DNA of 64,000 nucleotides, from the NCBI GenBank assembly GCA_049288015.1, contig JBAQGX010000001.1:18717-82716 (forward strand). The letters are read 5' to 3'. The DNA is from Candidatus Nanoarchaeia archaeon. Its GTDB lineage: Archaea; Nanobdellota; Nanobdellia; Pacearchaeales; GW2011-AR1. Below are positions 1 through 64,000 of this stretch, in pieces (within the stretch, counting starts at the first letter, position 1; each line of letters starts with the position of its first letter). The position numbers were made by a program, and so were the translations under genes. The notes below the pieces were generated by a model that saw only the letters and a program-made list of their open reading frames with translations, was not told where the DNA came from and did no database searches.

Positions 1-69
1 ATGATTTCTTTCAGCCGTTGGAATAGCATCAGATGTACCTAAGAAAGTCAATTCCATCTTTTCTGGCAT
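1..69 (-). CDS. N-terminal fragment (23 aa, MPEKMELTFLGTSDAIPTAERNH) of an MBL-fold metallohydrolase, RNase Z-like; continues beyond window start
   Basis: Reverse-strand ATG at 69 running off the window; the M-x-[IL]-TFLGT...P..R N-terminus is typical of RNase Z/MBL-fold enzymes. Only 23 aa visible. Confidence 0.35.
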   Translation of the reverse strand, partial: MPEKMELTFLGTSDAIPTAERNH

Positions 70-99
70 TAATAAATCAAGAAAAAAGAGTTTTTATGC

Positions 100-351
100 T
101 TAATCTTTTTTAATAGATGCTGAAGAAGGAGAGATGAATATTATTGTATCCCCTCTTAAGAATCCTACTCCAAGATTTCTTTTTACTGTTCCGTTCTCTA
201 TTTCTTTTATGTTGTCTAAAACAAGATTTATGTGTATATCAAAAGCAAGCAATGTCCCTACTATCTGCTTTTCACCTTTAAGCTGAACAAGAACTTCTTT
301 TCCTTTTGAGCTATTTAACAAATCCAGTGGTCTTTCAATTCCGTTAACCAT
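100..351 (-). CDS. Sm-like (LSm/SmAP) archaeal protein
   Basis: 83 aa; Sm1/Sm2-like core (GTLLAFDIHINLVLDN...; RGDTIIFI) typical of archaeal Sm proteins. Confidence 0.8.
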   Translation of the reverse strand: MVNGIERPLDLLNSSKGKEVLVQLKGEKQIVGTLLAFDIHINLVLDNIKEIENGTVKRNLGVGFLRGDTIIFISPSSASIKKD

Positions 352-486
352 TACTCTAGTCTAGTTGAATAATTTATAAACATTTCGCTTATTTAGTTGA
401 TGTTTTAGTATTAATTTGATAAGTCATTAATTTTGATGAATTCTTTTTACAGAAAATTATTTAAATGAAGTTTTGACCATCATTAT

Positions 487-846
487 ATGAAAACGGGAAG
501 AAAGAAGACTGGAGGAAAATATCAGGCTTCTAGAAAGAAGAAGATGTATGAAAAACCAGGACAAAGAAGAATTACAAAGCTTGGCGACGACAAAAGGAAA
601 TCAAAAAAAGTTATGGGTGGAAAAAGAAAAGTATTTTTGCTCAAATCTAAGCTAGTAAATATTCAAGAAAATGGAAAGACTGTAAAAGTTGAAATAAAAA
701 ATGTTTTGGAGACACCCTCAAACAGATTCTTTGCAAGGCAGAATATTCTTACAAAAGGTACAATTATTGAAACAAGTAAAGGAAAAGTAAGAATAACCAA
801 TAGACCAACACAAGAAGGAATGGTTAATGGAATATTAGTTAAATAA
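487..846 (+). CDS. rps8e: 30S ribosomal protein S8e
   Basis: 119 aa, very basic; RKKTGGK N-terminal motif; C-terminal NILTKG.IIET..G.VRITNRP.QEG.VNGILV matches the S8e family. Confidence 0.75.
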   Translation: MKTGRKKTGGKYQASRKKKMYEKPGQRRITKLGDDKRKSKKVMGGKRKVFLLKSKLVNIQENGKTVKVEIKNVLETPSNRFFARQNILTKGTIIETSKGKVRITNRPTQEGMVNGILVK

Positions 847-897
847 ATTTCACTACTTTTTCTCGACTACAAATATAGAAACCTTTATATATGCAAA

Positions 898-910
898 AAC
901 TTTATAAACC
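898..910 (+). promoter_or_regulatory. Candidate archaeal BRE/TATA promoter (AACTTTATAAACC) for tfb
   Basis: TTTATAAA box about 33-40 nt upstream of the tfb ATG (941), consistent with a TATA box near -26 and a short or absent leader; identical 13-mer recurs upstream of L41e. Confidence 0.4.
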
Positions 911-940
911 GTACGTAAAAATGTCTTTTCTGTATAAAAA

Positions 941-1870
941 ATGGCTTTTGTAAAAAAATGTCCCGAATGTGGAAGTGTTAACTTAACGCATGACCCTCAA
1001 TTAGGGGAGGTTATCTGTAACGATTGTGGTTTAGTTATCGAAGAAGAGATGGTGGATTCTGGAGCAGATGCTGCAGGCAAATTTGACAAAGGAGAGAAAA
1101 AAGGTAGAGGGGGAGCTCCAATGAGTATGCAGAAGTTTGATAAGGGTTTAATAACTAACGTCGGAGAGATATCAGATATTTACAGATTGGATCCTGGGGC
1201 TACGAGAAAATTCCTTAGATTAAAGAAATGGCAAGAAAGAGTCTCAACTTCTATTGAAAGAAATTTAAGATTGGCAATGGCAGAATTAAGAGTTATTGCT
1301 TCTTACTTGAATTTGCCAAATGTTGTCAGGGATGAAGCTGCAAGAATTTATAATTATGTTCTTCAGAGAGGACTTGTAAGAGGAAGGAGCATGGAATCGG
1401 TCATTGCAGCATGCTTATATACGGCATGTAGATCTTATAATATTCCTAGAACTCTAGATGAAATGGCAATTGCCTCTGATGTAGAAAGAAAGGAAATTGG
1501 TAGAACTTACAGATTTATAATAAGAAAATTAGGAATTAAGATAAAACAGAGTTCTCCAAAAGATTATATTTCTAGATTTGCATCTGTTCTTAAACTGTCT
1601 CCGAAAACGCAGAATGATGCTCTTAAAATTCTTAAAAGGGCAGAAGAAGTGGAATTGACTTCAGGTAGAGGACCCGCAGGAATTTCTGCTGCTGCATTAT
1701 ACGTTGCAGCTTTGATGAATGACGAAAAGAAAACTCAAAGAGAAGTTGCTGATATTGCAGGAATAACTGAAGTTACTATAAGAAACAGATATAAAGAACT
1801 TATAGAAAGGCTAGAACTGGAAGATAAAATAAAGCAGAAAGAAGTTGAACCAAAACCTCAAGTTAAGTAA
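941..1870 (+). CDS. tfb: Transcription initiation factor IIB (TFB)
   Basis: 309 aa; N-terminal Zn ribbon CPECGS...CNDCG, B-reader/linker, two cyclin-fold repeats; length typical of archaeal TFB. Confidence 0.9.
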   Translation: MAFVKKCPECGSVNLTHDPQLGEVICNDCGLVIEEEMVDSGADAAGKFDKGEKKGRGGAPMSMQKFDKGLITNVGEISDIYRLDPGATRKFLRLKKWQERVSTSIERNLRLAMAELRVIASYLNLPNVVRDEAARIYNYVLQRGLVRGRSMESVIAACLYTACRSYNIPRTLDEMAIASDVERKEIGRTYRFIIRKLGIKIKQSSPKDYISRFASVLKLSPKTQNDALKILKRAEEVELTSGRGPAGISAAALYVAALMNDEKKTQREVADIAGITEVTIRNRYKELIERLELEDKIKQKEVEPKPQVK

Positions 1871-1925
1871 TTTTATTTGATATTTTCATTATCTTTTTAT
1901 AATTCTTGATCATACTGATTTGTAG

Positions 1926-2009
1926 GCAGAGGTAGCGAAGTGGTCAAACGCGCAAGCTTCAGAGGCTTGTTCCTTAGTGGATTCCCAGGTTCAAATCCTG
2001 GCCCCTGCA
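1926..2009 (+). tRNA. tRNA-Leu (anticodon CAG)
   Basis: Hand-folded cloverleaf: acceptor GCAGAGG/CCCCTGC (one mismatch), anticodon stem CAAGC/GCTTG, loop TTCAGAG, long variable arm, T-loop TTCAAAT; no encoded CCA. Confidence 0.8.
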
Positions 2010-2052
2010 TATTTACAAAATTATAAAAACTATCGATAAATCGTTGGATTAC

Positions 2053-2136
2053 GCGGGAATGCCGGAGTGGTCAAACGGGCTGGATTTAGGCTCCAGTAGC
2101 TTAGTGCTTGCATAGGTTCAAATCCTATTTCCCGCA
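2053..2136 (+). tRNA. tRNA-Leu (anticodon UAG)
   Basis: Acceptor GCGGGAA/TTCCCGC, anticodon stem CTGGA/TCCAG, loop TTTAGGC, long variable arm, T-loop TTCAAAT. Confidence 0.8.
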
Positions 2137-2172
2137 TAATCAAGAAACAATTAAAAATATATTTTTCTTTAG

Positions 2173-3387
2173 TTGTCGATGCATATAAGAAGAACACATC
2201 CTGCTAGAATAATTACTCGATTGGGTGTCTTTTATTTATTCCTTTCAATAGGTGTTTCGTTGGTTGCGACTATTTGGGCTGTATACTTAAATTCTTTTTT
2301 ACATAATTCTTCTCTTGTAGGGCTTTTGACCAGTTTTTTTATGGTTATAGAAGTGTTAGCATATATTTTTCTAATTCCAGTTATCGAACGTGGCAATAAG
2401 GTAAAAATGCTTATAGCATCTTTAGTTTTTTTTGTGGTTTCTTATTTACTTCTTTCAATATATTCAAATATCTATCTTGTTATAGCCTTGGGGGCAATTA
2501 TTTCTATACTAACAAGTTGGAGAATAACTATATTTGGGTTAATTGTAAGGGATAAGACTTCTGATGATAATGTTTCAAAAAATGAGGGAATTATTTATTC
2601 TTTGCTTAATTCTGCTTGGCTTATAGGACCTTTAATTGCTGGATATTTTGCAAAGAATTATGGCTTTGGGAGTGTTTTCTTTTTATCATCTTTATTTATT
2701 TTGATTTCAATTTTTGCTTTCTTTCTTTTTAGAATAAAAGACAATAGGAGAACAAAAACGATAGATCATGATATGGTTGAAGTTGTTCTTGAGTTTTTTA
2801 GACATAAGGGAAGGGCTATGACTTATTTCCTTAGTATCGCTGTAAGCTTTTGGTGGGCATTTATCTATATTTACATGCCAATCTATATTATTGACAAGGG
2901 ATACGGGGGAATATTATTGGGTGTTTTCCTGGCGGGAATTACTCTTCCTTTAATTTTCTTTGATTACATATTTGGGAAACTTGCTGGAAAAAAAGGCTTT
3001 AAGAAATTGTTTTTTATTGGGTTCATAACTTTAGGATTACTTTCTATACTTTGTTTTTTTATTTCTAACATATATGTAATTTTGGGAGTTCTTACATTGG
3101 CAAGTGTTAGTGTTTCTATGATAGAACCAACTACAGATGCTTATTTCTTAGATATAGTTGAAGAAGAAGAGAGGGATAAATATTTTGGAATTTATACGAC
3201 TTCAGCGGGAATAGGAAATCTTTTTGGTGCTCTTTATGCTGCAGTGATACTTCTTGTCTTACCATTTAAATCTCTTTTTGTATTTTACGGAGCTCCTATG
3301 ATTATTATCGCTTTTTTGTCTTTGGGAATAGAAGAGTCTTATGAATTTCTCAAGAAGAAGAAAAAAATGAGGCATACAAAATTTTAA
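2173..3387 (+). CDS. Major facilitator superfamily (MFS) transporter
   Basis: 404 aa, about 12 predicted hydrophobic helices in 6+6 arrangement with a central cytoplasmic loop (RIKDNRRTK); typical MFS composition. Confidence 0.65.
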   Translation: MSMHIRRTHPARIITRLGVFYLFLSIGVSLVATIWAVYLNSFLHNSSLVGLLTSFFMVIEVLAYIFLIPVIERGNKVKMLIASLVFFVVSYLLLSIYSNIYLVIALGAIISILTSWRITIFGLIVRDKTSDDNVSKNEGIIYSLLNSAWLIGPLIAGYFAKNYGFGSVFFLSSLFILISIFAFFLFRIKDNRRTKTIDHDMVEVVLEFFRHKGRAMTYFLSIAVSFWWAFIYIYMPIYIIDKGYGGILLGVFLAGITLPLIFFDYIFGKLAGKKGFKKLFFIGFITLGLLSILCFFISNIYVILGVLTLASVSVSMIEPTTDAYFLDIVEEEERDKYFGIYTTSAGIGNLFGALYAAVILLVLPFKSLFVFYGAPMIIIAFLSLGIEESYEFLKKKKKMRHTKF

Positions 3388-3413
3388 AACACGATAAAGT
3401 CTAGTTTTTTGAT

Positions 3414-3486
3414 GCGGAGATGGCACAGCGGCAACTGCGGTCGCCTGCAAAGCGACTTTCCCCGGGTTCGAGTCCCGGTCTCCGCT
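3414..3486 (+). tRNA. tRNA-Cys (anticodon GCA)
   Basis: Acceptor GCGGAGA/TCTCCGC, anticodon stem GTCGC/GCGAC, loop CTGCAAA, T-arm CCCGG-TTCGAGT-CCGGG; short 3-bp D-stem. Confidence 0.8.
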
Positions 3487-3533
3487 TTTCATTTCCTAAA
3501 GTATTTATAAATAGTAGTGCCTAAGATTTATAC

Positions 3534-5219
3534 ATGTCATTCATAGTTAAGAAAAAGATACATGGTAATGATTATTTTTATCTTAACGAAAATAAAAGGA
3601 TTGATGGTAAAGTGAAAACTAAGACTTTAGCTTACTTGGGAAAAGATAAGAAAGAGGCGGAGAGACTTGCAAAGGAATATCCTGATAAAAATAAAGCAAA
3701 AAAAGAAATCATGGAAATTAAGAAAGATAAAATTGATGAACCAAAAAACAAGATTTCAATGGAAGAGCTTGCTGCGTTTTGTAAAAGAAAAGGGTTTGTT
3801 TATCCTTCAGGAGAAATTTATGGAGGTTTGGCTGGATTTTGGGATTTTGGGCCACTTGGAGTGGAACTATTAAATAACATAAAAAGAGAGTGGTGGAATT
3901 ATTTTGTAAGAGAAAAGGAAAATATAGCAGGGATAGAAGCGAGCATAATCAGTCCACCAAAAACTTGGAAGGCTTCAGGGCATATTACTAATTTTAATGA
4001 TATTTCTGTAAAGTGCTTAAAATGCAAGAAATATAACAAAATTGACAGGGCAGATTTAGATAAAGCTGTTTGTGGTTTTTGTGGAGGTAATCTAGATAAA
4101 TCAAGTGCGAAGGATTTGAATTTAATGTTTAAGACAAATGTTGGTCCGGTGGAAGAAGATTCTATTCAAGTTTATTTGAGGCCTGAAACTGCACAGGGGA
4201 TGTTTCTTGACTTTAAACTAGTTCAGCAAACATCAAGGATGCAGTTGCCTTTTGGTATAGCTCAGATTGGAAGATGTTTCAGGAATGAAATTGCTCCTAG
4301 AGATTTTTTATTTAGAAGTAGGGAGTTTCATATAGGGGAGTTTGAATTTTTTATAAATCCTGATGAAGTGAGATGTGAATTTTTGGAAGAAAAACATCTA
4401 AAATTAAAATTTAGATTTTTAAGTTCGGAATCGCAAACTAGTGGAAAAAATGAACTGGAAGATAAAACAATTGAAGACATTTTGAGGGAAAAGAGATTGG
4501 AAGAATGGCATGCTTATTGGCTTGCAGAGCAGATTATCTGGTTTAGATCTATAGGATTGGAGGAAATAAAAATTAGGGAACATATGAAGGATGAGCTAAG
4601 TCATTATTCATCCGCAACTTTTGATATAGACTATGAGTATCCTTTTGGAAGTAAGGAAGTTGCAGGAATTGCTAATAGAGGACAGTTTGATCTAAAAAAT
4701 CATGAAAAAGAAAGTAATCAAAGCATGACTCTTTATGATGAAAAATATAAAACTAAAGTAGTTCCAAAAGTAATTGAACCTACATTTGGTATTGAGAGAA
4801 TATTTTTAGGAATTTTAGCAAAGGCATATCATTATAATAAAGAGAAAGATTATACAATTTTAAAAATTCCTTTTAAGCTAGCTCCTATAACTGCAGCAGT
4901 TTTTCCAATTGTAAAACAGCCAGAATATGAAAAAGTTTCAGAAAGAGTTTATCATGAACTTAAAAAAGAATTCAATGTTTTTTATGATAATTCAGGGAGC
5001 ATAGGTAGGAGATATGCAAGAAATGATGAAATTGGGACCCCTTTTTGCATAACTATTGATGAAGACAGTCTGAAAAATAAAGATGTTACTGTGAGGATGA
5101 GAGATAATGGGGAACAATTTAGAGTGAAAGAAAGTATTTTAATTGAATGCATAAAAAGAGTAATTGAAGGAGATAATATTTCTAAATTTGGGAAAAAAGT
5201 TGATACGAGGAAGAAGTAA
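3534..5219 (+). CDS. glyS: Glycyl-tRNA synthetase (archaeal/eukaryotic alpha2 type) with a 75-aa lysine-rich N-terminal extension
   Basis: 561 aa; YPSGEIYGGLAGFWDFGPLG motif 1 region and class II motifs 2/3 with archaeal GlyRS architecture; residues 1-75 are K-rich, stop-free and precede the canonical start-like MEELAAF. Confidence 0.9.
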   Translation: MSFIVKKKIHGNDYFYLNENKRIDGKVKTKTLAYLGKDKKEAERLAKEYPDKNKAKKEIMEIKKDKIDEPKNKISMEELAAFCKRKGFVYPSGEIYGGLAGFWDFGPLGVELLNNIKREWWNYFVREKENIAGIEASIISPPKTWKASGHITNFNDISVKCLKCKKYNKIDRADLDKAVCGFCGGNLDKSSAKDLNLMFKTNVGPVEEDSIQVYLRPETAQGMFLDFKLVQQTSRMQLPFGIAQIGRCFRNEIAPRDFLFRSREFHIGEFEFFINPDEVRCEFLEEKHLKLKFRFLSSESQTSGKNELEDKTIEDILREKRLEEWHAYWLAEQIIWFRSIGLEEIKIREHMKDELSHYSSATFDIDYEYPFGSKEVAGIANRGQFDLKNHEKESNQSMTLYDEKYKTKVVPKVIEPTFGIERIFLGILAKAYHYNKEKDYTILKIPFKLAPITAAVFPIVKQPEYEKVSERVYHELKKEFNVFYDNSGSIGRRYARNDEIGTPFCITIDEDSLKNKDVTVRMRDNGEQFRVKESILIECIKRVIEGDNISKFGKKVDTRKK

Positions 5220-5229
5220 TTGTTATAAA

Positions 5230-5324
5230 TGGCTGCACTGGGAGTCGAACCCAGGACCTCCGGCTGTCCCAAAATAAAAGTCTATTTCATGAGACCAGCG
5301 CTCTACCAACTGAGCTATGCAGCC
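5230..5324 (-). tRNA. Intron-containing tRNA, anticodon CAU (elongator Met or Ile2), about 22-nt intron at canonical 37/38 position
   Basis: Reverse complement folds as GGCTGCA-TA-GCTC...GAGC-G-CTGGT-CTCATG[AAATAGACTTTTATTTTGGGAC]A-GCCGG, variable GAGGTC, T-arm CTGGG-TTCGACT-CCCAG, acceptor TGCAGCC+A. Anticodon stem has two G-U pairs. Confidence 0.65.
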
Positions 5325-5363
5325 TTGAAGAATAGAGAAGAAAAAGTTATTTAAAAATTTGTT

Positions 5364-5555
5364 TTATTGCTCTGGCTTTATTTCTTTTCTTTTCATCCTT
5401 GCGAGAAATCCTGCAATTTGATTTCTAATTTTTTTACTGGGCATAGTGCTTCCTAATATTTTCTTATTAACGTTGAAATTATCACTAAATGAAATGTCTT
5501 TCTTGTTCAAATTTATTGCTGTTCTTTTCACCAATCTGGTTTTAATTTTTCCCAT
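5364..5555 (-). CDS. rps17e: 30S ribosomal protein S17e
   Basis: 63 aa; MGKIKTRLVKRTA... N-terminus matches S17e (MG[RK][VI][RK]...IKR[TA]A). Confidence 0.8.
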   Translation of the reverse strand: MGKIKTRLVKRTAINLNKKDISFSDNFNVNKKILGSTMPSKKIRNQIAGFLARMKRKEIKPEQ

Positions 5556-5589
5556 AATTATTTTCTATATCTCTTATTTTTAAGACTTT

Positions 5590-6486
5590 CTATTCAACTT
5601 TTTCTATACTTTTAAGGTCTTTTATAGCATCAATTAAATTGTCTAATTTTTTTAGAGGTTCGCCCAAAATTAGTATTTTATATGGTAGTTTCAGTTCTTG
5701 AGATTTTTTGTAAGCGTTGATTATATCTGATTCTGCTATTTTTTTCTTATTGTACGCAATGATAAGATATTCTTCTTTTTCTTTGACTTTGAATATTATT
5801 TTATTTATTCCTATTTCTTCAATACCAATTATTTCTATATGCTTTTGTGATAAAGACTCTTTAATCTTGTTGAAAAATTTGTTTCGATTGTCTTTACTTT
5901 TTTTTGCTTGTAGTTTTGGTTTTTTAGCAGATTTTTTAATTTCATTTTTTTGATGCCTCTTGTCTATTACTTCCTTCGGGATTTCTATTATTACTTCTTC
6001 AACCAACTCTTTTGGTTCAGGGCTCAAATTTTCAACTAAGATGGTTTGCTTTGGTTCTTCTTCAACTGGTGAATAATCTGATTCTGCAATAGTGAAATAT
6101 CTCCATAATATTTCATTTTCTATTTTGAATGGTATGGCAAAATCTTTTATGGTTCTTAGAGCAACTCTTATTGCTGGTTCTAATCTTCTGTCAACAAGAA
6201 ATTTATTATCTTTTAAAAGGAGATAAGCTTCTTTTTCTTTATTCTTCAAGTATTGAGAAAAATTCTCTAGCATAGGCTCTTGTCCTGGGATAAGATATAA
6301 CGGAGAACTTCCAACATGCATATTTGAGATTTTTAATCTTTTATCCGCAATTAATTCAGAAAGAAATGCAGAGGCAAATAAGATACTTAATCCGGTCTCA
6401 TGCGCAATGAAAACAGGGAGATTTGGCCCAGTTGATCTTATCATAGACAATATTTTTTCTTTTATTGCTACTGCATCTTGGCCCAT
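5590..6486 (-). CDS. Hypothetical protein, possible N-terminal winged-helix domain
   Basis: 298 aa; N-terminal 60 aa resemble wH DNA-binding folds (TrmB/ScpB/TFE-like pattern) but no diagnostic motif; C-terminal half K/E-rich. Confidence 0.45.
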   Translation of the reverse strand: MGQDAVAIKEKILSMIRSTGPNLPVFIAHETGLSILFASAFLSELIADKRLKISNMHVGSSPLYLIPGQEPMLENFSQYLKNKEKEAYLLLKDNKFLVDRRLEPAIRVALRTIKDFAIPFKIENEILWRYFTIAESDYSPVEEEPKQTILVENLSPEPKELVEEVIIEIPKEVIDKRHQKNEIKKSAKKPKLQAKKSKDNRNKFFNKIKESLSQKHIEIIGIEEIGINKIIFKVKEKEEYLIIAYNKKKIAESDIINAYKKSQELKLPYKILILGEPLKKLDNLIDAIKDLKSIEKVE

Positions 6487-6520
6487 TTATTGGGCAGGTA
6501 TAAGAAAGTTATAAACATTA

Positions 6521-7060
6521 TTATGGTTTGATCCATTTTACTTCATAGTAAGTTATATCTCTTTCTTCATCAACAATTGCAAGAAGAAGATTTTTCTTTG
6601 TTGAATGTGCAACTCTGTTTTTTGATGAAAATTCTTGCCAGGTGAATGTTTTTGATTCATAGTCTATAAATACAATCCATTTGGAATGTTTTTCTCCTAC
6701 TTTTGTGCCTTTTTCATAAACTCTAAATTCTGCACCAAATTTTAGGGCAGTTTTTACTACATATCCTTTTTCTCTCAAATCTTTGAATACAGGGTATTTT
6801 AACTGAATTTTTTTATCTATTTTTTTGAATTTTTTTATCAATTCTTCCGGAGATATTTTCTTGTTCTTTGAAATTATTTCCATTTTATTTTTTTCAACTA
6901 GAAATAAAGCTTCTGAAGGGGAATAGATTATCTTACCTTCTTTTTTCTCTCCAAAATCACTTTTTTCATACAATGAAAAGGCATCCGAAGAATTGCTTGA
7001 AACTATTTCTCCAAGAATGTGAGACTTTATTTTCTCCATTTGTAGATAATATAACAGCAA
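6521..7060 (-). CDS. endA: tRNA-splicing endonuclease subunit (EndA), about 180-aa homotetramer-type
   Basis: 179 aa; C-terminal catalytic domain GYVVKTALKFGAEFRVY...HSKWIV (catalytic Tyr/His/Lys triad context); true start may be the internal MEKIK. Confidence 0.8.
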   Translation of the reverse strand: MLLYYLQMEKIKSHILGEIVSSNSSDAFSLYEKSDFGEKKEGKIIYSPSEALFLVEKNKMEIISKNKKISPEELIKKFKKIDKKIQLKYPVFKDLREKGYVVKTALKFGAEFRVYEKGTKVGEKHSKWIVFIDYESKTFTWQEFSSKNRVAHSTKKNLLLAIVDEERDITYYEVKWIKP

Positions 7061-7091
7061 TATTTAAAAGTTGTTGAGGGTATTTTAATTA

Positions 7092-9563
7092 ATGGAAGAG
7101 TATAACTTTAAAATTATAGAAAAAAAATGGCAAAAGAGATGGGAAAAAGAAAAAGCATTTTTAACTAAAGAAGGTAAGGGTGAGAAATTTTATTGCCTTG
7201 AGATGTATCCTTATCCCTCCGCTTCATTTCTTCATGTTGGTCACGTTAGGAATTATACAATTGGAGATGTTTATGCAAGATTCAAAAGAATGAATGGATT
7301 CAATGTTCTTTATCCTATGGGTTATGACTCATTTGGATTACCTGCTGAAACTGCCGCTAAAAAGCAAAAGATTCATCCTAAAAAATACACTGAAGATTCT
7401 ATAAAAAAAATAATGGAGTATCAAAAGGCTTTGGGAAATAGTTATGATTGGAGCAGAGTTATATCTAGTCATGAACCGGATTATTACAAGTGGAACCAGT
7501 TTTTTTTCCTGAAACTTTATGAAAAAGGGCTAGCTTATAGGAAAAAAGCTCAAGTTAATTGGTGTGAGACTTGTCAGTCTGTTCTTGCAAATGAAGAGGC
7601 AGAAGGCGGAAAATGCTGGAGATGTGGGAATGAAGTTGTAAAAAAATATCTTGAACAGTGGTTTTACAAAATCACAGACTATGCAGATAAGCTTCTTGAG
7701 GGTCTTAATAGAATTGAATGGCCCGATATGATAAAAGTAATGCAGAAAAACTGGATTGGTAGAAGTGAAGGTGCTGAAGTTTTGTTTGATATTAATGGGA
7801 AAAAATGGCCGATATTTACGACGCGACCTGACACTATTTTTGGCGTTACCTTTGTTGTTGTTTCTTTGCAACACCCCGACCTTATGGAACTTGTTAAGTC
7901 AGAAGCAAGGGGAGAAGTCGAGAAATTTGTTAATAAGTCAAAGAAAGTAACTCAAGAAGATTTAGATAAAATTGAGAAAGAAGGAGTCTTTACAGGAAGT
8001 TATGCAATTAATCCAATGACTAATGAAAAAGTTCCAGTGTATGCAGCTAATTTTGTTGTTGCTGATTATGGAAGTGGAATGGTAATGGGTGTTCCTGCTC
8101 ATGATAAAAGAGACTTTGATTTTGCTGTAAAATATAATATACCTATGAAAGTTGTTATTGAACCAAAAGATTTTGAAATTTATGAAAGGAATGGCCAATT
8201 AGGGAGTGCCTATGAAGGGGAAGGAGAGCTTGTTAATTCTAAGGATTTTAATGGAATGGAAAATAAGAGGGCCATGGTTGAGATAGTAAAGAATCTAGAA
8301 AGAAAAAATCTTAGTAAAAAACAGGTTAAGTATAAACTTAGAGATTGGATGATCAGCAGACAAAGATACTGGGGTACCCCGATACCTATAATTCATTGTG
8401 ATAAATGCGGACTAGTGCCTGTTCCGGAAAAGGATCTCCCTGTCCTACTTCCAAAGAATGTTGATTTTAATTCTAAGACTAACCCTCTTATTTCTGATAA
8501 AAAATTTGTAAATATTAAATGCCCAAAGTGCAATGGAAATGCAAAAAGAGAGACAGATACGATGGGAGGGTTTGTGGATTCATCATGGTATTTTTTAAGA
8601 TTTTGTGACCCCCACAACAAGAAGAAACCTTTTGATACAAAAAAGGTTGATCATTGGATGCCTGTGGATCAATATATTGGTGGAGCGGAACATGCAGTAA
8701 TGCATTTAATGTATGCAAGATTTTTTGTAAAAGCACTTAAGGATCTTGGTTTTGTTGAAATAGATGAACCCTTTAAGAAATTGTTCAATCAAGGAATTGT
8801 TTACAAAGATGGACATAAAATGAGCAAAAGTTTTGGCAATGTTGTTTTTCAGACAGATATATCTGAAAAATATGGTATTGACACTGCAAGATTATTCCTT
8901 ATGTCAGTTTCTTCTCCAGATAAACAAATGGAGTGGAATGATGAAGGAGTTGAAGGAAGTTTCAGATTTTTAAATAAAGTCCTAAGAGTTTCCAAATTGG
9001 TTAAAAATGTAAAAAATGATGAGAAAACGGATAGCAAATTAAATGAGACTATAAAAAAAGTTACAGAAAATATAGAAAACTTCAATTATCCTAAGGCAAT
9101 TATTGCGTCTTCTGAATTCTTGGACTATCTTTATAATTTAAAGATCGTTCCTAAAAGATCATTTGAAGAACTGCTTAAGTTAATATCTCCCTTTTCTCCG
9201 CATATAACTGAAGAGATGTGGGAAAAGCTAGGCAATAAAGGATTTGTTTCTCTTGCAAAATGGCCTGAGTTTGATGAGAGTAAGATAAATGAAAACTTTG
9301 GGAAAGAAGAAAAAGTAATTGAAAAACTAGCAGAAGATATTAATTCGGTTCTTAATATTGTCTTAAAAACAGCGAAGCCTCAAACAGCTTATATTTATGT
9401 AATACCAAGTGAAAATAAACTGCTAAAAGATAATGTTTCTATTCTGGAAAGAAAAACGAAGTTGAAGATAAAGATTTATTCCGTTAACGAAAAGGATAAA
9501 TATGATCCTCAAGAAAAATCTAAACGTGCTAAGCCGGGAAAATCGGCCCTTTATCTTGAATAA
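7092..9563 (+). CDS. leuS: Leucyl-tRNA synthetase (archaeal type)
   Basis: 823 aa; MYPYPSASFLHVGHVRNY (archaeal LeuRS HIGH region), CP1 editing insertion, HKMSKSFGN (KMSKS). Confidence 0.9.
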   Translation: MEEYNFKIIEKKWQKRWEKEKAFLTKEGKGEKFYCLEMYPYPSASFLHVGHVRNYTIGDVYARFKRMNGFNVLYPMGYDSFGLPAETAAKKQKIHPKKYTEDSIKKIMEYQKALGNSYDWSRVISSHEPDYYKWNQFFFLKLYEKGLAYRKKAQVNWCETCQSVLANEEAEGGKCWRCGNEVVKKYLEQWFYKITDYADKLLEGLNRIEWPDMIKVMQKNWIGRSEGAEVLFDINGKKWPIFTTRPDTIFGVTFVVVSLQHPDLMELVKSEARGEVEKFVNKSKKVTQEDLDKIEKEGVFTGSYAINPMTNEKVPVYAANFVVADYGSGMVMGVPAHDKRDFDFAVKYNIPMKVVIEPKDFEIYERNGQLGSAYEGEGELVNSKDFNGMENKRAMVEIVKNLERKNLSKKQVKYKLRDWMISRQRYWGTPIPIIHCDKCGLVPVPEKDLPVLLPKNVDFNSKTNPLISDKKFVNIKCPKCNGNAKRETDTMGGFVDSSWYFLRFCDPHNKKKPFDTKKVDHWMPVDQYIGGAEHAVMHLMYARFFVKALKDLGFVEIDEPFKKLFNQGIVYKDGHKMSKSFGNVVFQTDISEKYGIDTARLFLMSVSSPDKQMEWNDEGVEGSFRFLNKVLRVSKLVKNVKNDEKTDSKLNETIKKVTENIENFNYPKAIIASSEFLDYLYNLKIVPKRSFEELLKLISPFSPHITEEMWEKLGNKGFVSLAKWPEFDESKINENFGKEEKVIEKLAEDINSVLNIVLKTAKPQTAYIYVIPSENKLLKDNVSILERKTKLKIKIYSVNEKDKYDPQEKSKRAKPGKSALYLE

Positions 9564-9601
9564 TCAGATAGATTTTTATAATTCTCTCATTTAAACTTTT
9601 C

Positions 9602-10681
9602 ATGATTGGTTTAAGGAAGAAGGGTGATAATCTTTCTCAGCTAAAGAATAAGAGATGGAAATTATTTTTAATTGCCTTTGGGATAATTTTGATAATTTTG
9701 GTTGGTGTTTTTATTTTTATAAATTATAATTTTGGTACAAAAGTTGCTGCGTCGCCTACATGCGGTGATGGAAGTTTTTATAATTCTTGTTCTTTAGAAA
9801 AGCCATTTTATTGTAATAATGGAATCCTTATAGAAAATTCTTCAGTGTGTGGATGTCCAAGTCTATTTAGTAAAGTTGGTGATTCATGCATCTATGGTAA
9901 TCAATCATTTCCAGAATTCTCCAGCTTTGATTATGTTCTTGATGGTAATAGTCAAATTATTAATTTTACCTTGTATCACAGCGTTGTCAATTATCTTTTA
10001 ACTCTTCCAGACTCAATTACATATACTAATGGTCAGCAGCCACTTAGATCCGATTTTACTTTATTGAGATTAAATGAACCGATTCAGGAATCTTTGCTGA
10101 GTCCTTTTGTAAAAGAGATTGAAAATCTTGCTCCAAATGATAAAACTGACCAGGCAAGGATTGCAGTTAGTTTGGTACAAAATATTCCCTGGGGTTCTTC
10201 TGGTAGAACTGTGTCCTTTGAAAATGTTCAAGCGAATTATTCTAGATACCCCTATCAGGTTCTTTATGATAATCAAGGTTTATGCAGCGAGAAATCTGAG
10301 CTTCTTGCTTTTATTCTAAGAGATTTGGGTTATGGTGTTGCATTATTTTATTATCCTTTGGAAGATCATGAAGCTTTGGGTATAAAGTGTCCCGTTCAAG
10401 ATAGTTTAGATGGAACTGGCTATTGTTTTGTTGAAGCTAGTGGGCCCTCCATAATTTCTGACAGCTCTTTGAAATATTCTGGAGGTATTACTCTTAGTCC
10501 GAATCCTCAGGTGATTATAATATCTGATGGAATTTCTCTTCCAAATAATATGGATGAATATGGTGATGCAAAAATTATGGATCTTTTATCAAGTAAGACT
10601 TCTTTAGATGCTATATCTGAGATAAAGTTTAGTCAGCTTCAGCAAAAATATGGTCTGAGTAAGATTTATAATATTGGTTAG
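9602..10681 (+). CDS. Membrane-anchored protein with Cys-rich ectodomain and transglutaminase-like cysteine peptidase core
   Basis: 359 aa; N-terminal TM helix; Cys-rich segment (TCGDGSFYNSCS...CGCPS...DSCIYG); GLCSEKSELLAFILRDLGYGVAL...DHEALGI resembles the Cys-His-Asp transglutaminase-like core. Confidence 0.5.
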   Translation: MIGLRKKGDNLSQLKNKRWKLFLIAFGIILIILVGVFIFINYNFGTKVAASPTCGDGSFYNSCSLEKPFYCNNGILIENSSVCGCPSLFSKVGDSCIYGNQSFPEFSSFDYVLDGNSQIINFTLYHSVVNYLLTLPDSITYTNGQQPLRSDFTLLRLNEPIQESLLSPFVKEIENLAPNDKTDQARIAVSLVQNIPWGSSGRTVSFENVQANYSRYPYQVLYDNQGLCSEKSELLAFILRDLGYGVALFYYPLEDHEALGIKCPVQDSLDGTGYCFVEASGPSIISDSSLKYSGGITLSPNPQVIIISDGISLPNNMDEYGDAKIMDLLSSKTSLDAISEIKFSQLQQKYGLSKIYNIG

Positions 10682-10698
10682 ATAATTATAAGTAAGAG

Positions 10699-11685
10699 AT
10701 GATGAAAGTCGCAATAAATGGTTTAGGTAGAATAGGAAGATTAGTTTTGAAGAGCGGGTTAGATGAAGGCGTTAATTTTGTAGCAATAAATGATTTAACT
10801 GATCCGAGAACTCTTGCGTATTTGATTAAGTATGATTCAGTTTATGGAAAGTATGATAAAGAAGTTGAGGCGGGTAAAGATTTTATAAAAATTGGCGGTA
10901 AAAAGATAATGATTTTGTCCGAAAGAGATCCTGGAGCTCTTCCTTGGAAAAAATTGGGAATAGATGTTGTTATTGAATCAACGGGGTTTTTTACTGACAA
11001 AGAAGGGGCAAGCAAACATTTGAATGCAGGAGCCAAAAGGGTTATTATTTCCGCACCTGCAAAAAATCCTGATATTACTGTTGTTCTTGGCGTAAATGAT
11101 AATCTTTTGAAAAGTAGCCATAAGATTATTTCTATGGCAAGCTGCACAACAAACGGATTAACTCCTGTAGCCAAGGTTTTGGAGGAAGAGTTTGGAATTG
11201 TAAAAGGATTCATGACAACTGCTCATGCTTATACTTCTGATCAAGATCTTGTTGATGCACCTCATAAGAATCTGAGACGTGGAAGAGCTGCAGCAATTAA
11301 TATAGTTCCTACAACCTCTGGAGCAACTTCAGCTGTGGCAGAAGTAATTCCTAGTCTCAAGGGTAAACTAGTCGGACTAGCTCTTAGGGTTCCCGTTCCA
11401 AGCGGAAGTATCGTTGACTTTGTGGCAGAATTAAAGAAAGAAGTTACGGTAGAACAAGTTAATAATGCATTTAAAAAAGCTGCTTCTTTAGGGAGATTGA
11501 AAGGGATACTTAAGTATACGGAAGATGAAATTGTTTCATCGGATATTATAGGAGAAAAACATTCTTCAATTGTTGACGGATTATCTACTATGGTTATAGG
11601 AAATACTGTAAAAGTTCTTGCATGGTATGATAATGAGTTTGGGTATGCGCATAGGTTAGCAGAATTTATTAAAAAGTTAGGATAA
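10699..11685 (+). CDS. gap: Glyceraldehyde-3-phosphate dehydrogenase, class I (bacterial/eukaryotic type)
   Basis: 328 aa; INGLGRIGR NAD-binding motif, active-site ASCTTNGL, C-terminal WYDNEFGYA; class I rather than the usual archaeal class II. Confidence 0.9.
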   Translation: MMKVAINGLGRIGRLVLKSGLDEGVNFVAINDLTDPRTLAYLIKYDSVYGKYDKEVEAGKDFIKIGGKKIMILSERDPGALPWKKLGIDVVIESTGFFTDKEGASKHLNAGAKRVIISAPAKNPDITVVLGVNDNLLKSSHKIISMASCTTNGLTPVAKVLEEEFGIVKGFMTTAHAYTSDQDLVDAPHKNLRRGRAAAINIVPTTSGATSAVAEVIPSLKGKLVGLALRVPVPSGSIVDFVAELKKEVTVEQVNNAFKKAASLGRLKGILKYTEDEIVSSDIIGEKHSSIVDGLSTMVIGNTVKVLAWYDNEFGYAHRLAEFIKKLG

Positions 11686-11690
11686 TTCTT

Positions 11691-12845
11691 ATGAAATCTA
11701 TATTGAAGGAAGATTTGAGAGATAAAGTTGTTTTAGTAAGAGAAGATATAAATTCAGATGTTATAAATGGAAAAGTAGTTATGTCTGAAAGGATAAAGCA
11801 AAGTGCAGATACTATTCTTCTTCTTAAGAATAAAAAAGCCAAAGTTGTTGTTATTGGCCATCAAGGTAGACCTGGGGAAAAAGATTTTACTTCACTTGAA
11901 CAACATGCAAAATTATTAAATAAATTTGTTAATATTAAATTTGTTCCAGATATAATTGGGAAAAAAGCAGAGAGAGCTATCAAAGAATTAAAACCTGGTG
12001 ATGCTATCTTATTAGATAATATTAGAAAGCTGAAGGATGAAACGGATTTTACGAAAAAAGAATTTGTTTCTAAATTATCTTCTTGGTGCAATATTTATAT
12101 AAATGATGCTTTTTCTGTATCACACAGAGAGCAGGCTTCGATTGTTAGCTTTCCAAAGTGCATGAAAAGTTTTGCAGGACCTTTGCTTGAAAAGGAAACT
12201 AAAGCTTTGAAAAAAATTAATTTAAAAAATTGTTTGTATATTTTGGCTGGAGCGAAGCCTGGAGACAATATATTATTATTGAAGAAAAATAAAGTTCTAG
12301 CTGCAGGATTATTTGGACAAATGTGCTTGGTTTCAAAAGGTAAGGATCTTGGTGCTCAGAATCTTTATCTTAAAAAAAATATTTCTGATTATGACAAATC
12401 TATAAAGGAATTAAGAATTAAGTTGAAGAGTATGAAAAGTCTTGTTGAAACTCCTTTAGACTTTGCAGTTAAGGTCAATGGAAAGAGAAAGGAGATTTTA
12501 CTTGAGGATTTTCCAAGCAAATATGAAATTTATGACATTGGGGAGAATACTCAAAATAGTTTCATTGAGGAAATTAAAAAGGCTAAATCGATTTATATGA
12601 AAGGTCCAGTAGGTTATTACTCTGATAATAAATTTTTTAAGGGAACACTTGCAATTTTGAAAGCAATATCCAATTCTGATGCTTTTTCAATTTTAGGGGG
12701 AGGACAGTTAAGTGACGCTGTTGAAAAGTCAAAGATTCCAAAAAATAAATTTGGATATCTCAGCCTGTCTGGAGGTGCTTTGTTACAGTATCTTGCGGGA
12801 AAGAAACTACCTGGACTTGAAGCTCTTGGCTTTTATAAGAAATAA
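11691..12845 (+). CDS. pgk: Phosphoglycerate kinase
   Basis: 384 aa; archaeal PGK hallmarks (IGHQGRPGE hinge region, C-terminal GGGQL...SGGA). Confidence 0.85.
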   Translation: MKSILKEDLRDKVVLVREDINSDVINGKVVMSERIKQSADTILLLKNKKAKVVVIGHQGRPGEKDFTSLEQHAKLLNKFVNIKFVPDIIGKKAERAIKELKPGDAILLDNIRKLKDETDFTKKEFVSKLSSWCNIYINDAFSVSHREQASIVSFPKCMKSFAGPLLEKETKALKKINLKNCLYILAGAKPGDNILLLKKNKVLAAGLFGQMCLVSKGKDLGAQNLYLKKNISDYDKSIKELRIKLKSMKSLVETPLDFAVKVNGKRKEILLEDFPSKYEIYDIGENTQNSFIEEIKKAKSIYMKGPVGYYSDNKFFKGTLAILKAISNSDAFSILGGGQLSDAVEKSKIPKNKFGYLSLSGGALLQYLAGKKLPGLEALGFYKK

Positions 12846-12896
12846 AAAGGTTTTTAATTTTACTTAGTTTGTTCTAGATAAGGTAAAGATAGGAAA

Positions 12897-13799
12897 ATGT
12901 TTGATATAATAACTTTTGGTTCTGCAGTAGTAGATATTTTTGTTGAAACTGACCTAAAAAGTAAAGGTAAATTTGTGGCTTATCCAGTGGGAAGTAAAAT
13001 TCTTGTGGAAGATATGAAATTTAGTATTGGGGGTGGAGGAACAAATACTGCGGTTGCATTTTCTAGATTAGGGTTAGAAACGGGTTACATTGGTAAGATT
13101 GACCGAGATTTTGGGGGTAAACAAATACTTGAGTTATTGGAAAAAGAAAGAGTTGGATTTGTCGGGAAAATGGAAGATAAACATGAAGGTATTGGGGGAT
13201 ATTCTATTATACTTGATAGTAAGGGGAATGATAGAACAATACTTACTTATAAAGGAATTAATGATGACCTTAAGTTTTCAGAAATAAAATTAGAAAACAT
13301 AAAAACTAAGTGGCTTTATTTTTCTTCCCTGCTTGGAGACAGTTTTAAAACCCAAGAAAAATTGGCAAGACTCTTTTGTACTAAAGGAGTAAAAATAGTT
13401 TTTAATCCCAGTGAGTATCTTATTAAGAAAGAAAACCTAAAACCAATATTAAAGTTGTGTGAAATTTTAATTTTAAATAAAGAAGAGGCAGAGTTGTTGA
13501 CAAAGGATAAAGATTTACTTTTAGGGTTAAGTAAACTTGGACCTAAGATTGTAGTTGTAACTAATAAAGATAAAGAAGTATTTGCTTATAATGGAGATAA
13601 GAAATATTCAATTGTTCCTCACAAAATGAAGGTTATTGAAAGAACAGGTGCAGGAGACGCATTTGCGTCGGGTTTTGTTGCAGGACAGATTTTTGGAAAG
13701 TCTATAACTGAAAGTTTGAGAATTGGATTGGAAGAAAGTGAATCAGTTATAAACCATAAGGGAGCTAAAATTGGGTTAATCAGGAGAAAGTTGAAATGA
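12897..13799 (+). CDS. PfkB-family carbohydrate kinase (candidate ATP-phosphofructokinase/ribokinase-like)
   Basis: 300 aa; GGGGTNTAVAF and GAGDAFASGF PfkB motifs; embedded in the glycolytic operon. Confidence 0.75.
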   Translation: MFDIITFGSAVVDIFVETDLKSKGKFVAYPVGSKILVEDMKFSIGGGGTNTAVAFSRLGLETGYIGKIDRDFGGKQILELLEKERVGFVGKMEDKHEGIGGYSIILDSKGNDRTILTYKGINDDLKFSEIKLENIKTKWLYFSSLLGDSFKTQEKLARLFCTKGVKIVFNPSEYLIKKENLKPILKLCEILILNKEEAELLTKDKDLLLGLSKLGPKIVVVTNKDKEVFAYNGDKKYSIVPHKMKVIERTGAGDAFASGFVAGQIFGKSITESLRIGLEESESVINHKGAKIGLIRRKLK

Positions 13800-14803
13800 A
13801 AATCGCATTTTTTGAGATGAAAGAAAAATGGGAAATAGATTATATGAAAAAGAGTCTAAAGAATCATCAACTCTACTTTTTTGATGGGGAATTAAATAAA
13901 GATAATGTTGACAGGGTAAAAGATTTTGATATAATTTCTGTGTTTATTTATTCGGGTATTGATAAAACTCTTATACCAAGATTAAGAAAAGTTAAAGCAA
14001 TTATAACCCGATCTACTGGATTTGATCATATTGACTTGAAAACTTGCAGTACAAGTAAAATAAAAGTCTATAATATTCCTCGATATGGAAGTAATACTGT
14101 TGCAGAATTTACTTTTGCGTTAATACTAAGTTTAACAAGAAAAATAATAAAGAGCAATGAAAGAGTTAGAGAACTTAATTTTGACTTAGATGGATTGAGG
14201 GGGATGGATTTGAAAGGGAAGACAATAGGGATTGTAGGTTTGGGAGAGATTGGAACCAATGTAGTAGAAATTGCAAAAGGTTTTAAGATGAATGTTATCG
14301 TAAATACAACAACAAAGGATAATAGTCTTTCAAAAAAGCTAGGATTCAAATATGTTAATTTTAATACTCTCTTAAAAAATTCAGATGTTATAACCTTTCA
14401 TGTTCCTCTTTTGCCTTCAACAACTCATATGATCAATAGAAAGAATATAAATCTTATAAAAAAAGGTGCTTATCTTGTTAATACTTCTAGGGGAGAAGTA
14501 GTTGAAACTGAAGCTATAATTAAGGCTCTTGATAAAAAAATCCTTTCTGGAGTTGGATTAGATGTTCTTGAAGAGGAAGAATTAATTAGAGATGAAAAAG
14601 ATTTGTTATTAAAAGAACATTCTAGGGAAGAGTTAAAATCTGCTTTAGAAGAGAATGTTCTTCTTGAACAAGATAATGTTGTAATTACCCCACATAATGC
14701 ATTTAATACGCAAGAGGCATTAGAAAGAATTTTAGATATAACTGTTGATAATATTAACTCTGCTATAAATAACAGAAGTGATAATCTTGTAAAATGCGAC
14801 TAA
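13796..14803 (+). CDS. D-isomer-specific 2-hydroxyacid dehydrogenase (D-lactate/glycerate dehydrogenase-like)
   Basis: 335 aa; GIVGLGEIG NAD-binding Rossmann motif, catalytic R/E/H context (TSRGEVV...HNAF); 4-nt overlaps with flanking genes. Confidence 0.8.
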   Translation: MKIAFFEMKEKWEIDYMKKSLKNHQLYFFDGELNKDNVDRVKDFDIISVFIYSGIDKTLIPRLRKVKAIITRSTGFDHIDLKTCSTSKIKVYNIPRYGSNTVAEFTFALILSLTRKIIKSNERVRELNFDLDGLRGMDLKGKTIGIVGLGEIGTNVVEIAKGFKMNVIVNTTTKDNSLSKKLGFKYVNFNTLLKNSDVITFHVPLLPSTTHMINRKNINLIKKGAYLVNTSRGEVVETEAIIKALDKKILSGVGLDVLEEEELIRDEKDLLLKEHSREELKSALEENVLLEQDNVVITPHNAFNTQEALERILDITVDNINSAINNRSDNLVKCD

Positions 14804-15546
14804 AAATTAATAAAATCTTAAGGAAGGGAAGAGCTATGTTTCTTGCTTATGATCATGGGCTAGAACATGGTCCCAGTGATTTTAATGATAAAGATGTGGA
14901 TCCGGGTTATATTATAGATATTGCAAAAAAGGGAAAATATACTGCTTTAATTTTTCAAAAAGGAATTGCAGAGAAGTATAATAATCAAATAAAGAAGTCT
15001 GGAATCCCTTTAATTATAAAGTTAAATGGTAAAACTAATCTCTTTCAAGGAGAACCTATTTCTCGACAATTATGTAGTGTAGAAGAAGCTCTTAGATTGG
15101 GTGCTGTTGCAGTTGGTTATACTATCTATATTGGTAGTAAATATGAATCCGTTATGATGAAAGAATTTGATATCATTGAAGAAGAAGCTCATAAAAAAGG
15201 TATTCCCGTTATTGCTTGGATATATCCACGAGGTAAGAGCATTAAAACTAAGTCCGAAAGTGAGCTTATGGCTTATGCTGCAAGGACTGGATTGGAAATT
15301 GGTGCAGATATAGTAAAAATGAAATACGACGGCAGTTCTAAAGATTTGTCTTGGTCTGTTAAGGTCGCAGGTAAAACAAAGATAGTCATTGCAGGAGGAG
15401 TTAAAGAAGGTGAAAAAGATTTCTTAAAAGAAGTTAAAGACATAATGAATGCTGGTTCAGTTGGGCTTGCTATTGGTAGAAATATTTGGCAGTCAGATCA
15501 TCCTCTTGAATTATCAAATAAAATAAGAGATATAATATTTAGATGA
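14794..15546 (+). CDS. fba: Class I fructose-bisphosphate aldolase, archaeal DhnA/FbaB type
   Basis: 250 aa; LAYDHGLEHGP N-terminal motif and catalytic Lys region typical of DhnA-family aldolases. Confidence 0.75.
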   Translation: MRLKINKILRKGRAMFLAYDHGLEHGPSDFNDKDVDPGYIIDIAKKGKYTALIFQKGIAEKYNNQIKKSGIPLIIKLNGKTNLFQGEPISRQLCSVEEALRLGAVAVGYTIYIGSKYESVMMKEFDIIEEEAHKKGIPVIAWIYPRGKSIKTKSESELMAYAARTGLEIGADIVKMKYDGSSKDLSWSVKVAGKTKIVIAGGVKEGEKDFLKEVKDIMNAGSVGLAIGRNIWQSDHPLELSNKIRDIIFR

Positions 15547-16166
15547 TAACTATAATAAATTTTAAAACATATAAGCAAGGCGAGCAAGTTTTGAAACTTG
15601 CAAAGATTATAGAAAAGATAGACCAAGAAATTATTATTGCTGTTCCTGCTTCGGACGTCAAGAATGTAAAGATTCATAGTAAGATTAGAGTTTTTGCTCA
15701 ACATGTTGACTATTTTGAAAAAGGGAGAAATACAGGGTTTATTATTCCTGAATCTGTAAAAGCTCAAGGAGCAGATGGAACTTTATTGAATCACTCTGAG
15801 CATAAACTAGAATTTAATGTTTTGAAGAAGACGATTAAGAGATGCAAAGATGTTGGCTTGAAAACTGCCGTTTTTGCAGCTGATTTAAGTGAAGCAAGAA
15901 AGATAGAAAAATTAAATCCAGATTTTCTTATTATTGAACCTCCAGAATTAGTTGCAGGAAAAATTTCAGTTTCTTCTGCAAGGCCAGATTTAATTAAGAA
16001 AATATCTGAGGCAATAGGAATGAAATTTCTTGTTGGAGCAGGTATTCATAACGGAAAGGATGTTGAAATTGCTTTAAAGTTGGGAGCTTCTGGAATTGCA
16101 GTTTCTTCCGCAATAACAGAATCTAGAAATCCTTCCAGAGACTTGGAAAAGCTTATTGGGAAGTAG
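15543..16166 (+). CDS. tpiA: Triosephosphate isomerase (short archaeal form)
   Basis: 207 aa; IINFKTY start, EPPELVAG catalytic-Glu region, GAGI/VSSA C-terminal phosphate-binding loop. Confidence 0.8.
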   Translation: MITIINFKTYKQGEQVLKLAKIIEKIDQEIIIAVPASDVKNVKIHSKIRVFAQHVDYFEKGRNTGFIIPESVKAQGADGTLLNHSEHKLEFNVLKKTIKRCKDVGLKTAVFAADLSEARKIEKLNPDFLIIEPPELVAGKISVSSARPDLIKKISEAIGMKFLVGAGIHNGKDVEIALKLGASGIAVSSAITESRNPSRDLEKLIGK

Positions 16167-16254
16167 TTTATATTGAACGGATCCCTTCTTTATAGTACTT
16201 AATATTAGCAAAAATATTTAAAATTATCTGTTTTGTTATACTTAGGAAGTTTTT

Positions 16255-17064
16255 ATGGTTAAAAAAATTGGTGTAGATTTAGGAGGTACGTTTATGCGTG
16301 TTGGTGTTGTTAAAGATAATCAAGTTGTCAAATATATAAAAAAGCAAACCCCTAAAACAGAAAAGGAGCTTGTTAATGAACTTGCAAAGTCAATATCAGA
16401 ATGTATGAGCAAGGATGTTTGTGGTATTGGTGTAGCAAGCCCTGGTCCCCTTAAAGATGGAGTTATTTATAATACTCCTAATTTACCTTTTAAGAATTAT
16501 AATTTAAAAAAATTTCTTGAAAATAAGTTTAGAACAAAGGTTGAGATAAGAAATGATGCTCAGTGTGTTGCCCTTGCAGAAGCGAAACTAGGTAGTAAAA
16601 AGAAAAATTTCATTATTATGACTCTTGGTACAGGAATTGGAGGGGGAATAATAATAAATGGAGAGTTATACGAGGGGGAAGGGTATGCGGGAGAATTTGG
16701 ACATTTAGTTATTAATAATGGAGAATATTTAGAAACTCTTTGGCAAAGGAACAGAAAGAAAACACAGGAACTTTTTGGGAAAAATTTTCTTATCAAAGAT
16801 TTGTTTGATAAGAATGATAAGAAAGCAAAAGAATTGATTCAAGAAATGGTTACTTTCTTGAGTTATGGTATTGGTTCTTTAATAAATTCTTTAGATCCTC
16901 AGGAGGTTGTGCTTATGGGTGGTGTTAGGGATGTAGGGAGTAAATTAATGAGTAAGATAAATAAGGAAGTTCGAAAATATCAATACTTACCAACTATTCC
17001 TAAAATAAGATGGAGTAAACTTGACCATCCTGGGATTTTGGGGGCTAGTTTATTAATTGACTAA
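16255..17064 (+). CDS. ROK-family glucokinase
   Basis: 269 aa; IGVDLGGT N-terminal ATP motif, GTGIGGGII, EFGH; ROK fold lacking the Zn-Cys cluster. Confidence 0.7.
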   Translation: MVKKIGVDLGGTFMRVGVVKDNQVVKYIKKQTPKTEKELVNELAKSISECMSKDVCGIGVASPGPLKDGVIYNTPNLPFKNYNLKKFLENKFRTKVEIRNDAQCVALAEAKLGSKKKNFIIMTLGTGIGGGIIINGELYEGEGYAGEFGHLVINNGEYLETLWQRNRKKTQELFGKNFLIKDLFDKNDKKAKELIQEMVTFLSYGIGSLINSLDPQEVVLMGGVRDVGSKLMSKINKEVRKYQYLPTIPKIRWSKLDHPGILGASLLID

Positions 17065-17067
17065 TAC

Positions 17068-18921
17068 TTATTCTAATATTGCTTTGATTCTTCTTATTCC
17101 TGCAGAGCTTGAGTCTTCTTTTAGAATTTTAAATTTTCCAAGTTCTTTTGTGTTTGATATATGTGGTCCAGTACAAATTTCTTTGCTGAAATATCCTTTT
17201 TTTTCTGAAGGATCAATTATTGTGTATACAGAAACTTCCTCAGGGTATTTGGCTCCGAATTCTCCTTCTGCACCAGATTTTAAGGCCTCTTTTAGGGGCA
17301 TTTCTTTTCTTGTAACTTTAAGATTATCTTTTATTTTTTTATTAATTAGCTCTTCTACCTTTCTTATTTCTTCATCTGTTAGTTTTCTATTGAAACTAAA
17401 ATCAAATCTTAGCCTTTCTGGTGTTATATTTGATCCTTTCTGATGTATTTCAGAATTATTCAAAATAATCTTAAGTGCGGCATTTAACATGTGAGTTGCA
17501 GTATGAAGTTTGGTTGTTTCTAACGAACTATCGGCTAGTCCAGACTTAAATTTACCAGCAGATGCTGTTCTAGATAAATTTTGATGCTTAGATTGTTTAT
17601 TGTAAAATTCATTTTTTATTTTTTCAGAATTGATTTTAATGTTTTTTTCCTTTAGCATCTCCAAAGTCATTTCTAGAGGGAAGCCGTAAGACTGGTAAAG
17701 TAAAAATGCATCATCTCCAGAAAATTCTTTTTTATTTTCAATTATTTCTTTTAGAATCTCAAGACCTTTGATTAATGTTCCATTAAATTTATTCTCTTCT
17801 TCAAATAAAATTTTCAGAATTTTATCCTTATTGTTTTTTAGTTCTTTATAATCCGAATATATCTTAAACACGGGTTCTGCAATCTTATTTGTGAAAAATC
17901 CTATACGATCTAACTTAATCTTCCTGCCATAAACTATTGCTCTTCTTATTAATCTCCTAAGAACATAGCCCTGTTCTTTATTTCCCGGGATTATTCCATC
18001 CGCAATTATGAAAACAGAAGCCTTAATATGATCTGCAATTATTCTCATTATCCTCATTTCTTCTTCAAGGGATAAATTTCCACCAAGACCTTTTGTAATT
18101 TTTAAGTCAGAATATTTCTCTTTACTTCTTGGATATTCTAATCCAGATAATTCTTCAATTCTACTTATTATTGGGATAAAACTATCTACTAGGTAATCAT
18201 CCTCAAATTCATTTAGGATTGTAATTGTTCTTTCTACTCCCATCCCCGTATCAACATTCTTTTGTTTTGCTATAGTAAATTTTTTTGAAGGCTCCTTTAT
18301 GTACTGCATAAAAACGTCGTTCCAAATTTCTACCCAGTTTTTATCTTTTGAATCAAATTTTCTTGGAATAGGTAAGGAATTTGACTTCCAATAAAATATT
18401 TCTGTGTCCGGGCCGCATGGACCAGTTTGACCTGCTGGGCCCCACCAATTATCACTTTTCCCTAGAAATGCAATTCGTTCTTCTGAGATTCCCATAGATT
18501 CCCAAATTTTTGCAGACTCTTCATCTTTTGGAGCATCTTTATCTCCCTTAAATACACTTACTGCAAGCCTTTCTTTTGGAATTTTAAGGACCTCTGTAAG
18601 AAATTCAAAACTAAATTCAATTGCCTCTTTTTTGAAATAATCCCCCAAACTCCAGTTTCCTAGCATTTCAAAAAGAGTATGGTGATATGTATCTCCGACT
18701 TCTTCTATGTCTTGGGTTCTTATACATCTTTGTACACTTACTAATCTTTTTCCTGACGGATGTTTTTGACCTAGTAGGTAAGGAACAAGAGGGTGCATTC
18801 CTGCAGTTGTGAAAAGAACAGTAGGATCGTTTTGAGGGATAAGACTTGCGTTTGGAATAACCTTATGGTTCTTTGACTTGAAAAAATTTAGGTATTTCTC
18901 AATGAGATCTTTTCTATTCAT
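17068..18921 (-). CDS. alaS: Alanyl-tRNA synthetase, bacterial-type catalytic core, short form (no C-Ala domain)
   Basis: 617 aa; FTTAGMHPLVPY, QRCIRTQDIEEVGDTYHHTLFEMLGNWSLGDYFK (bacterial AlaRS signature), editing-domain HTATH...CTGPH; about 250 aa shorter than canonical AlaRS. Confidence 0.85.
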   Translation of the reverse strand: MNRKDLIEKYLNFFKSKNHKVIPNASLIPQNDPTVLFTTAGMHPLVPYLLGQKHPSGKRLVSVQRCIRTQDIEEVGDTYHHTLFEMLGNWSLGDYFKKEAIEFSFEFLTEVLKIPKERLAVSVFKGDKDAPKDEESAKIWESMGISEERIAFLGKSDNWWGPAGQTGPCGPDTEIFYWKSNSLPIPRKFDSKDKNWVEIWNDVFMQYIKEPSKKFTIAKQKNVDTGMGVERTITILNEFEDDYLVDSFIPIISRIEELSGLEYPRSKEKYSDLKITKGLGGNLSLEEEMRIMRIIADHIKASVFIIADGIIPGNKEQGYVLRRLIRRAIVYGRKIKLDRIGFFTNKIAEPVFKIYSDYKELKNNKDKILKILFEEENKFNGTLIKGLEILKEIIENKKEFSGDDAFLLYQSYGFPLEMTLEMLKEKNIKINSEKIKNEFYNKQSKHQNLSRTASAGKFKSGLADSSLETTKLHTATHMLNAALKIILNNSEIHQKGSNITPERLRFDFSFNRKLTDEEIRKVEELINKKIKDNLKVTRKEMPLKEALKSGAEGEFGAKYPEEVSVYTIIDPSEKKGYFSKEICTGPHISNTKELGKFKILKEDSSSAGIRRIKAILE

Positions 18922-18957
18922 ACTATACCTTTAGAATTATTATTTATAATTATTTTG

Positions 18958-19311
18958 TTAATATGAGAGAGATTTTAGCTTTCTTTGGATTTCTCTCAAC
19001 TGAGATTCTAAATCTCCACTGACCCTATTCGTAGAATTTTCCTCTTCATTTTCCTGCGGACGTTTTAAGATTTTTGGAATTCTAACTTCAGGGAGATCTG
19101 CTTCCAATAATTTTACATTCATTGCTATTTTTTTAACTTCCTTATAGAAGCTTGATTTCATTTTCAATTCTAAGTCTCTTAGTAGCAAAAATCTTTTAAT
19201 TGACTTTATTATATTTATTATATCTATTTCCGAAGCAAGAATATCTTTTTTGGATTGAAGAGCTTCTTCATAACTAAGTTTTACGTGTATAAAATTGTCT
19301 CCTTTGTCCAT
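18958..19311 (-). CDS. Hypothetical protein (helical, coiled-coil C-terminus)
   Basis: 117 aa, no recognisable motif; directly downstream (2-nt spacing) of 19313..19936, likely co-transcribed. Confidence 0.4.
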   Translation of the reverse strand: MDKGDNFIHVKLSYEEALQSKKDILASEIDIINIIKSIKRFLLLRDLELKMKSSFYKEVKKIAMNVKLLEADLPEVRIPKILKRPQENEEENSTNRVSGDLESQLREIQRKLKSLSY

Positions 19312-19312
19312 A

Positions 19313-19936
19313 TTAATCTATCTTAGAAAAAATATCCTTATCTATTTTGTCAATTTGACCTTTCATAGTCTGTAATCTTTGCTGCCACATTTCTAACTCC
19401 TTGTCTTCTTCTTCTTTGGTGTGTTTTATATCTTCCAAAATTTTTTCAACGCCAAGTAATTGTTTTTTTATCTTGTTGAACAAATCCATATTTTCCTCAA
19501 ATTTGTCAATTCTAACAAATATTGGTTCTGATTTTTCTTGAGGTCTTTGCATTGAATACTCTGTCCTACTTGGTTTTGTCATCACTGATGGCTTCAGGGA
19601 GGTTGGTACCTTAATTCCTTCAGAAGATTCGTCCATCTCTGGAGTCATTTCTTTTGACATTGGGATGCTGGGGAGTTTTGGCATCGTCTGAATTTCTTCT
19701 TCAGATTCATCTGTCTCTTCATCCTCTTTTTCCCCAGAAATTGCATCTTTAATTGTATCTTGTGAGAATTTATTTCCTAGACTACTTGAAGGAAATCTTG
19801 GTAGAATATTTGGCTTAAATTGTAAATTTGTAGAACTGCCTAATGGCAAGTCAGGAAGTTTTGGTAATGGTGGAAGTTCAGGAAGACTGGCAGTTACTGG
19901 AATTTCCTCTTTTTTTTTCTTATTAAACAATCCCAT
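19313..19936 (-). CDS. Hypothetical protein: Pro-rich/acidic N-terminal region and C-terminal coiled coil
   Basis: Start moved to internal MGLFNKKKK (ATG at 19936) because the longer ORF overlaps the divergent tfe gene; PELPPLPKLPDLP repeats, acidic stretch, C-terminal heptad-like region. Confidence 0.4.
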   Translation of the reverse strand: MGLFNKKKKEEIPVTASLPELPPLPKLPDLPLGSSTNLQFKPNILPRFPSSSLGNKFSQDTIKDAISGEKEDEETDESEEEIQTMPKLPSIPMSKEMTPEMDESSEGIKVPTSLKPSVMTKPSRTEYSMQRPQEKSEPIFVRIDKFEENMDLFNKIKKQLLGVEKILEDIKHTKEEEDKELEMWQQRLQTMKGQIDKIDKDIFSKID

Positions 19937-20042
19937 ATTAGTTGTATGTTTTAATATATTTAACAGAATATATAGGTTTAAAAACTTTTCATTATTTTCT
20001 TTAAAACAAAAGATATTTATTTGGACTTTTACATAAAAAAAT

Positions 20043-20738
20043 ATGGATAAAAAATTAATTAAGGAAGTTTTTGCGGAAGTTGCTGGTAAATCTTCTGAGT
20101 TGCTTGTGGATTTTCTTGATGATAAAAAATACATGAACGAATTTCTGATTGCAAAGAAGTTAGACTTGCCAATAAATCAAGGGAGAAATGTTTTGTATAA
20201 ATTATCGGAACATGGATTAGTTTCTTCTACAAGAAAAAAAGATAAAAAGAAAGGATGGTATACTTACTCTTGGAAGATTGAAGAGCTTAGATGCCTTGAG
20301 TTCTTGAGAAATTTGTTGTTAAAAAAGATTGAACAGATTAAAAATCAAATTAAAAATAGAGAAACGAGAGAATTTTATGTTTGTGAAAATTGTCATGTTG
20401 AATTTAATGAGGAAAACGCACTGATTCATGATTTTACTTGCCCTGAATGTGGAAGAATTTTAGAAAGAAAGGATAATACTAAATTATTAAGAGAGTTTCA
20501 TAAGAATTTAGAAAATTTTGAATCTGTCTTGAAAAATATTGAGGAAGAAATTTCTAAAGAGCAATTTGTAGAAGCTAAGAAAATAAAAGTTAAGGATGCT
20601 GCATTGAAAAGAGCAAAGGCAAAAGAAAGAGCTGCTGCAAGGGAAAAGTCCAAGAAACTTTCTAAGAAAGAGCTCAAGCCTAAAAAGCCATTAACTAAAA
20701 AGGTAACTAAGAAAGTTGCCAAAAAAACGAAGAAGTAA
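20043..20738 (+). CDS. tfe: Transcription factor E (TFE-alpha/TFIIE-alpha homolog) with lysine-rich C-terminal tail
   Basis: 231 aa; N-terminal winged helix, Zn ribbon CENC...CPEC, then an about 55-aa K/A-rich tail (AKKIKVKDAALKRAKAKERAAAREKSKK...KKTKK). Confidence 0.75.
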   Translation: MDKKLIKEVFAEVAGKSSELLVDFLDDKKYMNEFLIAKKLDLPINQGRNVLYKLSEHGLVSSTRKKDKKKGWYTYSWKIEELRCLEFLRNLLLKKIEQIKNQIKNRETREFYVCENCHVEFNEENALIHDFTCPECGRILERKDNTKLLREFHKNLENFESVLKNIEEEISKEQFVEAKKIKVKDAALKRAKAKERAAAREKSKKLSKKELKPKKPLTKKVTKKVAKKTKK

Positions 20739-20740
20739 TA

Positions 20741-21577
20741 ATGGATTATAGATTGGTTTCTAGAAGAAATAAGTTTCATCTTAGTGTTAATACAATACTT
20801 ATACTGATTAATGTATTAATGTTTATAGTTTTGTCAATATTAATATCTATTAATCCAAATTTGTTGGTTTATTTTTCCCTTAATCCTTCTAGTATTTTAC
20901 ATGGACAATATCTATGGACTCTTTTAACTAGTATGTTTTCACATGTATACTTCTGGCATCTTGCTTTTAATATGATCTCTCTGTTTTTTGTTGGGATATT
21001 GGTCGAGAAGATTATTGGTCCTAAAAGGTATATATTTTTTTACCTTGCATCTGGGTTGTTTGCTGGACTTGTTTTTGTGCTTCTCGCAGGATTTCTTGGT
21101 ACTAGTGTAATTGGCGCAAAATTATTTGGTAGTCCAGATATAGCAGGCATTGGGGCATCCGGTGCGATATTTGGTTTGGTAGGATTGCTTGCCGTTTTAA
21201 CTCCTAAGAACAGGGTATATCTAATTGCAGGACCACTCATTGCAATAATACTTGAATCTGTTCTGGCTAGTTTTTTATCTCCTTCATTATTAGCATCATT
21301 GGATCTAATTATTACAGTTTATGTGTTCTTTTCGATATTTGCAATGTTTTCTTTCAATAAATCTCTTAGAAAAGCAGTTATTCCGATAGACATGCCTTTC
21401 TGGATTTTGCCTATTGTAACAATTGTGCCTCTATTTATTATAGGATTATTTGTTCCATTACCTATAGCAAATTCTGCGCACCTTGGAGGGTTATTATTTG
21501 GTTTAGCTTACGGTTTATACTTAAAGAATAAGTTCCCAAATAAAACTCAGATGATCTCTCGAGTTTTTTCAAGATAA
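20741..21577 (+). CDS. Rhomboid-family intramembrane serine protease
   Basis: 278 aa polytopic; GASGAIFGL (GxSG catalytic Ser) and AHLGGLLFG (catalytic His) in TM helices. Confidence 0.8.
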   Translation: MDYRLVSRRNKFHLSVNTILILINVLMFIVLSILISINPNLLVYFSLNPSSILHGQYLWTLLTSMFSHVYFWHLAFNMISLFFVGILVEKIIGPKRYIFFYLASGLFAGLVFVLLAGFLGTSVIGAKLFGSPDIAGIGASGAIFGLVGLLAVLTPKNRVYLIAGPLIAIILESVLASFLSPSLLASLDLIITVYVFFSIFAMFSFNKSLRKAVIPIDMPFWILPIVTIVPLFIIGLFVPLPIANSAHLGGLLFGLAYGLYLKNKFPNKTQMISRVFSR

Positions 21578-21578
21578 T

Positions 21579-22184
21579 ATGCCAAAAAAAGTTGTACAAA
21601 AAAAGAGATTTTCTTTAAGAAAAGAATATATCAAAAGTTGGAATTATATTAAAGATTCTAAGAAATTTATATTTATTATTATTGGGTTATTCTTTTTATT
21701 TGCTTTTATTGGTTTTTTTATTCCTGCACCAAATTATATTTCGCAGCAAATTTTGATTTATATTCAAAGTCTTGTTTCGCAGACTTCAAGTATGTCTTCA
21801 TTTAAGCTAATTTCATTTATTTTTTTTAATAACATTCAGAGTAGCCTTCTTGGGCTTATACTCGGGGTCTTCTTTGGTATCTTTCCTGTATTTGTTGCTT
21901 TAGTTAATGGTTATCTGCTTGGTTTTGTTGCAAATGGTAGCGTCAAAGCCAATGGAATCATTATCTTATGGAAATTGTTTCCTCATGGAATATTTGAGTT
22001 GCCTGCAGTTTTTATCTCTCTTGGGCTGGGGATGAAATTGGGAAGTTTATTACTTAGTAAAGAAAAAAATGTGTTTAAGGACAATTTCATTAATGCTTTA
22101 AGAGTATTTTTATTAGTTGTTCTTCCTTTACTTGTTATTGCAGCAATTATAGAAGGAAGTCTTATCGTTATCCTTAATCATTAA
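21579..22184 (+). CDS. SpoIIM/DUF95-like membrane protein
   Basis: 201 aa; FFNNIQSSLLG...NGYLLG and LFPHGIFELPAV motifs resemble the DUF95/SpoIIM family. Confidence 0.45.
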   Translation: MPKKVVQKKRFSLRKEYIKSWNYIKDSKKFIFIIIGLFFLFAFIGFFIPAPNYISQQILIYIQSLVSQTSSMSSFKLISFIFFNNIQSSLLGLILGVFFGIFPVFVALVNGYLLGFVANGSVKANGIIILWKLFPHGIFELPAVFISLGLGMKLGSLLLSKEKNVFKDNFINALRVFLLVVLPLLVIAAIIEGSLIVILNH

Positions 22185-22532
22185 TTAATCTCTTATAAGA
22201 ACTTTGCATTTTGATCTTTTTGCTTTAAAAAAATTCTTTGAGAATTTTTCTGCATCCTTCTCTTTAAAATCTTTGCAACTAAAAATATCTATAAATGCAC
22301 GATTTTCGGTTTCATCAAAGTGTAAGGTTATAGAAGAAGTTTCTATGAATTGCATTGCAGAGTACCCTTTGAGGTTTCCCTCCGCAAATCTTTTTATTGT
22401 TGCAAGTCCAAACCGCTTTACCTTTATAATATTGCACAATTTTATAATATAATTATTTATTTTTCCTTTATTTTTTATTAATTCTGAATTGCAATCATAA
22501 AGGTTTATTGATGCTAATTTCCCCCAAAACAT
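22185..22532 (-). CDS. speH: Pyruvoyl-dependent S-adenosylmethionine decarboxylase proenzyme family (SpeH-like)
   Basis: 115 aa; GYSAMQFIETSSITLHFDE matches the self-cleavage region (cleavage before the Ser giving pyruvoyl) of class 1 AdoMetDC/arginine decarboxylase-like enzymes. Confidence 0.7.
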   Translation of the reverse strand: MFWGKLASINLYDCNSELIKNKGKINNYIIKLCNIIKVKRFGLATIKRFAEGNLKGYSAMQFIETSSITLHFDETENRAFIDIFSCKDFKEKDAEKFSKNFFKAKRSKCKVLIRD

Positions 22533-22591
22533 TACGAACTGTTGCGTAAATAACTTTTTAAATCTATTTCATTATTTTAGAGGAGATTAAG

Positions 22592-23515
22592 ATGAAAAAG
22601 GTAGAACCTCTGAAAATTACCGAAAGAATGAATATATCACAGCTAGTCGGGCAGATGGAAAATGTAGGTTTTGGTGCAGGAAAGATAAGTAAGGCTTCAC
22701 AAATAATGGAAAAAATGTTTTTAGATTCTAAGTGTAAAGTTTTTATGGGATTGGCTGGAGCAATGGTTCCAGCAGGGATGAAATTTGTAATTTTAGATAT
22801 GCTTGATAATGTTAATGTTCTTGTTGTTACGGGAGCTACTTTGACTCACGATTTAATTGAAGCATTAGGAGATGAGCATTATCTTATTGAGGAACCATTT
22901 GATGATTCTAGTCTTAATAAAAAAGGATTGGATAGAATGTACAATGTCGTTATGAAAAATAAGGTTTATGAAAAACTTGAGAATTTCTTTATTGCTAATT
23001 GGGAAAAATTCAAATCTTGTAAGAGTATAAAAGAATTGATTTGGAAAATAGGAGAACTTTGTCCAGGAACTACTGAAAATTGTATTTTAAAAAAATGTTA
23101 TGATCGAAAAATCCCTATTTTTTGCCCAGCTTTGGCAGATTCTGGAATAGGATTAATGATTTGGGGGAGAAAAGCTAGTGGTAAAGAAATATTGATTGAT
23201 GCCTTTGAAGACATGAATGATATAATTGATCTTGCCTGGACCTCAACCAAGACAGGAATTATTTATGTTGGTGGGGGGGTTCCGAAAAACTTTATTCAAC
23301 AATCATTGCAATTTTCTAAGGGTGCAGATTATGGAATTCAAATTACGACAGATTCTACTGAACCAGGAGGCAGTAGCGGAGCTCCTTTGAAAGAGGGAAT
23401 TTCTTGGGGTAAAATGAAAAAGAAAGCGGATTTTGTAGATGTAAGATGTGATGCAACAATTGCATTACCTTTAATTTTTGGAGCTATCAAAGATAAAGCA
23501 AGAAATCTTAAATAG
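22592..23515 (+). CDS. dys: Deoxyhypusine synthase
   Basis: 307 aa; IPIFCPALADSGIGLMIW, GGGVPKNF, ADYGIQITTDSTEPGGSSGAPLKEGISWGK align closely with eukaryotic/archaeal DHS. Confidence 0.85.
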   Translation: MKKVEPLKITERMNISQLVGQMENVGFGAGKISKASQIMEKMFLDSKCKVFMGLAGAMVPAGMKFVILDMLDNVNVLVVTGATLTHDLIEALGDEHYLIEEPFDDSSLNKKGLDRMYNVVMKNKVYEKLENFFIANWEKFKSCKSIKELIWKIGELCPGTTENCILKKCYDRKIPIFCPALADSGIGLMIWGRKASGKEILIDAFEDMNDIIDLAWTSTKTGIIYVGGGVPKNFIQQSLQFSKGADYGIQITTDSTEPGGSSGAPLKEGISWGKMKKKADFVDVRCDATIALPLIFGAIKDKARNLK

Positions 23516-23533
23516 AATCCACCTATCTACTTT

Positions 23534-24583
23534 ATGCTGACTAAAAAACAAGTTAATGAAATCAGAGATTTACTCAACAATTCTAATAATCCTTTATTCT
23601 TATTTGATAACGATCCTGATGGATTATGTAGCTTTCTGTTATTACAAAAATATACAAAAAGAGGAAAAGGCTTTCCAGTTAGATCTTTTCCAGATTTGAA
23701 TGAAACTTATTTTAGAAAAATAACTGAGTTAAATCCTGATTGTTTATTTATTCTTGATAAACCATTAGTCTCTGAAAGTTTCTTTAAGAGAATAGAAGAA
23801 ATAAATCTCCCTGTTGTGTGGATTGATCATCACAAAGTAGATAAAAAACAAATCCCAAAATTTGTAAACTATTATAATCCTTTATTCAATAAAAATAAAT
23901 CTGAAGAACCGGTTACTACTCTTTGCTATCAAGTTAATAATAATAAAGATTTGGTATGGCTTGCAGTTGTTGGAAGTATATCGGATAGATTCTTTCCAAA
24001 GTTCTACAAAGAATTCAAAAGTAAGTATCCAGATTTGGCTGTAAATTCTAAGGAAGCTTTTGAGATATTTTATAATTCGCAGATTGGAAAAATTGCAAGA
24101 ATTTTTAGTTTTGCTTTAAAGGATAGTACAACTAATGTGATAAGCATGATTAAATTTCTAATAAAGACAAATACTCCTTATGAAGTTCTTGAGGATTCTT
24201 CTCTTAATCATATGATGCATAAGAGATTTGAACAAATAGATTCAAAATATCAGAGATTAATTAAAAAAGCAGTCAAGATTGGTGAGAATTCAGATAACAT
24301 TTTGTTTTTTCAATACGCAGGAGAGTTAAGTATAAGCTCTGACATTTCAAATGAATTGAGTTATAGGTTTCCCAAAAAAGTTATAGTTGTTGCATATATC
24401 TCGGGGCTTAAGGCAAATATCTCTGTTAGAGGTAATAACATAAGAGAAAAAGTTATGAAGTCTATAAGTATGTTAAATGGAGCAACAGGGGGAGGACATG
24501 AAAATGCAGTGGGGGCTCAAGTTAGGGTAGATGACTTAAAAACGTTCAGAAAGACTTTTGAAAATTTAGTTGAAAAAAACTAA
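23534..24583 (+). CDS. DHH/DHHA1-family phosphoesterase (NrnA/RecJ-like)
   Basis: 349 aa; DNDPDG (motif I), WIDHHK (DHH), C-terminal GGGHENAVGAQ (DHHA1 GGGH). Confidence 0.75.
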   Translation: MLTKKQVNEIRDLLNNSNNPLFLFDNDPDGLCSFLLLQKYTKRGKGFPVRSFPDLNETYFRKITELNPDCLFILDKPLVSESFFKRIEEINLPVVWIDHHKVDKKQIPKFVNYYNPLFNKNKSEEPVTTLCYQVNNNKDLVWLAVVGSISDRFFPKFYKEFKSKYPDLAVNSKEAFEIFYNSQIGKIARIFSFALKDSTTNVISMIKFLIKTNTPYEVLEDSSLNHMMHKRFEQIDSKYQRLIKKAVKIGENSDNILFFQYAGELSISSDISNELSYRFPKKVIVVAYISGLKANISVRGNNIREKVMKSISMLNGATGGGHENAVGAQVRVDDLKTFRKTFENLVEKN

Positions 24584-24936
24584 AGAAATATTTAAAAATA
24601 GGGGTTACTTGAATTATCTATGAATGAACTAAGATTCAGGCTCAATTGCATGATGTCTATCTTAGTTTATACTACAGTTAAACACTCAATTTAATCCAAA
24701 CGATTTTCTTCGGGTCTGGATTGGATTGGGATTATTCTTAATTAATTCAGACTTGGGGATTTCTAAGGACTTTAAAATGAATTTAGAAAAACACAAGATG
24801 GAAAAAGAAATGGTAGAAGAAGAGTTGAGCTCCTTATTGGAGATAACCTTTAGACTAGAAGATGAGGTTAACTCTTTTTTGCAAAAAAGTACTGAATAAC
24901 AGAACAATTTGGACTCAAAATTTGTTCCTCTAGATA

Positions 24937-26373
24937 TTAATAGCTTCTACCAAAATAAGTCCAATATTTTGCGGGTTTTCCGCAATGTACACATTCTCCA
25001 GAGATTTTTTCTTGATCAAACGGAATAACTCTTGAACCAGCTCCTTTTGTTTGGTCTTTGATTTCTTCTTCGCAATCTTTATCTCCACAGAATTTTGCAA
25101 GAACCAACTTCTTGTTTTTTACCTCTTTAGTAAATTGATTCCAGGTATTAACTTTAATTATTTGAGAATCTAGAAACTTCTTTGCCCTTTCAAACATAGA
25201 GCTCTGAATATCTTCAATTATTTTTTTTGTTTCACCTTTGATCTTATTTATTTTTATGAACTCTTTTTTCCCGTTATCTCTTCTTACTAAAACAACTTGC
25301 TCCTTTTCTAAATCTTTTGGACCAATTTCTAATCTAATTGGTACACCTTTTAGCTCGTACTCAGAATATTTCCAGCCCGGAGAGTATTCTTCTCTTTCAT
25401 CTATTGTTACTTCAAATTCTTTATTTAATTCTTTATAGATCTCTCTTGCTTTTTTTAGAACTTTTTCTTTTTCCGAAGAAACTATTGGAATTATTACAAT
25501 CTGTGTTGGTGCTACGTTTGGAGGAAGAACCAGCCCTTTATTATCTGAATGTGCCATTACTAAAGCACCTATAAGTCTTGTTGAAAATCCCCATGAAGAC
25601 TGCCAAGGAAGAGCTTTTTTTCCATTCTTATCAAGGTAAGAGATTCCAAAGCTTTTTGCAAATCCTTGACCAAGATTATGAGAAGTACCACATTGAAGGG
25701 CTTTTCCCTCTAGAGTAAAACTTTCTATTGTGGTAGTATATTTTGCTCCTGCGAATTTTTCTTTATCTGTTTTTTTGCCCTTTATTAAAGGAATAGCCAA
25801 AAGATTGTTGCAAAGCTTTTCATATTCGTTTAGGAACAGAACTACTTCTTTATCACATTCAGATTCTGTTTCATAAACACAGTGACCTTCCTGCCACAAG
25901 AACTCCCTGCTTCTTAAGAATAATTTGCATTGCGACACTTCCCATCTTACAACATTACACCACTGGTTTATTCTCAATGGAAGATCTCTCCAGCTTCTTA
26001 TCCATCTTGAATATGCATCATATATTATTGTTTCTGATGTGGGTCTTAATGCAATTCTTTCTTCAGAATCTGTTTTTTCAAGCCAAGCAACTTCTGCCTC
26101 AAATCCTTTTGCATGCTCTGATTCTTTTTTGAAAAATGATTCTGGTATAAACATAGGAAAATAAGCATTTGAGACATTTTTTTGCTTTAATACTTTGTTA
26201 AAATAATCCTGAATCTTCTGCCAAATAGCATATCCATATGGCTTGATTATCATTGTCCCTTTCACGGGACCGTATTCTGCCAGTCCTGATTTGAGACAAA
26301 CTTGTGTATACCATTCTGGCATATCTTCTTCTTTTTTTATTGTTATTCCTTCTTCCGATTTCTTATTTTCCAT
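24937..26373 (-). CDS. proS: Prolyl-tRNA synthetase (archaeal/eukaryotic type)
   Basis: 478 aa; class II motifs, C-terminal Zn-binding CVHCG and terminal ...FGRSY characteristic of archaeal-type ProRS. Confidence 0.9.
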   Translation of the reverse strand: MENKKSEEGITIKKEEDMPEWYTQVCLKSGLAEYGPVKGTMIIKPYGYAIWQKIQDYFNKVLKQKNVSNAYFPMFIPESFFKKESEHAKGFEAEVAWLEKTDSEERIALRPTSETIIYDAYSRWIRSWRDLPLRINQWCNVVRWEVSQCKLFLRSREFLWQEGHCVYETESECDKEVVLFLNEYEKLCNNLLAIPLIKGKKTDKEKFAGAKYTTTIESFTLEGKALQCGTSHNLGQGFAKSFGISYLDKNGKKALPWQSSWGFSTRLIGALVMAHSDNKGLVLPPNVAPTQIVIIPIVSSEKEKVLKKAREIYKELNKEFEVTIDEREEYSPGWKYSEYELKGVPIRLEIGPKDLEKEQVVLVRRDNGKKEFIKINKIKGETKKIIEDIQSSMFERAKKFLDSQIIKVNTWNQFTKEVKNKKLVLAKFCGDKDCEEEIKDQTKGAGSRVIPFDQEKISGECVHCGKPAKYWTYFGRSY

Positions 26374-26374
26374 T

Positions 26375-27244
26375 TCAATTTATTAAAGCCCCACTAAGAT
26401 TTTGCTGCGAGATTTCATTGATTACTTGCTTTATATAATTTGATTCTAAGGCAAATCCAAGATTTTCTCCGTTATCTATTTTGAAGTTATTTATCCCAAT
26501 AACTTGCCCATCTTGATTAATTAAAGGACCCCCAGAATTTCCGGGATTTAGAGAAGCGTCTGTTTGCAAGTATATATTTAACCCGTTTGAACCTGGCCTA
26601 TTTATACCAGAGATTATCCCCTCTGAGACTGAAAACTGCAATCCAAGAGGGTCTCCAATTGCTATCACCTTATCTCCAACTTGCACATTACTAGAATTCC
26701 CTAAAGTTAAAGCACTATAGTTTCCAGGAATTTTTAATAAAGCTATATCAAATATCTCATTATACCCAACAAGTTGGGCATTTATAGTTTGTTTATTGCT
26801 AGTTACTACTTGTATTTTAGAAGTTATTTTATTATCATCATCTGATAGTACATGGGCATTTGTAACAATGTATCCATCGGGGTTTATTATAAATCCCGTA
26901 CCTTGTCCTACTAAAGTTAATATGGTTACTACAGAGGGGTCTACTGATTGAATTATCCCTGAAAAATCATCTGTTGAACTTGCTTTGATCAAACTTATTT
27001 GCTGCTGGACTTGTTGTTGACTACTTATTGTGTTATTTTGAAGTTTCAATAAGTTTGAAGTTATAGAGTTGAGCTGGGACTGTGTGTTAACTTGTAATTC
27101 AGATATATTATTCTTTAAATTTGCGTAATTCTGTGTTTCTTGAATATATACTGAATACATCATGAAACCGAGTAAAATTATCATAACAATTACAAAGAAG
27201 CTAAAGCTTCCAATAAGAATTTTATGGTGCCTCTTTAGTGCCAT
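26375..27244 (-). CDS. Membrane-anchored trypsin-like serine protease (S1C/HtrA-like, no PDZ)
   Basis: 289 aa; N-terminal TM, coiled region, GTGFIINPDGYIVTNAHV (His), DIALLKI (Asp), GNSGGPLIN (Ser). Confidence 0.8.
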   Translation of the reverse strand: MALKRHHKILIGSFSFFVIVMIILLGFMMYSVYIQETQNYANLKNNISELQVNTQSQLNSITSNLLKLQNNTISSQQQVQQQISLIKASSTDDFSGIIQSVDPSVVTILTLVGQGTGFIINPDGYIVTNAHVLSDDDNKITSKIQVVTSNKQTINAQLVGYNEIFDIALLKIPGNYSALTLGNSSNVQVGDKVIAIGDPLGLQFSVSEGIISGINRPGSNGLNIYLQTDASLNPGNSGGPLINQDGQVIGINNFKIDNGENLGFALESNYIKQVINEISQQNLSGALIN

Positions 27245-27294
27245 TTTTTTATAACAAGAACAATCTATAAAAACTTAACCTTGCTTGAGGTTTT

Positions 27295-27366
27295 AGGCTT
27301 GTGGTGCAACGGATAGCACAACCGGCTTCGGACCGGTTAATCGGGGTTCGAATCCTCGCAGGCCTA
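27295..27366 (+). tRNA. tRNA-Arg (anticodon UCG)
   Basis: Acceptor AGGCTTG/CAGGCCT (one G-U), D-stem GTGC/GCAC, anticodon stem ACCGG/CCGGT, loop CTTCGGA, T-loop TTCGAAT. Confidence 0.8.
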
Positions 27367-28737
27367 TTATTTTAATTTTTTAACCAGTATTTCTCGGACT
27401 ATTTGATTATCTGCTCTTCCTTTGGATTCTTTCATTACCTGTCCGATTAAGAAGTTCAGGGCAGAGTTTTCTCCTTTTTTGTAATCTTCTATTGCTTTCT
27501 TGTTTTCCTTCATAACTTTTTCAATTAGACTTTCAATTTCTTTGATATTTGTTATCTTTTCATTTCCTTTAAACTCTTTTTCTGGTGAAAACGATTTAGG
27601 GATAAATTTATTGAGCATTTTTTTGGCTTGTTCTTCCGTAATTCTTCCTTTCTTCAACATATCTAAAAGTTCAATGAAATGTTCTGGTTTGATTTCAATG
27701 TTTGGAGAATCCAAAGAGGTTTTGTTATAATTCAAAACTCTTAATAACTCTACAGTTACCCAAGGGACGGCTAGTTTAGGTTCAACTTTATTTATTACTT
27801 TTTCAAAGAACTCAGCTATTTCAAGTTTTTTTGAAAGAATCTGAGCGTATTTTTCGGGTATATTATATTTCTTTATTAACTTCTGTAACTTTTCTTGAGG
27901 TGTTTCAGGGAGTGAGCTCTTTATTTTTTCTATTCTTGAATCATCAAGTATAATCATTGGTAAGTCTGGATCTGAGATGAATTTGTAATCTTGTTCTGCT
28001 TCTTTTTCACGCATTTTTTTTGTAATTCCTTTTGCTTCGTCAAACATTCTTGTTTCTTTTGTTTTTGGAACACCTTCTTTTTTTTGACGTGATTCTTCAT
28101 ACTCTATTGCAGATTTTATATTCTTAATACTATTGACATTTTTTATTTCAACTCTCTCGCCTTTTAGTTCTGGGAGTGAAACGTTTACGTCTGCTTTTAA
28201 TCCTGAATTTTTATCTATGGATTTTATGTAACCAAGAGTTATGATCAATTGTTTCAACCAATCGGATACTTCTTCTGATGATTTGAAATCAGGTTCTGTA
28301 ACTATCTCAATAAGAGGGCTTCCGGATTTATTATAATCAATTTCCCCTGTTTTTGGATTCCAAGCGGCGGGATCTTCTTCAAGGTGAACCTCTCTTATCC
28401 TGATTCCAAGAAATTTTCCATTAACTCCAACGGGTGAAGCGTGAGCTCCTGAAATTGTATTTTGATATCCCTTTGGTAAATCTGGCCAATCATAATGCTT
28501 CCTTTGCCAAACAAGTTCCTTATTTATTTTACATTCTAAAATTAATGCTGTTTGAATTGTCCTATTTATTGCTTCTTTATTAGGAAGCATGGGCTTTGAT
28601 CCAGGCTGAGCAGTGCAGATTGGGCAAATGTGAGTATTCGGTTTTGTAAGCTTTGCTCCATGAATAGATTTACATGTACAAAATAATTTTTCTTTTGTAT
28701 CTAAATAACCATGAATTTCCAATCCTATCATGACCAT
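27367..28737 (-). CDS. gatB: Asp-tRNA(Asn)/Glu-tRNA(Gln) amidotransferase subunit B (GatB)
   Basis: 456 aa; IGLEIHGYLDTKEKLFCTC N-terminus (GatB-type), C-terminal YqeY-like helical domain. Confidence 0.85.
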   Translation of the reverse strand: MVMIGLEIHGYLDTKEKLFCTCKSIHGAKLTKPNTHICPICTAQPGSKPMLPNKEAINRTIQTALILECKINKELVWQRKHYDWPDLPKGYQNTISGAHASPVGVNGKFLGIRIREVHLEEDPAAWNPKTGEIDYNKSGSPLIEIVTEPDFKSSEEVSDWLKQLIITLGYIKSIDKNSGLKADVNVSLPELKGERVEIKNVNSIKNIKSAIEYEESRQKKEGVPKTKETRMFDEAKGITKKMREKEAEQDYKFISDPDLPMIILDDSRIEKIKSSLPETPQEKLQKLIKKYNIPEKYAQILSKKLEIAEFFEKVINKVEPKLAVPWVTVELLRVLNYNKTSLDSPNIEIKPEHFIELLDMLKKGRITEEQAKKMLNKFIPKSFSPEKEFKGNEKITNIKEIESLIEKVMKENKKAIEDYKKGENSALNFLIGQVMKESKGRADNQIVREILVKKLK

Positions 28738-28808
28738 TTTAAACTTAAATTTAAAGAATTTATTAAGTTAATGGATAGTTTTTTATAGATTTTAATTTTA
28801 TACTCTTT

Positions 28809-30107
28809 ATGGAATCGAAAGCACAACCCGGAGATTATGTTGAAATTTCTTTAATGAAAAGTTCCTATGAAGGAACTATTCTTCAGACTCCTGAATCGGA
28901 GAAAGGAATTATTCTCTTAAAGCTAAAGTCAGGTTACAATTTTGGTATAAATCGTAAAGATATTGTTGAAATAAAAGTTCTTAAGAAATTTTCTCCTGAA
29001 GAAAAGAAAGAAGTTGAAATAAAGAAGGATAAGGAAAAGCCTAATGTTGCATTAATAATTACCGGAGGAACAATTGCTTCAAGACTAGATCCTCGAACAG
29101 GGGGTGTTGATCCTTTGATAAAACCAGCAGATTTCTTTAAATTTTATCCTGAAATTTTTGAAAAAGTTAATGTTCTAAAAGTTGAAATTCCTTTTACTAA
29201 AGCTTCAGAAGATATTGATTATAAAGATTGGCAAAAACTTGCGAAGATTGCTGGAGAACTTCTTAATGATGGAAGTATTCAAGGCATTATAATTGCTCAT
29301 GGAACTGATTTTTTACACTATACTTCTTCTGCACTATCTTTTTTTCTAAGGGATTTAAATAAACCTGTTGTGATGACTTATTCTCAAAGAAGTAGTGATA
29401 GGGCTAGCAGTGATGCAAGATTGAATTTACAGTGTGCAGCTATCGCAGCGATTTCCGACATCGCTGAGGTGATGATTGTTGGTCATGGTACAACAAATGA
29501 TGATTTTTGCTATGCAATGCCTGGGTCAAAGACCAGGAAAATGCATAGCTCAAGAAGGGACGCTTTTAAGGCAGTGAATGCAGAACCCTATGCAAAGATT
29601 TTTCCAGATAAAATAAACAAAATGTCTGATTATAATCTAAGGAATAAGAACAAGGTTAAAGTTGACTCCAAATTTGAGGAAAGAGTTGCTTTGGTTAAGG
29701 TCTGTCCAGGGCAGGATCCGGATATTTTAGACTATTACTTAAAAAACAAGTATAAAGGAATTGTCTTAGAAATGAGTGGATTAGGACATGTTCCGACATA
29801 TAGATCAAGGAAATCTTGGATAAGAAAACTTAAGGAAATTCAGGCAAAGGGGCTTATAATATGTGCTGCTGCTCAGACTATCTATGGAAGACTTGATCCT
29901 TATGTTTACTCGAACGGAAGAGAAATCCTTGAAACAGGAGTTATTTATCTTGAAGATATGCTTTCTGAAACTGCTCTGGTTAAGCTGGGCTGGGTTTTAG
30001 GGCATGATGAATGGGCTAAAAATAAGGATAAAATCAGGGAAAAAATGCTTGAAAATTTTGCCCATGAAATCAATAAAAGACTTGAATTTGAAGCTTTTGA
30101 AGGATGA
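28809..30107 (+). CDS. gatD: Glu-tRNA(Gln) amidotransferase subunit D (GatD)
   Basis: 432 aa; N-terminal GatD-specific domain then L-asparaginase-like domain (LIITGGTIASRLD, HGTD). Confidence 0.85.
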   Translation: MESKAQPGDYVEISLMKSSYEGTILQTPESEKGIILLKLKSGYNFGINRKDIVEIKVLKKFSPEEKKEVEIKKDKEKPNVALIITGGTIASRLDPRTGGVDPLIKPADFFKFYPEIFEKVNVLKVEIPFTKASEDIDYKDWQKLAKIAGELLNDGSIQGIIIAHGTDFLHYTSSALSFFLRDLNKPVVMTYSQRSSDRASSDARLNLQCAAIAAISDIAEVMIVGHGTTNDDFCYAMPGSKTRKMHSSRRDAFKAVNAEPYAKIFPDKINKMSDYNLRNKNKVKVDSKFEERVALVKVCPGQDPDILDYYLKNKYKGIVLEMSGLGHVPTYRSRKSWIRKLKEIQAKGLIICAAAQTIYGRLDPYVYSNGREILETGVIYLEDMLSETALVKLGWVLGHDEWAKNKDKIREKMLENFAHEINKRLEFEAFEG

Positions 30108-30169
30108 TGTTTTAACTACCTAGGAGTTACAATCATAAGATTTATAAGGATAAATGGAGAAGATCTTTT

Positions 30170-30574
30170 ATGCCTAATCCAAGATATTTAACGGAAAATG
30201 GACAACCTCAGGTTGAACTCTTGAAAAAGCTTAGCCTAGCCAAGAGAACATTCTATGAGAATCTACCTAGCTTTTGTCAACAAAATTATCTTAATCTAGA
30301 AGAATTAAAATCCATTGATGGTGTTTTTTTAATTGGTTCACATGCTACAAAAAATGAGTGGCATAATGATTCTAGCGATCTAGACCTTAAGTTGATTAAT
30401 TCCAGAGCTGTACCAGAAAATCTTTGGAGATATAAAAGAATAATTCTAGATCCTATTTTATGTGATCAGAGTAAAGAAAAGAGGTATTGGATAGATTTGT
30501 ATTTCGCACTAAAAAATTATCAGGTTACTTCCCCAAAATGGGATTTAACTAAATATTGGAATGAAGACATTTAA
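30170..30574 (+). CDS. Minimal nucleotidyltransferase (Pol-beta superfamily, MNT-like)
   Basis: 134 aa; FLIGSHATKNEWHNDSSDLDL = GS-x(9-13)-D-x-D NTase signature; overlaps downstream ORF by 14 nt. Confidence 0.6.
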   Translation: MPNPRYLTENGQPQVELLKKLSLAKRTFYENLPSFCQQNYLNLEELKSIDGVFLIGSHATKNEWHNDSSDLDLKLINSRAVPENLWRYKRIILDPILCDQSKEKRYWIDLYFALKNYQVTSPKWDLTKYWNEDI

Positions 30575-31385
30575 TCAATCAAAAGTTTTAATTGAAAGCT
30601 CTAGAAAGGGCTCTAATCCAGGGGGATTTTGTACATATACAGATGAAAGAAGAACATTTCCAGGTTATTTTAAATATTGTACTGGGGCTAGACTTCCTCA
30701 TTCTTCTTATCTAAAGCCGGAACATCAACCAATTTATGAAGCAGTAACTTTTGAACTAGCTAGGAGATTAGGCTTGAAGACCCCTAATTTTTTTGTTTTA
30801 TTAAACAACAAGGGAAATCTGATTTTTGATGAGTCAAATAAGTCTCTTTTAAATGGCCATTCCGGAAGATTTTGTTATTTTTTTTCTGAAAAAATTGATG
30901 AACCTCATAATGTTCAAGATTTAGATAAAATAGGAAATAAACTTGTTGGAGATGAAAAAGTTTATTTAGATAGCCTGGGAATTTCAGATGTAATAGGAAA
31001 AAGGCAGAACTATATGGTTCTTCCAAAAAATGGAGAATTTGAAGTTTCTTACATTGATCTTGGTTGTAGTTTTGTATATGCAACTGATGGAATTATTCGT
31101 TTACCTCACAGTTTAGAAAATTATCTAAGAAATGGTTCTCAAAAAAAAGATAAATGCAATCTTAAAAATAAGAGTATTATTGGTGCAGATAATAATTCAC
31201 TAGTTAATTTGGATGAACTTGTTTATCATTTTAATGGCTTAACTGTACCCTGCCTTAATCCCTTTTCAAGGGTTCCAATATCCAATCTAATTTCAAGCGA
31301 TGAAATAAACGAGATAGATCAATATCTTGTTCATGGACTATGCCAGAGTTTACATGAATATAAGGAAGAAGGATTGCTGGTTTAG
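30561..31385 (+). CDS. Hypothetical 274-aa protein co-transcribed with the MNT-like gene (possible kinase/ATP-grasp-like fold; unassigned)
   Basis: No confident motif; GISDVIGKRQNYMVLPKNGEFEVSYIDLG weakly recalls HipA/ATP-grasp nucleotide-binding segments; translational coupling with the upstream NTase. Confidence 0.5.
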   Translation: MKTFNQSKVLIESSRKGSNPGGFCTYTDERRTFPGYFKYCTGARLPHSSYLKPEHQPIYEAVTFELARRLGLKTPNFFVLLNNKGNLIFDESNKSLLNGHSGRFCYFFSEKIDEPHNVQDLDKIGNKLVGDEKVYLDSLGISDVIGKRQNYMVLPKNGEFEVSYIDLGCSFVYATDGIIRLPHSLENYLRNGSQKKDKCNLKNKSIIGADNNSLVNLDELVYHFNGLTVPCLNPFSRVPISNLISSDEINEIDQYLVHGLCQSLHEYKEEGLLV

Positions 31386-31423
31386 ACATTAAATTTAATA
31401 AATACTATTTCCCTTTATTTTTA

Positions 31424-32881
31424 ATGGATAGTGAAAAGGTAAATTATTCTGAATTGGGTCTTAAATGTGGGCTGGAAATTCACCAACAGCTAAACACTAA
31501 AAAACTATTTTGCGATTGTCCTTCTCTTTTAAGGAGCGAAGATCCAGATTTCTTTATTAGAAGAAAATTACATGCTGTTGCCGGAGAAAGTGGGGAAGTT
31601 GATGTAGCTGCGAAGTATCAGTCTTCTTTAAATAAAAATTTTGTTTATCAAGGTTATGAAGATACTACTTGTCTTGTTGAACTAGATGAATCTCCCCCTA
31701 GAGAAATTAATAAGGACGCTCTTAAAATTGCAGTTCAAGTTTCTTTATTATTAAATTGTAAAATAATTCCGATTACCCAAATAATGAGAAAAACAGTGAT
31801 TGATGGTAGTAACACTTCCGGATTTCAGAGGACGGTTTTAATCGCAGGAGACGGATATGTTGACACCGCTTCCGGTAGAATTGGAATTCAATCTATTTGC
31901 CTAGAAGAAGATTCTGCAAGGATAATATCGGAGAAGGACAATGAAGTTACTTACAGGCTTGATAGGCTAGGTATTCCTTTAATTGAGATTGCAACATTTC
32001 CGGATATTTCTAATCCTGAAGCTGCAAGAGAAGTTGCTCTTTATATTGGAAATGTTTTGAGAAGCTGTGATGTTAAAAGAGGTATAGGTACTATAAGGCA
32101 GGATGTTAATATGTCTCTTAGAAAATTAGGGGGAACGAGGATAGAAATTAAAGGTGTTCAAGAACCTTCTTTGATTGTAAAAACTATTAATTCTGAGATT
32201 GAAAGAGAGGTTAAAGAAAATAAAAAAGTTGAGCCTCAGGTTAGAAAAGCATTGCCTGATGGATCTACTGAATTTTTGAGACCTATGCCAGGAGCTTCTA
32301 GGATGTACCCTGAAACAGATTTACCCCTATTAAGAATAAGAAAGGAGTTTATAGATGAAGTAAAAAGAAGTCTTCCTAAACTGTCTTCTGAAATTGCAGG
32401 TGAGTTGAAGAAATATGGTTTGCATGAGGAACTAATAAAATTAATATTAAAAGGAAATAAAGTTGAAGAATTTAATGAACTTGTTCTTGTAAATAAGAAC
32501 CCTGAACTAGTTGCAAAAGTTCTAGTTCTTTACCCTAAAGAATTGGCTTCTAAAAATAATTTAAGTGAAGATAAAGTGAGTAAGATTTTGAATAAAGATA
32601 TTCTAGTAGAGATTTTGGAATCTGTTGCGAAAAAGAAGATTAATGAAAGGCAAGTAAAAGATGTTCTGGAGAGAATTGTAACTGGAATAGAATTTTCTGA
32701 GGCTGTCAAGTTTGAAGAACATGATTCTGATAAACTTGAAGAAAAGATTATTAATTTAATCAGAGAAAAACCAGGATTGTCTGGGAATGCTTATATGGGT
32801 TTGTTGATGAAAGAGTTCAAAAGAAGAATTGATGCTAAAACTCTGATGGAAATTATTTCAAAACATCTTAAAAAAGATTGA
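31424..32881 (+). CDS. gatE: Glu-tRNA(Gln) amidotransferase subunit E (GatE), short form
   Basis: 485 aa; LGLKCGLEIHQQLNTKKLFCDCPS (GatE-type GLEIHQQL), about 130 aa shorter than typical GatE. Confidence 0.8.
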   Translation: MDSEKVNYSELGLKCGLEIHQQLNTKKLFCDCPSLLRSEDPDFFIRRKLHAVAGESGEVDVAAKYQSSLNKNFVYQGYEDTTCLVELDESPPREINKDALKIAVQVSLLLNCKIIPITQIMRKTVIDGSNTSGFQRTVLIAGDGYVDTASGRIGIQSICLEEDSARIISEKDNEVTYRLDRLGIPLIEIATFPDISNPEAAREVALYIGNVLRSCDVKRGIGTIRQDVNMSLRKLGGTRIEIKGVQEPSLIVKTINSEIEREVKENKKVEPQVRKALPDGSTEFLRPMPGASRMYPETDLPLLRIRKEFIDEVKRSLPKLSSEIAGELKKYGLHEELIKLILKGNKVEEFNELVLVNKNPELVAKVLVLYPKELASKNNLSEDKVSKILNKDILVEILESVAKKKINERQVKDVLERIVTGIEFSEAVKFEEHDSDKLEEKIINLIREKPGLSGNAYMGLLMKEFKRRIDAKTLMEIISKHLKKD

Positions 32882-32933
32882 TATTCAAAAGAATTACCAT
32901 TAATTTTAAATATAACTTTCCTATCTGATTTTA

Positions 32934-34232
32934 ATGGATTTGGACAAGTTAAATAAGGAAATTGTTTCTATCTCAGATATTTTAGGTAAAAATGTAAGAG
33001 AAGTTTCGACTGTTGGCTGGGTTAATAGTACACGTGAATTGGGGAAGATAAAATTTCTTTTATTAAAAGATCAGACAGGGATTATTCAGATCACTGCTGT
33101 GAAAGGAAAAACAGACGATAAGATTTTTGATATGATTGATAAGATTGCTAGAGAATCTGTTATTTATATTAAAGGAGAAGCTAAGGATTCAAAACAGGCA
33201 CCTGGTGGACGAGAAATTATTCCTGAGAAAATAGAAGTTCTTAACTCTGCTGAAACTCTTCCAATAGATGTTTCTGAGTTTTCCAAGACTGATTTGCCAA
33301 AGAGACTGGATAACAGGTTCTTAGATTTGCACAGAGAAAAGATTCAGGCAATATTTAAGATACAAAGTGAAATTGCATTTAGGTTTAGAGAATTTTTTCA
33401 TAATAAAGGATTTTTTGAGGTTCAGTTACCCTCTATAATTTCTGCTGCAAGTGAAGGTGGAACAGAATTGTTTAAAGTTGAGTATTTTGAAAGGAAGGCC
33501 TATCTTGCGCAAAGCCCCCAATTATACAAACAGATGCTTGCATGTTCTCCTATGGCTAAAGTTTTTACAATAACTCCTGTTTGGAGGGCTGAAAAACACA
33601 ATACCATAAGACATCTTAATGAATCGAGACAGATGGATATTGAAGTGGCTTTTTCTGGGCAAAAAGAGGTGATGAAATATTTAGAAGATGTGGTTAAATA
33701 TGTCATAGAAAAGCTTCTTGAAAATTGTAAGAAGGAAATTCAAGTTTTGGAATTGAAGTTAAAAATTCCTAAAATAAAGTATCTAAGCTATGATGATACT
33801 GTAAAGCTTTTGAAAATGAAGGACGGTGAAGATCTTTCTCCAGATAACGAGAGAGATTTGGATAAAAATTTTCCAGATACAATTGTTTTTGTCCATTCTT
33901 GGCCCGCAAGTATAAAACCTTTTTACATTATGCCGAAGGATGGGAAGGTTGATTCAAAGTTGAGTGAAGGTTTTGATGCAATTTATAGGGGGCTGGAAAT
34001 TTCTTCAGGAGGGCAGAGAATTCATTTACCTGATTTATTGATAAAAAGGATAAAAGCAAAGGGTATGAATCCTAAAGATTTTTGGGGATATATTGACAGC
34101 TTTAGGTATGGAGCTCCTCCTCATGCTGGATGGAGTATTGGTTTAGAAAGGATTACGATGCTTATTACGGAACAGAAAAATATTAGAGAAGCTGTTTTAT
34201 TCCCACGAGATAGAGATAGATTGACTCCGTAA
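32934..34232 (+). CDS. aspS: Aspartyl-tRNA synthetase (archaeal type, likely non-discriminating)
   Basis: 432 aa; N-terminal OB anticodon-binding domain, class II core, C-terminal FPRDRDRLTP. Confidence 0.9.
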   Translation: MDLDKLNKEIVSISDILGKNVREVSTVGWVNSTRELGKIKFLLLKDQTGIIQITAVKGKTDDKIFDMIDKIARESVIYIKGEAKDSKQAPGGREIIPEKIEVLNSAETLPIDVSEFSKTDLPKRLDNRFLDLHREKIQAIFKIQSEIAFRFREFFHNKGFFEVQLPSIISAASEGGTELFKVEYFERKAYLAQSPQLYKQMLACSPMAKVFTITPVWRAEKHNTIRHLNESRQMDIEVAFSGQKEVMKYLEDVVKYVIEKLLENCKKEIQVLELKLKIPKIKYLSYDDTVKLLKMKDGEDLSPDNERDLDKNFPDTIVFVHSWPASIKPFYIMPKDGKVDSKLSEGFDAIYRGLEISSGGQRIHLPDLLIKRIKAKGMNPKDFWGYIDSFRYGAPPHAGWSIGLERITMLITEQKNIREAVLFPRDRDRLTP

Positions 34233-34310
34233 ATATTTATTGTTTTTTCATCAAAGAATAAATTTAAAAAGCCGAATAAATAGTAGCATTATCCTTAAAG
34301 GAGGATTAAA

Positions 34311-34448
34311 ATGAACAAAAACAAATATAAGGGCGACGAAGAAGAAGACGAGGATGAAGAAGAAAAGAAAGATGAAAATGAAGAAGATACAGATGAAGAC
34401 GAGGATGAAGAGGAAGAGTCCAGCGATGATGGGGATGACGGCTGGTAA
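34311..34448 (+). CDS. 45-aa hyper-acidic microprotein (MNKNKYKGDEEEDEDEEEKKDENEEDTDEDEDEEEESSDDGDDGW)
   Basis: Not in ORF track (short); preceded by AAAGGAGGATTAAA-ATG (strong SD, 7-nt spacing); about 70% D/E, C-terminal DDGW; locally elevated GC. Confidence 0.4.
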   Translation: MNKNKYKGDEEEDEDEEEKKDENEEDTDEDEDEEEESSDDGDDGW

Positions 34449-34551
34449 ATTCTTTTTTCATTAAAGTTTTTATTTGGAATTATATTTTTACGGTGGGGTT
34501 TTATTTTTTATTACAATTAATTTTAAATAGGAGTTATTTTTTCTGACATCT

Positions 34552-34971
34552 ATGGAGACTATGGAAGTAAAATTGAGACATTGGCGTGATCTCACAGATG
34601 AGGAAGTTAATGCAATTCATAATCCGAGAGATATCCCTATTATTTCTATAATTGGAGGTCTTTCCCATGATGAAAGGAAAGTGATTTATGACCAAATTAA
34701 GATAAGAAGAAAGTATTTCAAAGATTTTATGGATAGACAAGGTGTTTGGTTAGATGATCATAAATGGTATATTGGAGAGGATTTGGAAAGAAATCATAGG
34801 TGTGAAGATCCAAATGATATACTTACTAATGAAGTAATCGCAGGAGATGGCGAGAATGTAAGGTTTAGAATTTATTATGCAGTAAAATGTACCCAAAGAA
34901 TAGAAGGTCCTCCTTACTCTCCTGAATTGTCAGATTTCTTGAATGAAGTTTATGAAACAGTAGAGTATTAG
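34552..34971 (+). CDS. Hypothetical protein (139 aa), no recognisable domain
   Basis: Stop-free ORF in AT-rich context; Trp/His/Asp-rich; ends ...YETVEY; directly follows the acidic microprotein. Confidence 0.5.
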   Translation: METMEVKLRHWRDLTDEEVNAIHNPRDIPIISIIGGLSHDERKVIYDQIKIRRKYFKDFMDRQGVWLDDHKWYIGEDLERNHRCEDPNDILTNEVIAGDGENVRFRIYYAVKCTQRIEGPPYSPELSDFLNEVYETVEY

Positions 34972-35012
34972 TTTTTAATTAATCTTATAAACTTATTATT
35001 TTTAGGATAAAT

Positions 35013-35276
35013 ATGGGAGATTTTCTTTACCATAAACTTTCGGATGATGATATAGAAAGAGTGAAAAAAGAAGCGAAGAATATGCTTGAATCTTTTTCTG
35101 AGAAAATGTCTAAGTTAAAAGTCGCAGAAGAAGAGCCCTCAATAAAAAGAGATAGTTTTGAAAGAGAAGAAAAGAATGGCGAAGAGTGTGATGAATCTTT
35201 TAAGAAAATAATGTTTGAAAATGCACCAAATAAATCTAGAGATTTTATAATTGCGGAAACAAAGAGATGGGAATGA
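35013..35276 (+). CDS. gatC: Asp/Glu-tRNA amidotransferase subunit C (GatC)
   Basis: 87 aa; GatC-like pattern (DDDIERVKKEA helix, EEPS, FENAPNKSRDFIIAETK C-terminus); overlaps gatA start by 10 nt. Confidence 0.6.
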   Translation: MGDFLYHKLSDDDIERVKKEAKNMLESFSEKMSKLKVAEEEPSIKRDSFEREEKNGEECDESFKKIMFENAPNKSRDFIIAETKRWE

Positions 35277-36595
35277 CTACTGTTGAAAAACTTAAGACAT
35301 ATCTTGAAGAGATAAATAAGAATGATAAGCAAGGAAAGAAGATAAATGCATTTTTGCACTTGCAAGATGAGAAAGAACTTTTAAGAGAAGCTGGAGAAAT
35401 TGATAAAAAGATAAAATCTGGAAGAGCAGGAAAACTTGCTGGAAAAATTATTGCCGTAAAATCTAATATAAATGTTAAAGGATTGATTGCTTCATGTGCT
35501 TCTCATGTCCTTGAGGATTACAAGGCTTCCTATGACGCAACAGCCATAGGGAAAATCAAGAAAGAAGATGGATTAATAATTGGTATGACTAATATGGATG
35601 AATTTGCTTCTGGAAGCAGTGGAGAAACTTCTGCATTTGGTCCAATAAAAAATCCCGTAAATTTAGATTTAATCCCCGGAGGATCTTCTAGTGGTAGTGC
35701 TGCTTCTGTTGCAGCTGGTTTTTGTGATTTGGCTCTTGGAAGTGATACTGGAGGAAGCATAAGAAATCCTGCATCTCATTGTGGAGTTGTGGGAATAAAG
35801 CCAACTTATTCTTCTGTTTCAAGGTACGGACTTATTGATTTATCTATGAGTCTTGATCAGATTGGTACTTTTGCAAAGAATGTTTCAGATGCAGGTCTAT
35901 TGTTAAGTGTTATAAAAGGAAAAGATAATAGAGATTCAATTTCACAAGAGTCTAAGGAAATTGATTTAAATGAGATTGAAAAAACCAGTAATTTTACTAT
36001 TGGAATATTAAATTTTGAATTGAAAGATAAGAAAATACAAAATCTGATTTTAAGTAGAATAAAGGAAGCAGCAAAGAGATATAATTGGAAAACTGAAAAT
36101 ATAACAATAAAAGGCATTGATTTGGCTATTGAAACTTATTATCCTTTAGTTTATGTGGAATTTTTTTCAGGAACTAGAAAATTTGATGGAAGAAGATATG
36201 GAAGAAAAATTGAAGATGCTGCAGGAGAAGAAGTTTTAAGAAGGATTTTAGGAGGTAGTGAAATTTCAAGAGAAGAATATGGCGGGAGATATTATCATAG
36301 AGCTTTGAAAATAAAAAAGTTGATTGAGAAAGAATTTTCTGATGTTTTTAAAAAAGTGGACTGTATTATTTCTGCAACTGTTCCAAAGCTTCCTCACAAA
36401 ATCGGGACAAAAATCTCTGTTAGAGAAATGTATGAATATGATGCTTTAACTGCTCCTTCAAATTTAGCCGGAAACTGTGCTATTAGTCTTCCTGCAGGAA
36501 AAATTGACGGAGTTCCAGTAGGAATGCAAATAATGTGCGATAAATTTCAAGAACAAAAAATGCTTCAGATTGCAAGATTGTTTGAGAAGTTCTAA
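35267..36595 (+). CDS. gatA: Asp/Glu-tRNA amidotransferase subunit A (GatA, amidase family)
   Basis: 442 aa; amidase signature GGSSGGSAASVAAG, catalytic Ser-cisSer-Lys context. Confidence 0.9.
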   Translation: MGMTTVEKLKTYLEEINKNDKQGKKINAFLHLQDEKELLREAGEIDKKIKSGRAGKLAGKIIAVKSNINVKGLIASCASHVLEDYKASYDATAIGKIKKEDGLIIGMTNMDEFASGSSGETSAFGPIKNPVNLDLIPGGSSSGSAASVAAGFCDLALGSDTGGSIRNPASHCGVVGIKPTYSSVSRYGLIDLSMSLDQIGTFAKNVSDAGLLLSVIKGKDNRDSISQESKEIDLNEIEKTSNFTIGILNFELKDKKIQNLILSRIKEAAKRYNWKTENITIKGIDLAIETYYPLVYVEFFSGTRKFDGRRYGRKIEDAAGEEVLRRILGGSEISREEYGGRYYHRALKIKKLIEKEFSDVFKKVDCIISATVPKLPHKIGTKISVREMYEYDALTAPSNLAGNCAISLPAGKIDGVPVGMQIMCDKFQEQKMLQIARLFEKF

Positions 36596-36643
36596 TTTTG
36601 AAAATATAATAATCTTTAAAAATCAACTCCTGTTTTTCAGATT

Positions 36644-37324
36644 ATGAAAGTTGGCAAGGTTAAACTTGAGTGGTTAGGACATGCAAGTTTTATGATAAAG
36701 AGTTCCGATGATAAGGTGATTTACATTGATCCTTATTCAATAAGTGGTAATTTGGAAAAAGCAGATTTGATATTAATAACACATAGTCACCCAGACCATT
36801 GTAGTGTTGCTGATATAAATAAGATAATAAAACCAAATTCAAGAATTGTTGTTACTGCAGATTGTCAAAGCAAAATTGTGAGAGCAGATGCTCCCATAAA
36901 AATAGAAATTACCGAACCAGGGAAAGAATTTGACTTTGGGAAAATAAGAATTTCTTCAATTCCCGCATATAACATTGACAAGACTTTTCATCCTAAAAGT
37001 GAAGAGTGGGTTGGCTATATAATCAAAGTTGATGATGTTACGATTTACCATGCAGGGGATACAGATTTTATTCCAGAGATGCAAAAACTTACAGGGTATA
37101 AGAAACAAGGAACAGAATTTGTGGCTCTTCTTCCTATCGGCGGAAGATATACTATGAATGTGGATGAAGCATTAGAAGCAGCTAGAACTATAAAACCTAA
37201 TCTGGTGATTCCCATGCATTATGGAAGTGCAGCAGGTTTGCAAGATGATGCAAAAGAATTTGTTGAAGCTTGTGAGGAAGAGGGAATTAACGCAAAGATA
37301 CTTGAAATCTTTAACCAAAAATAA
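36644..37324 (+). CDS. MBL-fold metal-dependent hydrolase
   Basis: 226 aa; ILITHSHPDHCS (HxHxDH), later H and D ligands; resembles UPF0173-type archaeal hydrolases. Confidence 0.75.
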   Translation: MKVGKVKLEWLGHASFMIKSSDDKVIYIDPYSISGNLEKADLILITHSHPDHCSVADINKIIKPNSRIVVTADCQSKIVRADAPIKIEITEPGKEFDFGKIRISSIPAYNIDKTFHPKSEEWVGYIIKVDDVTIYHAGDTDFIPEMQKLTGYKKQGTEFVALLPIGGRYTMNVDEALEAARTIKPNLVIPMHYGSAAGLQDDAKEFVEACEEEGINAKILEIFNQK

Positions 37325-37451
37325 TTTTTAGTTACTGAATAATTAAGAATTTATCACAGAAGAATTTTTAAATAAGAAGCGTCTCATTTCTTTAATATTA
37401 ATTCAAACATCAAATAGATTGAATTAACTTTAATTGATGAGGCGCTCTTTC

Positions 37452-37475
37452 TTTATAATAGTTGCAAATTTGCAA
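37452..37475 (+). promoter_or_regulatory. ftsZ promoter: TATA box TTTATAAT followed immediately by perfect palindrome TTGCAAATTTGCAA
   Basis: TATA at 37452-37459; 14-bp perfect palindrome 37462-37475 overlapping the expected initiation region; GGAGG SD at about 37519 before ATG 37537. Confidence 0.35.
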
Positions 37476-37536
37476 ACTATTTAAACCTTTCTTGGAAAGG
37501 TTACAAAAAACTTGAAAGGAGGAAAAAAAACAAAAG

Positions 37537-38622
37537 ATGGTATTAGATTTTGCAAAAGAAGCAATAGAGAATGCTGCTACTCACTCAATTAATTTTGATG
37601 AGTTAAAGGCTGGAAAAGCAAATATCAAAGTTATTGGTGTTGGTGGATGTGGATGTAATACAATAACATGGCTTTTTAACAAAGGAATTAACGGGGCAAC
37701 AGTTTACGGGGTTAATACTGATGCTTTACATTTAAGTGTTACAAAGGCTGATGAAAAAGTTCTTATTGGAAAAGAATTGACCAGAGGACTTGGTGCTGGA
37801 GGTATGCCTCAAAGAGCTCGTGAAGCTGCAAAAGAAGCTATTGTTGAATTGAAGAAAGCTGTTGCAGGAGCGGACATGGTGTTCATCCTTGGTGGAATGG
37901 GTGGAGGTACTGGAACAGGTGCTGCACCTGTTGTTGCACAACTTGCAAAGGAATCAGGGGCGGTTGTTATCGGGGTTGTTACAATGCCTTTTGAGTCTGA
38001 AAAAGCAAGAATCGACAAGGCTGAATTTGGTTTGCAGGAACTTAGGGAATGCACTGATACAACAATTGTTCTTGATAACAATAGACTTGTAGATATTGCA
38101 GGACAACTTCCAATTGAAGCAGCTTTTGCTGTTGCTAATGAACTAGTCAGTACAATGGTAAAGGGAATTGTTGAGACAATTACTCTTCCAAGTTTAATCA
38201 ATTTGGATTATGCAGATGTCTCTGCTATTATGAAAAATGGTGGAGTAGCTGTTATAGGAATTGGTGAGAGTGACTCTTCATCTCACAGAGTAACTGAAGC
38301 TGTCCAACAAGCACTTACGAATCCTCTACTTGATGTGGATTACAAAGGTGCTACTGGAGCATTGATTCACGTTACATGTGGACCTGATTTGAAACTTGAA
38401 GAATTTGATCAAATTGGAAGAACTGTTTCAGAAAACTTGAACAATGAAGCAAATGTTATCATTGGAGCAAGAATCAACAAAGAGTTCCAAGGAAAAGTTA
38501 GAGTCATTACAATTATGACTGGTGTTAAATCTCCTTATGTACTCGGAAGAGATGCAGAAGAAGAAAGAACGGCTCCAGCTTCAAGAGAAATGTCTGACTT
38601 AGGAATAGAAGTTTGGAGATAA
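37537..38622 (+). CDS. ftsZ: Cell division GTPase FtsZ
   Basis: 361 aa; tubulin signature GGGTGTG (GGMGGGTGTGAAP), T7 loop NLDYADV region. Confidence 0.9.
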   Translation: MVLDFAKEAIENAATHSINFDELKAGKANIKVIGVGGCGCNTITWLFNKGINGATVYGVNTDALHLSVTKADEKVLIGKELTRGLGAGGMPQRAREAAKEAIVELKKAVAGADMVFILGGMGGGTGTGAAPVVAQLAKESGAVVIGVVTMPFESEKARIDKAEFGLQELRECTDTTIVLDNNRLVDIAGQLPIEAAFAVANELVSTMVKGIVETITLPSLINLDYADVSAIMKNGGVAVIGIGESDSSSHRVTEAVQQALTNPLLDVDYKGATGALIHVTCGPDLKLEEFDQIGRTVSENLNNEANVIIGARINKEFQGKVRVITIMTGVKSPYVLGRDAEEERTAPASREMSDLGIEVWR

Positions 38623-38698
38623 AAACCAAACAAAAATAAATTTATTTCTTTTATTCAAACTCCGGAGAAATCCGGGGTTTTCTTATTCTTTTGAGATT

Positions 38699-39253
38699 TT
38701 ATGCTTCAGGATTATAAGGAGTTTTCATCTTCTTATTTCCATGAGAATCGAAATATAAAATTCTATCAAGGTCTAGCCTTTTTCTTCTTTTGGTTTTTCC
38801 AGAATCATATCCTATAGGGAAAACTGCTTCTAACTCCATTTTGTTTGGGATCTTTAAAAGTTTCTTTATCATATCGTCATCGAAATGACCTACCCAGCAT
38901 GTAGATAGTCCTTTGTCAATTAGGGACAACCAAAAGTTTTCTATTGCAGCACCAGCTTGTTGTCTAGAATATCTCTTGCCTCTTTCGCTAAAGAGATTTA
39001 TTAATCTAGATGGATCAGAATAGATTACAACAACATAATCTGTGGTAGCAATGAATGATTGTTCTGATGCGTTTGCGATTCCCTGTATTTTTTCTTTATT
39101 TTTTACAATTAGAAATTTTAGTGTAAAATTGTTCCCAGCACAAGGAGCAAATCTTGCTGAATCAATAGCTTCTATAATATCTCTCCAATCTGGTTTCTTC
39201 TTTTTAAAATCACGCACACTTTTTCTTGATTCTATTATGCTATTGATACTCAT
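38699..39253 (-). CDS. Nitroreductase-family flavoprotein
   Basis: 184 aa; RKSVRDF, APCAGNNF motifs typical of the nitroreductase/NADH oxidase family. Confidence 0.75.
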   Translation of the reverse strand: MSINSIIESRKSVRDFKKKKPDWRDIIEAIDSARFAPCAGNNFTLKFLIVKNKEKIQGIANASEQSFIATTDYVVVIYSDPSRLINLFSERGKRYSRQQAGAAIENFWLSLIDKGLSTCWVGHFDDDMIKKLLKIPNKMELEAVFPIGYDSGKTKRRKRLDLDRILYFDSHGNKKMKTPYNPEA

Positions 39254-39275
39254 AATTTATGAAAGACTTTTCTAT

Positions 39276-40376
39276 TTAAAAATTTATAACTCCTCCGCCA
39301 AGAACTTCTTTTCCTTTGTAAAGAACAATTGCCTGACCTTCAGAAATTCCAGTTATCTCTTTTTTTAAGTTAACTTCAAATCTTTTTTTACTTTTATTAT
39401 AAGACAGTCTTGAAGGTATTAGTTCTCCTACTTGCCTAATTCTTGAATAAACTTGGTATTTTCTATCTTCTTTAATTGGATTTATCCAATGAGGTTCAGT
39501 TAGAATTATTTCTTTTCTATATAGCAAAGGGTGACCTTCAGGAGCAGCTATTATTGTATTATTTTTTACATTTTTTCTTGCAACATACCATCTCTTTAGA
39601 TTTTTATTATCCAAATTCTTTCTGTTGATTTCAAATCCATATCTGGGACCAAGACGTTGTCCTATTGTGTAATAATAAATTCCGTCATGTTCTCCAATTA
39701 CGTTTCCTTCAGGATCAAGAATTTTGCCTTTTTTTGGTTTTATCTTCTTTTTTAAAAAATCTTTAAGATTTATTTTTCCTATGAAGCAAATACCTACTGT
39801 TGATTTTTTGTTGAAATTTGGGAACTCTGCTTTTTCTGCAATTTTTCTTATTTTTCTCTTTGTGTAATTTCCTATCGGGAACAAAGAATGTTTTAATTCT
39901 TCTTGAGTCAAAGTATAAAGAAAATAAGACTGATCTTTAGACTCATCTTTTGCCCTTAAAAGTTTGAACTTATTTCCGAACTTCTTGATCCTTCCATAAT
40001 GTCCAGTTACAATGAAGTCTGCACCTATTTTTTCTGCTTCTTTTATTAATTTTGGGAATTTTATCTTTTTGTTACAATCAATATCTGGGTTTGGAGTTAT
40101 TCCTTGTTTGTATTTATTGAACATTTCTTCTATAACTTGTTTTTTGTATTCTTTTTCGTAATCAACAGTCATGAGTGGAATATCTAGCATTGAAGCAATT
40201 TTTACGGCCATTCTTCTTTCATCTTTCCAACTACATTCTCCAAATTCATTTTTGGTATCAGACCAGTTTTTCATGAAGACACCTATAACCTCATATCCTT
40301 TCTTCTTCATCATAAGCGCAGCTACACTAGAATCAACCCCTCCGGACATAGCCACAAGAACCTTTAGTTTCTTCAT
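39276..40376 (-). CDS. mnmA: tRNA-specific 2-thiouridylase MnmA (bacterial type)
   Basis: Start moved to MKKLKVLVAMSGGVDSSV (PP-loop SGGxDS) because the tRNA-Asn gene abuts the longer ORF; TPNPDIDCN and TGHY motifs. Confidence 0.85.
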   Translation of the reverse strand: MKKLKVLVAMSGGVDSSVAALMMKKKGYEVIGVFMKNWSDTKNEFGECSWKDERRMAVKIASMLDIPLMTVDYEKEYKKQVIEEMFNKYKQGITPNPDIDCNKKIKFPKLIKEAEKIGADFIVTGHYGRIKKFGNKFKLLRAKDESKDQSYFLYTLTQEELKHSLFPIGNYTKRKIRKIAEKAEFPNFNKKSTVGICFIGKINLKDFLKKKIKPKKGKILDPEGNVIGEHDGIYYYTIGQRLGPRYGFEINRKNLDNKNLKRWYVARKNVKNNTIIAAPEGHPLLYRKEIILTEPHWINPIKEDRKYQVYSRIRQVGELIPSRLSYNKSKKRFEVNLKKEITGISEGQAIVLYKGKEVLGGGVINF

Positions 40377-40410
40377 AATTATACTTCGAAAAATTAGTTT
40401 AAAAAACAAG

Positions 40411-40483
40411 CGTCCCGGAGAGGACTCGAACCTCTGGCATCATGATTAACAGTCATGCGCTCTACCAACTGAGCTACCGGGAC
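40411..40483 (-). tRNA. tRNA-Asn (anticodon GUU)
   Basis: Reverse complement: acceptor GTCCCGG/CCGGGAC, D-arm GCTCAGTTGGTAGAGC, anticodon stem CATGA/TCATG, loop CTGTTAA, T-loop TTCGAGT. Confidence 0.85.
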
Positions 40484-40530
40484 TTATTTTTAGGAGAAGA
40501 TATTATATATTTAAAAGTTTGTTTATTTTG

Positions 40531-41028
40531 TTATTTTAAGCCTAAATCTAGGACTGGCTTAGGGTGGCGTTTTTCCAAATATTTGTAAACACTAGACTGT
40601 TTTGAACCTCTTATAAGGCTAGTTAATGCCTCTTGTGCAGTTTTCATTTTTTCTGGGCTTCCAATTATCCCAACATCATTGTTTCTGACTTCAAAGAAAC
40701 AGTCTGTCAGCTCTGAAAGAGTTCTTAATGTCTTACCTTTTGTACCTATAACTCTCCCTCTTACTTCCTTCATATCTTTTCTCTTTGTAAAATCTTTTAT
40801 ACTTAAAATTTCAAGGGTAAGTTCTTTTTCTTTTATCATGAGTGCAATTTCGGTTTTGAACCCGAAGTTTATAGCTTCTATTACTTTTTCTGCTTCATAT
40901 TCCTCCAAAGGGAGACCATCAATGAAAAGTTCTCTTCCTCTATTTGATAATTTTATATTCAAGGCTTCTTCCAATTTTTCCTTTTCTTTTATTATGCTTC
41001 CAACTTTGTTAGATATTATTCTTTTCAT
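40531..41028 (-). CDS. KH-domain RNA-binding protein
   Basis: 165 aa; VIGTKGKTLRTL (KH GxxG loop) and a second KH-like repeat; overlaps upstream Nudix gene by 4 nt. Confidence 0.6.
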   Translation of the reverse strand: MKRIISNKVGSIIKEKEKLEEALNIKLSNRGRELFIDGLPLEEYEAEKVIEAINFGFKTEIALMIKEKELTLEILSIKDFTKRKDMKEVRGRVIGTKGKTLRTLSELTDCFFEVRNNDVGIIGSPEKMKTAQEALTSLIRGSKQSSVYKYLEKRHPKPVLDLGLK

Positions 41029-41477
41029 ATTAATTTTTCCTGTTTTAAGATCTTTTTATGATCATATGCCAAACTCATATTTCTTATTTCTTTTGGTTTA
41101 AACCATTTGACTTCTGAAGTTTCATCTTTTGGCTCAGGAATCCCTTTTATTTTGCAGTAAATAGGTATACTTATGCTCTGTAAAGGACATTCTTTCATAG
41201 GCATGTGCATACTTGCTTTTCCATACTTAATTGGTTCAGATTCAACTCCCAACTCTTCTTTTAATTCTCTTTTTATTGTTTGTTCAAATGTTTCTCCGGT
41301 TTCTATAATTCCTCCAGGCAATCCCCAGTAATCAGGATAACATATCATATTCTTGTCTCTTTTTCCAAGAAGTATTTCTCCATTTGAGTTTCTTATAATA
41401 GCTGGGACTCCTGCAATTACTTTTTTATTAAATAGAAGTTTTATTCCAAATAGTAGGATATGTTTTTGAAGTCCCAT
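41025..41477 (-). CDS. NUDIX hydrolase
   Basis: 150 aa; Nudix box GLPGGIIETGETFEQTIKRELKEELG. Confidence 0.8.
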   Translation of the reverse strand: MGLQKHILLFGIKLLFNKKVIAGVPAIIRNSNGEILLGKRDKNMICYPDYWGLPGGIIETGETFEQTIKRELKEELGVESEPIKYGKASMHMPMKECPLQSISIPIYCKIKGIPEPKDETSEVKWFKPKEIRNMSLAYDHKKILKQEKLI

Positions 41478-41478
41478 T

Positions 41479-41814
41479 TCAGAATTCAGATGTTTCGTCT
41501 TTTAGATAGCCTTCTTTTTTTAACCAAGCAATTTGGTTTAACCTATATTTTAAGATTATGTCTGCTTTATCCTTGTCAAACTCCCAAGGCTTTACTATAA
41601 CAACATCTCCAGGACGCAGCCATAATTCTCTTTTTAGCCTTCCCGGAACTCTGCAATTTCTTGTCTTTCCATCAAGACAATTAACCATCATCTTGTTTCC
41701 TCCTAATCTTTGTTCAACAATTCCTAGAATCTCATCGCCTTTTGGGAGCGGAGCTCGCGAAATGCTTTCTTCAACTTCGCCATTTCGTCCGTTATTAAAT
41801 TTCTTTCTTTCCAT
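41479..41814 (-). CDS. eif1a: Translation initiation factor 1A (aIF1A)
   Basis: 111 aa; OB-fold S1-like core (ILGIVEQRLGGNKMMVNCLDGKTRNCRVPGRLK...PGDVVIVKPWEF). Confidence 0.85.
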   Translation of the reverse strand: MERKKFNNGRNGEVEESISRAPLPKGDEILGIVEQRLGGNKMMVNCLDGKTRNCRVPGRLKRELWLRPGDVVIVKPWEFDKDKADIILKYRLNQIAWLKKEGYLKDETSEF

Positions 41815-41868
41815 GTTCTTAATAAATCAGGGAGAGAGGCATTTATAAAATTAAGTAGTCCACTGCTT

Positions 41869-42165
41869 TTATAGTAATACCATAGCAAAAGGAACTCCTT
41901 GAATTTCCTTTATACCCTCTTCTAAAATTATTCCATGTCTTAGTGCAAGTGCAACGGCTTTTCTTCCAACAATATTAAATGTTGCATCTTCACGCATCAT
42001 TCTGGTTAGTATTATAGAAACCTGTTCTTCAGATAGTTCCTCACCTTTGTAAAAACTTTCTTTAACATCTAGCTGAAATTTTCCTTCCTCAAATTTCTTC
42101 CCAACTAGTTCAGAATCACATATTGCGACAGTATCACGATATGATTTTATAACTTTAACGAGCAT
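41869..42165 (-). CDS. Conserved archaeal small protein (DUF424-like)
   Basis: 98 aa; VAICDSELVGKKF...FYKGE pattern recalls DUF424; immediately downstream of the Zn-ribbon microprotein. Confidence 0.4.
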   Translation of the reverse strand: MLVKVIKSYRDTVAICDSELVGKKFEEGKFQLDVKESFYKGEELSEEQVSIILTRMMREDATFNIVGRKAVALALRHGIILEEGIKEIQGVPFAMVLL

Positions 42166-42167
42166 TC

Positions 42168-42335
42168 TTATTTGATGTTTTTAGCTTGTTCTGCAGATAG
42201 AATCTTTGCCATATTTGTTCCACACACAGCGCAAGTTCCCCTTGCCATGAAAGTTCCCCTACTTGTCTTTTCTAACTTAACATTTTTCATTTCTCTTGAT
42301 TCTTTACATTTCATACATCTTCCTTCTAAGGCCAT
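42168..42335 (-). CDS. 55-aa zinc-ribbon microprotein (MALEGRCMKCKESREMKNVKLEKTSRGTFMARGTCAVCGTNMAKILSAEQAKNIK)
   Basis: Not in ORF track; CxxC-x24-CxxC; preceded by AGGAGGTTAAAAAAA-ATG strong SD (rc of 42339-42353); 3-nt gap to downstream gene. Confidence 0.5.
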   Translation of the reverse strand: MALEGRCMKCKESREMKNVKLEKTSRGTFMARGTCAVCGTNMAKILSAEQAKNIK

Positions 42336-42404
42336 TTTTTTTAACCTCCTTTAGTTTTATTATATTTTACTAGAAATTTTCTAGTTTTTTAAAGATTCTT
42401 GTTT

Positions 42405-42812
42405 CTATATTTTATTAACTGGACGTTTTGCTCCACATGCAAGGCAGTGGATAAATGTCATTCTGTCATCTTTTACTAATTCTGTATCTGGTTTTCCGCA
42501 CTCTTTGCAGAGAACAAATTCTTTTACATAAGATTCAATTTTCTGATTAATTTTGGCACTTGGAACTTTTTGATTTAAGACTAATCTATCTCCTTCAATC
42601 TGTCCTGATGATGCAAGTTCTTTAAGCAAAAATTTTTGAAAATGCTCTGGGTTTCTTCTTATGTAAGATGCTATCTGAAAAAAATTTGTTAATATTGTTT
42701 TCTTACCTTCAAAATGCCCCTCTATTTTTGGAATTTCAAATCTTTCTCCATTTCCTTCAGGCTTCTTTATCTTTTTGAATGCCTCATCTAACAGTTTTTC
42801 ATATGATTCCAT
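42405..42812 (-). CDS. eif2b: Translation initiation factor 2 beta subunit (aIF2-beta)
   Basis: 135 aa; helical N-domain plus C-terminal Zn ribbon CKEC...CLAC typical of aIF2-beta. Confidence 0.85.
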   Translation of the reverse strand: MESYEKLLDEAFKKIKKPEGNGERFEIPKIEGHFEGKKTILTNFFQIASYIRRNPEHFQKFLLKELASSGQIEGDRLVLNQKVPSAKINQKIESYVKEFVLCKECGKPDTELVKDDRMTFIHCLACGAKRPVNKI

Positions 42813-42887
42813 GACTTAATTCTGAACTTTGAATATATAAATGTTTTATAGTTCAACAATTCTTATAAACTAATTTCTTTATGGTTT

Positions 42888-43541
42888 TTGATGAGTGCTG
42901 TAGAACATTTGGTATTTGATTTATCCGAAGTTTTAATGAATGGGATTATGGATTTGCCAAAAGCCATTGAAGGAGCAATTTATGATAAGGTTCCATCTTT
43001 TCGACAATCTTCCTTTCCTTTTGATGTGCATTCAGACTTCTTTACATTAAAGGAAAATTTCTTGAGGCAATTGTTTATAAGTCAACTTTCTGAAACAGAA
43101 TTTTTTGGCAATCTCCTAGAATTAAGAAGTTATCCTCTTTCAGTTGATGAACTAAAAGTTGTAACTAGACAAAATTTTTGGCAATTTGATTATAGTAAAT
43201 GTACTCTTGAAAAATTAAGATCAAAAGGTTATGATCTTACTTTATTTTCAGATCATGCCCGAGAGTGGGTTGAATATATTGAATCTGATTTTCCCATTTT
43301 GAATATTTTCGATAGAAGAATCTATTCTTTTAATTCTTTTTATACTAAGAAAGAACCTGAATCATTTGAATATCTTCTAGAGACGACTTCAATTAATCCT
43401 GATAAGACTTTATTTATAGATGATTTCCCTGAAAATATAGATAATGCAAAGAAATCTGGGATAAAGCACACTCATTGTTTTAGGGGATATGAACGACTGG
43501 TAAGACACTTTAGGGAATTAGAAATAAAAGGGTATTTTTAA
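42888..43541 (+). CDS. HAD-superfamily hydrolase-like protein (motif I variant D-x-S)
   Basis: 217 aa; LVFDLSEVL (motif I with Ser at second Asp position), LTLFSD (motif II), LFIDDF (motif IV). Confidence 0.45.
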   Translation: MMSAVEHLVFDLSEVLMNGIMDLPKAIEGAIYDKVPSFRQSSFPFDVHSDFFTLKENFLRQLFISQLSETEFFGNLLELRSYPLSVDELKVVTRQNFWQFDYSKCTLEKLRSKGYDLTLFSDHAREWVEYIESDFPILNIFDRRIYSFNSFYTKKEPESFEYLLETTSINPDKTLFIDDFPENIDNAKKSGIKHTHCFRGYERLVRHFRELEIKGYF

Positions 43542-44458
43542 CCGGATCCTGGTTCCATTTCCCAGGGATTTCCTCCGCATGCAGGGTCTTCCCACAGACA
43601 GGATATTATTTGGCTCCAGCAACACAGCGCAGGCAGTGCGCATATTGCTCGAGTATTACTCCAAGTATAGCTTGGATACGAAGCTGAAAGGTAAGTTCCA
43701 TCATTATTGCAGTATGCAGTATCTCCCGCAGTAAGGCCAGTGTGACCGAAAGGACAACTAAAACAATCTGATCCTGACCAGCCTTGACAAGTTCCCGAAC
43801 CATCGCAAGCCTTATTTGAGGCGCATGATGTTCCTCTTGCCAGATAAGATGCTCCCGTACATGTTCCATCACATGCAACTGTTCCTGCATTAGTACAACT
43901 ATTTCCTCCACAACTTTGTCCTACATTAGAAACGCAGGGAGAGGTACATACTCCAGAAGAACTACAAGTTTGAGGAGAAGTACATGTTCCACAAGTTCCT
44001 CCGCATCCATCACCCCCACAATTTTTTCCACTGCAACTTGGAGTACAGCAATAAATTCCATCGTTAATTGCTTGTTGCAATGTTTTTCCTGATGTTAAAG
44101 TTATTTCAGTAGCAAGGTGACTAGGGTTTGGAATGCTTGCACTTGTGTAAGTTAATGGATCAGAAGGACTAGGGCAAAGTTTGTCTGTTGATTGTAATGC
44201 GGAAAGAAGAGTCATCTCTCCATCTTTTACTGAGACCCAAATTTGATTTGCATTGTGTCCTGGATTTTGGGTAATCCCCGCCGCATAAGTATGACTTCCA
44301 TCTAGCTCTCCAAGGGTGAGGGAATTCAAGTTTACTGTAGTACCATCAACACTTACAAATGCTTGGTCTGCAGAATGAGTTCCAGAGGCAATAACCAGAG
44401 ATATGCATATTCCCATAGATAATAAGATTAAGGAAGATATTAGCACACTCTTTTTCAT
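43538..44458 (-). CDS. Secreted Cys/Gly/Ser/Thr-rich protein with signal peptide
   Basis: 306 aa; N-terminal signal (MKKSVLISSLILLSMGICISLVIASG), beta-rich N-domain, then CxxC/GxC low-complexity repeats (CSGKNCGGDGCGGTCGTCTSPQTC...) and a Cys/Trp-rich C-terminal module; locally elevated GC. Confidence 0.6.
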   Translation of the reverse strand: MKKSVLISSLILLSMGICISLVIASGTHSADQAFVSVDGTTVNLNSLTLGELDGSHTYAAGITQNPGHNANQIWVSVKDGEMTLLSALQSTDKLCPSPSDPLTYTSASIPNPSHLATEITLTSGKTLQQAINDGIYCCTPSCSGKNCGGDGCGGTCGTCTSPQTCSSSGVCTSPCVSNVGQSCGGNSCTNAGTVACDGTCTGASYLARGTSCASNKACDGSGTCQGWSGSDCFSCPFGHTGLTAGDTAYCNNDGTYLSASYPSYTWSNTRAICALPALCCWSQIISCLWEDPACGGNPWEMEPGSG

Positions 44459-44497
44459 CCTAGCAATAACATATTTCTGTTTTTAAATATTTTTGAT

Positions 44498-45121
44498 TTA
44501 TCCGAGATATCTTACTTTTCCTGGACGAGGTTCAAATATTATTCCTTCTTCTAAGAATTTCTGAATTTCTTGATTTATTATTTCTGCGGAAGTTTCTCTA
44601 TGAGCCATTATTATTTTGTCAACATAAATTCCTCCTTCTTCTTCGGATTTTTTTATGTCTTCTAATATTTTGTCTCTTATTGCTCCCTGCTCTCCCAAAT
44701 TTTGAATTTTTAGTATTGGTGCTAATTTTTCAAGTTCAATTTTTCTTACAAGAAGATATTTTGGATCTTGCAATCTTACAATTTCCGGTGAAATATAAAC
44801 TTCATTATTGAAATTTCTCAAAACCCCAATAACGACTAGAGTTTGTCCCTGACTTAAATTTTCCAATCTATCAATATCATCCCCAAATGCCTTTAGTTTT
44901 ATTTGACCAGACCCATCATCAATAGTAAGAAAAGAATATTTTTTCTCTCCTGTGCTGTCATATTTTTCTATTACATTTCCAATAACATTAACTCTTACAA
45001 TTCTTTTATCTCCAAGTTCCAAGAACATGAATTTGTCTGCTTCCATGATAGGCTTTCCAACTAGCAAATCTCCTATTCTTAATTTGTATGCTATGTTTCT
45101 TTTGAAATCTTGTTGTACCAT
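44498..45121 (-). CDS. OB-fold nucleic-acid-binding protein with C-terminal winged helix (RPA32-like)
   Basis: Start at internal MVQQDF (longer ORF would overlap mcm); OB-fold core (VNVIGNVIEKYDS...YSFLTIDDGSGQIKLKAF) plus C-terminal wH; immediately downstream of mcm. Confidence 0.5.
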   Translation of the reverse strand: MVQQDFKRNIAYKLRIGDLLVGKPIMEADKFMFLELGDKRIVRVNVIGNVIEKYDSTGEKKYSFLTIDDGSGQIKLKAFGDDIDRLENLSQGQTLVVIGVLRNFNNEVYISPEIVRLQDPKYLLVRKIELEKLAPILKIQNLGEQGAIRDKILEDIKKSEEEGGIYVDKIIMAHRETSAEIINQEIQKFLEEGIIFEPRPGKVRYLG

Positions 45122-45122
45122 T

Positions 45123-47168
45123 TTACATCTTCTGGATAAATCCCTGTTTTGGTTTAAATATAATACTGTTCTTTTCCAACTCAACTAGAGCATCTCCAAT
45201 TTCATCTTTACTCATCTTTCCTTCCAATTCTTTTTCTACTTCTTCTAGGGGAATCATCTTTCCTATTTTTCCTTCCAATTCAGAGATTACGTCTCTTACC
45301 GCAAATACTTTGTTTCTTTGTGATGAACTAATTCTATTGCTAATTCTATCAATATCAAATGTTTTTGATTCATAATCATAACCTACTTGCATAAGATAAT
45401 ATTTCATAAGGTCAATTGCCCTTTTTGAATCTTCTTTTGTTGCAACACTGCTTAATCTTAATTTTGCAGAAGCTTCCGACATTCTTATAAGTGCTTCAAG
45501 TTGTCTTGCTGATATTGGGATGGGTCTCATTGCTCCTTCTGATGACACAGGAGTGTTTCTTAATTCAACATAGAATCTTTCTATCTCTTTCATTGCATCT
45601 TGGTTCAACAAAGGTTTTATTTTCTGTCTTGCATATGCTATATATTTTCTAATAATGCTTGTTGGTATAAGTGTTTCTGAAGTTTCACTTTTTGTATGTT
45701 CATACAAAACATGAGCTGCAATTTTTTGATCTTTGTCTCTATCTGGAATGTCTCTTAATGTAAATATAATATCAAATCTATTTATCAATGTTGGAGGGAG
45801 ATCAATTTGTTGTGCAACAGGTTGATAAGGATCAAATCTTCCGAATTTTGGGTTTGCAGCTGCCAGTACAGAAGTTTCACTTCTTAATGTTGCTTGAATA
45901 TTTGCTTTAGATATTGTAATTGTTTGTTGTTCCATCGCCTCGTGCATTGCACTTCTATCTTGTGGATCCATTTTTTCAAGTTCATCTATACAGATAATTC
46001 CCTTGTTTGCAAGGACCATAGCTCCTGCTTCTAGACTCCATCCTCTTAGATATTCATCTCTGACAACAGTAGCGGTCAGTCCTGCACCTGAAGCTGACTT
46101 TCCAACAACATATCTCCCTTTCGGAGAGATATCTGCTATATAACTTAATGTTACTGATTTTGCAACTCCGGGATCACCTATCAGCAAGATGTGGATATCC
46201 CCCCTCTTTTTTTGGCCGTCCGAAAAAATCTTTCTTACCCCTCCAAATAATTGTAGAATTAAGGATTTTTTTATTTCTTCATATCCCCAGACTCCGGGGA
46301 CAATACTTTTTGCAAGATTATCAAATAGATGGGGGTCCTGTGATAGTTCAATTATTTGTCTTTCATCTTCTTCAGAAATATCTAGTTCTTCAAAAGTTTC
46401 TTCCAAAGAGATTATATTATTGGTTTCAATTGCAAGTTCAAATCTTGTTGATACTCCTCCCCCCTGCAATGGAACTGGGACTTCTTTCAAAACTCCTATA
46501 ACCTTAACTCTGCTTCCCGGGGTTGTTTTTTCTTCCATTTTAGGTTCAACTAAATCTTCTTTAACAAAAACATTAATTCTCTTTGGTTGTTCTCCTCCCG
46601 AAAGGGATTCTGGTGTTTCTTCTATTACTAGTCTTTGAGTATCAACCATGTCTTTAGTTAAGAGTTTGAAGCCACCTCTTCTTCCACATGAACATCTCAT
46701 TGGTTCCCTGAATTTTTTCTCAATTTGTAGTACTGAGAGTATAGTTCCGCATGAAGGGCATTCAAATTTTGCATTTACAACCTGGGGACGAACATCAGAA
46801 GACTGTTTTATTATACCTTCAAGAATTATGAGTTCGTCAAGATGTTTTGAACGAAGGTCTCTTATTTTAAGACTTTGTGAATCAGGTAGATTAGTAAGCC
46901 TTACTCTTGGTTTGTTTATCAGGCCAGACTCTTCAATTGCTGTTTCTATAAGGCTTAACGTTTCTTCGGGCATTGCAAGAATTTCATCAGATAATTTGTT
47001 TGAAAATTCGGTTATTTTCATAAAATCAAGAAAAATTACACTGTTTCCCTTTCTTATTGAATCCCCAAGCTCTTTTTTGTAGAAATCAAAGAAATTCTTG
47101 GCTTCAATAATAAGTTCTTCTTTGTTTGACTTTTTTGGCTCTCTTTTTTCTTCTATCTCTTCTTCCAT
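45123..47168 (-). CDS. mcm: MCM replicative helicase
   Basis: 681 aa; N-terminal Zn finger (CPSCG...CSCG), Walker A GDPGVAKS, Walker B CIDELEKM, arginine finger SARQ region. Confidence 0.9.
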   Translation of the reverse strand: MEEEIEEKREPKKSNKEELIIEAKNFFDFYKKELGDSIRKGNSVIFLDFMKITEFSNKLSDEILAMPEETLSLIETAIEESGLINKPRVRLTNLPDSQSLKIRDLRSKHLDELIILEGIIKQSSDVRPQVVNAKFECPSCGTILSVLQIEKKFREPMRCSCGRRGGFKLLTKDMVDTQRLVIEETPESLSGGEQPKRINVFVKEDLVEPKMEEKTTPGSRVKVIGVLKEVPVPLQGGGVSTRFELAIETNNIISLEETFEELDISEEDERQIIELSQDPHLFDNLAKSIVPGVWGYEEIKKSLILQLFGGVRKIFSDGQKKRGDIHILLIGDPGVAKSVTLSYIADISPKGRYVVGKSASGAGLTATVVRDEYLRGWSLEAGAMVLANKGIICIDELEKMDPQDRSAMHEAMEQQTITISKANIQATLRSETSVLAAANPKFGRFDPYQPVAQQIDLPPTLINRFDIIFTLRDIPDRDKDQKIAAHVLYEHTKSETSETLIPTSIIRKYIAYARQKIKPLLNQDAMKEIERFYVELRNTPVSSEGAMRPIPISARQLEALIRMSEASAKLRLSSVATKEDSKRAIDLMKYYLMQVGYDYESKTFDIDRISNRISSSQRNKVFAVRDVISELEGKIGKMIPLEEVEKELEGKMSKDEIGDALVELEKNSIIFKPKQGFIQKM

Positions 47169-47276
47169 GAATAAAGGGCAATATAGATGTTTTTATAATT
47201 TTATATATAGAAATATATCAAAATTTTCCAACTAACAAAGCTTTTAAATAAGTTTTATACTTTATTTAGACAACGT

Positions 47277-47398
47277 GAGCCTATAGCTCAGCCTGGCTAG
47301 AGCACCGCTCTTATATGATTACAGTTCATAGGAATTGTATCTCTCATGGAAGTATCTAAGGGAGGCGGGGGTCCACGGTTCAAATCCGTGTAGGCTCA
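47277..47398 (+). tRNA. Intron-containing tRNA, candidate tRNA-Ile (anticodon UAU), 47-nt intron at 37/38
   Basis: GAGCCTA-TA-GCTC-AGCCTGGCTA-GAGC-A-CCGCT-CTTATA[intron 47316-47362]A-GGCGG-GGGTC-CACGG-TTCAAAT-CCGTG-TAGGCTC-A; U33 and purine 37 conserved, giving UAU if the intron is canonical. Confidence 0.6.
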
Positions 47399-47422
47399 TT
47401 AATACTTAGAAGGAGGTGAAAA

Positions 47423-47899
47423 ATGATAACAGGAAATGAAATAATGGGGATGATGCAAAATTATTTGGGTTCAGTATGGCCTGGAGCTCAGCAATGGGTT
47501 TTTCCAATGATTCTTGCCTTTTCAGCGTTTTTTGCATTGCTTTTTATTGGCCTTTGGATTTATACTTCTATTGCATATTCAGAAATAGCTAGGAAGCTTA
47601 AATATAAAAAATCTTGGTTGGCATGGATTCCATTTGCAAGAAGTGCAATGATACTGCAATTAGGAGATTTTAACTGGGCTTTTGTTTTCTTATGGCTTGT
47701 TCCAATACTTGGATGGATTGCAGTAGGCATATTGTTGCTTATATCTGAGTGGAGAATATTTGAAAAAAGAAAATATTACGGATGGCTTGCACTTACCCCT
47801 TTGGTTGGAGTTATACCTTATCTAATGATTTTTGCGCAAGCAGCTCATTTAGTAATATTGGGATTTATTGCCTGGCAAGACAAGAAACGTAAAAGATAA
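47423..47899 (+). CDS. Hypothetical integral membrane protein (4 TM)
   Basis: 158 aa; strong SD (AGGAGGTGAAAA-ATG); hydrophobic helices; basic C-terminus KKRKR; located between two tRNA genes. Confidence 0.5.
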   Translation: MITGNEIMGMMQNYLGSVWPGAQQWVFPMILAFSAFFALLFIGLWIYTSIAYSEIARKLKYKKSWLAWIPFARSAMILQLGDFNWAFVFLWLVPILGWIAVGILLLISEWRIFEKRKYYGWLALTPLVGVIPYLMIFAQAAHLVILGFIAWQDKKRKR

Positions 47900-47983
47900 T
47901 TTTTTACCTTTTTTTATTTTTATTTTTTAGTTATATTTAAAAAGTTATTAAGGGAGGGTTTGTAAAAGGATAATGTCCTTTAT

Positions 47984-48056
47984 GCCCCGATAGTTCAGAG
48001 GCCAAGAATGCGGCCCTTTCACGGCCGTGACCCGAGTTCGAATCTCGGTCGGGGCA
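47984..48056 (+). tRNA. tRNA-Glu (anticodon UUC)
   Basis: Acceptor GCCCCGA/TCGGGGC, anticodon stem CGGCC/GGCCG, loop CTTTCAC, T-arm CCGAG-TTCGAAT-CTCGG. Confidence 0.85.
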
Positions 48057-48071
48057 CTTTTAAGTGCAATT

Positions 48072-49427
48072 TTATAGATATTTTGTCATATAAAATCCTT
48101 CTAAATGATAACCTAATTTTTTATAGTACTCCCGTACTCCGATACCAGAAATTATTGATATTTTCTTAATATTGTGCTCATTTGTGATCTCTTCTGCTTT
48201 TTCTAGAAGTTTTTTTCCGAGTCCAATATGCTGAGTTGCATTCTTTTCTTTTTCTCCAATTTTAACGGAATGCCCATAAACGTGGAGTTCTCTCACAATA
48301 GCATTTCCATTTGCAATTCTCAATCTTAATAGTCCAAATAAAATATTGTTCTTGTTTACAAATTGAAGAAAGAACTCTTTCCCCTTTGAGGCATTATATT
48401 TTATAATATCTAATCTTACATTTGTATCTTCGTTTTTATTGAAACCAACTTCTCTCATTCTTATTTCTTTTATTTCTTCCTTATTTTTTCTGAAATCATA
48501 TTCAATATCTTTCCTTAGATCTAATTTTTCAATTCCTTCTACCAATTTTTCTTTTGGAAATTCTCTTATTACTCTCATAACTCTGCAATATTCTGGAACT
48601 AATCTCATCATTTTCTCAATAATTGCACGAGTTTGTTGTTCTGTATATGGTTTGAATCCTATTATTTCATGAGTTTTTGCTAAGGGAGAATCTTCGATAA
48701 TCTGGCATGGATAAATTTTCAACTGATCTGGGCGGAAGTCTTCATCATCAAAGACTTTCTTGAATAATTGTAAATCTTTTTCTGGATTACTATATGGAAG
48801 ACCTGGCATTATATGATATCCTACCTTGAAGCCTGCATTTTTCAAGTTTTTTGTTGCTTCTATCACATCTTTTACTTCATGTCCTCTGTTTGTTTTTTTG
48901 TAGATTTCGTCATCAAGAATTTGGACCCCTATTTCAACTCTTGTAACTCCAAATTCCAGCATCCTTCTTATATCTTCCTCGGAACAATGATCTGGTCGAT
49001 TTTCAATACACATTGCAATACATCTATGCTCTGCAGTTTCATTATTCTTTTTTGCAGTTTCAAGGTCTAAGGAGTTTATTCCATTAAGAGCATCGTAGCA
49101 TCTTTTTATGAATTCGTATTCGTAGTCTTTGGGATATTCCAAAAATGTTCCCCCTAAGATTATAATTTCAATCTTTTCAGTAGGATGGCCCATTTTGTTA
49201 AGCACATATAATCTGTTTTTAACCTGGGCATAAGGGTCAAATTGAAGAGCCAAAGCCCTCATTATTGCGGGACTTTTGTTAGTATAACTTTGGGGTACAT
49301 ATTCTCCTCCAGGACAATAAATGCATGTTCCGTGATCACATTTCTTTGGCTTTAGAACAACAGTTAGGGGGGTTACCCCAGACATCGTTCTTACTGGTTT
49401 TCTTAGTGTATTTTCCGTTTTTTGCAT
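48072..49427 (-). CDS. elp3: Elp3-like radical SAM/GNAT tRNA uridine-34 acetyltransferase
   Basis: Start set at MQKTENT (ATG 49427) to avoid overlapping the divergent gene; radical-SAM CxxxxCxYC (CDHGTCIYCPGG), TIM-barrel core, C-terminal GNAT domain. Confidence 0.8.
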   Translation of the reverse strand: MQKTENTLRKPVRTMSGVTPLTVVLKPKKCDHGTCIYCPGGEYVPQSYTNKSPAIMRALALQFDPYAQVKNRLYVLNKMGHPTEKIEIIILGGTFLEYPKDYEYEFIKRCYDALNGINSLDLETAKKNNETAEHRCIAMCIENRPDHCSEEDIRRMLEFGVTRVEIGVQILDDEIYKKTNRGHEVKDVIEATKNLKNAGFKVGYHIMPGLPYSNPEKDLQLFKKVFDDEDFRPDQLKIYPCQIIEDSPLAKTHEIIGFKPYTEQQTRAIIEKMMRLVPEYCRVMRVIREFPKEKLVEGIEKLDLRKDIEYDFRKNKEEIKEIRMREVGFNKNEDTNVRLDIIKYNASKGKEFFLQFVNKNNILFGLLRLRIANGNAIVRELHVYGHSVKIGEKEKNATQHIGLGKKLLEKAEEITNEHNIKKISIISGIGVREYYKKLGYHLEGFYMTKYL

Positions 49428-49466
49428 GAATATAGAGATAAAAAAGTATTTTAAAGAGTTTGCTTT

Positions 49467-49787
49467 TTGAGATTTATGAAGTACAGCAAACTCGTAAGAG
49501 ATAAAATTCCTGAAATAATAAAAGCCAAAGGTCAAGTACCTATTATTCATTATGCTTCAGAGGAAGAATACTGGAAAAGATTAAGAGAAAAACTCACTGA
49601 GGAAGTTGACGAATTTTTAAAAGACGAGAATACAGAAGAACTTGCAGATATTCTAGAAGTTATTGACTCTATATGCGATTTTAAGAAATTTGATAAAAAA
49701 AGTTTATATGAGTTAAAGGAAAAGAAGAAATTCAAAAGAGGCGGTTTTAGCAAGAAGATAATTCTGGAGGAAATTAAAGATGAATAA
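49467..49787 (+). CDS. Small all-alpha NTP pyrophosphohydrolase-like protein (MazG/PRA-PH-like)
   Basis: 106 aa; KLVRDKIPEII...EEY..L..KLTEEVDEF...EELADILEV pattern resembles the MazG-like pyrophosphohydrolase superfamily. Confidence 0.45.
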   Translation: MRFMKYSKLVRDKIPEIIKAKGQVPIIHYASEEEYWKRLREKLTEEVDEFLKDENTEELADILEVIDSICDFKKFDKKSLYELKEKKKFKRGGFSKKIILEEIKDE

Positions 49788-50415
49788 TCCAGATCAGGAA
49801 AAAGTTTGGGACTCAATTTCAGAACCTTGGAAGAATTTTAGAGTTAAGCCTGTGGATGAAGTTTTAAATTTTCTTAAAAATAAAGAAGGTAATATCCTGG
49901 ATTTGGGATGTGGCGCTGGAAGAAATTTTATGAAGGTTAATGGAATAATCTATGGAGTTGACTTTTCTGAGAAAATGCTAAAATTTGCAAAAGAGTACTC
50001 AAACAAAGAAAGATTTAATGTCAAACTGATAAAAGCTCGAACAAATAATTTGCCCTTTAATGATAATTTTTTTGATGCTGCAATTTTTGTGGCTGTTTTG
50101 CATTGTATTCCCCCTAGGGAAAACAGAGAAAAATCTTTGAAGGAATTATTTAGAGTTCTAAAATCTGGTTCAGAAGCTTTGATAACTGTTTGGGATAGAA
50201 ATCAACAAAAGTTTTTTGGATCCAAAAAAGAAGCTATGATTTCATGGAAGTACAATGGAAAGGAATATCTAAGATATTACTATCTTTATGACAAGGGAGA
50301 ACTTACTAAGCTATTAAAAAAAGTCGGTTTTGAGATAGTGAAAATTAACGATTCTGAAAATCCCAATGGCCTTTATTCAAAGAAAAATATCGATGTTATT
50401 GTAAAAAAGCCTTAA
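49780..50415 (+). CDS. Class I SAM-dependent methyltransferase
   Basis: 211 aa; ILDLGCGAGRN (motif I), acidic motif II, NLPF region. Confidence 0.75.
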   Translation: MNNPDQEKVWDSISEPWKNFRVKPVDEVLNFLKNKEGNILDLGCGAGRNFMKVNGIIYGVDFSEKMLKFAKEYSNKERFNVKLIKARTNNLPFNDNFFDAAIFVAVLHCIPPRENREKSLKELFRVLKSGSEALITVWDRNQQKFFGSKKEAMISWKYNGKEYLRYYYLYDKGELTKLLKKVGFEIVKINDSENPNGLYSKKNIDVIVKKP

Positions 50416-50915
50416 TGGTTTTTCTTGAAGACACTAACCATATCGAAGAATGATTTCTTCTGGAAGTCAGTTATTTTATTCTCGTCCAGATTTATTACTA
50501 CTTTTAATAAACCAAACATTGAAAGAAAAACAGTTCCCATTAAGAAATTTTTGTCATCTATTTTTTGCATGGACAATATATATTTTTGTACCCTGTTGTT
50601 AATTCCTTGTTGCCTTATTTTATCCATAATTTTATCTTGAATATCTTCAAAATCTAAATTGAAATTTACTATAATTTTTTCAGGGATTGTTTTATCAAGA
50701 CAGTCTAATATTGTCATTTTACCCTCCCCTTCAATTTCGAAGCTGAATATTTTTTCTTTTCCAGGAACAAAGAAGTCCAGATGTTGCTTATTGTCATTCT
50801 CCTGCTTGTCTATAATAAAAAATCCAGAACATAAGTAAGCGGTAGGGTTTTCTTTTATAAATTGCAGGAAATCTTTTGATTTTTTAAGTTGTTCCAAGTA
50901 ATATTGTATATTCAT
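50412..50915 (-). CDS. Hypothetical protein
   Basis: 167 aa, no recognisable motif; 4-nt overlap with upstream thrS suggests co-transcription. Confidence 0.4.
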   Translation of the reverse strand: MNIQYYLEQLKKSKDFLQFIKENPTAYLCSGFFIIDKQENDNKQHLDFFVPGKEKIFSFEIEGEGKMTILDCLDKTIPEKIIVNFNLDFEDIQDKIMDKIRQQGINNRVQKYILSMQKIDDKNFLMGTVFLSMFGLLKVVINLDENKITDFQKKSFFDMVSVFKKNH

Positions 50916-52606
50916 TTTCTTTCTTTAATTTCTTCTTCTGTTCTAGAAATAAAATCCCCAATTTTAAAGTTTTGTATCTTAGAATCTCCTCTTATTCTTG
51001 CTGCTATTGTTTTATCTTTTTCTTCTTTATCTCCCACAACAATAACATATGGAACTCTCATAATTTCTGCATCTTTTACCTTTGCAGATATTGTTGTTGA
51101 TCTAAAATCTGCATCTAATCTTATGTTTGGAAGTTTATTACCTATTTCTTGGACTATTTTTTTTGCATATTCCACATTTCTATCTGTAAATGATAAAACT
51201 CTTACTTGAACAGGAGCAAGCCAAGTAGGTAGTCTTCCATTCAGATGTTCAATGAGAATTCCAATAAATCTTTCTAAACTTCCATAGATAGTTCTATGTA
51301 ACATGATAGGTCGTTTCTTTGAATTATCTCTGTCTGTGTACTCCAGTTCAAATCTTTCCGGCATAGAAAAATCAAGTTGAATTGTTCCACATTGCCAAGT
51401 TCTCCCAAGAGAATCTTTTAAGTGGAAATCAATTTTTGGCCCATAGAAAGCTCCATCTCCTGGATTTAATTTGTAGGGTATTTTTCTCTTTTTCAAAACA
51501 TTTTCTAGAATATTTTCTGCCTTGTCCCATATAGCATCACTCCCAATTCTTTTTTCGGGACGTGTTGAAAGTTCAACAGCATATTTAAATCCAAATTTAG
51601 AATAAACAAGTTCATCCAATTCAATTATTTTTGCTATTTCATCTTCAACTTGTTTTTCTTCGCAGAAGATGTGTGCATCATCCTGAGTGAATTGGATTAC
51701 TCTAAATAATCCACCTAAAACTCCTGAAAGCTCTTGTCTGTGAACAATTCCTAATTCAGCTACTCTCAATGGAAATTCTTTGTAACTTTTTGGACGGGAT
51801 TTGTATACAAGCATTCCTCCCGGGCAATTCATTGGTTTTACTGCATATTGTTTTTTTTCATATTCAGTTAAGAAAATATTATCCTTGTATTTTTCCCAGT
51901 GTCCAGAAATTTGCCAAAGTTTTTTGTCTAGAATCTGTGGGGTTTGAATTTCCTGGTACTCTGCTTCTCTGTGAATTTCTCTCCAAAAACTTATTAATTC
52001 ATTTCTTATAATCAACCCATTATTGTGCCAGAATACCATCCCTGGAGCAACTTCACTGAAACTATATAGATCCATTTCATTTCCTATAATTCTATGATCA
52101 TTATCTTTTAATTTGGAACTATCCAATTTCGGTTTTGAGATTTCCCTTAAAAGTTGTTTTGGATCGTATTGTTCAATTGTTTCTGTTTTTGATCTTAATT
52201 CTCTGCTTAATTCTGATAAAGGATGCCCTTTGACTTTAAGTTCGAATTCCTTATAATACCCGAATGGGGCCCGGATAACTTCAAAACCTCTTTTCTTTAA
52301 TTCTTCCTCAGAATCCTTAAGTATTTTAATTGCTACACTTGGGGCAGATAAGTTTGAAGATAGGTGAGCATATGGATATAGGACAATCTTCTTAGCATTA
52401 ACCTGCTTAGCAATTTCTTCTATATTATTTGTATAGTCTTTTACAATTTCTTGGTTGTCTTCTTTCTCAACTGCGGTTAGAATAACAAGTGCTTCTTTTA
52501 CTGTTTTCTCTTCCTTTTCCTTTTCAGAAAGGGGTTCCACATCTTTTAGTGCCTTTTTAAGTGGTTTGAACTTTATATAATCACAATGAAGGCTCAAAAA
52601 TTTCAT
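50912..52606 (-). CDS. thrS: Threonyl-tRNA synthetase (archaeal type with DTD-like N-terminal editing domain)
   Basis: 564 aa; FRVIQFTQDDAHIF, TIQLDFSMPERF, HRTIYGSLERFIGILIEH class II motifs; N-terminal archaeal editing domain; C-terminal anticodon-binding domain. Confidence 0.9.
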   Translation of the reverse strand: MKFLSLHCDYIKFKPLKKALKDVEPLSEKEKEEKTVKEALVILTAVEKEDNQEIVKDYTNNIEEIAKQVNAKKIVLYPYAHLSSNLSAPSVAIKILKDSEEELKKRGFEVIRAPFGYYKEFELKVKGHPLSELSRELRSKTETIEQYDPKQLLREISKPKLDSSKLKDNDHRIIGNEMDLYSFSEVAPGMVFWHNNGLIIRNELISFWREIHREAEYQEIQTPQILDKKLWQISGHWEKYKDNIFLTEYEKKQYAVKPMNCPGGMLVYKSRPKSYKEFPLRVAELGIVHRQELSGVLGGLFRVIQFTQDDAHIFCEEKQVEDEIAKIIELDELVYSKFGFKYAVELSTRPEKRIGSDAIWDKAENILENVLKKRKIPYKLNPGDGAFYGPKIDFHLKDSLGRTWQCGTIQLDFSMPERFELEYTDRDNSKKRPIMLHRTIYGSLERFIGILIEHLNGRLPTWLAPVQVRVLSFTDRNVEYAKKIVQEIGNKLPNIRLDADFRSTTISAKVKDAEIMRVPYVIVVGDKEEKDKTIAARIRGDSKIQNFKIGDFISRTEEEIKERK

Positions 52607-52680
52607 GTTTAGGGTAAAGTTGGCAAGTTTATAAAATTAATTAGGATGAATTTAATCGAAACATTTAAAAGTATTTTTTT

Positions 52681-53298
52681 GTGAGAAGATTTATGAGAAA
52701 AAGTACTTTACTTGCATTTATAATTGCGGTTAATAATATGTTAATGCCTTCTGTAGTAGAAGCTCCGGCTGTTCCTAATTATAGACTTTCACATTATGGT
52801 ACTAATTCAGGATCTGGAGGTTTTATTGATCATTTTGTATCTGAAAAGAAGGCTAGTGACTTACTGAACTATAAAACTTACAATTTCAATAACGACAATG
52901 ATGAAGTACTTTTAGCTAGGATGATATTTGGAGAAGGGGAAAGTTTGTCCAAGGCAGAAAAAATTGAGATTGCCTATACTGCTATTCATAGAGTAAAAGA
53001 AGGATATGGAAAAAGTTTGAAAGAAGTTCTATTGAACCCTTATCAATACTCTTGTTTTAATGAAGGCACGGATAGTTCTATTTTCTTGAAGGATCCATTG
53101 AATCATAATCCTAAAGAATTTTTTGCGTCTTTGGAAGTTTCTGAGGGGATTTTGAGTGGTAAAATTAAAGACACTGAAGACAGAGCAACTTTTTATTATG
53201 ATCCTATGGTAGTTAGCAAACCAAAATGGGCAAATGGTTTAGAAAAAATCTCAAGGCCTGGCTTTCATCACAGATTTTATAGGAAAATAAAACATTAA
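52681..53298 (+). CDS. Secreted SleB-like cell-wall hydrolase domain protein (Hydrolase_2 family)
   Basis: 205 aa; signal peptide; LLARMIFGEGES...EIAYTAIHRV...NPYQYSCFN matches the SleB/CwlJ catalytic-domain pattern. Confidence 0.55.
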   Translation: MRRFMRKSTLLAFIIAVNNMLMPSVVEAPAVPNYRLSHYGTNSGSGGFIDHFVSEKKASDLLNYKTYNFNNDNDEVLLARMIFGEGESLSKAEKIEIAYTAIHRVKEGYGKSLKEVLLNPYQYSCFNEGTDSSIFLKDPLNHNPKEFFASLEVSEGILSGKIKDTEDRATFYYDPMVVSKPKWANGLEKISRPGFHHRFYRKIKH

Positions 53299-54416
53299 TT
53301 ACTGTTTTTGATCAAAAATTTCTCTACATTCTTTTTGGCTTCTTTTTTCCTTTTTTGATGCTCTTCCAAAAATATATTTATTTTCCGAATGAGGATTTCT
53401 TTTAGTTCTGAAGTTAAAAGGATTCCAGATTTGTAATCATCATATATTTTTTGTAATTTTTTGTCATCAGGCTCAAAAAACATTTTTAAGTACTGAAACG
53501 AGATGTCAACATCAGGATTGCCACCTAATTTTCTATGTTCTTCTACGGATTTTTGACCCCCTGAAAATGCATATCTCTTAATTTTTTGTTCTACTGTTTT
53601 TTTATCATCATCTAAGAATACTACATTTAATCCGGAGGATGAAGATGACATTTTTGCATCCCCATAAAGCGAGGGCATGAACTTTGCATGAATTGCAGCT
53701 GGCTTTTCAAATCCAAAATCTTCAGCTATATCTCTTGTTAGTCTTATAAAAGGATCTTGATCTATTGCAATTGGAACTAAGGTCATTTGTTTTCTATCAT
53801 GGAACTGGGGGAACAAAATATGTGCAGCCTGCATTGCAGGGTAAAAACCCCACCCAATATTATTTTCTGGCTTTAATCCAAATGTTGCTTTTGCAGTTGA
53901 GTATGTTATCCTTTTAGAAGTTTGAGCAGCGTACTTGTAGATATCAGTATAGTCAAGGTCTTCAAAGATAAAAGTTTTTCCGGGCCTGAATCCTAGTGCG
54001 ATGAGATCGAGTATGTTGTCTTTTGCGTTTTCAAGACTTTTTTCGTAACTCAGATTTTCTTTTACAAAGAATTTTTCATCATCAGAAATGGGGATGTAAA
54101 CATCACAATTAAATTCTTCTTGAAGAGATTTTGCAACCATAAATGGGACTAGATGACCCAAATGCATTCTCTCACTTGGACCTCTTCCTGTAACTATTGA
54201 AACTTTCTTTCCCTTTTTTGCATCTGAAATCCATTTTTCAACATCACGATGGGCAAAATATATATCTCTTCTTAATAATGGATGAAGATGCTCAAGATGT
54301 TTTTTTATTTTATCATCAATCTTAGTCACTCCGAAGTCTTTTAACAGTTTGTCATAATTTATATCTCCAGAAACTTCCCAAGGAGTCAGGTTCAGAGTTT
54401 CTTCTCTCTTTTTCAT
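53295..54416 (-). CDS. trpS: Tryptophanyl-tRNA synthetase (archaeal/eukaryotic type)
   Basis: 373 aa; TGRGPSERMHLGHLVPFMVAKSLQEEFNCDVYIPISDDEKF closely parallels eukaryotic TrpRS; KMSSS motif. Confidence 0.85.
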   Translation of the reverse strand: MKKREETLNLTPWEVSGDINYDKLLKDFGVTKIDDKIKKHLEHLHPLLRRDIYFAHRDVEKWISDAKKGKKVSIVTGRGPSERMHLGHLVPFMVAKSLQEEFNCDVYIPISDDEKFFVKENLSYEKSLENAKDNILDLIALGFRPGKTFIFEDLDYTDIYKYAAQTSKRITYSTAKATFGLKPENNIGWGFYPAMQAAHILFPQFHDRKQMTLVPIAIDQDPFIRLTRDIAEDFGFEKPAAIHAKFMPSLYGDAKMSSSSSGLNVVFLDDDKKTVEQKIKRYAFSGGQKSVEEHRKLGGNPDVDISFQYLKMFFEPDDKKLQKIYDDYKSGILLTSELKEILIRKINIFLEEHQKRKKEAKKNVEKFLIKNSN

Positions 54417-54487
54417 TATAACTCAATATCAAAATTCTTTTTAAATATTTTCTACAAATATTTATAAATAATAATTGTATCATAAAA

Positions 54488-56527
54488 TTGGTAAAAATGA
54501 GGAAGATATTTTTTAGTTTGGCATTTGTGTTGTCGATGGTGTTTTTATCTTATTCTGCTTCCGCTCAAGTGGCTTTTAGCTCTCAACCAAATAGCATTTA
54601 CAACGTTGGAGATGTGATAAATGCTTCCAATATTACAATTTCGCCAGATTTGATTGGAGGGATTTCAGTTTATCTTGTATGTAACACCACCTCTCATTTG
54701 ATTGGACCAACTTATCCCAGTGGTATTCCTTATATTCCTTCATTTGTTTTGACTGAGAGTAATATTGGGGGTTCGTCTGCTGTATGTTCCATTCAAGCTT
54801 ATTTGAATAATACTTGGGAAGGGGGTACAAATCCATTCCAAGTTTCAAATTCGGTTAATGTCGTCGTTTCTTCTGGCAGTCGAGAGTTTAAACCTGGAGA
54901 TCAGATTTCTTTTCAAGGTAATGCTATAAAACAAGATGGTCAGAATCTTGATGGAATTGTTGGTTTAAGTGTGATAAATGAAGAAGGTGTTTCTATCTAT
55001 CAAGTTTCGAGTGTTTTAACGAACGGATCTTTTTTGTTTAATTTTTCATTGCCTTCTGGTACTGCGGCAGGGCAATATCTTGTTTCTCTTAATGCTTATG
55101 AAATGGATTCTTCTGGAGTGGAGATTAATACAGGTTCTACTGGTTTTAATATGTTGATAGATCAGGTGCCAACAAGTTTGAATTTGGTACCTCAGAATAG
55201 TGCTCAGAGTATTGCACCAGGCCAGGGTTATAGTCTTGAGGCTATTCTCTATGATCAAACGGGTCAAGAAATCAATTCGCTTGTTAATTTTACAATAAAT
55301 AAGAGTGACGGGATTATGAGCCAACAGGCAAATACAGACCAGTTTATTAATATCCCTGTAAGTTATGATGATCCTCCTAATACTTGGGCAGTTATTGCAA
55401 ATTCTGAAGGTCTTAGTGCTCAGTTAAGTTTTCAAGTACTTGAGAATAAAAATGTTACAATAGATTTATTGGGTAGAACTGTTTTAGTTACAAATGTAGG
55501 TAATGTTCCTTACAATGATCCAATTAGTGTTAATCTTGGGAATCAATCTCTTGTTTTTAATGTTTCCTTAGGTGTTGGGCAGAGTCATAAGTATGTTTTA
55601 AGTGCTCCAGATGGGAATTATTCTATTGAAATTTCGAGCCTTGGAAGTGATTTATATAATGGGAATTTGTTGCTTACAGGAAATGCTATAGGTGTTCAGC
55701 AGGCCCCAATGGGAGCAAGTTTTATTCAATATCCTCTTGTCTGGATAGTTCTTTTAATTATCTTAGCAGTACTCGTTTTCTTTTTGATTAAGAGATTATC
55801 TAAGAAGAAATTTATGAAAAAAGTTGATTTGAATAAAAGTTTTAGGTTGAGAGACGGGATAGTGATAAGTAATGGAAAGGATGAGATTTCAAGTAGGGGT
55901 AGGTTTGTGAATAGTAGAAATGTTGCCGAGCTGTCATTGTCTTTGCAAGGTACCAAACATGGCTCTACAATTGTTTGTTTGGGAATAAGAAACTTCTCTG
56001 AAATTAGATCCGGAAAAGGAGGAATAAGTGAGACTATGAATAGGATTAAATCTATCGCAGATGAATTTAACGCTGCAGTTTATGAAAATGGATCTAATAT
56101 ATTCCTTATCTTTTCTCCATTAAGAACCAAATCTCAGAATAATGATCTTGCTGCGATACAATCTGCAGAGCAGGTGCAGAAAGTTTTGCAAGACCATAAT
56201 AGGTTGTTGAAGCAGAAAATAGACTTTGGAATATCTGTGCATTATGGAATGATTGTTGCTAAACTGGGGGTAAGTGGTATGAAGTTTATGACGTTGGGCA
56301 ATGTGATTTCAACTGCTAAAAAACTTGCGGCTGTTTCTAATGGGGAAGTTTTCCTTAGTAAAGAAGTTAGAGATAGAATTGCAACTGATGTAAAGACGGA
56401 AATGCATTCTAGTGGGGACTTAAGTTACTATACTCTTCTTGAAATAAGAAATAGAGAAAAGAACCAGAAATTTATTAAAGATTTTATGAATAAGATGGAA
56501 AGAGAAGAAAAGGAAAAAAGATCTTAA
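54488..56527 (+). CDS. Receptor-like surface glycoprotein: signal peptide, Ig/CARDB-like ectodomain, single TM, cytoplasmic degenerate class III nucleotidyl-cyclase-homology domain
   Basis: 679 aa; signal peptide; many N-x-S/T sequons; TM at about residues 417-436; C-terminal STIVCLGIRNFSEI...GSNIFLIFS...FGISVHYGMIVAKLGVSGMKFMTLGNVISTAKKL...GEVFLS aligns to the CHD fold but both metal-binding Asp are replaced. Confidence 0.55.
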   Translation: MVKMRKIFFSLAFVLSMVFLSYSASAQVAFSSQPNSIYNVGDVINASNITISPDLIGGISVYLVCNTTSHLIGPTYPSGIPYIPSFVLTESNIGGSSAVCSIQAYLNNTWEGGTNPFQVSNSVNVVVSSGSREFKPGDQISFQGNAIKQDGQNLDGIVGLSVINEEGVSIYQVSSVLTNGSFLFNFSLPSGTAAGQYLVSLNAYEMDSSGVEINTGSTGFNMLIDQVPTSLNLVPQNSAQSIAPGQGYSLEAILYDQTGQEINSLVNFTINKSDGIMSQQANTDQFINIPVSYDDPPNTWAVIANSEGLSAQLSFQVLENKNVTIDLLGRTVLVTNVGNVPYNDPISVNLGNQSLVFNVSLGVGQSHKYVLSAPDGNYSIEISSLGSDLYNGNLLLTGNAIGVQQAPMGASFIQYPLVWIVLLIILAVLVFFLIKRLSKKKFMKKVDLNKSFRLRDGIVISNGKDEISSRGRFVNSRNVAELSLSLQGTKHGSTIVCLGIRNFSEIRSGKGGISETMNRIKSIADEFNAAVYENGSNIFLIFSPLRTKSQNNDLAAIQSAEQVQKVLQDHNRLLKQKIDFGISVHYGMIVAKLGVSGMKFMTLGNVISTAKKLAAVSNGEVFLSKEVRDRIATDVKTEMHSSGDLSYYTLLEIRNREKNQKFIKDFMNKMEREEKEKRS

Positions 56528-58161
56528 TTATTTAGTTTTTTTATTATTTTATCAAGGTTTATCTCAGACAATGCGACAGGCATTCTTATTTTCCAATTTT
56601 TCAATATTTTCGGATGTATTTCACCTGCAAATCCAATTTTTTCATCTTCAAGTATTATTTCAGCTACTCTCCCCTCAATGAAATAATTAGGAAATTCTTT
56701 TGGTTCTCTGAAGCTAATTTTTAAATCAAGCATTTTAGATAGATAGTTTAAAATCTGTTTTATTTCCGTAAAATTGTTTGGAGAAGTTGCAATAGACAAA
56801 CTGTTTTCTTCTTTTATATTTTCTCCATACTTGAAAATTTTTCCCACTTCAAATATTCTTTGTGGAAAATCATTTTTGATATTTTCAGAAAATGTTTTTA
56901 GTGAATAGTGAGTTAAATTCTCTCTTAGTATATTATAATCTGTTTTGGAGTTTTCAACTGGTATATACTTGGACTTCTCATTGATTCCCATTTTTTCAAA
57001 TTGGTCTTTTAGGGTTGTTAAGTGATAATTTGAAATTTCTTGCATATCTAGTCCTGTGAGTATTTCTGAGATTTTTCTTTTTATTACTTCTTTTGGATCT
57101 TCTTGACCGATTGTTGATATTTCTGGAATTTCTGGAATCAACTTTTCATATCCATAAGCTATGGCAACATCTTCTATTAAATCAACTTCATGGAGGATAT
57201 CTATTCTCCAAGGGGGTATTTCAACAATGTTTTTGTTGGAATTATATCCCATTTTTTCAAGCAATTTTTTAACATCATTTTCTTTTAAATCAAGGCCCAA
57301 TAATTTATTCACATTTTCTATACTTATTGGTCTTTTTTCAGTTTCAAAATTTGGAAATATTTTTTTATCTTTTCCATAACTTACCTCGACTTCGTATATC
57401 TCTCCCCCCATATCTGCAAGGGCGGCTACCAAAATATTTAGGCATTTTTCTAAAATATTTGGATCAAATCCAGAACATTCAACGAATATATCTTTTGTTT
57501 TTTCTGTCACTCTTCCAGTAGTTTTTGAATTTATTATTGGGGGCATGCTTAATATTTTATCTTCAGAGTCTATGAATATCGGAAATTTTGCTTTTCCGGA
57601 GAGTAATGAAGCATACTCTTTTCCAGTGGGGTGTTTTTGCAAGATTTCTAACCCTGACATTTCTTTATCAGATTCTAAAGGAATAAACTTTATCTTATCT
57701 GGTTCAAGAGCCTTGAATGTAATAGGAAATTTTATTTTTTCCAATGGATAAATTCCCATTGCTAATTTTCTTCTTTTTCTTCCAAGAGTTAGATGTAGCT
57801 TTTCTTGGATTTCTATTAGCTCTTTTATCTTTTCAGAATCTAATTTGATATCTTTTATAACTACACAAGTTGTGTATGGTCTTATATCTTTTAACGAAGG
57901 ATCTACAATTACTTTGTAATTAGATTTGTTTATTTTATATTGGACTAGTCCTGTCTTTTTCTCTAGAAATGCTAAAAATGCTCTTTTGAATCCATGGTAT
58001 GATAGTAGATCAGGTCTGTTTGGGAATATTTCTATCTGTAATTCTTCATTTGTAACTTTGTCAATAGGGGTTCCAAACAATGCAATTTTTTCCTCCATTT
58101 TATCATCAAATTTTCCAATTTCTTTTTCAAATTGTTTTTTGTTTAGTGTCACAATTGCCAT
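56524..58161 (-). CDS. pheT: Phenylalanyl-tRNA synthetase beta subunit (archaeal type)
   Basis: 545 aa; archaeal PheT N-terminus (LQIEIFPNRPDLLSYHGFKRAF), B3/B4 and class II-like C-terminal domain. Confidence 0.85.
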   Translation of the reverse strand: MAIVTLNKKQFEKEIGKFDDKMEEKIALFGTPIDKVTNEELQIEIFPNRPDLLSYHGFKRAFLAFLEKKTGLVQYKINKSNYKVIVDPSLKDIRPYTTCVVIKDIKLDSEKIKELIEIQEKLHLTLGRKRRKLAMGIYPLEKIKFPITFKALEPDKIKFIPLESDKEMSGLEILQKHPTGKEYASLLSGKAKFPIFIDSEDKILSMPPIINSKTTGRVTEKTKDIFVECSGFDPNILEKCLNILVAALADMGGEIYEVEVSYGKDKKIFPNFETEKRPISIENVNKLLGLDLKENDVKKLLEKMGYNSNKNIVEIPPWRIDILHEVDLIEDVAIAYGYEKLIPEIPEISTIGQEDPKEVIKRKISEILTGLDMQEISNYHLTTLKDQFEKMGINEKSKYIPVENSKTDYNILRENLTHYSLKTFSENIKNDFPQRIFEVGKIFKYGENIKEENSLSIATSPNNFTEIKQILNYLSKMLDLKISFREPKEFPNYFIEGRVAEIILEDEKIGFAGEIHPKILKNWKIRMPVALSEINLDKIIKKLNN

Positions 58162-58164
58162 TTA

Positions 58165-58548
58165 TTATTTTAGTTTATCTGCCATTTTATTTAGCTCTTC
58201 AGCGCTTAGAGGTCTCATTCTCTTTGAGTTTAAATCATTCTCTTTATCTATGGGGATAAGGTGGACGTGAATATGGGGAACTCCAAAACCCTCTATAGCC
58301 AGACCTATTCTTTTTGAATTTAATTTTAGTTTTAATTTTTTGGCAATTTCTTTTGCCTTTACCATCAGCAAATTGTACTCCTTATCATCTAAGTCAAATA
58401 TATATTCAGAATGTTTTTTTGGGATTAAGAGAACATGACCTGGTTTTATGGGATTTATATCTAGCATAGCAATGTGTTTTTCATCTTCCCAAATTTTTAC
58501 GGCAGGTATTTCTCCTTTTATTATTTTGCAAAATACGCAGTTTTCCAT
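58165..58548 (-). CDS. HIT-family (histidine triad) nucleotide hydrolase
   Basis: 127 aa; HVHLIP (HxHxHxx) motif. Confidence 0.8.
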   Translation of the reverse strand: MENCVFCKIIKGEIPAVKIWEDEKHIAMLDINPIKPGHVLLIPKKHSEYIFDLDDKEYNLLMVKAKEIAKKLKLKLNSKRIGLAIEGFGVPHIHVHLIPIDKENDLNSKRMRPLSAEELNKMADKLK

Positions 58549-60065
58549 TAGGTTTTCATCCAGAATTTCATTTCTCTTAGTTGTTTTAAATCGTTTTTAT
58601 ATAATTCTCTGAGATCCTTTATTTTGTAATAATCAATTAAGATTCTATCGAATCCAGGTCCCCATGCAAGCACAGGTATGCTTTCTCCCAAAAGAGGGAT
58701 TGTGACCTCTGGTCTTATTATTCCAGCCCCTCCTACTTCTAGCCAAACTTTCCTATCTTGATTCCAAACATCTATTTCTACACTTGGTTCTGTGTAAGGA
58801 AAATAGCTAGGGCGGAGTCTGATTTTTTCAAAACCCATTTTTCCGAAGAATTGCTTCAAATAGCCGAAAAGATGTCTGAAATTTGCGTTTCTATCAATCA
58901 CTATCCCTTCTGTTTGGTTAAATTCAAATCCGTGACTCCAGTCTACTGTTTCATTTCTAAAACATTTTCCAAGGGCGAAGAATTTTTGGGGTAATTCAGA
59001 AGTTTTTACTTTGGCCAATGTTTGTGCCGATATACAGGTCGTATGAGTTCTTAAGACCACTTTTTTTGCTTCTTCCTCATTCCAAAGATATTGCCATCCT
59101 TTACTTCCCCCAACTCCTTTTTCGTGACTTTCCTTTATCTTTTTTACTATCTCTTTTTCGGGAAGATTCATCTTTTTATTAATGAAGAAAGTGTCTTGCA
59201 TTTCTCTTACGGGATGATCTTGTGCGGTGAATAATGCATCAAAGTTCCAGAAAGAACTTACAACTATTTCCCCATTCATTTCTTTAAATCCCATTTCAGT
59301 CCATACTTTTCGTGCATAATCCGAAGCCTGATTTACGAAGTGTCTCTTTCCTCCATTTATTTCTGGAACGGGGGATAAAACATCATAAGTTCTAAATTTC
59401 TTTCCTCTCCATAATTTATCAGATTTTATAATTTGAGGGGTCAATTGTTCTATTAAATTCTCGGATTTTATCCTTGAATTTATCAATTGTTTACCTTTGT
59501 CTGTAACTTTTATTTTTATGTTCTTTTCTTCTCTTAATTCAATAATGTTTCTTCTTTTTTGCAATTCTTTGAATATAGAATTCTGATCTTGGGAGAGAGA
59601 ATTTTGATTTAAAGGTAAACTTTCAATAAATACCTCTTCAGGCATTTTTTTTGAAGATTCATCGCTACCTGAATTTAGAATTATCCTTTTATTTACAATA
59701 TCTATCAAAGATTTTCTTTTTAGAGTTCCTAGAGATGCTCTAAATTCATCATCAGATAGATTACTTTGTTTTTGTGCGTCTTCAAAAGGCAGTATTCTCT
59801 TTTCTTTCAATAAACTTAGTAATCTTCTCTCTGGTAGACCTTTTTTTTTGTATAATATTCCATTAACCCCTAAATCGACAATTTTTTCTTTATCAAATTC
59901 TAAGATTATAACATCTTTATTCTTTAGATATTCTAACGCTCTTGTAACTGAGGTTTTGTCAAGATTTGACTTTTTGCATATAGAGATTATATCCTTATCT
60001 TCCAAATAAGGCAAAATTTTGGCTTCATTTGGACTCAAAGATTCTAAAACTTTTTTAACATCCAT
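58548..60065 (-). CDS. pheS: Phenylalanyl-tRNA synthetase alpha subunit (archaeal type)
   Basis: 505 aa; N-terminal wH repeats, class II motif 2 (KCFRNE), motif 3 (GPGFDRIL). Confidence 0.9.
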   Translation of the reverse strand: MDVKKVLESLSPNEAKILPYLEDKDIISICKKSNLDKTSVTRALEYLKNKDVIILEFDKEKIVDLGVNGILYKKKGLPERRLLSLLKEKRILPFEDAQKQSNLSDDEFRASLGTLKRKSLIDIVNKRIILNSGSDESSKKMPEEVFIESLPLNQNSLSQDQNSIFKELQKRRNIIELREEKNIKIKVTDKGKQLINSRIKSENLIEQLTPQIIKSDKLWRGKKFRTYDVLSPVPEINGGKRHFVNQASDYARKVWTEMGFKEMNGEIVVSSFWNFDALFTAQDHPVREMQDTFFINKKMNLPEKEIVKKIKESHEKGVGGSKGWQYLWNEEEAKKVVLRTHTTCISAQTLAKVKTSELPQKFFALGKCFRNETVDWSHGFEFNQTEGIVIDRNANFRHLFGYLKQFFGKMGFEKIRLRPSYFPYTEPSVEIDVWNQDRKVWLEVGGAGIIRPEVTIPLLGESIPVLAWGPGFDRILIDYYKIKDLRELYKNDLKQLREMKFWMKT

Positions 60066-60087
60066 TAAAAACCAATGAGTTATTATT

Positions 60088-60540
60088 TTATAAATCTTTT
60101 ATCATCCAAGTGGGCATTCCAAGTGAAAGCCCGAGAGCTTTTGAGTCATATTCGTTCCTTGTGTTATTATTATTTATAGATATAAATTTCATCTTTAACT
60201 TATCCTTACTGCAGATTTTTATGTTCTGTTTTATTCTTGAGATTATATCTGCTTTTTCTTTTTCATTTGAATTAATCACTTCATCAAGGAAAATTCCTAT
60301 TTGAGATTTACTTTTTTTTGCAATTTTTGACATGACTGAATTTAGTCCAGAGTTTCTTTGTTTTTGTCTATCTTTTCTTCCCTTTTGTTTTATTAACAAG
60401 ATGGAGACTTTTTCTTTTTCTAATATTTTTCTATTCAATTCGTCATCCATGCTAGTGAAAACTATAGTTTTTTTGCTATTTTCACGTATTATTTTCCTTG
60501 CTTTATCGAAATTATTCTCTTCTACAATTATGTAACTCAT
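60088..60540 (-). CDS. Hypothetical protein (weak resemblance to RNase P Rpp30-like C-terminal region; unassigned)
   Basis: 150 aa, K/N-rich; no confident motif. Confidence 0.35.
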   Translation of the reverse strand: MSYIIVEENNFDKARKIIRENSKKTIVFTSMDDELNRKILEKEKVSILLIKQKGRKDRQKQRNSGLNSVMSKIAKKSKSQIGIFLDEVINSNEKEKADIISRIKQNIKICSKDKLKMKFISINNNNTRNEYDSKALGLSLGMPTWMIKDL

Positions 60541-61325
60541 TTTTTCTTACTTTTTACATTTGAATCTTTACTTAAACTTTTGGGAACTTCATGTTTTGAA
60601 AACATGTCATAAATCTTGAATCCTGCTCTGAATAATTCTATAATTATTCCAATAAGCAGTATACCAACCCCTATTATAATCATTCTGATAAAAATATAAT
60701 TTGATTGAGAGAATAGTAATGAAGCTGCAGACGACAAGGTTACGTTTTGCAGGTGAGATAATATCTGGCTAATTCCTAGTAAAGGTAAAGATGCAATTAC
60801 CATAAAACCTCCTACTATAAACGGCAAGTTTTGCTTTTTTTTGAATAAGATGAATAAGATAGCAGTAGTTATTATGAAAACTGCTAGTGAGATATAAAAT
60901 ATCTTTTGCCAGTAATTATCAGACTTTTCTGATATTAAGAATAGTGGAGAATACTGGTTGAAACAATTCCAGTAAGAGCAGTTATATGTTTTGTAATATG
61001 AATCAGAGATAAAATTTTCTATAGTATCTGTTATTATTGTAATTTCGTCCTTGTTTACATCTTGACATGGAAAATGAAGTACATAACCCTCATAACTAAA
61101 AACATAATCAGGATTATTATTGCAATAATTTTTTATTAATGGAAGATTTTCGTCAACTTGTTGAATTATATTAAACTGTTGATTTATTATTGGTGAAAGA
61201 TTTGCTGCTTGATTTTGAATATTTTCATATTTTAAAGAAGATGATAGATCTAATGATATTGCTGCCGTTAATAGAGATAGAAACAATAATATGCAAGATA
61301 AAGCTATAAAAAAGCTTTTTATCAT
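60537..61325 (-). CDS. Hypothetical membrane protein with Cys-containing extracytoplasmic domain
   Basis: 262 aa; N-terminal TM/signal, central soluble domain with 6 Cys (CNNNPDY...CQDV...CSYWNC), three C-terminal TM helices. Confidence 0.45.
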   Translation of the reverse strand: MIKSFFIALSCILLFLSLLTAAISLDLSSSLKYENIQNQAANLSPIINQQFNIIQQVDENLPLIKNYCNNNPDYVFSYEGYVLHFPCQDVNKDEITIITDTIENFISDSYYKTYNCSYWNCFNQYSPLFLISEKSDNYWQKIFYISLAVFIITTAILFILFKKKQNLPFIVGGFMVIASLPLLGISQILSHLQNVTLSSAASLLFSQSNYIFIRMIIIGVGILLIGIIIELFRAGFKIYDMFSKHEVPKSLSKDSNVKSKKK

Positions 61326-61357
61326 TATTGGTTAGAGCGGATGTAATTTATAAATCA

Positions 61358-62233
61358 TTACATCTTTTCGAGAACCTCAATCCTCTTTTCTATTGGAGGA
61401 TGTGTTGATGATAAATTTTTTAAAGGATTTGAGAAGAAAAGAGGGGCTATAGCTTTTGCAACTTTCTTCTCAGGTTGATTTTCTGTTTGGATCTTTTTTA
61501 GTGCATCAATAAGACCTCTTGGATATCTTGTGAACTTGACTGCGGACGCATCTGCACTATATTCTCTTTTTCTTGAAATTGCTAATTGAACAAGATAGAC
61601 TACTATAGGAGCAATTATTGCAAGAATTATTCCGATAAGTATGAATATGCCTCCATTTTTTTTATCATTTCCATTTTGGAACCACAAACTTCTAAGAAAT
61701 ATCTCTGATACAATAGAGATAATTCCAACCATAACCGTTGCAAGAGTCATATATCTTATATCGTAATTTGCTATATGTGACATTTCATGAGCTAGAACTC
61801 CTTCAAGTTCTTTTTTTTCTAGCTTATCTAATGAACCACGAGTTACACATACAATTGCATGCTTTGGATCTCTACCAGAAGCAAATGCATTTATTTGGGG
61901 GGAGTTCATGACATACAATTTAGGCATTGGTAGCCCACTTGCAATTGTTAAAGATTCAACGACATCATAAAATTGTTTATCTTTTGTTTTGTCTGCTTCC
62001 TTTGCACCAACACTTGAGATGGCAATTTTGTCAGATTTATAATAATTTATGCTTATATAAAAGAGAGAGAATATTATTGCAGCAATCATTATAATGAAAA
62101 AATAGCCCGGGCTGAATGCTAAAGAGATAACATACCCTAATAAAACCAAGACTAAGAAAACGCTGACTATTAAAAAAAAGGATTTTACCTTATTTTTTGA
62201 TATTTGATCTCTAAAATCAATATGCTCTGGCAT
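61358..62233 (-). CDS. htpX: M48-family zinc metalloprotease HtpX
   Basis: 291 aa; two N-terminal TM helices, HEMSHIANYD (HExxH), downstream Glu ligand, two further TM helices. Confidence 0.85.
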   Translation of the reverse strand: MPEHIDFRDQISKNKVKSFFLIVSVFLVLVLLGYVISLAFSPGYFFIIMIAAIIFSLFYISINYYKSDKIAISSVGAKEADKTKDKQFYDVVESLTIASGLPMPKLYVMNSPQINAFASGRDPKHAIVCVTRGSLDKLEKKELEGVLAHEMSHIANYDIRYMTLATVMVGIISIVSEIFLRSLWFQNGNDKKNGGIFILIGIILAIIAPIVVYLVQLAISRKREYSADASAVKFTRYPRGLIDALKKIQTENQPEKKVAKAIAPLFFSNPLKNLSSTHPPIEKRIEVLEKM

Positions 62234-62316
62234 TTAATAAAAACTGAGATTTGATTTATTAAGTTATTGGAGACAAATAAATTTAATAAGTTCTTAATCT
62301 TAAAAGTATAAGACTT

Positions 62317-62763
62317 ATGGAAATAAAAAGCGTCTTTGAGGACGGCGAGCGGATTCCAGTTAGGTATACTTGTGATGGGGATAATATCAACCCTCCTTTG
62401 GAGTTTTTGAATGTCCCTTCAAATGCAAGAAGTCTTTTGTTAATTGTTGATGATCCTGATTCTCCTTCAAAAATTTGGTTGCACTGGATGTTGTGGAATA
62501 TACGTCCAGATAGAAGGGAAATAGAGGAAGATACTGTTCCTGATGAAGCTGAAGAAGGAGAGAATGATTTTGGAGAGTGTGGTTATGGTGGACCTTGCCC
62601 ACATTCAGGAGTACATAAGTATCAATTCAAGTTATATGCTTTAGATACACTTCTTAATTTATCTTCTGGTTCTACAAAAAAAGATATTGAAACAGTAATG
62701 ATGAGGCATATAATTGACAAAGCAGTATTGGTGGGATTATACTCTAGGAAGAGTAATAATTAA
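62317..62763 (+). CDS. PEBP-family (YbhB/YbcL-like) protein with acidic insertion
   Basis: 148 aa; DPDSPS...WLHWMLWNI (PEBP ligand-binding motifs DPDxP / HW); acidic loop EDTVPDEAEEGEND. Confidence 0.7.
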   Translation: MEIKSVFEDGERIPVRYTCDGDNINPPLEFLNVPSNARSLLLIVDDPDSPSKIWLHWMLWNIRPDRREIEEDTVPDEAEEGENDFGECGYGGPCPHSGVHKYQFKLYALDTLLNLSSGSTKKDIETVMMRHIIDKAVLVGLYSRKSNN

Positions 62764-62840
62764 TGTTTATTTCTTAGAACTTATTTGGTATTTTAATAAA
62801 GACAATCTGTTACATTTTATATACAAAAATCCATAGAGGA

Positions 62841-62853
62841 AACTTTATAAACC
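62841..62853 (+). promoter_or_regulatory. Candidate BRE/TATA promoter (AACTTTATAAACC) for L41e, identical to the tfb promoter motif
   Basis: TTTATAAA 23-30 nt upstream of ATG 62874, implying a leaderless transcript; same 13-mer as 898-910. Confidence 0.35.
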
Positions 62854-62873
62854 GAAATTCAAATTCTATTAAC

Positions 62874-62990
62874 ATGAAACGTTCTAGCCGTAGATGGAAG
62901 AAAAAGCATCAAATGAGATGGAAATGGCAGAGAAAAAGACTTAGAAAGGAAAAGAGAAAGCGTAGGCTGAAGAGAGAAAGAAGTAAGTAA
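62874..62990 (+). CDS. rpl41e: 50S ribosomal protein L41e (38 aa: MKRSSRRWKKKHQMRWKWQRKRLRKEKRKRRLKRERSK)
   Basis: Not in ORF track (short); extremely basic R/K/W-rich microprotein matching L41e composition and length; own TATA box. Confidence 0.6.
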   Translation: MKRSSRRWKKKHQMRWKWQRKRLRKEKRKRRLKRERSK

Positions 62991-63075
62991 TTTTTGTTTA
63001 TTTTTGCATTCTGTTAGGCTATAATCTATTTTTAATACAATAATCTTTATAAGTTTCTTTTGGAAAAGCTATGTT

Positions 63076-64000
63076 ATGGTTAGTGAAATTTGGACTGAGA
63101 AGTATAGGCCGGTTAAGTTTTCTGAGATGGTTGGACAAGATATGATTGTTAAGCGAGTAGAATCACTTACAAAAACTATGAATATTCCTCATCTTCTTTT
63201 TGCAGGCCCAGCTGGGACTGGAAAGTCAACTTTGGCTCTTATTGTTGTCAAAGATTTATTCAAGGATGCATGGAAAGATAACTATTTGGAGTTGAATGCT
63301 TCCGATGAAAGGGGTATAAATGTAGTAAGAGACAAAGTTAAGAGCTTTGCAAAGACAAAGTCGCTGGAGTCCATTCCATTTAAGGTAATTTTTCTGGATG
63401 AGGCTGATGCTCTTACCCCTGAAGCACAGCAGGCATTGAGAAGAACGATGGAGAATTACTCTTCTAGTTGTAGGTTTATTCTATCTTGTAATTATTCCAC
63501 AAAAATTATAGATCCAATTCAGTCTAGATGTGCAATTTTTAGGTTCAAGCTTCTTGAAAAAAAGGATATAGAAAAAGTTATTCAGAGGATTGTTGAAAAA
63601 GAAAATTTTACTATAACCCCAGAATGTAATGAAGTTTTATATGAAGGAAGTGAAGGAGATTGTAGAAGGTGTATTAACCTGCTTCAAGCAACAGCTGCAA
63701 TTTCTCCATCTATAACTCTAGACTTGGTATCGACAATTGTTTCAAATACTAAACCTAAAGATGTTAAGGTTGTTTTGGATTATGCAATTTCGGGAGATTT
63801 TCAGACTGCTAAAGAAAAGCTGTTTGATATAATGCTTAAGGAATCTGTTTCAGGGCAGGATGTTATCAAGTCAATTCAGAAGGAAATATGGAATCTTCCA
63901 GTTGAACCTGAGATAAAAGTTAAGCTTACGGAGAAAACAGGTGAAGCAGAATTTAGAATTGTTGAGGGAAGTGACCCATTTATCCAACTTCAAGCTCTTC
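63076..64000 (+). CDS. rfcS: Replication factor C small subunit (partial, continues past window end)
   Basis: MVSEIWTEKYRPVKFSEMVGQD... HLLFAGPAGTGKST (Walker A), FLDEADAL (Walker B DEAD), SRC motif (NYSTKIIDPIQSRC); no stop within window. Confidence 0.85.
   Translation, partial: MVSEIWTEKYRPVKFSEMVGQDMIVKRVESLTKTMNIPHLLFAGPAGTGKSTLALIVVKDLFKDAWKDNYLELNASDERGINVVRDKVKSFAKTKSLESIPFKVIFLDEADALTPEAQQALRRTMENYSSSCRFILSCNYSTKIIDPIQSRCAIFRFKLLEKKDIEKVIQRIVEKENFTITPECNEVLYEGSEGDCRRCINLLQATAAISPSITLDLVSTIVSNTKPKDVKVVLDYAISGDFQTAKEKLFDIMLKESVSGQDVIKSIQKEIWNLPVEPEIKVKLTEKTGEAEFRIVEGSDPFIQLQAL

Follow-up and report, generated by a model that had tools for sequence, protein, structure and literature searches.

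Two small genes that lie side by side between aspS and gatC in a Candidatus Nanoarchaeia (DPANN) genome, one for a hyperacidic microprotein of 45 amino acids and the other for a helical protein of 139 amino acids (p139), are both very probably real and conserved. The window, which is the whole stretch of 64,000 nucleotides that was analyzed, contains them in the order gatB, gatD, gatE, aspS, the 45-aa gene, the 139-aa gene, gatC, and gatA, and all coordinates are given as positions in this stretch (Table 1). The clustered genes are those of indirect Asn-tRNA and Gln-tRNA synthesis. An initial annotation of the sequence had placed the pair inside a tRNA transamidation cluster, and this was confirmed by the flanking aspS, gatC, and gatA as well as by gatE, gatD, and gatB just 5' of the aspS region. 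The AspRS carries the Pfam tRNA-synt_2 domain and an OB-fold anticodon-binding domain. Indirect synthesis of Asn-tRNA and Gln-tRNA is essential, and the mischarged Asp-tRNA(Asn), which is a risk to fidelity, must be kept off the ribosome. To our knowledge, the channelling of the mischarged intermediate in archaea is only partly understood, and we know of no study of it in reduced DPANN genomes.

Table 1. Features of the aspS–gatA region, in positions of the window
Feature	Position	Strand	Basis
Short gatE, 485 aa, adjoining aspS upstream	31424..32881	+	NF003107 GatE, 505 bits (cut-off 456), two matched stretches
aspS, archaeal non-discriminating aspartyl-tRNA synthetase	32934..34232	+	NF003483 aspartate--tRNA(Asn) ligase, 512 bits (cut-off 353)
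Predicted archaeal promoter of the microprotein gene, A-rich stretch and TATA box TTTAAAAAG	34260..34271	+	Invariance in six species; promoter role putative
24-nt leader TAGTAGCATTATCCTTAAAGGAGG including the Shine-Dalgarno sequence	34281..34304	+	Near-identical across six species
Hyperacidic 45-aa microprotein gene	34311..34448	+	Orthologs, codon-position bias, charge, AlphaFold
Probable archaeal terminator region of the microprotein mRNA, oligo-T runs	34453..34509	+	Reading of the sequence; role putative
TATA box TTTAAATA of the 139-aa gene	34522..34529	+	30 nt before the ATG; predicted leaderless mRNA
p139, conserved helical protein	34552..34971	+	Family search, AlphaFold, synteny
gatC, 87 aa, overlapping the gatA start	35013..35276	+	NF000681, E = 7.5e-11, below the curated cut-off; weak Pfam GatC match
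gatA, amidase subunit	35267..36595	+	PF01425 Amidase, E = 2.7e-111; TIGR00132, 479.5 bits (cut-off 481.1)

The 45-codon ORF translates as MNKNKYKGDEEEDEDEEEKKDENEEDTDEDEDEEEESSDDGDDGW and ends in DDGW, as had been read initially. Asp and Glu make up 28 of the 45 residues (62%) and the net charge is -23; the extreme acidity claimed in the initial annotation is therefore correct, although its figure of about 70% Asp/Glu is too high by count. The Shine-Dalgarno sequence (AAAGGAGG, 34297–34304) is strong as described, but its GGAGG stands 6 nt and not 7 nt before the ATG. The GC content of the ORF is 41% against 32% for the window, which agrees with the earlier impression of GC-rich codons. The difference comes mostly from GAN codons, among which GAC and GAG are only slightly over-represented. 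The ORF had been thought to be missing from the ORF track, but the public gene callers did call it. An AlphaFold single-sequence model of the microprotein contained no secondary structure (pTM 0.14), and the protein is predicted from this model to be an intrinsically disordered polyanion. Trypsin would leave its residues 21–45 as one large and highly acidic fragment, which is difficult to detect.

Five other species (L011, L015, L016, L018, and L022) have an ortholog of 45–49 amino acids at the equivalent place, and their AspRS and GatA are 64–70% and 71–82% identical, respectively, to those of the window. The start and stop codons are aligned across the six species, and every indel consists of whole codons. 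When the differences were summed over all pairs, 181, 164, and 377 fell on codon positions 1, 2, and 3, respectively, and the ungapped comparison of the window with L011 gave 14, 12, and 31, so that substitutions at position 3 are about twofold more frequent than those at positions 1 and 2. Despite free interchange of Asp and Glu, the net charge stays between -19 and -23 in all six species. The orthologs also keep a basic, MKNNKK-like N-terminus, M, L, or T in the middle of the chain, and a C-terminal W, Y, or I (DDGW, DYGY three times, EEEY, and SDSDI), and the hydrophobic or aromatic anchors lie at about positions 6–7, at about positions 27–31, and at the C-terminus. In our reading of the alignment, this conservation across six species, which covers the start, the stop, the length, the leader, and the position-3 bias, is decisive for a real gene.

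It could be argued that the 45-codon ORF is not translated and is a purine-rich non-coding RNA or a spacer that is open by chance. A (GAN)n-like tract is poor in stop codons: mononucleotide shuffles of the ORF body were stop-free in 7% of cases (2% when the ortholog of L011 was shuffled), and on the antisense strand such a tract necessarily has open frames. An open frame is therefore weak evidence by itself. The Rfam scan of the region gave a single match, to the C/D-box RNA sR52 at 34347–34395, but its 21 bits (E = 0.064) are far below the gathering score of 50. We consider an untranslated ORF very improbable, because the ATG and the stop are aligned in six species with whole-codon indels only, the substitutions are concentrated at position 3, and the invariant Shine-Dalgarno sequence lies 4–9 nt before the ATG across the six species. 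In addition, frames +2 and +3 hold 1–3 and 7–11 stops per species, respectively, and the antisense ATG of the window is absent as a conserved feature in L011. The six-species comparison thus upholds the initial proposal of a genuine, conserved, and separately expressed small gene with a strong Shine-Dalgarno sequence.

The conservation search called for in the initial annotation, which had named absence from related genomes as the counter-evidence, recovered these five orthologs and an analogous ORF in a sixth species. This seventh, distant genome (L009) has a hyperacidic ORF of 64 amino acids directly 3' of its 139-aa homolog, at a locus where aspS and gatE are present without gatCA and where the next gene after the acidic ORF runs in the opposite direction. 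Altogether, seven independent hyperacidic small ORFs were found, all within about 120 nt of the 139-aa slot, and no further one was present in the approximately 170 kb scanned (the window and the loci). The acidic ORF is absent at this locus in relatives such as L007, L008, L012, and L013. The microprotein is among the few hyperacidic ORFs of less than 50 amino acids for which protein-level selection has been shown by comparative genomics alone. This is of use for small-protein annotation, in which such ORFs are usually discarded as low-complexity noise.

From the flanking signals we infer that the microprotein gene is monocistronic, with a separate TATA box, a strong Shine-Dalgarno sequence in a leader of about 20 nt, and oligo-T terminators. 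Transcription is predicted to start at about 34291–34293 for this gene and at 34552 for the 139-aa gene. In the putative promoter, AAAAAATTTAAAAAG is invariant in six of the six species, and the same 12-mer (with at most one mismatch) stands upstream of three other gene starts in the window, about 29–35 nt from the first T of the TATA box, and also about 48 nt upstream of tRNA-Glu. The leader core TAGTAGCATTATCC is exact in the window, L015, L016, L018, and L022 and carries a 1-nt insertion in L011; one T is missing further along the 24-mer in L018. This core is unique in the window and had no chance match in shuffles. Every intergenic GGAGG in the window outside the tRNA genes precedes a start codon. 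In the probable terminator region, oligo-T runs occur at 34453–34458, 34467–34471, 34485–34489, 34499–34502, and 34504–34509, together with a conserved GTGGGGTTTT at 34493–34502, and the T-runs and the GTGGGG motif are found 3' of the stop codon in all six species. AATTAATTTTAAATAG is conserved 5' of the 139-aa gene. Since TTTAAATA stands 29–30 nt before the ATG of the homolog at nine of ten loci, including genomes without the acidic ORF, its position suggests that the mRNA of the 139-aa gene is leaderless.

The arrangement can also be read as regulatory. The acidic ORF would then be a leader peptide or uORF whose product is itself functionless, and the supply of charged Asp- and Glu-tRNA would set the speed of its translation and thereby exert an attenuation-like control over the 139-aa gene, gatC, and gatA. 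Such control would fit an ORF that lies between aspS on its 5' side and the amidotransferase genes on its 3' side, in which Asp and Glu account for 50–62% of the codons across the orthologs and Asn codons persist close to the N-terminus. It would also fit the oligo-T termination signals immediately 3' of the stop and the small conserved hairpin of the leader (-5.5 to -9.2 kcal/mol), which can cover the Shine-Dalgarno sequence and in some species the AUG as well. We nevertheless regard a leader peptide as quite improbable. The free interchange of Asp and Glu codons means that charge, and not a particular tRNA, is conserved, and the traits that are kept (length, net charge, and an aromatic or hydrophobic C-terminus) are those of the peptide. 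Several strong T-runs precede the next gene, which has its own TATA box at leaderless spacing even in genomes lacking the acidic ORF, and no alternative terminator or antiterminator structure was found. The L009 ORF, which lies on the other side of the 139-aa gene and ahead of an opposite-strand gene, also argues against this explanation. Moreover, 25–30 regulatory codons would set the ORF apart from leader peptides such as trpL, hisL, and pheL, and we know of none with this number. The ORF does not show the traits of ribosome-sensed attenuators: no hairpin terminator was found, the downstream gene has a conserved TATA box of its own, and conservation goes beyond a run of codons for one sensed amino acid. 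A scan with bacterial promoter and terminator models, which is uninformative for an archaeon, found no bacterial-type hairpin terminator.

The 139-aa ORF, which ends in ...YETVEY, had been described as an orphan without a recognizable domain. The latter part of the description agrees with our searches, as p139 had no match above cut-off in Pfam or NCBIfam, but the protein is not an orphan. An exhaustive HMMER search revealed a family with a fixed position after aspS. With an E-value limit of 1e-3 the family has at least 56 cluster representatives, none of which is annotated, and with a limit of 1e-10 it has 24. The apparent orphan status was an artefact of a word-index homology search, in which p139 matched only itself. 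The possibility raised initially, that the ORF is a fragment or pseudogene of a known gene, was contradicted by these results. In a close subset of the family W66 is invariant, and L14, D27, and an R-F-R-x-Y-Y-A motif are nearly invariant; R104, R106, and Y108 also count among the conserved residues. AlphaFold gave an all-helical structure of seven helices (pLDDT 93.6, pTM 0.86), for which no PDB or viral fold match was detected; the best Foldseek hit against the PDB had an E-value of 2.8, and a profile search of the PDB returned unrelated proteins (best E = 0.29). Thus, p139 is a confidently folded, conserved, and unannotated family. Literature searches found no description of either the microprotein gene or the p139 gene.

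Several known proteins were considered as relatives of p139. The short GatE of this locus raised the possibility that p139 is its missing insertion domain of about 140 amino acids, which was rejected because p139 is all-helical and has no GAD or GatE match. Homology with YqeY or the GatB tail was likewise rejected, since hhalign gave a probability of 0.1% against the C-terminal 200 amino acids of GatE/GatB; no match to PF02637 or PF09424 was detected in p139. Comparison of the family with the local GatC alignment gave a probability of 24% in hhalign, but over 26 columns that comprise only an N-terminal helix of the LSEEEK type, and a genuine gatC lies immediately downstream, so that p139 was not accepted as GatC or a GatC paralog. 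The long multi-stretch matches P0031 and P0047 look like artefacts of repeats or low complexity.

The 139-aa gene lies directly after aspS at ten of ten independent loci, and gatC–gatA come next at eight of the nine loci whose contigs reach past it. The 139-aa gene keeps its place after aspS down to 24% identity, whereas the gatD–gatE and gatC–gatA slots turn over. Synteny in the clade is, however, wide and takes in gatA, an MBL-fold gene, ftsZ, a nitroreductase gene, and a ThiI-like gene, and because it reaches as far as ftsZ, adjacency alone is weaker evidence than it appears. We would give an even chance to a functional tie of both genes to aspS and transamidation, and both proteins may be unrecognized helpers of the Asn-/Gln-tRNA machinery.

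The explanation that we prefer overall, though tentatively, is that p139 acts as an adaptor and the microprotein as a polyanionic partner of AspRS or the amidotransferase. p139 would be an accessory or adaptor subunit of the non-discriminating AspRS and the amidotransferase, that is, of a transamidosome. The microprotein, for which a disordered polyanionic mimic or binding partner is our best guess, would be a clade-specific addition that works like DSS1/Sem1 or the acidic tail of SSB. The polyanionic chain of the microprotein would occupy basic surfaces that bind nucleic acids, for example the OB-fold anticodon-binding domain of AspRS or the tRNA-binding parts of GatE and GatB, and its terminal aromatic residue would hold it in place. 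It could then compete with tRNA, or gate the binding and hand-off of tRNA. This specific combination of tRNA mimic and adaptor, which is drawn by analogy, is unlikely as it stands. Still more doubtful is a Nanoarchaeia Asn-transamidosome of four or five components, in which p139 would be a new structural subunit bridging ND-AspRS and the amidotransferase and the 45-aa polyanion would be a tRNA mimic in one clade. If this is true, the polyanion would be the first mimic of nucleic acid of the DSS1 kind in archaeal translation. Given its location between aspS and gatC, p139 is a concrete candidate for a missing piece of the indirect tRNA pathway. If one of the other explanations holds, two hypothetical genes have still gained a well-supported annotation, a result of modest interest.

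The strongest of these other explanations separates the pair from its neighbors. The microprotein would be a general-purpose polyanion that might, for example, serve as an electrostatic chaperone or entropic bristle, buffer histones, nucleoid proteins, or cations, or associate with the ribosome or the division machinery. Its adjacency to aspS would be a historical accident, and the role of p139 would be similarly unrelated. The wide synteny is in line with this, since a conserved position need not mean a shared function, and so are the promoter and terminator of the microprotein gene, which imply that it is not co-transcribed with its neighbors. In L016 an unrelated ORF of 109 amino acids has taken the place of the 139-aa gene, yet the acidic ORF persists, which indicates that the microprotein and p139 are not obligately paired. 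Prothymosin-alpha, a small, hyperacidic, disordered protein of eukaryotes, and DSS1 both have many partners. We consider a general-purpose polyanion somewhat unlikely, because the distant L009 has an independent and differently placed hyperacidic ORF that adjoins its 139-aa homolog and aspS, no other hyperacidic small ORF occurs in the scanned sequence, and the 139-aa gene holds its position after aspS while the surrounding slots change. Some observations speak against the preferred explanation. The p139 proteins themselves are acidic (pI 4.9–5.4) and thus offer no obvious electrostatic partner for the microprotein, the charge of AspRS is no different in genomes that have the microprotein and in those that lack it, and relatives such as L007 do without the microprotein at this locus.

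As for known systems, the partners of DSS1/Sem1 are BRCA2, the proteasome lid, and TREX-2. DSS1 is a small, hyperacidic, disordered protein with many partners; on BRCA2 it attaches to the helical domain and to OB fold 1 and prevents both from binding DNA (PMC11329725). The microprotein resembles it, in composition and architecture only, in being tiny, strongly acidic, and disordered with a few aromatic or hydrophobic anchors; DSS1 targets an OB fold, and the neighboring AspRS has an OB-fold anticodon-binding domain. Unlike DSS1/Sem1, the microprotein is archaeal, is shorter (45–49 amino acids), and has a basic N-terminus, and when the peptides of the window, L015, and L009 were scanned against Pfam, no family was matched and hence no homology with DSS1/Sem1 (PF05160) was detected. 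Acidic C-terminal tails with an aromatic or hydrophobic last residue, such as those of bacterial SSB (...DDDIPF), T7 gp2.5, and tubulin (...EEY), dock on partner proteins or fold back on the OB fold of their own protein. The microprotein similarly has an acidic run that ends in W, Y, or I, but it is a free-standing gene product and not part of a DNA-binding protein. With the DNA mimics Ocr and ArdA it shares high negative charge density and, for some of them, small size. These mimics are folded so that their carboxylates imitate B-DNA, whereas the microprotein is predicted to be disordered, and its gene belongs to a housekeeping cluster for translation and has neither a mobile nor an anti-restriction setting.

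The initial annotation had named DNA mimics, tail-like regulators, and substrates of chaperones or ligases as possible roles of such acidic peptides, and carrier and modifier proteins were also considered for the microprotein. LysW has a Zn-ribbon with CxxC pairs at the N-terminus and an EDWGE-like motif with Glu as the last residue at the C-terminus, and an ATP-grasp ligase is encoded nearby. A LysW-type carrier is disfavored, since the six orthologs contain no Cys and end in W, Y, or I; no ATP-grasp or ligase gene was present in the neighborhood tables of the examined loci. A modifier of the Pup, SAMP, or ubiquitin-like type is not supported either, because none of the six orthologs has a C-terminal GG, GGQ, or GGE.

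For the proposed role of p139, the best analogue is SepCysE, which bridges SepRS and SepCysS and binds tRNA in the archaeal transsulfursome (PMC5688128). Both are small, lineage-restricted extra proteins encoded alongside an archaeal tRNA-dependent amino-acid pathway. SepCysE differs in having an alpha/beta, Toprim-like tRNA-binding C-terminal domain, whereas p139 consists of one all-helical domain and has an acidic pI, and no sequence or fold similarity between the two was detected. Hp0100 of Helicobacter pylori is an additional protein that, as cited in PMC8406222, stimulates GatCAB and stabilizes a tRNA-independent Asn-transamidosome of ND-AspRS and GatCAB. Hp0100 (QueH) is thus a precedent for non-canonical components of an Asn-transamidosome, although it is bacterial, unrelated, and enzyme-like in contrast to the small helical domain of p139. 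A search of 53 members of the p139 family with QueH (PF02677) gave one match at chance level (E = 0.076). Adaptors of the SepCysE and Hp0100 type are encoded and conserved alongside the synthetase and the modifying enzyme, and p139 shares this trait through its constant place after aspS at all ten loci.

The interval between aspS and gatC contains two real, conserved and separately signaled genes within an indirect-aminoacylation cluster. The first is an acidic ORF of 45 codons, whose product (the microprotein) contains 28 Asp and Glu residues (62%) and carries a net charge of -23. Its Shine-Dalgarno sequence (SD) lies 6 nt upstream of the ATG. The same locus was found in several samples, and gene callers there called the 45-aa ORF too. 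The open frame alone is weak evidence for a gene because the tract is purine-rich, 7% of shuffled sequences remained stop-free (2% for the L011 ortholog), and the (GAN)n antisense frames are incapable of containing stops. Related loci were reached via the family of the 139-aa protein encoded by the second gene (p139) and via GatA homologs of graded similarity. An ORF of 45-49 codons was present in exactly the same slot in five other species (L011, L015, L016, L018, and L022), whose GatA and AspRS are 71-82% and 64-70% identical to those of the window. The start and stop codons of the six ORFs align, and every length difference is of whole codons. Differences at codon positions 1, 2, and 3 numbered 14, 12, and 31 between the window and L011, and 181, 164, and 377 when summed over all 15 pairs. 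The peptide identity is low (14/45 between the window and L011), yet the net charge stays at -19 to -23 and several features persist: the N-terminus is basic, a hydrophobic residue is found around position 6-7, M, L, or T occurs near 27-31, one patch is rich in Ser, and the chain ends in W, Y, or I. Stops occur in frames +2 and +3 in every species, and the antisense ORF of the window has no conserved start in L011. From the aligned ends, whole-codon indels, bias toward position 3, held charge, and kept anchors, we conclude that the acidic frame is under protein-level selection, which acts on composition, length, and a small number of anchor residues. These coding signatures make it very improbable that the region is an untranslated purine-rich RNA. 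The initial annotation had pointed out this small ORF and counted a lack of conservation against it; the observation was confirmed, with an ortholog in the same slot in each of the five species.

Features of the aspS-gatC region and of related loci
Feature	Locus	Coordinates	Strand	Remark
gatB	window	27367-28737		strand opposite to gatD-gatE-aspS
gatD	window	28809-30107		upstream
two unknown genes	window	30170-31385		between gatD and gatE
short gatE	window	31424-32881	+	upstream of aspS
aspS	window	32934-34232	+	NF003483 aspartate--tRNA(Asn) ligase, 512 bits
aspS-to-gatC interval	window	34233-35012		holds both genes
24-mer	window	34281-34304		TAGTAGCATTATCCTTAAAGGAGG
SD	window	34297-34304		AAAGGAGG
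acidic ORF	window	34311-34448	+	MNKNKYKGDEEEDEDEEEKKDENEEDTDEDEDEEEESSDDGDDGW
sR52 match	window	34347-34395		inside acidic ORF
GTGGGG(T)n	window	34493-34502		among T-runs
139-aa gene	window	34552-34971	+	
gatC	window	35013-35276	+	
gatA	window	35267-36595	+	
GGAGG	window	37518		before ftsZ
55-aa ORF	window	42170-42337	-	
GGAGG	window	42349		before 55-aa ORF
GGAGG	window	47412		before 158-aa gene
GGAGG	window	49766		before 211-aa gene
24-mer	L011	4737-4761		
24-mer	L015	2145-2168		
24-mer	L016	2135-2158		
24-mer	L018	593-615		
24-mer	L022	2135-2158		
acidic peptide	L011			MKNNKKLEEDEDQDKTDDEVTEDEEDMEDEEEEDSSSDESDDYGY
acidic peptide	L015			MKNNKKFEDEDEDKDTSDEQEETDENEDMSDEEEDESSDEGAEADDYGY
acidic peptide	L016			MKNNKKIEEDEAVSDDAEEETDENEDTSDDEVEEDTSDDSTEGDDYGY
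acidic peptide	L018			MKPYKNKYEEEDEDEDKDKDKDKDKEEEEDMDEDEEEEEEDSSFEEEY
acidic peptide	L022			MENKWKKRKDEDDEESLTSKDDAEDEEDLDEDEDEAEDSDSDSDI
109-aa ORF	L016	2403-2732		in p139 slot
64-aa hyperacidic ORF	L009	5720-5914		MSEDEFEVPENESAEEVEENMEEDESLNEEPEEESEEEPEEDSEEEPEEKEENFSEDSEDSYSD; 58% Asp+Glu; also L010 1187-1381
GTGGGG(T)n-like site	L009	~5651-5662		CGTGGTTTTTTG
gatD-gatE slot	L007	1881-3177		DUF1003 + Fic
gatD-gatE slot	L009	696-2132		134-aa homolog + 301-aa ORF
gatC-gatA extra gene	L007	6694-7065		123-aa unknown
gatC-gatA extra gene	L015	3115-3504		NUDIX
gatC-gatA extra gene	L016	3106-3504		NUDIX
gatC-gatA extra gene	L018	1606-2010		NUDIX
gatC-gatA extra gene	L022	3160-3504		SnoaL_2

Single-sequence AlphaFold left the microprotein unstructured (pLDDT 65, pTM 0.14), and it is predicted to be a disordered polyanion of constant charge. 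Known families were considered and rejected: no profile match to DSS1/Sem1 was obtained, LysW was dismissed for the absence of Cys, of a terminal Glu, and of an ATP-grasp neighbor, Pup, SAMP, and ubiquitin-like modifiers for the absence of a GG-type C-terminus, and a folded DNA mimic for the predicted disorder. Inside the ORF, Rfam gave a sub-threshold hit for sR52, an archaeal C/D-box sRNA, scoring 21 bits where the gathering score is 50 (E=0.064); we attribute it to chance resemblance in a GA-rich stretch.

All six species share an unchanged AAAAAATTTAAAAAG 5' of the microgene, and they share the 24-mer as well, apart from one nucleotide inserted in L011 and one lost in L018. The 24-mer occurs once in the window and is far better conserved than the ORF downstream of it; the flanking proteins are 64-82% identical. 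It may be promoter-proximal DNA for a regulator or an RNA hairpin hiding the SD and AUG, readings for which covariation is unusable as a test because the 24-mer is invariant. AUCCUU can pair with AGGAU in the leader, and GCAUU with AAUG if the transcript begins earlier; the small hairpin that may thus form over the SD and AUG has -5.5 to -9.2 kcal/mol with z-scores of -1.6 to -2.8. The TATA-like 12-mer of the microgene recurs in the window, with at most one mismatch, before three other gene starts (~29-35 nt from the first T of TATA) and tRNA-Glu (~48 nt). From the spacing at these gene starts, transcription of the microgene is predicted to begin near 34291-34293, with a 5'UTR of ~20 nt including the SD. 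All intergenic GGAGG sites in the window precede a start codon, except two sites within tRNA genes. On the minus strand, a 55-aa ORF with a strong intergenic SD (ACTAAAGGAGGTTAAAAAAAATG) ahead of its start probably represents a true small gene.

Archaeal transcription terminates at oligo-T, and several T5-T6 runs located 3' of the microgene stop are consistent with such termination. A conserved GTGGGG(T)n, which also follows the acidic ORF in the five other species, may belong to a terminator or act as a regulatory site; a similar sequence follows the p139 homolog in L009. The 139-aa gene is preceded by AATTAATTTTAAATAG, and in nine of ten loci, genomes without the microgene among them, the first T of TTTAAATA is 29-30 nt upstream of the p139 ATG, which fits a promoter of its own and a leaderless mRNA. 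Since each gene has its own promoter signals and T-runs lie between them, the two look like separate transcription units. An Asp/Glu-sensing leader peptide, as the position and codon content of the acidic ORF might suggest, is improbable given the free interchange of D and E, the conservation at the peptide level, the strong terminators with a separate conserved promoter behind them, and the absence of alternative RNA structures.

A hypothetical protein from a 'Candidatus Nanoarchaeia archaeon' MAG matches the 139-aa protein at 100% identity; neither gene was described in the literature searched. The 139-aa protein had been taken for an orphan, which proved wrong: HMMER, run exhaustively against 1.84 billion cluster representatives, yielded 56 relatives at E<=1e-3 (24 at E<=1e-10), and the family HMM placed a member directly after archaeal aspS in all ten independent loci holding one (window, L007, L008, L009, L011, L012, L013, L015, L018, and L022). 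gatC(-x-)gatA follows in eight of the nine loci whose contig runs past p139, the exception being L009. L014 starts within a p139 homolog, and gatC and gatA then follow; L020 and L021, which have another aspS arrangement, contain no member at gatC-gatA. The homologs in the acidic-ORF species are ~36-42% identical to that of the window where tblastn detects them; that of L022 was recognized by the family profile only, and L016 has none. Nearly all members are 110-190 aa long, and none is assigned to any Pfam or NCBIfam family. W66 is invariant and L14 and D27 almost so, and the closer members conserve W..LTEEEK.AI.D..D.PII.VI.GLS..ER..IY.SI and an R-F-R-x-Y-Y-A motif. The 139-aa protein is predicted to form a compact helical domain. 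We did not assign it to GatC, with which hhalign aligned 26 columns of an N-terminal helix at 24% probability and whose true gene adjoins p139; its identification as a YqeY-like tail (0.1%) or as the missing GatE insertion domain was rejected. In P0032, a 264-aa protein from the representative search, the domain is tandemly duplicated in one polypeptide, which hints that it may work as a dimer. P0032 looks as if it came from a higher-GC organism, a hint that the family may reach beyond AT-rich Nanoarchaeia.

A scan of the window and ~110 kb of independent loci for hyperacidic ORFs (ATG-initiated, 25-90 aa, Asp+Glu at 45% or more) gave no hits besides the six orthologs and a single additional ORF in L009. 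Thus, all the hyperacidic small ORFs found adjoin the p139 slot. The L009 ORF lies directly 3' of a p139 homolog 24% identical to that of the window, where other genomes have gatC; no gatCA comes after it, and it is associated with aspS and gatE, not gatCA. This ORF comes with a TTTAAAAAG box, an AAGGAG SD, and T-run terminators of its own, and its likeness to the 45-aa protein may reflect either homology or convergence. This arrangement further disfavors a leader peptide. The recurrence of a hyperacidic ORF there also weighs against a general-purpose polyanion whose location is historical, a possible but somewhat doubtful explanation with which the broad synteny and independent transcription agree. 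An obligate pairing of p139 with the microprotein is argued against by three observations: the p139 slot of L016 holds an unrelated 109-aa ORF (no Pfam match, no remnant of the p139 family) behind the same conserved promoter, with the acidic ORF kept upstream; L007, L008, L012, and L013 have p139 without any acidic ORF; and the p139 proteins are themselves acidic (pI 4.9-5.4).

Because its neighborhood is conserved, p139 would most likely be an accessory or adaptor of the system of non-discriminating AspRS (ND-AspRS, the aspS product) and amidotransferase. Among known factors, SepCysE joins SepRS to SepCysS and carries tRNA (PMC5688128), and Hp0100 stabilizes the H. pylori Asn-transamidosome (as cited in PMC8406222). 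For the microprotein, we prefer a role in competing with tRNA, or gating it, on AspRS or the tRNA-binding parts of GatE/GatB, a specific mechanism that we propose tentatively and regard as rather unlikely in this exact form. The preference is based on its design, a polyanion that ends in an aromatic residue and has a few hydrophobic anchors, and on AspRS, which has an OB-fold anticodon-binding domain and is mildly basic (pI 7.6-8.8). SSB-type acidic tails have a comparable polyanionic design. So does DSS1, which binds the helical domain and OB fold of BRCA2, shutting off their DNA binding (PMC11329725). The two uncharacterized, conserved genes can credibly be regarded as new accessory components of a pathway that is essential in DPANN archaea and serves translation fidelity; in the functions we infer, they resemble transamidosome-type adaptors and acidic disordered mimic-like microproteins.

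In the window, tRNA-Asn lies ~6 kb downstream of the aspS/gatC-gatA region. The window gatE encodes 485 aa against a model of ~630 positions, matches it in two stretches by profile comparison, and appears to lack an insertion domain of ~140 aa; its counterparts measure 483 and 485 aa in L007 and L012 and 502 aa in L009. The gatD-gatE slot is variable, apparently a hotspot where a small cassette of two genes inserts. In the window it holds a 134-aa protein weakly similar to Pol-beta nucleotidyltransferases (PF18765, E=0.004, below the cut-off) and an overlapping 274-aa unknown; in L009, a 48% identical homolog of the former with a different-length partner; and in L007, DUF1003 and Fic. The gatC-gatA junction, where the two genes directly overlap in the window, has gained an extra gene in relatives. 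In L002, a copy of the window locus, gatE, aspS, and gatA are each broken into two or three ORFs, most likely by assembly or sequencing frameshifts and not for a biological reason; its acidic ORF and p139 are unbroken.

Follow-up and report, generated by a model that had tools for sequence, protein, structure and literature searches.

The trypanosomatid receptor adenylyl cyclases (ESAG4/GRESAG4) and the animal membrane guanylyl cyclases share a large ectodomain, a single transmembrane (TM) helix and an intracellular class III cyclase-homology domain (CHD). Receptor-type class III cyclases are thought to be activated by dimerisation of their CHDs, which is driven by the ectodomain, and catalysis by every known member of class III depends on two metals, for which the metal-binding Asp residues are essential (PMC6027212). 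Archaea have so far yielded no characterised class III cyclase, nor the enzyme making archaeal cAMP (PMC10249747). Here we describe a gene of a very small DPANN archaeon, located in a 64-kb stretch of DNA (the window), whose product has the same overall layout as these receptors but carries a degenerate CHD. A preliminary description made from the DNA sequence had read the protein as a candidate pseudo-cyclase receptor, and this reading is supported by the present analysis. In the literature on DPANN/Woesearchaeota cyclases and pseudo-cyclases we found nothing on the family to which this protein belongs; in an actinobacterial survey of cyclases the term "pseudo" stands for pseudogene (PMC2447327).

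The open reading frame (ORF) and its features are listed in Table 1. Translation probably starts at the ATG at 54497 rather than at the TTG at 54488, since the homologs begin with MRK or MKK and since a TATA-like TTTATAAAT is present at 54461-54469. This putative promoter element lies in the 71-bp divergent intergenic region that the gene has in common with TrpRS, whereas at the other end the stop codons of the ORF and of the convergent PheRS beta gene overlap by 4 nt. Around it lie aaRS genes, HIT and an M48 peptidase gene, which is a conserved housekeeping setting and no defence island; when 80 related loci were compared, TrpRS was kept in 62 and ThrRS in 43 of them.

Table 1. Features of the gene and its product (positions in the window; amino acids numbered from TTG 54488; the slash marks the end of the signal peptide).
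Feature	Position	Strand	Amino acids	Basis or remarks
TATA-like box TTTATAAAT	54461..54469	+		~28 nt upstream of ATG 54497; read from sequence
Whole ORF	54488..56527	+	679 from TTG 54488; 676 from ATG 54497	
Signal peptide MVKMRKIFFSLAFVLSMVFLSYSASA/Q	54488..54568	+	1-27	Hydropathy; AF2 helix 3-22; equivalent N-termini of homologs
Ectodomain D1, beta-sandwich	54569..54847	+	28-120	AF2 model
Ectodomain D2, MG2 macroglobulin-type beta-sandwich	54848..55165	+	121-226	Pfam MG2; Foldseek
Ectodomain D3, beta-sandwich	55166..55444	+	227-319	AF2; invariant P244, D256, Q257
Ectodomain D4, membrane-proximal beta-sandwich	55445..55702	+	320-405	AF2; column conservation
Single TM helix	55703..55804	+	~406-439	AF2 helix 416-439; hydropathy
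Juxtamembrane linker, K/R-rich	55805..55921	+	440-478	AF2; conservation
Degenerate class III CHD	55922..56452	+	479-655	hhalign; PDB profile matches; AF2
C-terminal amphipathic helix	56453..56524	+	656-679	AF2; conserved F662, F666, R/K669

AlphaFold2 (AF2) modelling of the full protein with 108 homologs (pLDDT 91.8) gave the order signal peptide, four beta-sandwich domains, TM helix, disordered basic linker, alpha/beta domain of ~180 aa and C-terminal helix, the last of which is a family-specific addition beyond the CHD. The single-pass layout described before was therewith recovered: the hydrophobic N-terminal signal sequence terminates at ASA/Q, and the only TM helix, in which hydropathy on the Kyte-Doolittle scale peaks at aa 416 (3.3), has a conserved W419. 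As this one strong hydrophobic segment is followed by a K/R-rich stretch (positive-inside), the topology is N-out/C-in. The linker is predicted to be disordered (pLDDT <50) and shows the lowest conservation of the protein (19% pairwise identity). The ectodomain (aa 28-405) is all-beta in the AF2 model. In D1, C65 and C100 are present in 108 of 108 members and form a probable disulfide. D2 of the window protein matches Pfam MG2 with an E-value of 1.9e-6, which is under the gathering score, and the same model matches 64 of 72 family members (best E 2.5e-11). D4 is the best conserved module of the ectodomain, with a TNxGNVPYN motif in which N336, G338 and N339 are invariant or nearly so. The CARDB/Ig-like repeats suggested previously are therefore correct as far as the beta-sandwiches are concerned, but no CARDB domain was detected by Pfam in any of the 72 members. 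Furthermore, the ectodomain is N/S-rich and, with a pI of 4.05 and 1.9% K+R, very acidic. Its reported richness in N-glycosylation sites holds to a limited extent: 12 N-x-S/T sequons were counted, where shuffling that preserves the composition gave 7.1 +/- 2.4 (p = 0.036), but the enrichment is mild, in part due to the N/S-rich composition, and the mean across the family is only 5.2.

Judged by profile comparison, the cytoplasmic domain descends from the catalytic domains of class III nucleotidyl cyclases. When the family profile was compared with 48 verified PF00211 domains using hhalign, the whole domain aligned to the CHDs in one register (95.3%, E 2.3e-8, 171 columns; ~11% identity in the profile alignment), whereas the control with reversed alignments gave E-values of 0.24-0.26. 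Thereby GISVHYGMIVAKLGV is paired with GIGINTGEVVVGNIG, TLGNVISTAKKL with VVGSHVNLTSRIE and GEVFLS with GQILIS, which is the register quoted in the preliminary description; the profile-HMM search it had preset as refutation test hence returned a CHD match. Moreover, an HMM of verified PF00211 domains matched 43 of 43 family ORFs, among them the window ORF (E 2e-5), and no other among 3172 ORFs (none of ~3090 other ORFs). Against the PDB the family profile yielded only three matches, all of them class III cyclases (2w01, 3mr7, 6fht), with E-values for individual cyclases that are marginal (0.07-1.2). PF00211 is also the only Pfam model that recurs on the cytoplasmic domain of 72 members, with a weak match in five of them at E<=0.01 (best E 1.4e-5); its gathering score of 21.9 bits was not reached, member P0001 scoring 16.6 bits. 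Single-sequence searches are blind to this relationship, and the cyclase homology is therefore detectable only with profiles: the window protein alone does not match PF00211 even at E<=10, no cyclase was returned by Pfam, NCBIfam or phmmer against the PDB for the full protein or its C-terminal 201 aa, and phmmer with L028, the most cyclase-like member, found no cyclase in the PDB. Likewise, AF2 modelling of the cytoplasmic part from its single sequence reached a pLDDT of only 37. In the AF2 model the predicted secondary-structure elements agree, in their order only, with the CHD topology, taken as beta1-alpha1-beta2-beta3-alpha2/3-beta4-beta5(arm)-alpha4-beta6-alpha5-beta7-beta8. A Foldseek search of the PDB with the full-length model is uninformative on this domain, because the top 50 matches are all MG-domain arrays.

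It is extremely improbable that the similarity is merely that of a generic ferredoxin-like or palm fold, arising from a GGDEF domain, a Pycsar/CBASS-type defence cyclase or chance. Such an explanation would fit the failure of the window protein and of L028 to find cyclases on their own, and one member has a weak PycC match (E 0.018). However, the alignment spans the whole domain in one register, and GGDEF (PF00990), the unrelated fold that had been named as refutation, was rejected: hhalign against 48 verified domains gave 0.3% and an E-value of 0.2, PF00990 matched none of 47 or 72 members, and the GG[DE]EF motif is absent, the hairpin reading YENGSN. A Pycsar/CBASS assignment was rejected as well, since PADLOC returned nothing significant for 6 members, the PycC match included, and the neighbours are conserved housekeeping rather than defence genes; in the positive control, the CHD P0158 matched PycC at 1.9e-17.

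The catalytic residues of the class III fold are not retained. Metal Asp1 and Asp2 correspond to G499 and S536 of the window protein, the transition-state Asn and Arg to S608 and K612, and the base-specifying positions to E533 and M601. Both metal Asp residues are thus substituted as had been described, although the string "IFLIFSPL" quoted for the second begins two residues after the actual Asp equivalent. In reference CHDs these residues are almost fixed (Asp1 32/32, Asp2 46/48, Asn 46/48, Arg 47/48). Across the 108 family members examined, in contrast, the Asp1 position is never acidic, with K in 66 (61%), N in 11, R in 9 and H in 6 members and with S and G also occurring, while the Asp2 position is acidic in 61 (D 43, E 18) and otherwise mostly G (21) or N (17). 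The transition-state Asn is found in 15 members only (T 35, S 18, G 10), the Arg position holds K in 86 and R in 19, and Met/Thr stands at the second of the base-specifying positions. Since metal Asp1 is absent in all members, the degeneracy of the CHD can be assumed to be ancestral to the family, which strengthens the earlier claim of a catalytically dead domain. As Asp1 is missing throughout and the Asn is not conserved, we infer from the established two-metal mechanism that the domain is incapable of the class III cyclase reaction. A basic residue at position 499 and an acidic one at 536 covary (odds ratio 7.4, p 4e-5), and Lys at 499 together with an acidic residue at 536 probably forms a salt bridge occupying the old metal site.

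Two readings would nevertheless leave the domain a role in catalysis. Mammalian C1/C2 and sGC alpha/beta are precedents for heterodimeric cyclases, and the protein might pair head-to-tail with a competent CHD encoded elsewhere and supply the C2-like half, for which the conserved dibasic K611/K612 at the transition-state Arg helix, E533 at a base-specifying position and the CHD dimerisation hairpin (beta4-beta5) kept in the AF2 model could be adduced. This is very unlikely, as degeneracy extends to the C2-like residues (Asn, Arg and the Met/Thr base position), class III cyclases are uncharacterised in archaea (PMC10249747), and the partner CHD envisaged for complementation did not turn up: when the CHD HMM was run on the 64-kb window and on ~0.8 Mb of flanking DNA of 80 related genomes, a second CHD was not found. 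The chance is slimmer still that the domain is an active enzyme with altered chemistry, turning over a nucleotide or phosphorylated substrate through family-specific Lys, His, Asn and Thr residues. It would agree with the strong purifying selection on a distinct, near-invariant polar set and with the position of N502, H570, N571 and K501 on the "top", active-site side of the palm sheet. However, the domain is without any invariant acidic residue, the former metal positions vary in a way unlike catalytic residues (K/N/R/H/S/G at 499, D/G/E/N at 536), and two metals are the rule for every known class III cyclase (PMC6027212).

The family comprises at least 661 clusters (50% identity, E<=1e-3), all from Woese-/Pacearchaeota and most of them with 650-700 aa and the same layout. 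Using a 9-sequence family alignment, 83 matches were obtained in GTDB species genomes, all in Nanoarchaeota-type MAGs and with one locus per assembly. The family is therefore probably single-copy, and it is widespread and core-like within Nanoarchaeota; a domain of this kind, which had been called unusual in archaea, is rare in characterised archaea but not in this lineage. As neither Pfam nor NCBIfam has a model for the family, its members are now annotated as hypothetical, and a family profile would annotate hundreds of DPANN proteins.

Despite its degeneracy, the CHD evolves more slowly than any other part of the protein. Compared to the homolog L001, it shows a dN of 0.074 (86% aa identity), whereas the ectodomain has a dN of 0.298 (62%); constraint was judged by dN and identity only, dS being saturated (>1 or undefined) even against the closest relative. 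Column conservation is highest in the CHD and D4, and the CHD has conserved residues of its own that are specific for the family: G488, K501, N502, K528, Y532, P544, T547, T549, F550, N552, H570, N571 and K611. Slow evolution together with such near-invariant polar residues marks the domain as a functional pseudo-enzyme, and since hundreds of related archaea have kept the protein, the dead domain must have some other job; as had been suggested, this may be regulatory or scaffolding. An unusually basic, nucleic-acid-binding cytoplasmic domain was considered and rejected, the pI of ~9.5 being within ~1 SD of the organism's background.

A structural surface protein, S-layer-like or an adhesin stalk, in which the CHD-derived domain is a mere cytoplasmic anchor or scaffold point and neither signals nor senses a ligand, has a modest chance of being correct. 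Secretion, acidity, predicted sequons, N/S-rich Ig-like domains and a C-terminal membrane anchor are all compatible with archaeal S-layer glycoproteins, and the occurrence as one copy in each genome, set among housekeeping genes, the disordered linker without obvious conformational coupling and an ectodomain that outpaces the rest between close relatives point the same way. However, S-layer proteins normally have no large conserved cytoplasmic domain, so that the conserved 240-aa one of this family is atypical. Moreover, constraint is strongest in the cytoplasmic domain, where the invariant T547, N571, N552 and N502 suggest specific recognition rather than passive anchoring alone, and the ectodomain invariants C65, C100, D256, Q257, G338 and N339 are odd for a lattice protein.

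We consider it somewhat probable that the protein is a pseudo-cyclase receptor or adhesion protein in which the CHD-like domain, coupled to the ectodomain, serves for binding or dimerisation and not for catalysis. The gene encodes a type-I membrane protein with an acidic, sequon-bearing MG/Ig-like stalk outside and the CHD-derived domain inside. According to this proposal, the latter would interact via N502/H570/N571/K501/K611/K612 and the PxxTKTFxNE surface either with an anionic ligand, such as a nucleotide or phosphate, or with a partner in the cytoplasm. The fast-evolving ectodomain would be coupled to it by clustering or dimerisation; given the disorder of the linker, this is favoured over transduction through a rigid helix. 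The protein could then act as a receptor or adhesion molecule of the single-pass type, with the pseudo-cyclase as output or anchor domain. More specifically, though unlikely at present, the family might be a contact or host sensor of Woese-/Pacearchaeota, with the MG ectodomain recognising the surface of a partner cell and clustered pseudo-cyclases binding a messenger or effector; the invariant set N502/T547/N552/H570/N571/K611 would then be repurposed for a messenger of the nucleotide type or for an effector in the cytoplasm. If true, a dead class III cyclase would have given rise to a new signalling output in archaea otherwise without known cNMP machinery. In any case, a large, lineage-conserved and strongly constrained family that appears catalytically dead since its origin provides a candidate pseudo-enzyme receptor in archaea about whose cell surface and dealings with their hosts almost nothing is known, and it offers experimentalists a defined soluble domain of ~200 aa for ligand tests.

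Compared to the receptor cyclases, which belong to eukaryotes (trypanosomatids and animals), the family is found in DPANN archaea and differs in each part of the common layout. Its ectodomain consists of four MG/Ig-like beta-sandwiches instead of a Venus-flytrap/PBP domain, a disordered linker takes the place of a kinase-homology or coiled-coil transducer, and, with metal Asp residues and transition-state Asn lost throughout the family, no cyclase activity is to be expected. For the ectodomain, the Foldseek matches are C3, C4, C5, A2M, TEP and CD109 (E ~1e-13 to 1e-11). The likeness to these arrays is one of repeated domains and not of the whole assembly, since TM-scores are ~0.2; unlike alpha2-macroglobulin and complement proteins, the family has four modules in an ectodomain of ~380 aa, and Pfam detected no thioester, TED or CUB domain or bait region save A2M_BRD in one of 72 members. 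For the cytoplasmic domain, the Cya2-type bacterial CHDs (2W01, and also 3MR7 and the CHD of 6FHT) are the best solved-structure matches of the family profile, covering beta2-beta6 in a consistent register. Structural glycines and aromatic residues are in common, G581 and G587 corresponding to their GIGINTG and F600 and G604 to their KYGVVG, but these CHDs carry the D/D/N/R catalytic set that the family is without. Degenerate cyclase-fold modules are known from the pseudo-symmetric forskolin site of mammalian AC C1/C2 and from degenerate GGDEF receptors such as PelD and LapD. These modules are bacterial or eukaryotic with known ligands, whereas the present family is archaeal and by profile not related to GGDEF; as in these modules, however, a cyclase-fold domain is non-catalytic yet kept under selection.

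The ORF at 54488-56527 (+) is present as initially described and encodes 679 aa in a window of about 32% G+C. Its true start is probably ATG 54497 rather than TTG 54488, since the homologs begin with MRK or MKK and a TATA-like element precedes this codon. The signal peptide and single TM helix of the preliminary description were both recovered, as the signal sequence is followed by only one further strongly hydrophobic stretch. AlphaFold2 (AF2), with 108 full-length family members as the alignment, gave a confident model (mean pLDDT 91.8), in which the predicted cytoplasmic elements follow one another as they do in class III cyclase catalytic domains, long beta4-beta5 arm included (topology of the cyclase-homology domain, CHD, summarised in PMC6027212).

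Single-sequence searches against Pfam, NCBIfam and PDB returned no cyclase match. The closest homolog, P0001, has a sub-threshold match to PF00211 (16.6 bits, profile positions 72-167) in the expected register, and 4/47 and 5/72 members match PF00211 as well (best E 1.4e-5). When a 47-sequence domain profile was run against all PDB sequences, exactly three matches appeared at E<10, all of them class III cyclases in one common register (2W01, E 0.071; 3MR7; 6FHT). The proposed alignment along the cyclase domain was found in profile-profile comparison with 48 verified PF00211 domains (95.3% probability, E 2.3e-8, 171 columns, aa 483-655), and reversed alignments of either side gave 0.2% and E ~0.25. 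Moreover, among 3172 ORFs taken from the window plus 80 related loci, an HMM of genuine CHDs matched 43, every one a family member and the window ORF among them (E 2e-5). GGDEF identity, which had been named as an outcome that would speak against a CHD, was rejected, as the profile of 48 verified GGDEF domains reached only 0.3% and E 0.2; a defence-type cyclase was rejected as well, because PADLOC models match a control CHD and, significantly, none of six family members. Profile comparison, controls, HMM, GGDEF and PADLOC results together indicate, at the level of sequence, that the domain is specifically CHD-derived, and that it is not a CHD at all is extremely improbable.

Both metal-coordinating aspartates are indeed substituted (G499, S536), HMMER placing the second equivalent one residue on, at N537; the base-specifying positions correspond to E533 and M601. 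The catalytic set is lost across the family. Since the metal aspartates are essential to class III catalysis (PMC6027212) and have been lost, canonical cyclase activity is excluded, judging from the alignment, for the whole family and not for the window protein alone. An acidic residue at 536 occurs in 55/81 members with basic 499 versus 6/27 with non-basic 499 (odds ratio 7.4, p 4e-5, a statistic that ignores phylogeny), and this covariation suggests a salt bridge filling the former metal site. The window protein has neither covarying residue (codons 55982-55984 and 56093-56095).

Features of the protein (aa) and of the window (nt)
Feature	Position	Details
Signal sequence	N-terminus	classical, ends ASA before Q; helix in AF2 model
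All-beta modules D1-D4	aa 28-120, 121-226, 227-319, 320-405	AF2
TM stretch	aa ~406-439	followed by KRLSKKKFMKK, positive-inside signature
TM helix	aa 416-439	AF2
Disordered linker	aa 440-466	AF2
Alpha/beta domain, first part	beta 479-482, beta 489-500, alpha 503-506 + 513-526, beta 530-534, beta 537-542	AF2
Alpha/beta domain, middle	alpha 544-547 + 553-573, beta 580-594, beta 597-602, alpha 606-616	AF2
Alpha/beta domain, end	beta 621-624, alpha 625-630, beta 635-642, beta 645-653	AF2
Terminal helix	aa 656-678	AF2
Metal Asp1	G499	reference D 32/32; family (108) K 66, N 11, R 9, H 6, none acidic
Metal Asp2	S536	reference D 46/48; family (108) D 43, E 18, G 21, N 17
Transition-state Asn	S608	reference N 46/48; family (108) T 35, S 18, N 15, G 10
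Transition-state Arg	K612	reference R 47/48; family (108) K 86, R 19
TATA-like TTTATAAAT	54461-54469	~28 nt upstream of ATG 54497
Class II aaRS	3534-5219	
LeuRS	7092-9563	
AlaRS	17068-18921	
ProRS	24937-26373	
GatB	27367-28737	
GatE-like gene	31424-32881	
GatA amidase	35267-36595	
MnmA-type tRNA thiolase	39276-40409	
MCM	45123-47168	

Judged by alignment columns, the CHD and module D4, the one next to the membrane, are the best conserved parts of the protein and the linker is the least conserved. Against the closest relative, at locus L001, dN is 0.074 in the CHD (86% identity) and 0.298 in the ectodomain (62%), with dS saturated and the ratios only indicative. By these measures the CHD-derived domain is under strong constraint and not decaying. 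Near-invariant in the family are G488, K501, N502, K528, Y532, P544, T547, T549, F550, N552, H570, N571, K611, F662 and F666. By inference from the ferredoxin-like topology, N502, H570, N571, K501 and K611/K612 would be close to the former active-site end of the sheet, and G488, Y532 and the P544-E553 motif would sit at the other end, beside the N-terminal strand and C-terminal helix. An altered chemistry, for which such residues at the old active-site end might be cited and in which the lost catalytic set would have been replaced, is improbable. The window protein departs from consensus at K528N, T549S and F550Q (aa 528-550, window 56069-56137; TKTFKNE reads TKSQNND), and its nearest relatives share these deviations, which hints at a divergent sub-clade.

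We infer that the CHD-derived domain is a pseudo-enzyme whose role is binding and/or dimerisation. As the linker is disordered and unconserved, the ectodomain, if coupled to this domain at all, would be coupled by clustering or dimerisation rather than by a rigid helical transducer; such coupling has been proposed for trypanosomatid receptor cyclases (PMC6027212). That the protein is instead purely structural, its CHD-derived domain acting as cytoplasmic anchor, is a lesser possibility, to be taken seriously.

The ectodomain had been called rich in sequons, and the 12 N-x-S/T sites found are only mildly above the 7.1 +/- 2.4 that its composition predicts (p = 0.036; family mean 5.2). Beta modules are likewise present in the AF2 model, but as macroglobulin (MG) rather than CARDB domains: CARDB was not found by Pfam, and MG2 matches 64/72 members (best E 2.5e-11), weakly so module 2 of the window protein (E 1.9e-6, under the gathering score). 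Furthermore, the top 50 Foldseek matches of the model in PDB are all MG-domain arrays (E 4e-13 to 5e-11, TM ~0.2), namely complement C3/C4/C5, alpha2-macroglobulin, TEP1 and CD109; in 72 members Pfam found no thioester region, and a bait region (A2M_BRD) in just one. The ectodomain is strongly acidic (pI 4.05, K+R 1.9%), with C65, C100, D256, Q257, G338 and N339 invariant and a probable C65-C100 disulfide.

With the cytoplasmic part as query, a word-index search yielded just 8 relatives, all without a name or Pfam annotation, and their profile retrieved 661 proteins at E<=1e-3 (268 at E<=1e-30) from 1.84 billion cluster representatives. As most have 650-700 aa with the domain C-terminal, the whole architecture is conserved. 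Scanning one genome per GTDB species for two exact peptide patterns gave at least 83 loci, one per assembly, and 80 of these were retained. The family is lineage-restricted, the loci being labelled Nanoarchaeota, Woesearchaeota or Pacearchaeota save three bins (L027, L046, L070: Bacillota bacterium, Patescibacteria group bacterium, 'bacterium'), which are probably mislabelled since they share the archaeal ThrRS/TrpRS synteny of the Nanoarchaeota loci.

In the window the gene neighbours archaeal-type ThrRS, TrpRS, PheRS beta/alpha, a HIT protein and an M48 peptidase. TrpRS adjoins it divergently in 62/80 loci; ThrRS is close by in 43/80 and the peptidase in 33/80. Convergent downstream in 62/80 loci is a Cys-rich membrane protein (60537-61325 (-), 262 aa) with an N-terminal TM/signal sequence, a Cys-rich extracellular part and C-terminal TM helices; it has no Pfam match, and its conservation may reflect functional linkage or gene order alone. 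Since TrpRS, ThrRS, this protein and the peptidase are not co-directional with the gene, no partner is suggested by operon structure. The partner CHD that had been envisaged for complementation did not turn up either, no second CHD lying in the window or the flanks of the 80 loci; that the protein supplies the C2-like half to a heterodimeric cyclase is accordingly unlikely, marginally less so than an altered chemistry.

The region 3534-60065 is unusually dense in translation genes, and the window holds 8 tRNAs; two matches well over 75 nt (47277-47398 (+), 122 nt; 5230-5324 (-), 95 nt) are probably intron-containing archaeal tRNAs. Between ThrRS and TrpRS lies a secreted SleB-type 'Cell Wall Hydrolase' (52681-53298 (+); Pfam Hydrolase_2, E 2.6e-7), of a bacterial peptidoglycan-lytic enzyme family. 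Since only 5/80 related loci have it, the hydrolase may have been acquired for use against bacteria, whether hosts or neighbours.

No literature on the family and no Pfam or NCBIfam model for it were found, and among the class III cyclases characterised so far, reviews of archaeal second messengers name none from archaea (PMC10249747). The closest known systems are receptor-type class III cyclases by topology and Cya2-type bacterial CHDs by sequence of the cytoplasmic domain. The defining catalytic features of class III cyclases are missing, and therefore the protein ought to be classified not as a cyclase but as a CHD-superfamily pseudo-enzyme joined to an MG-domain ectodomain.
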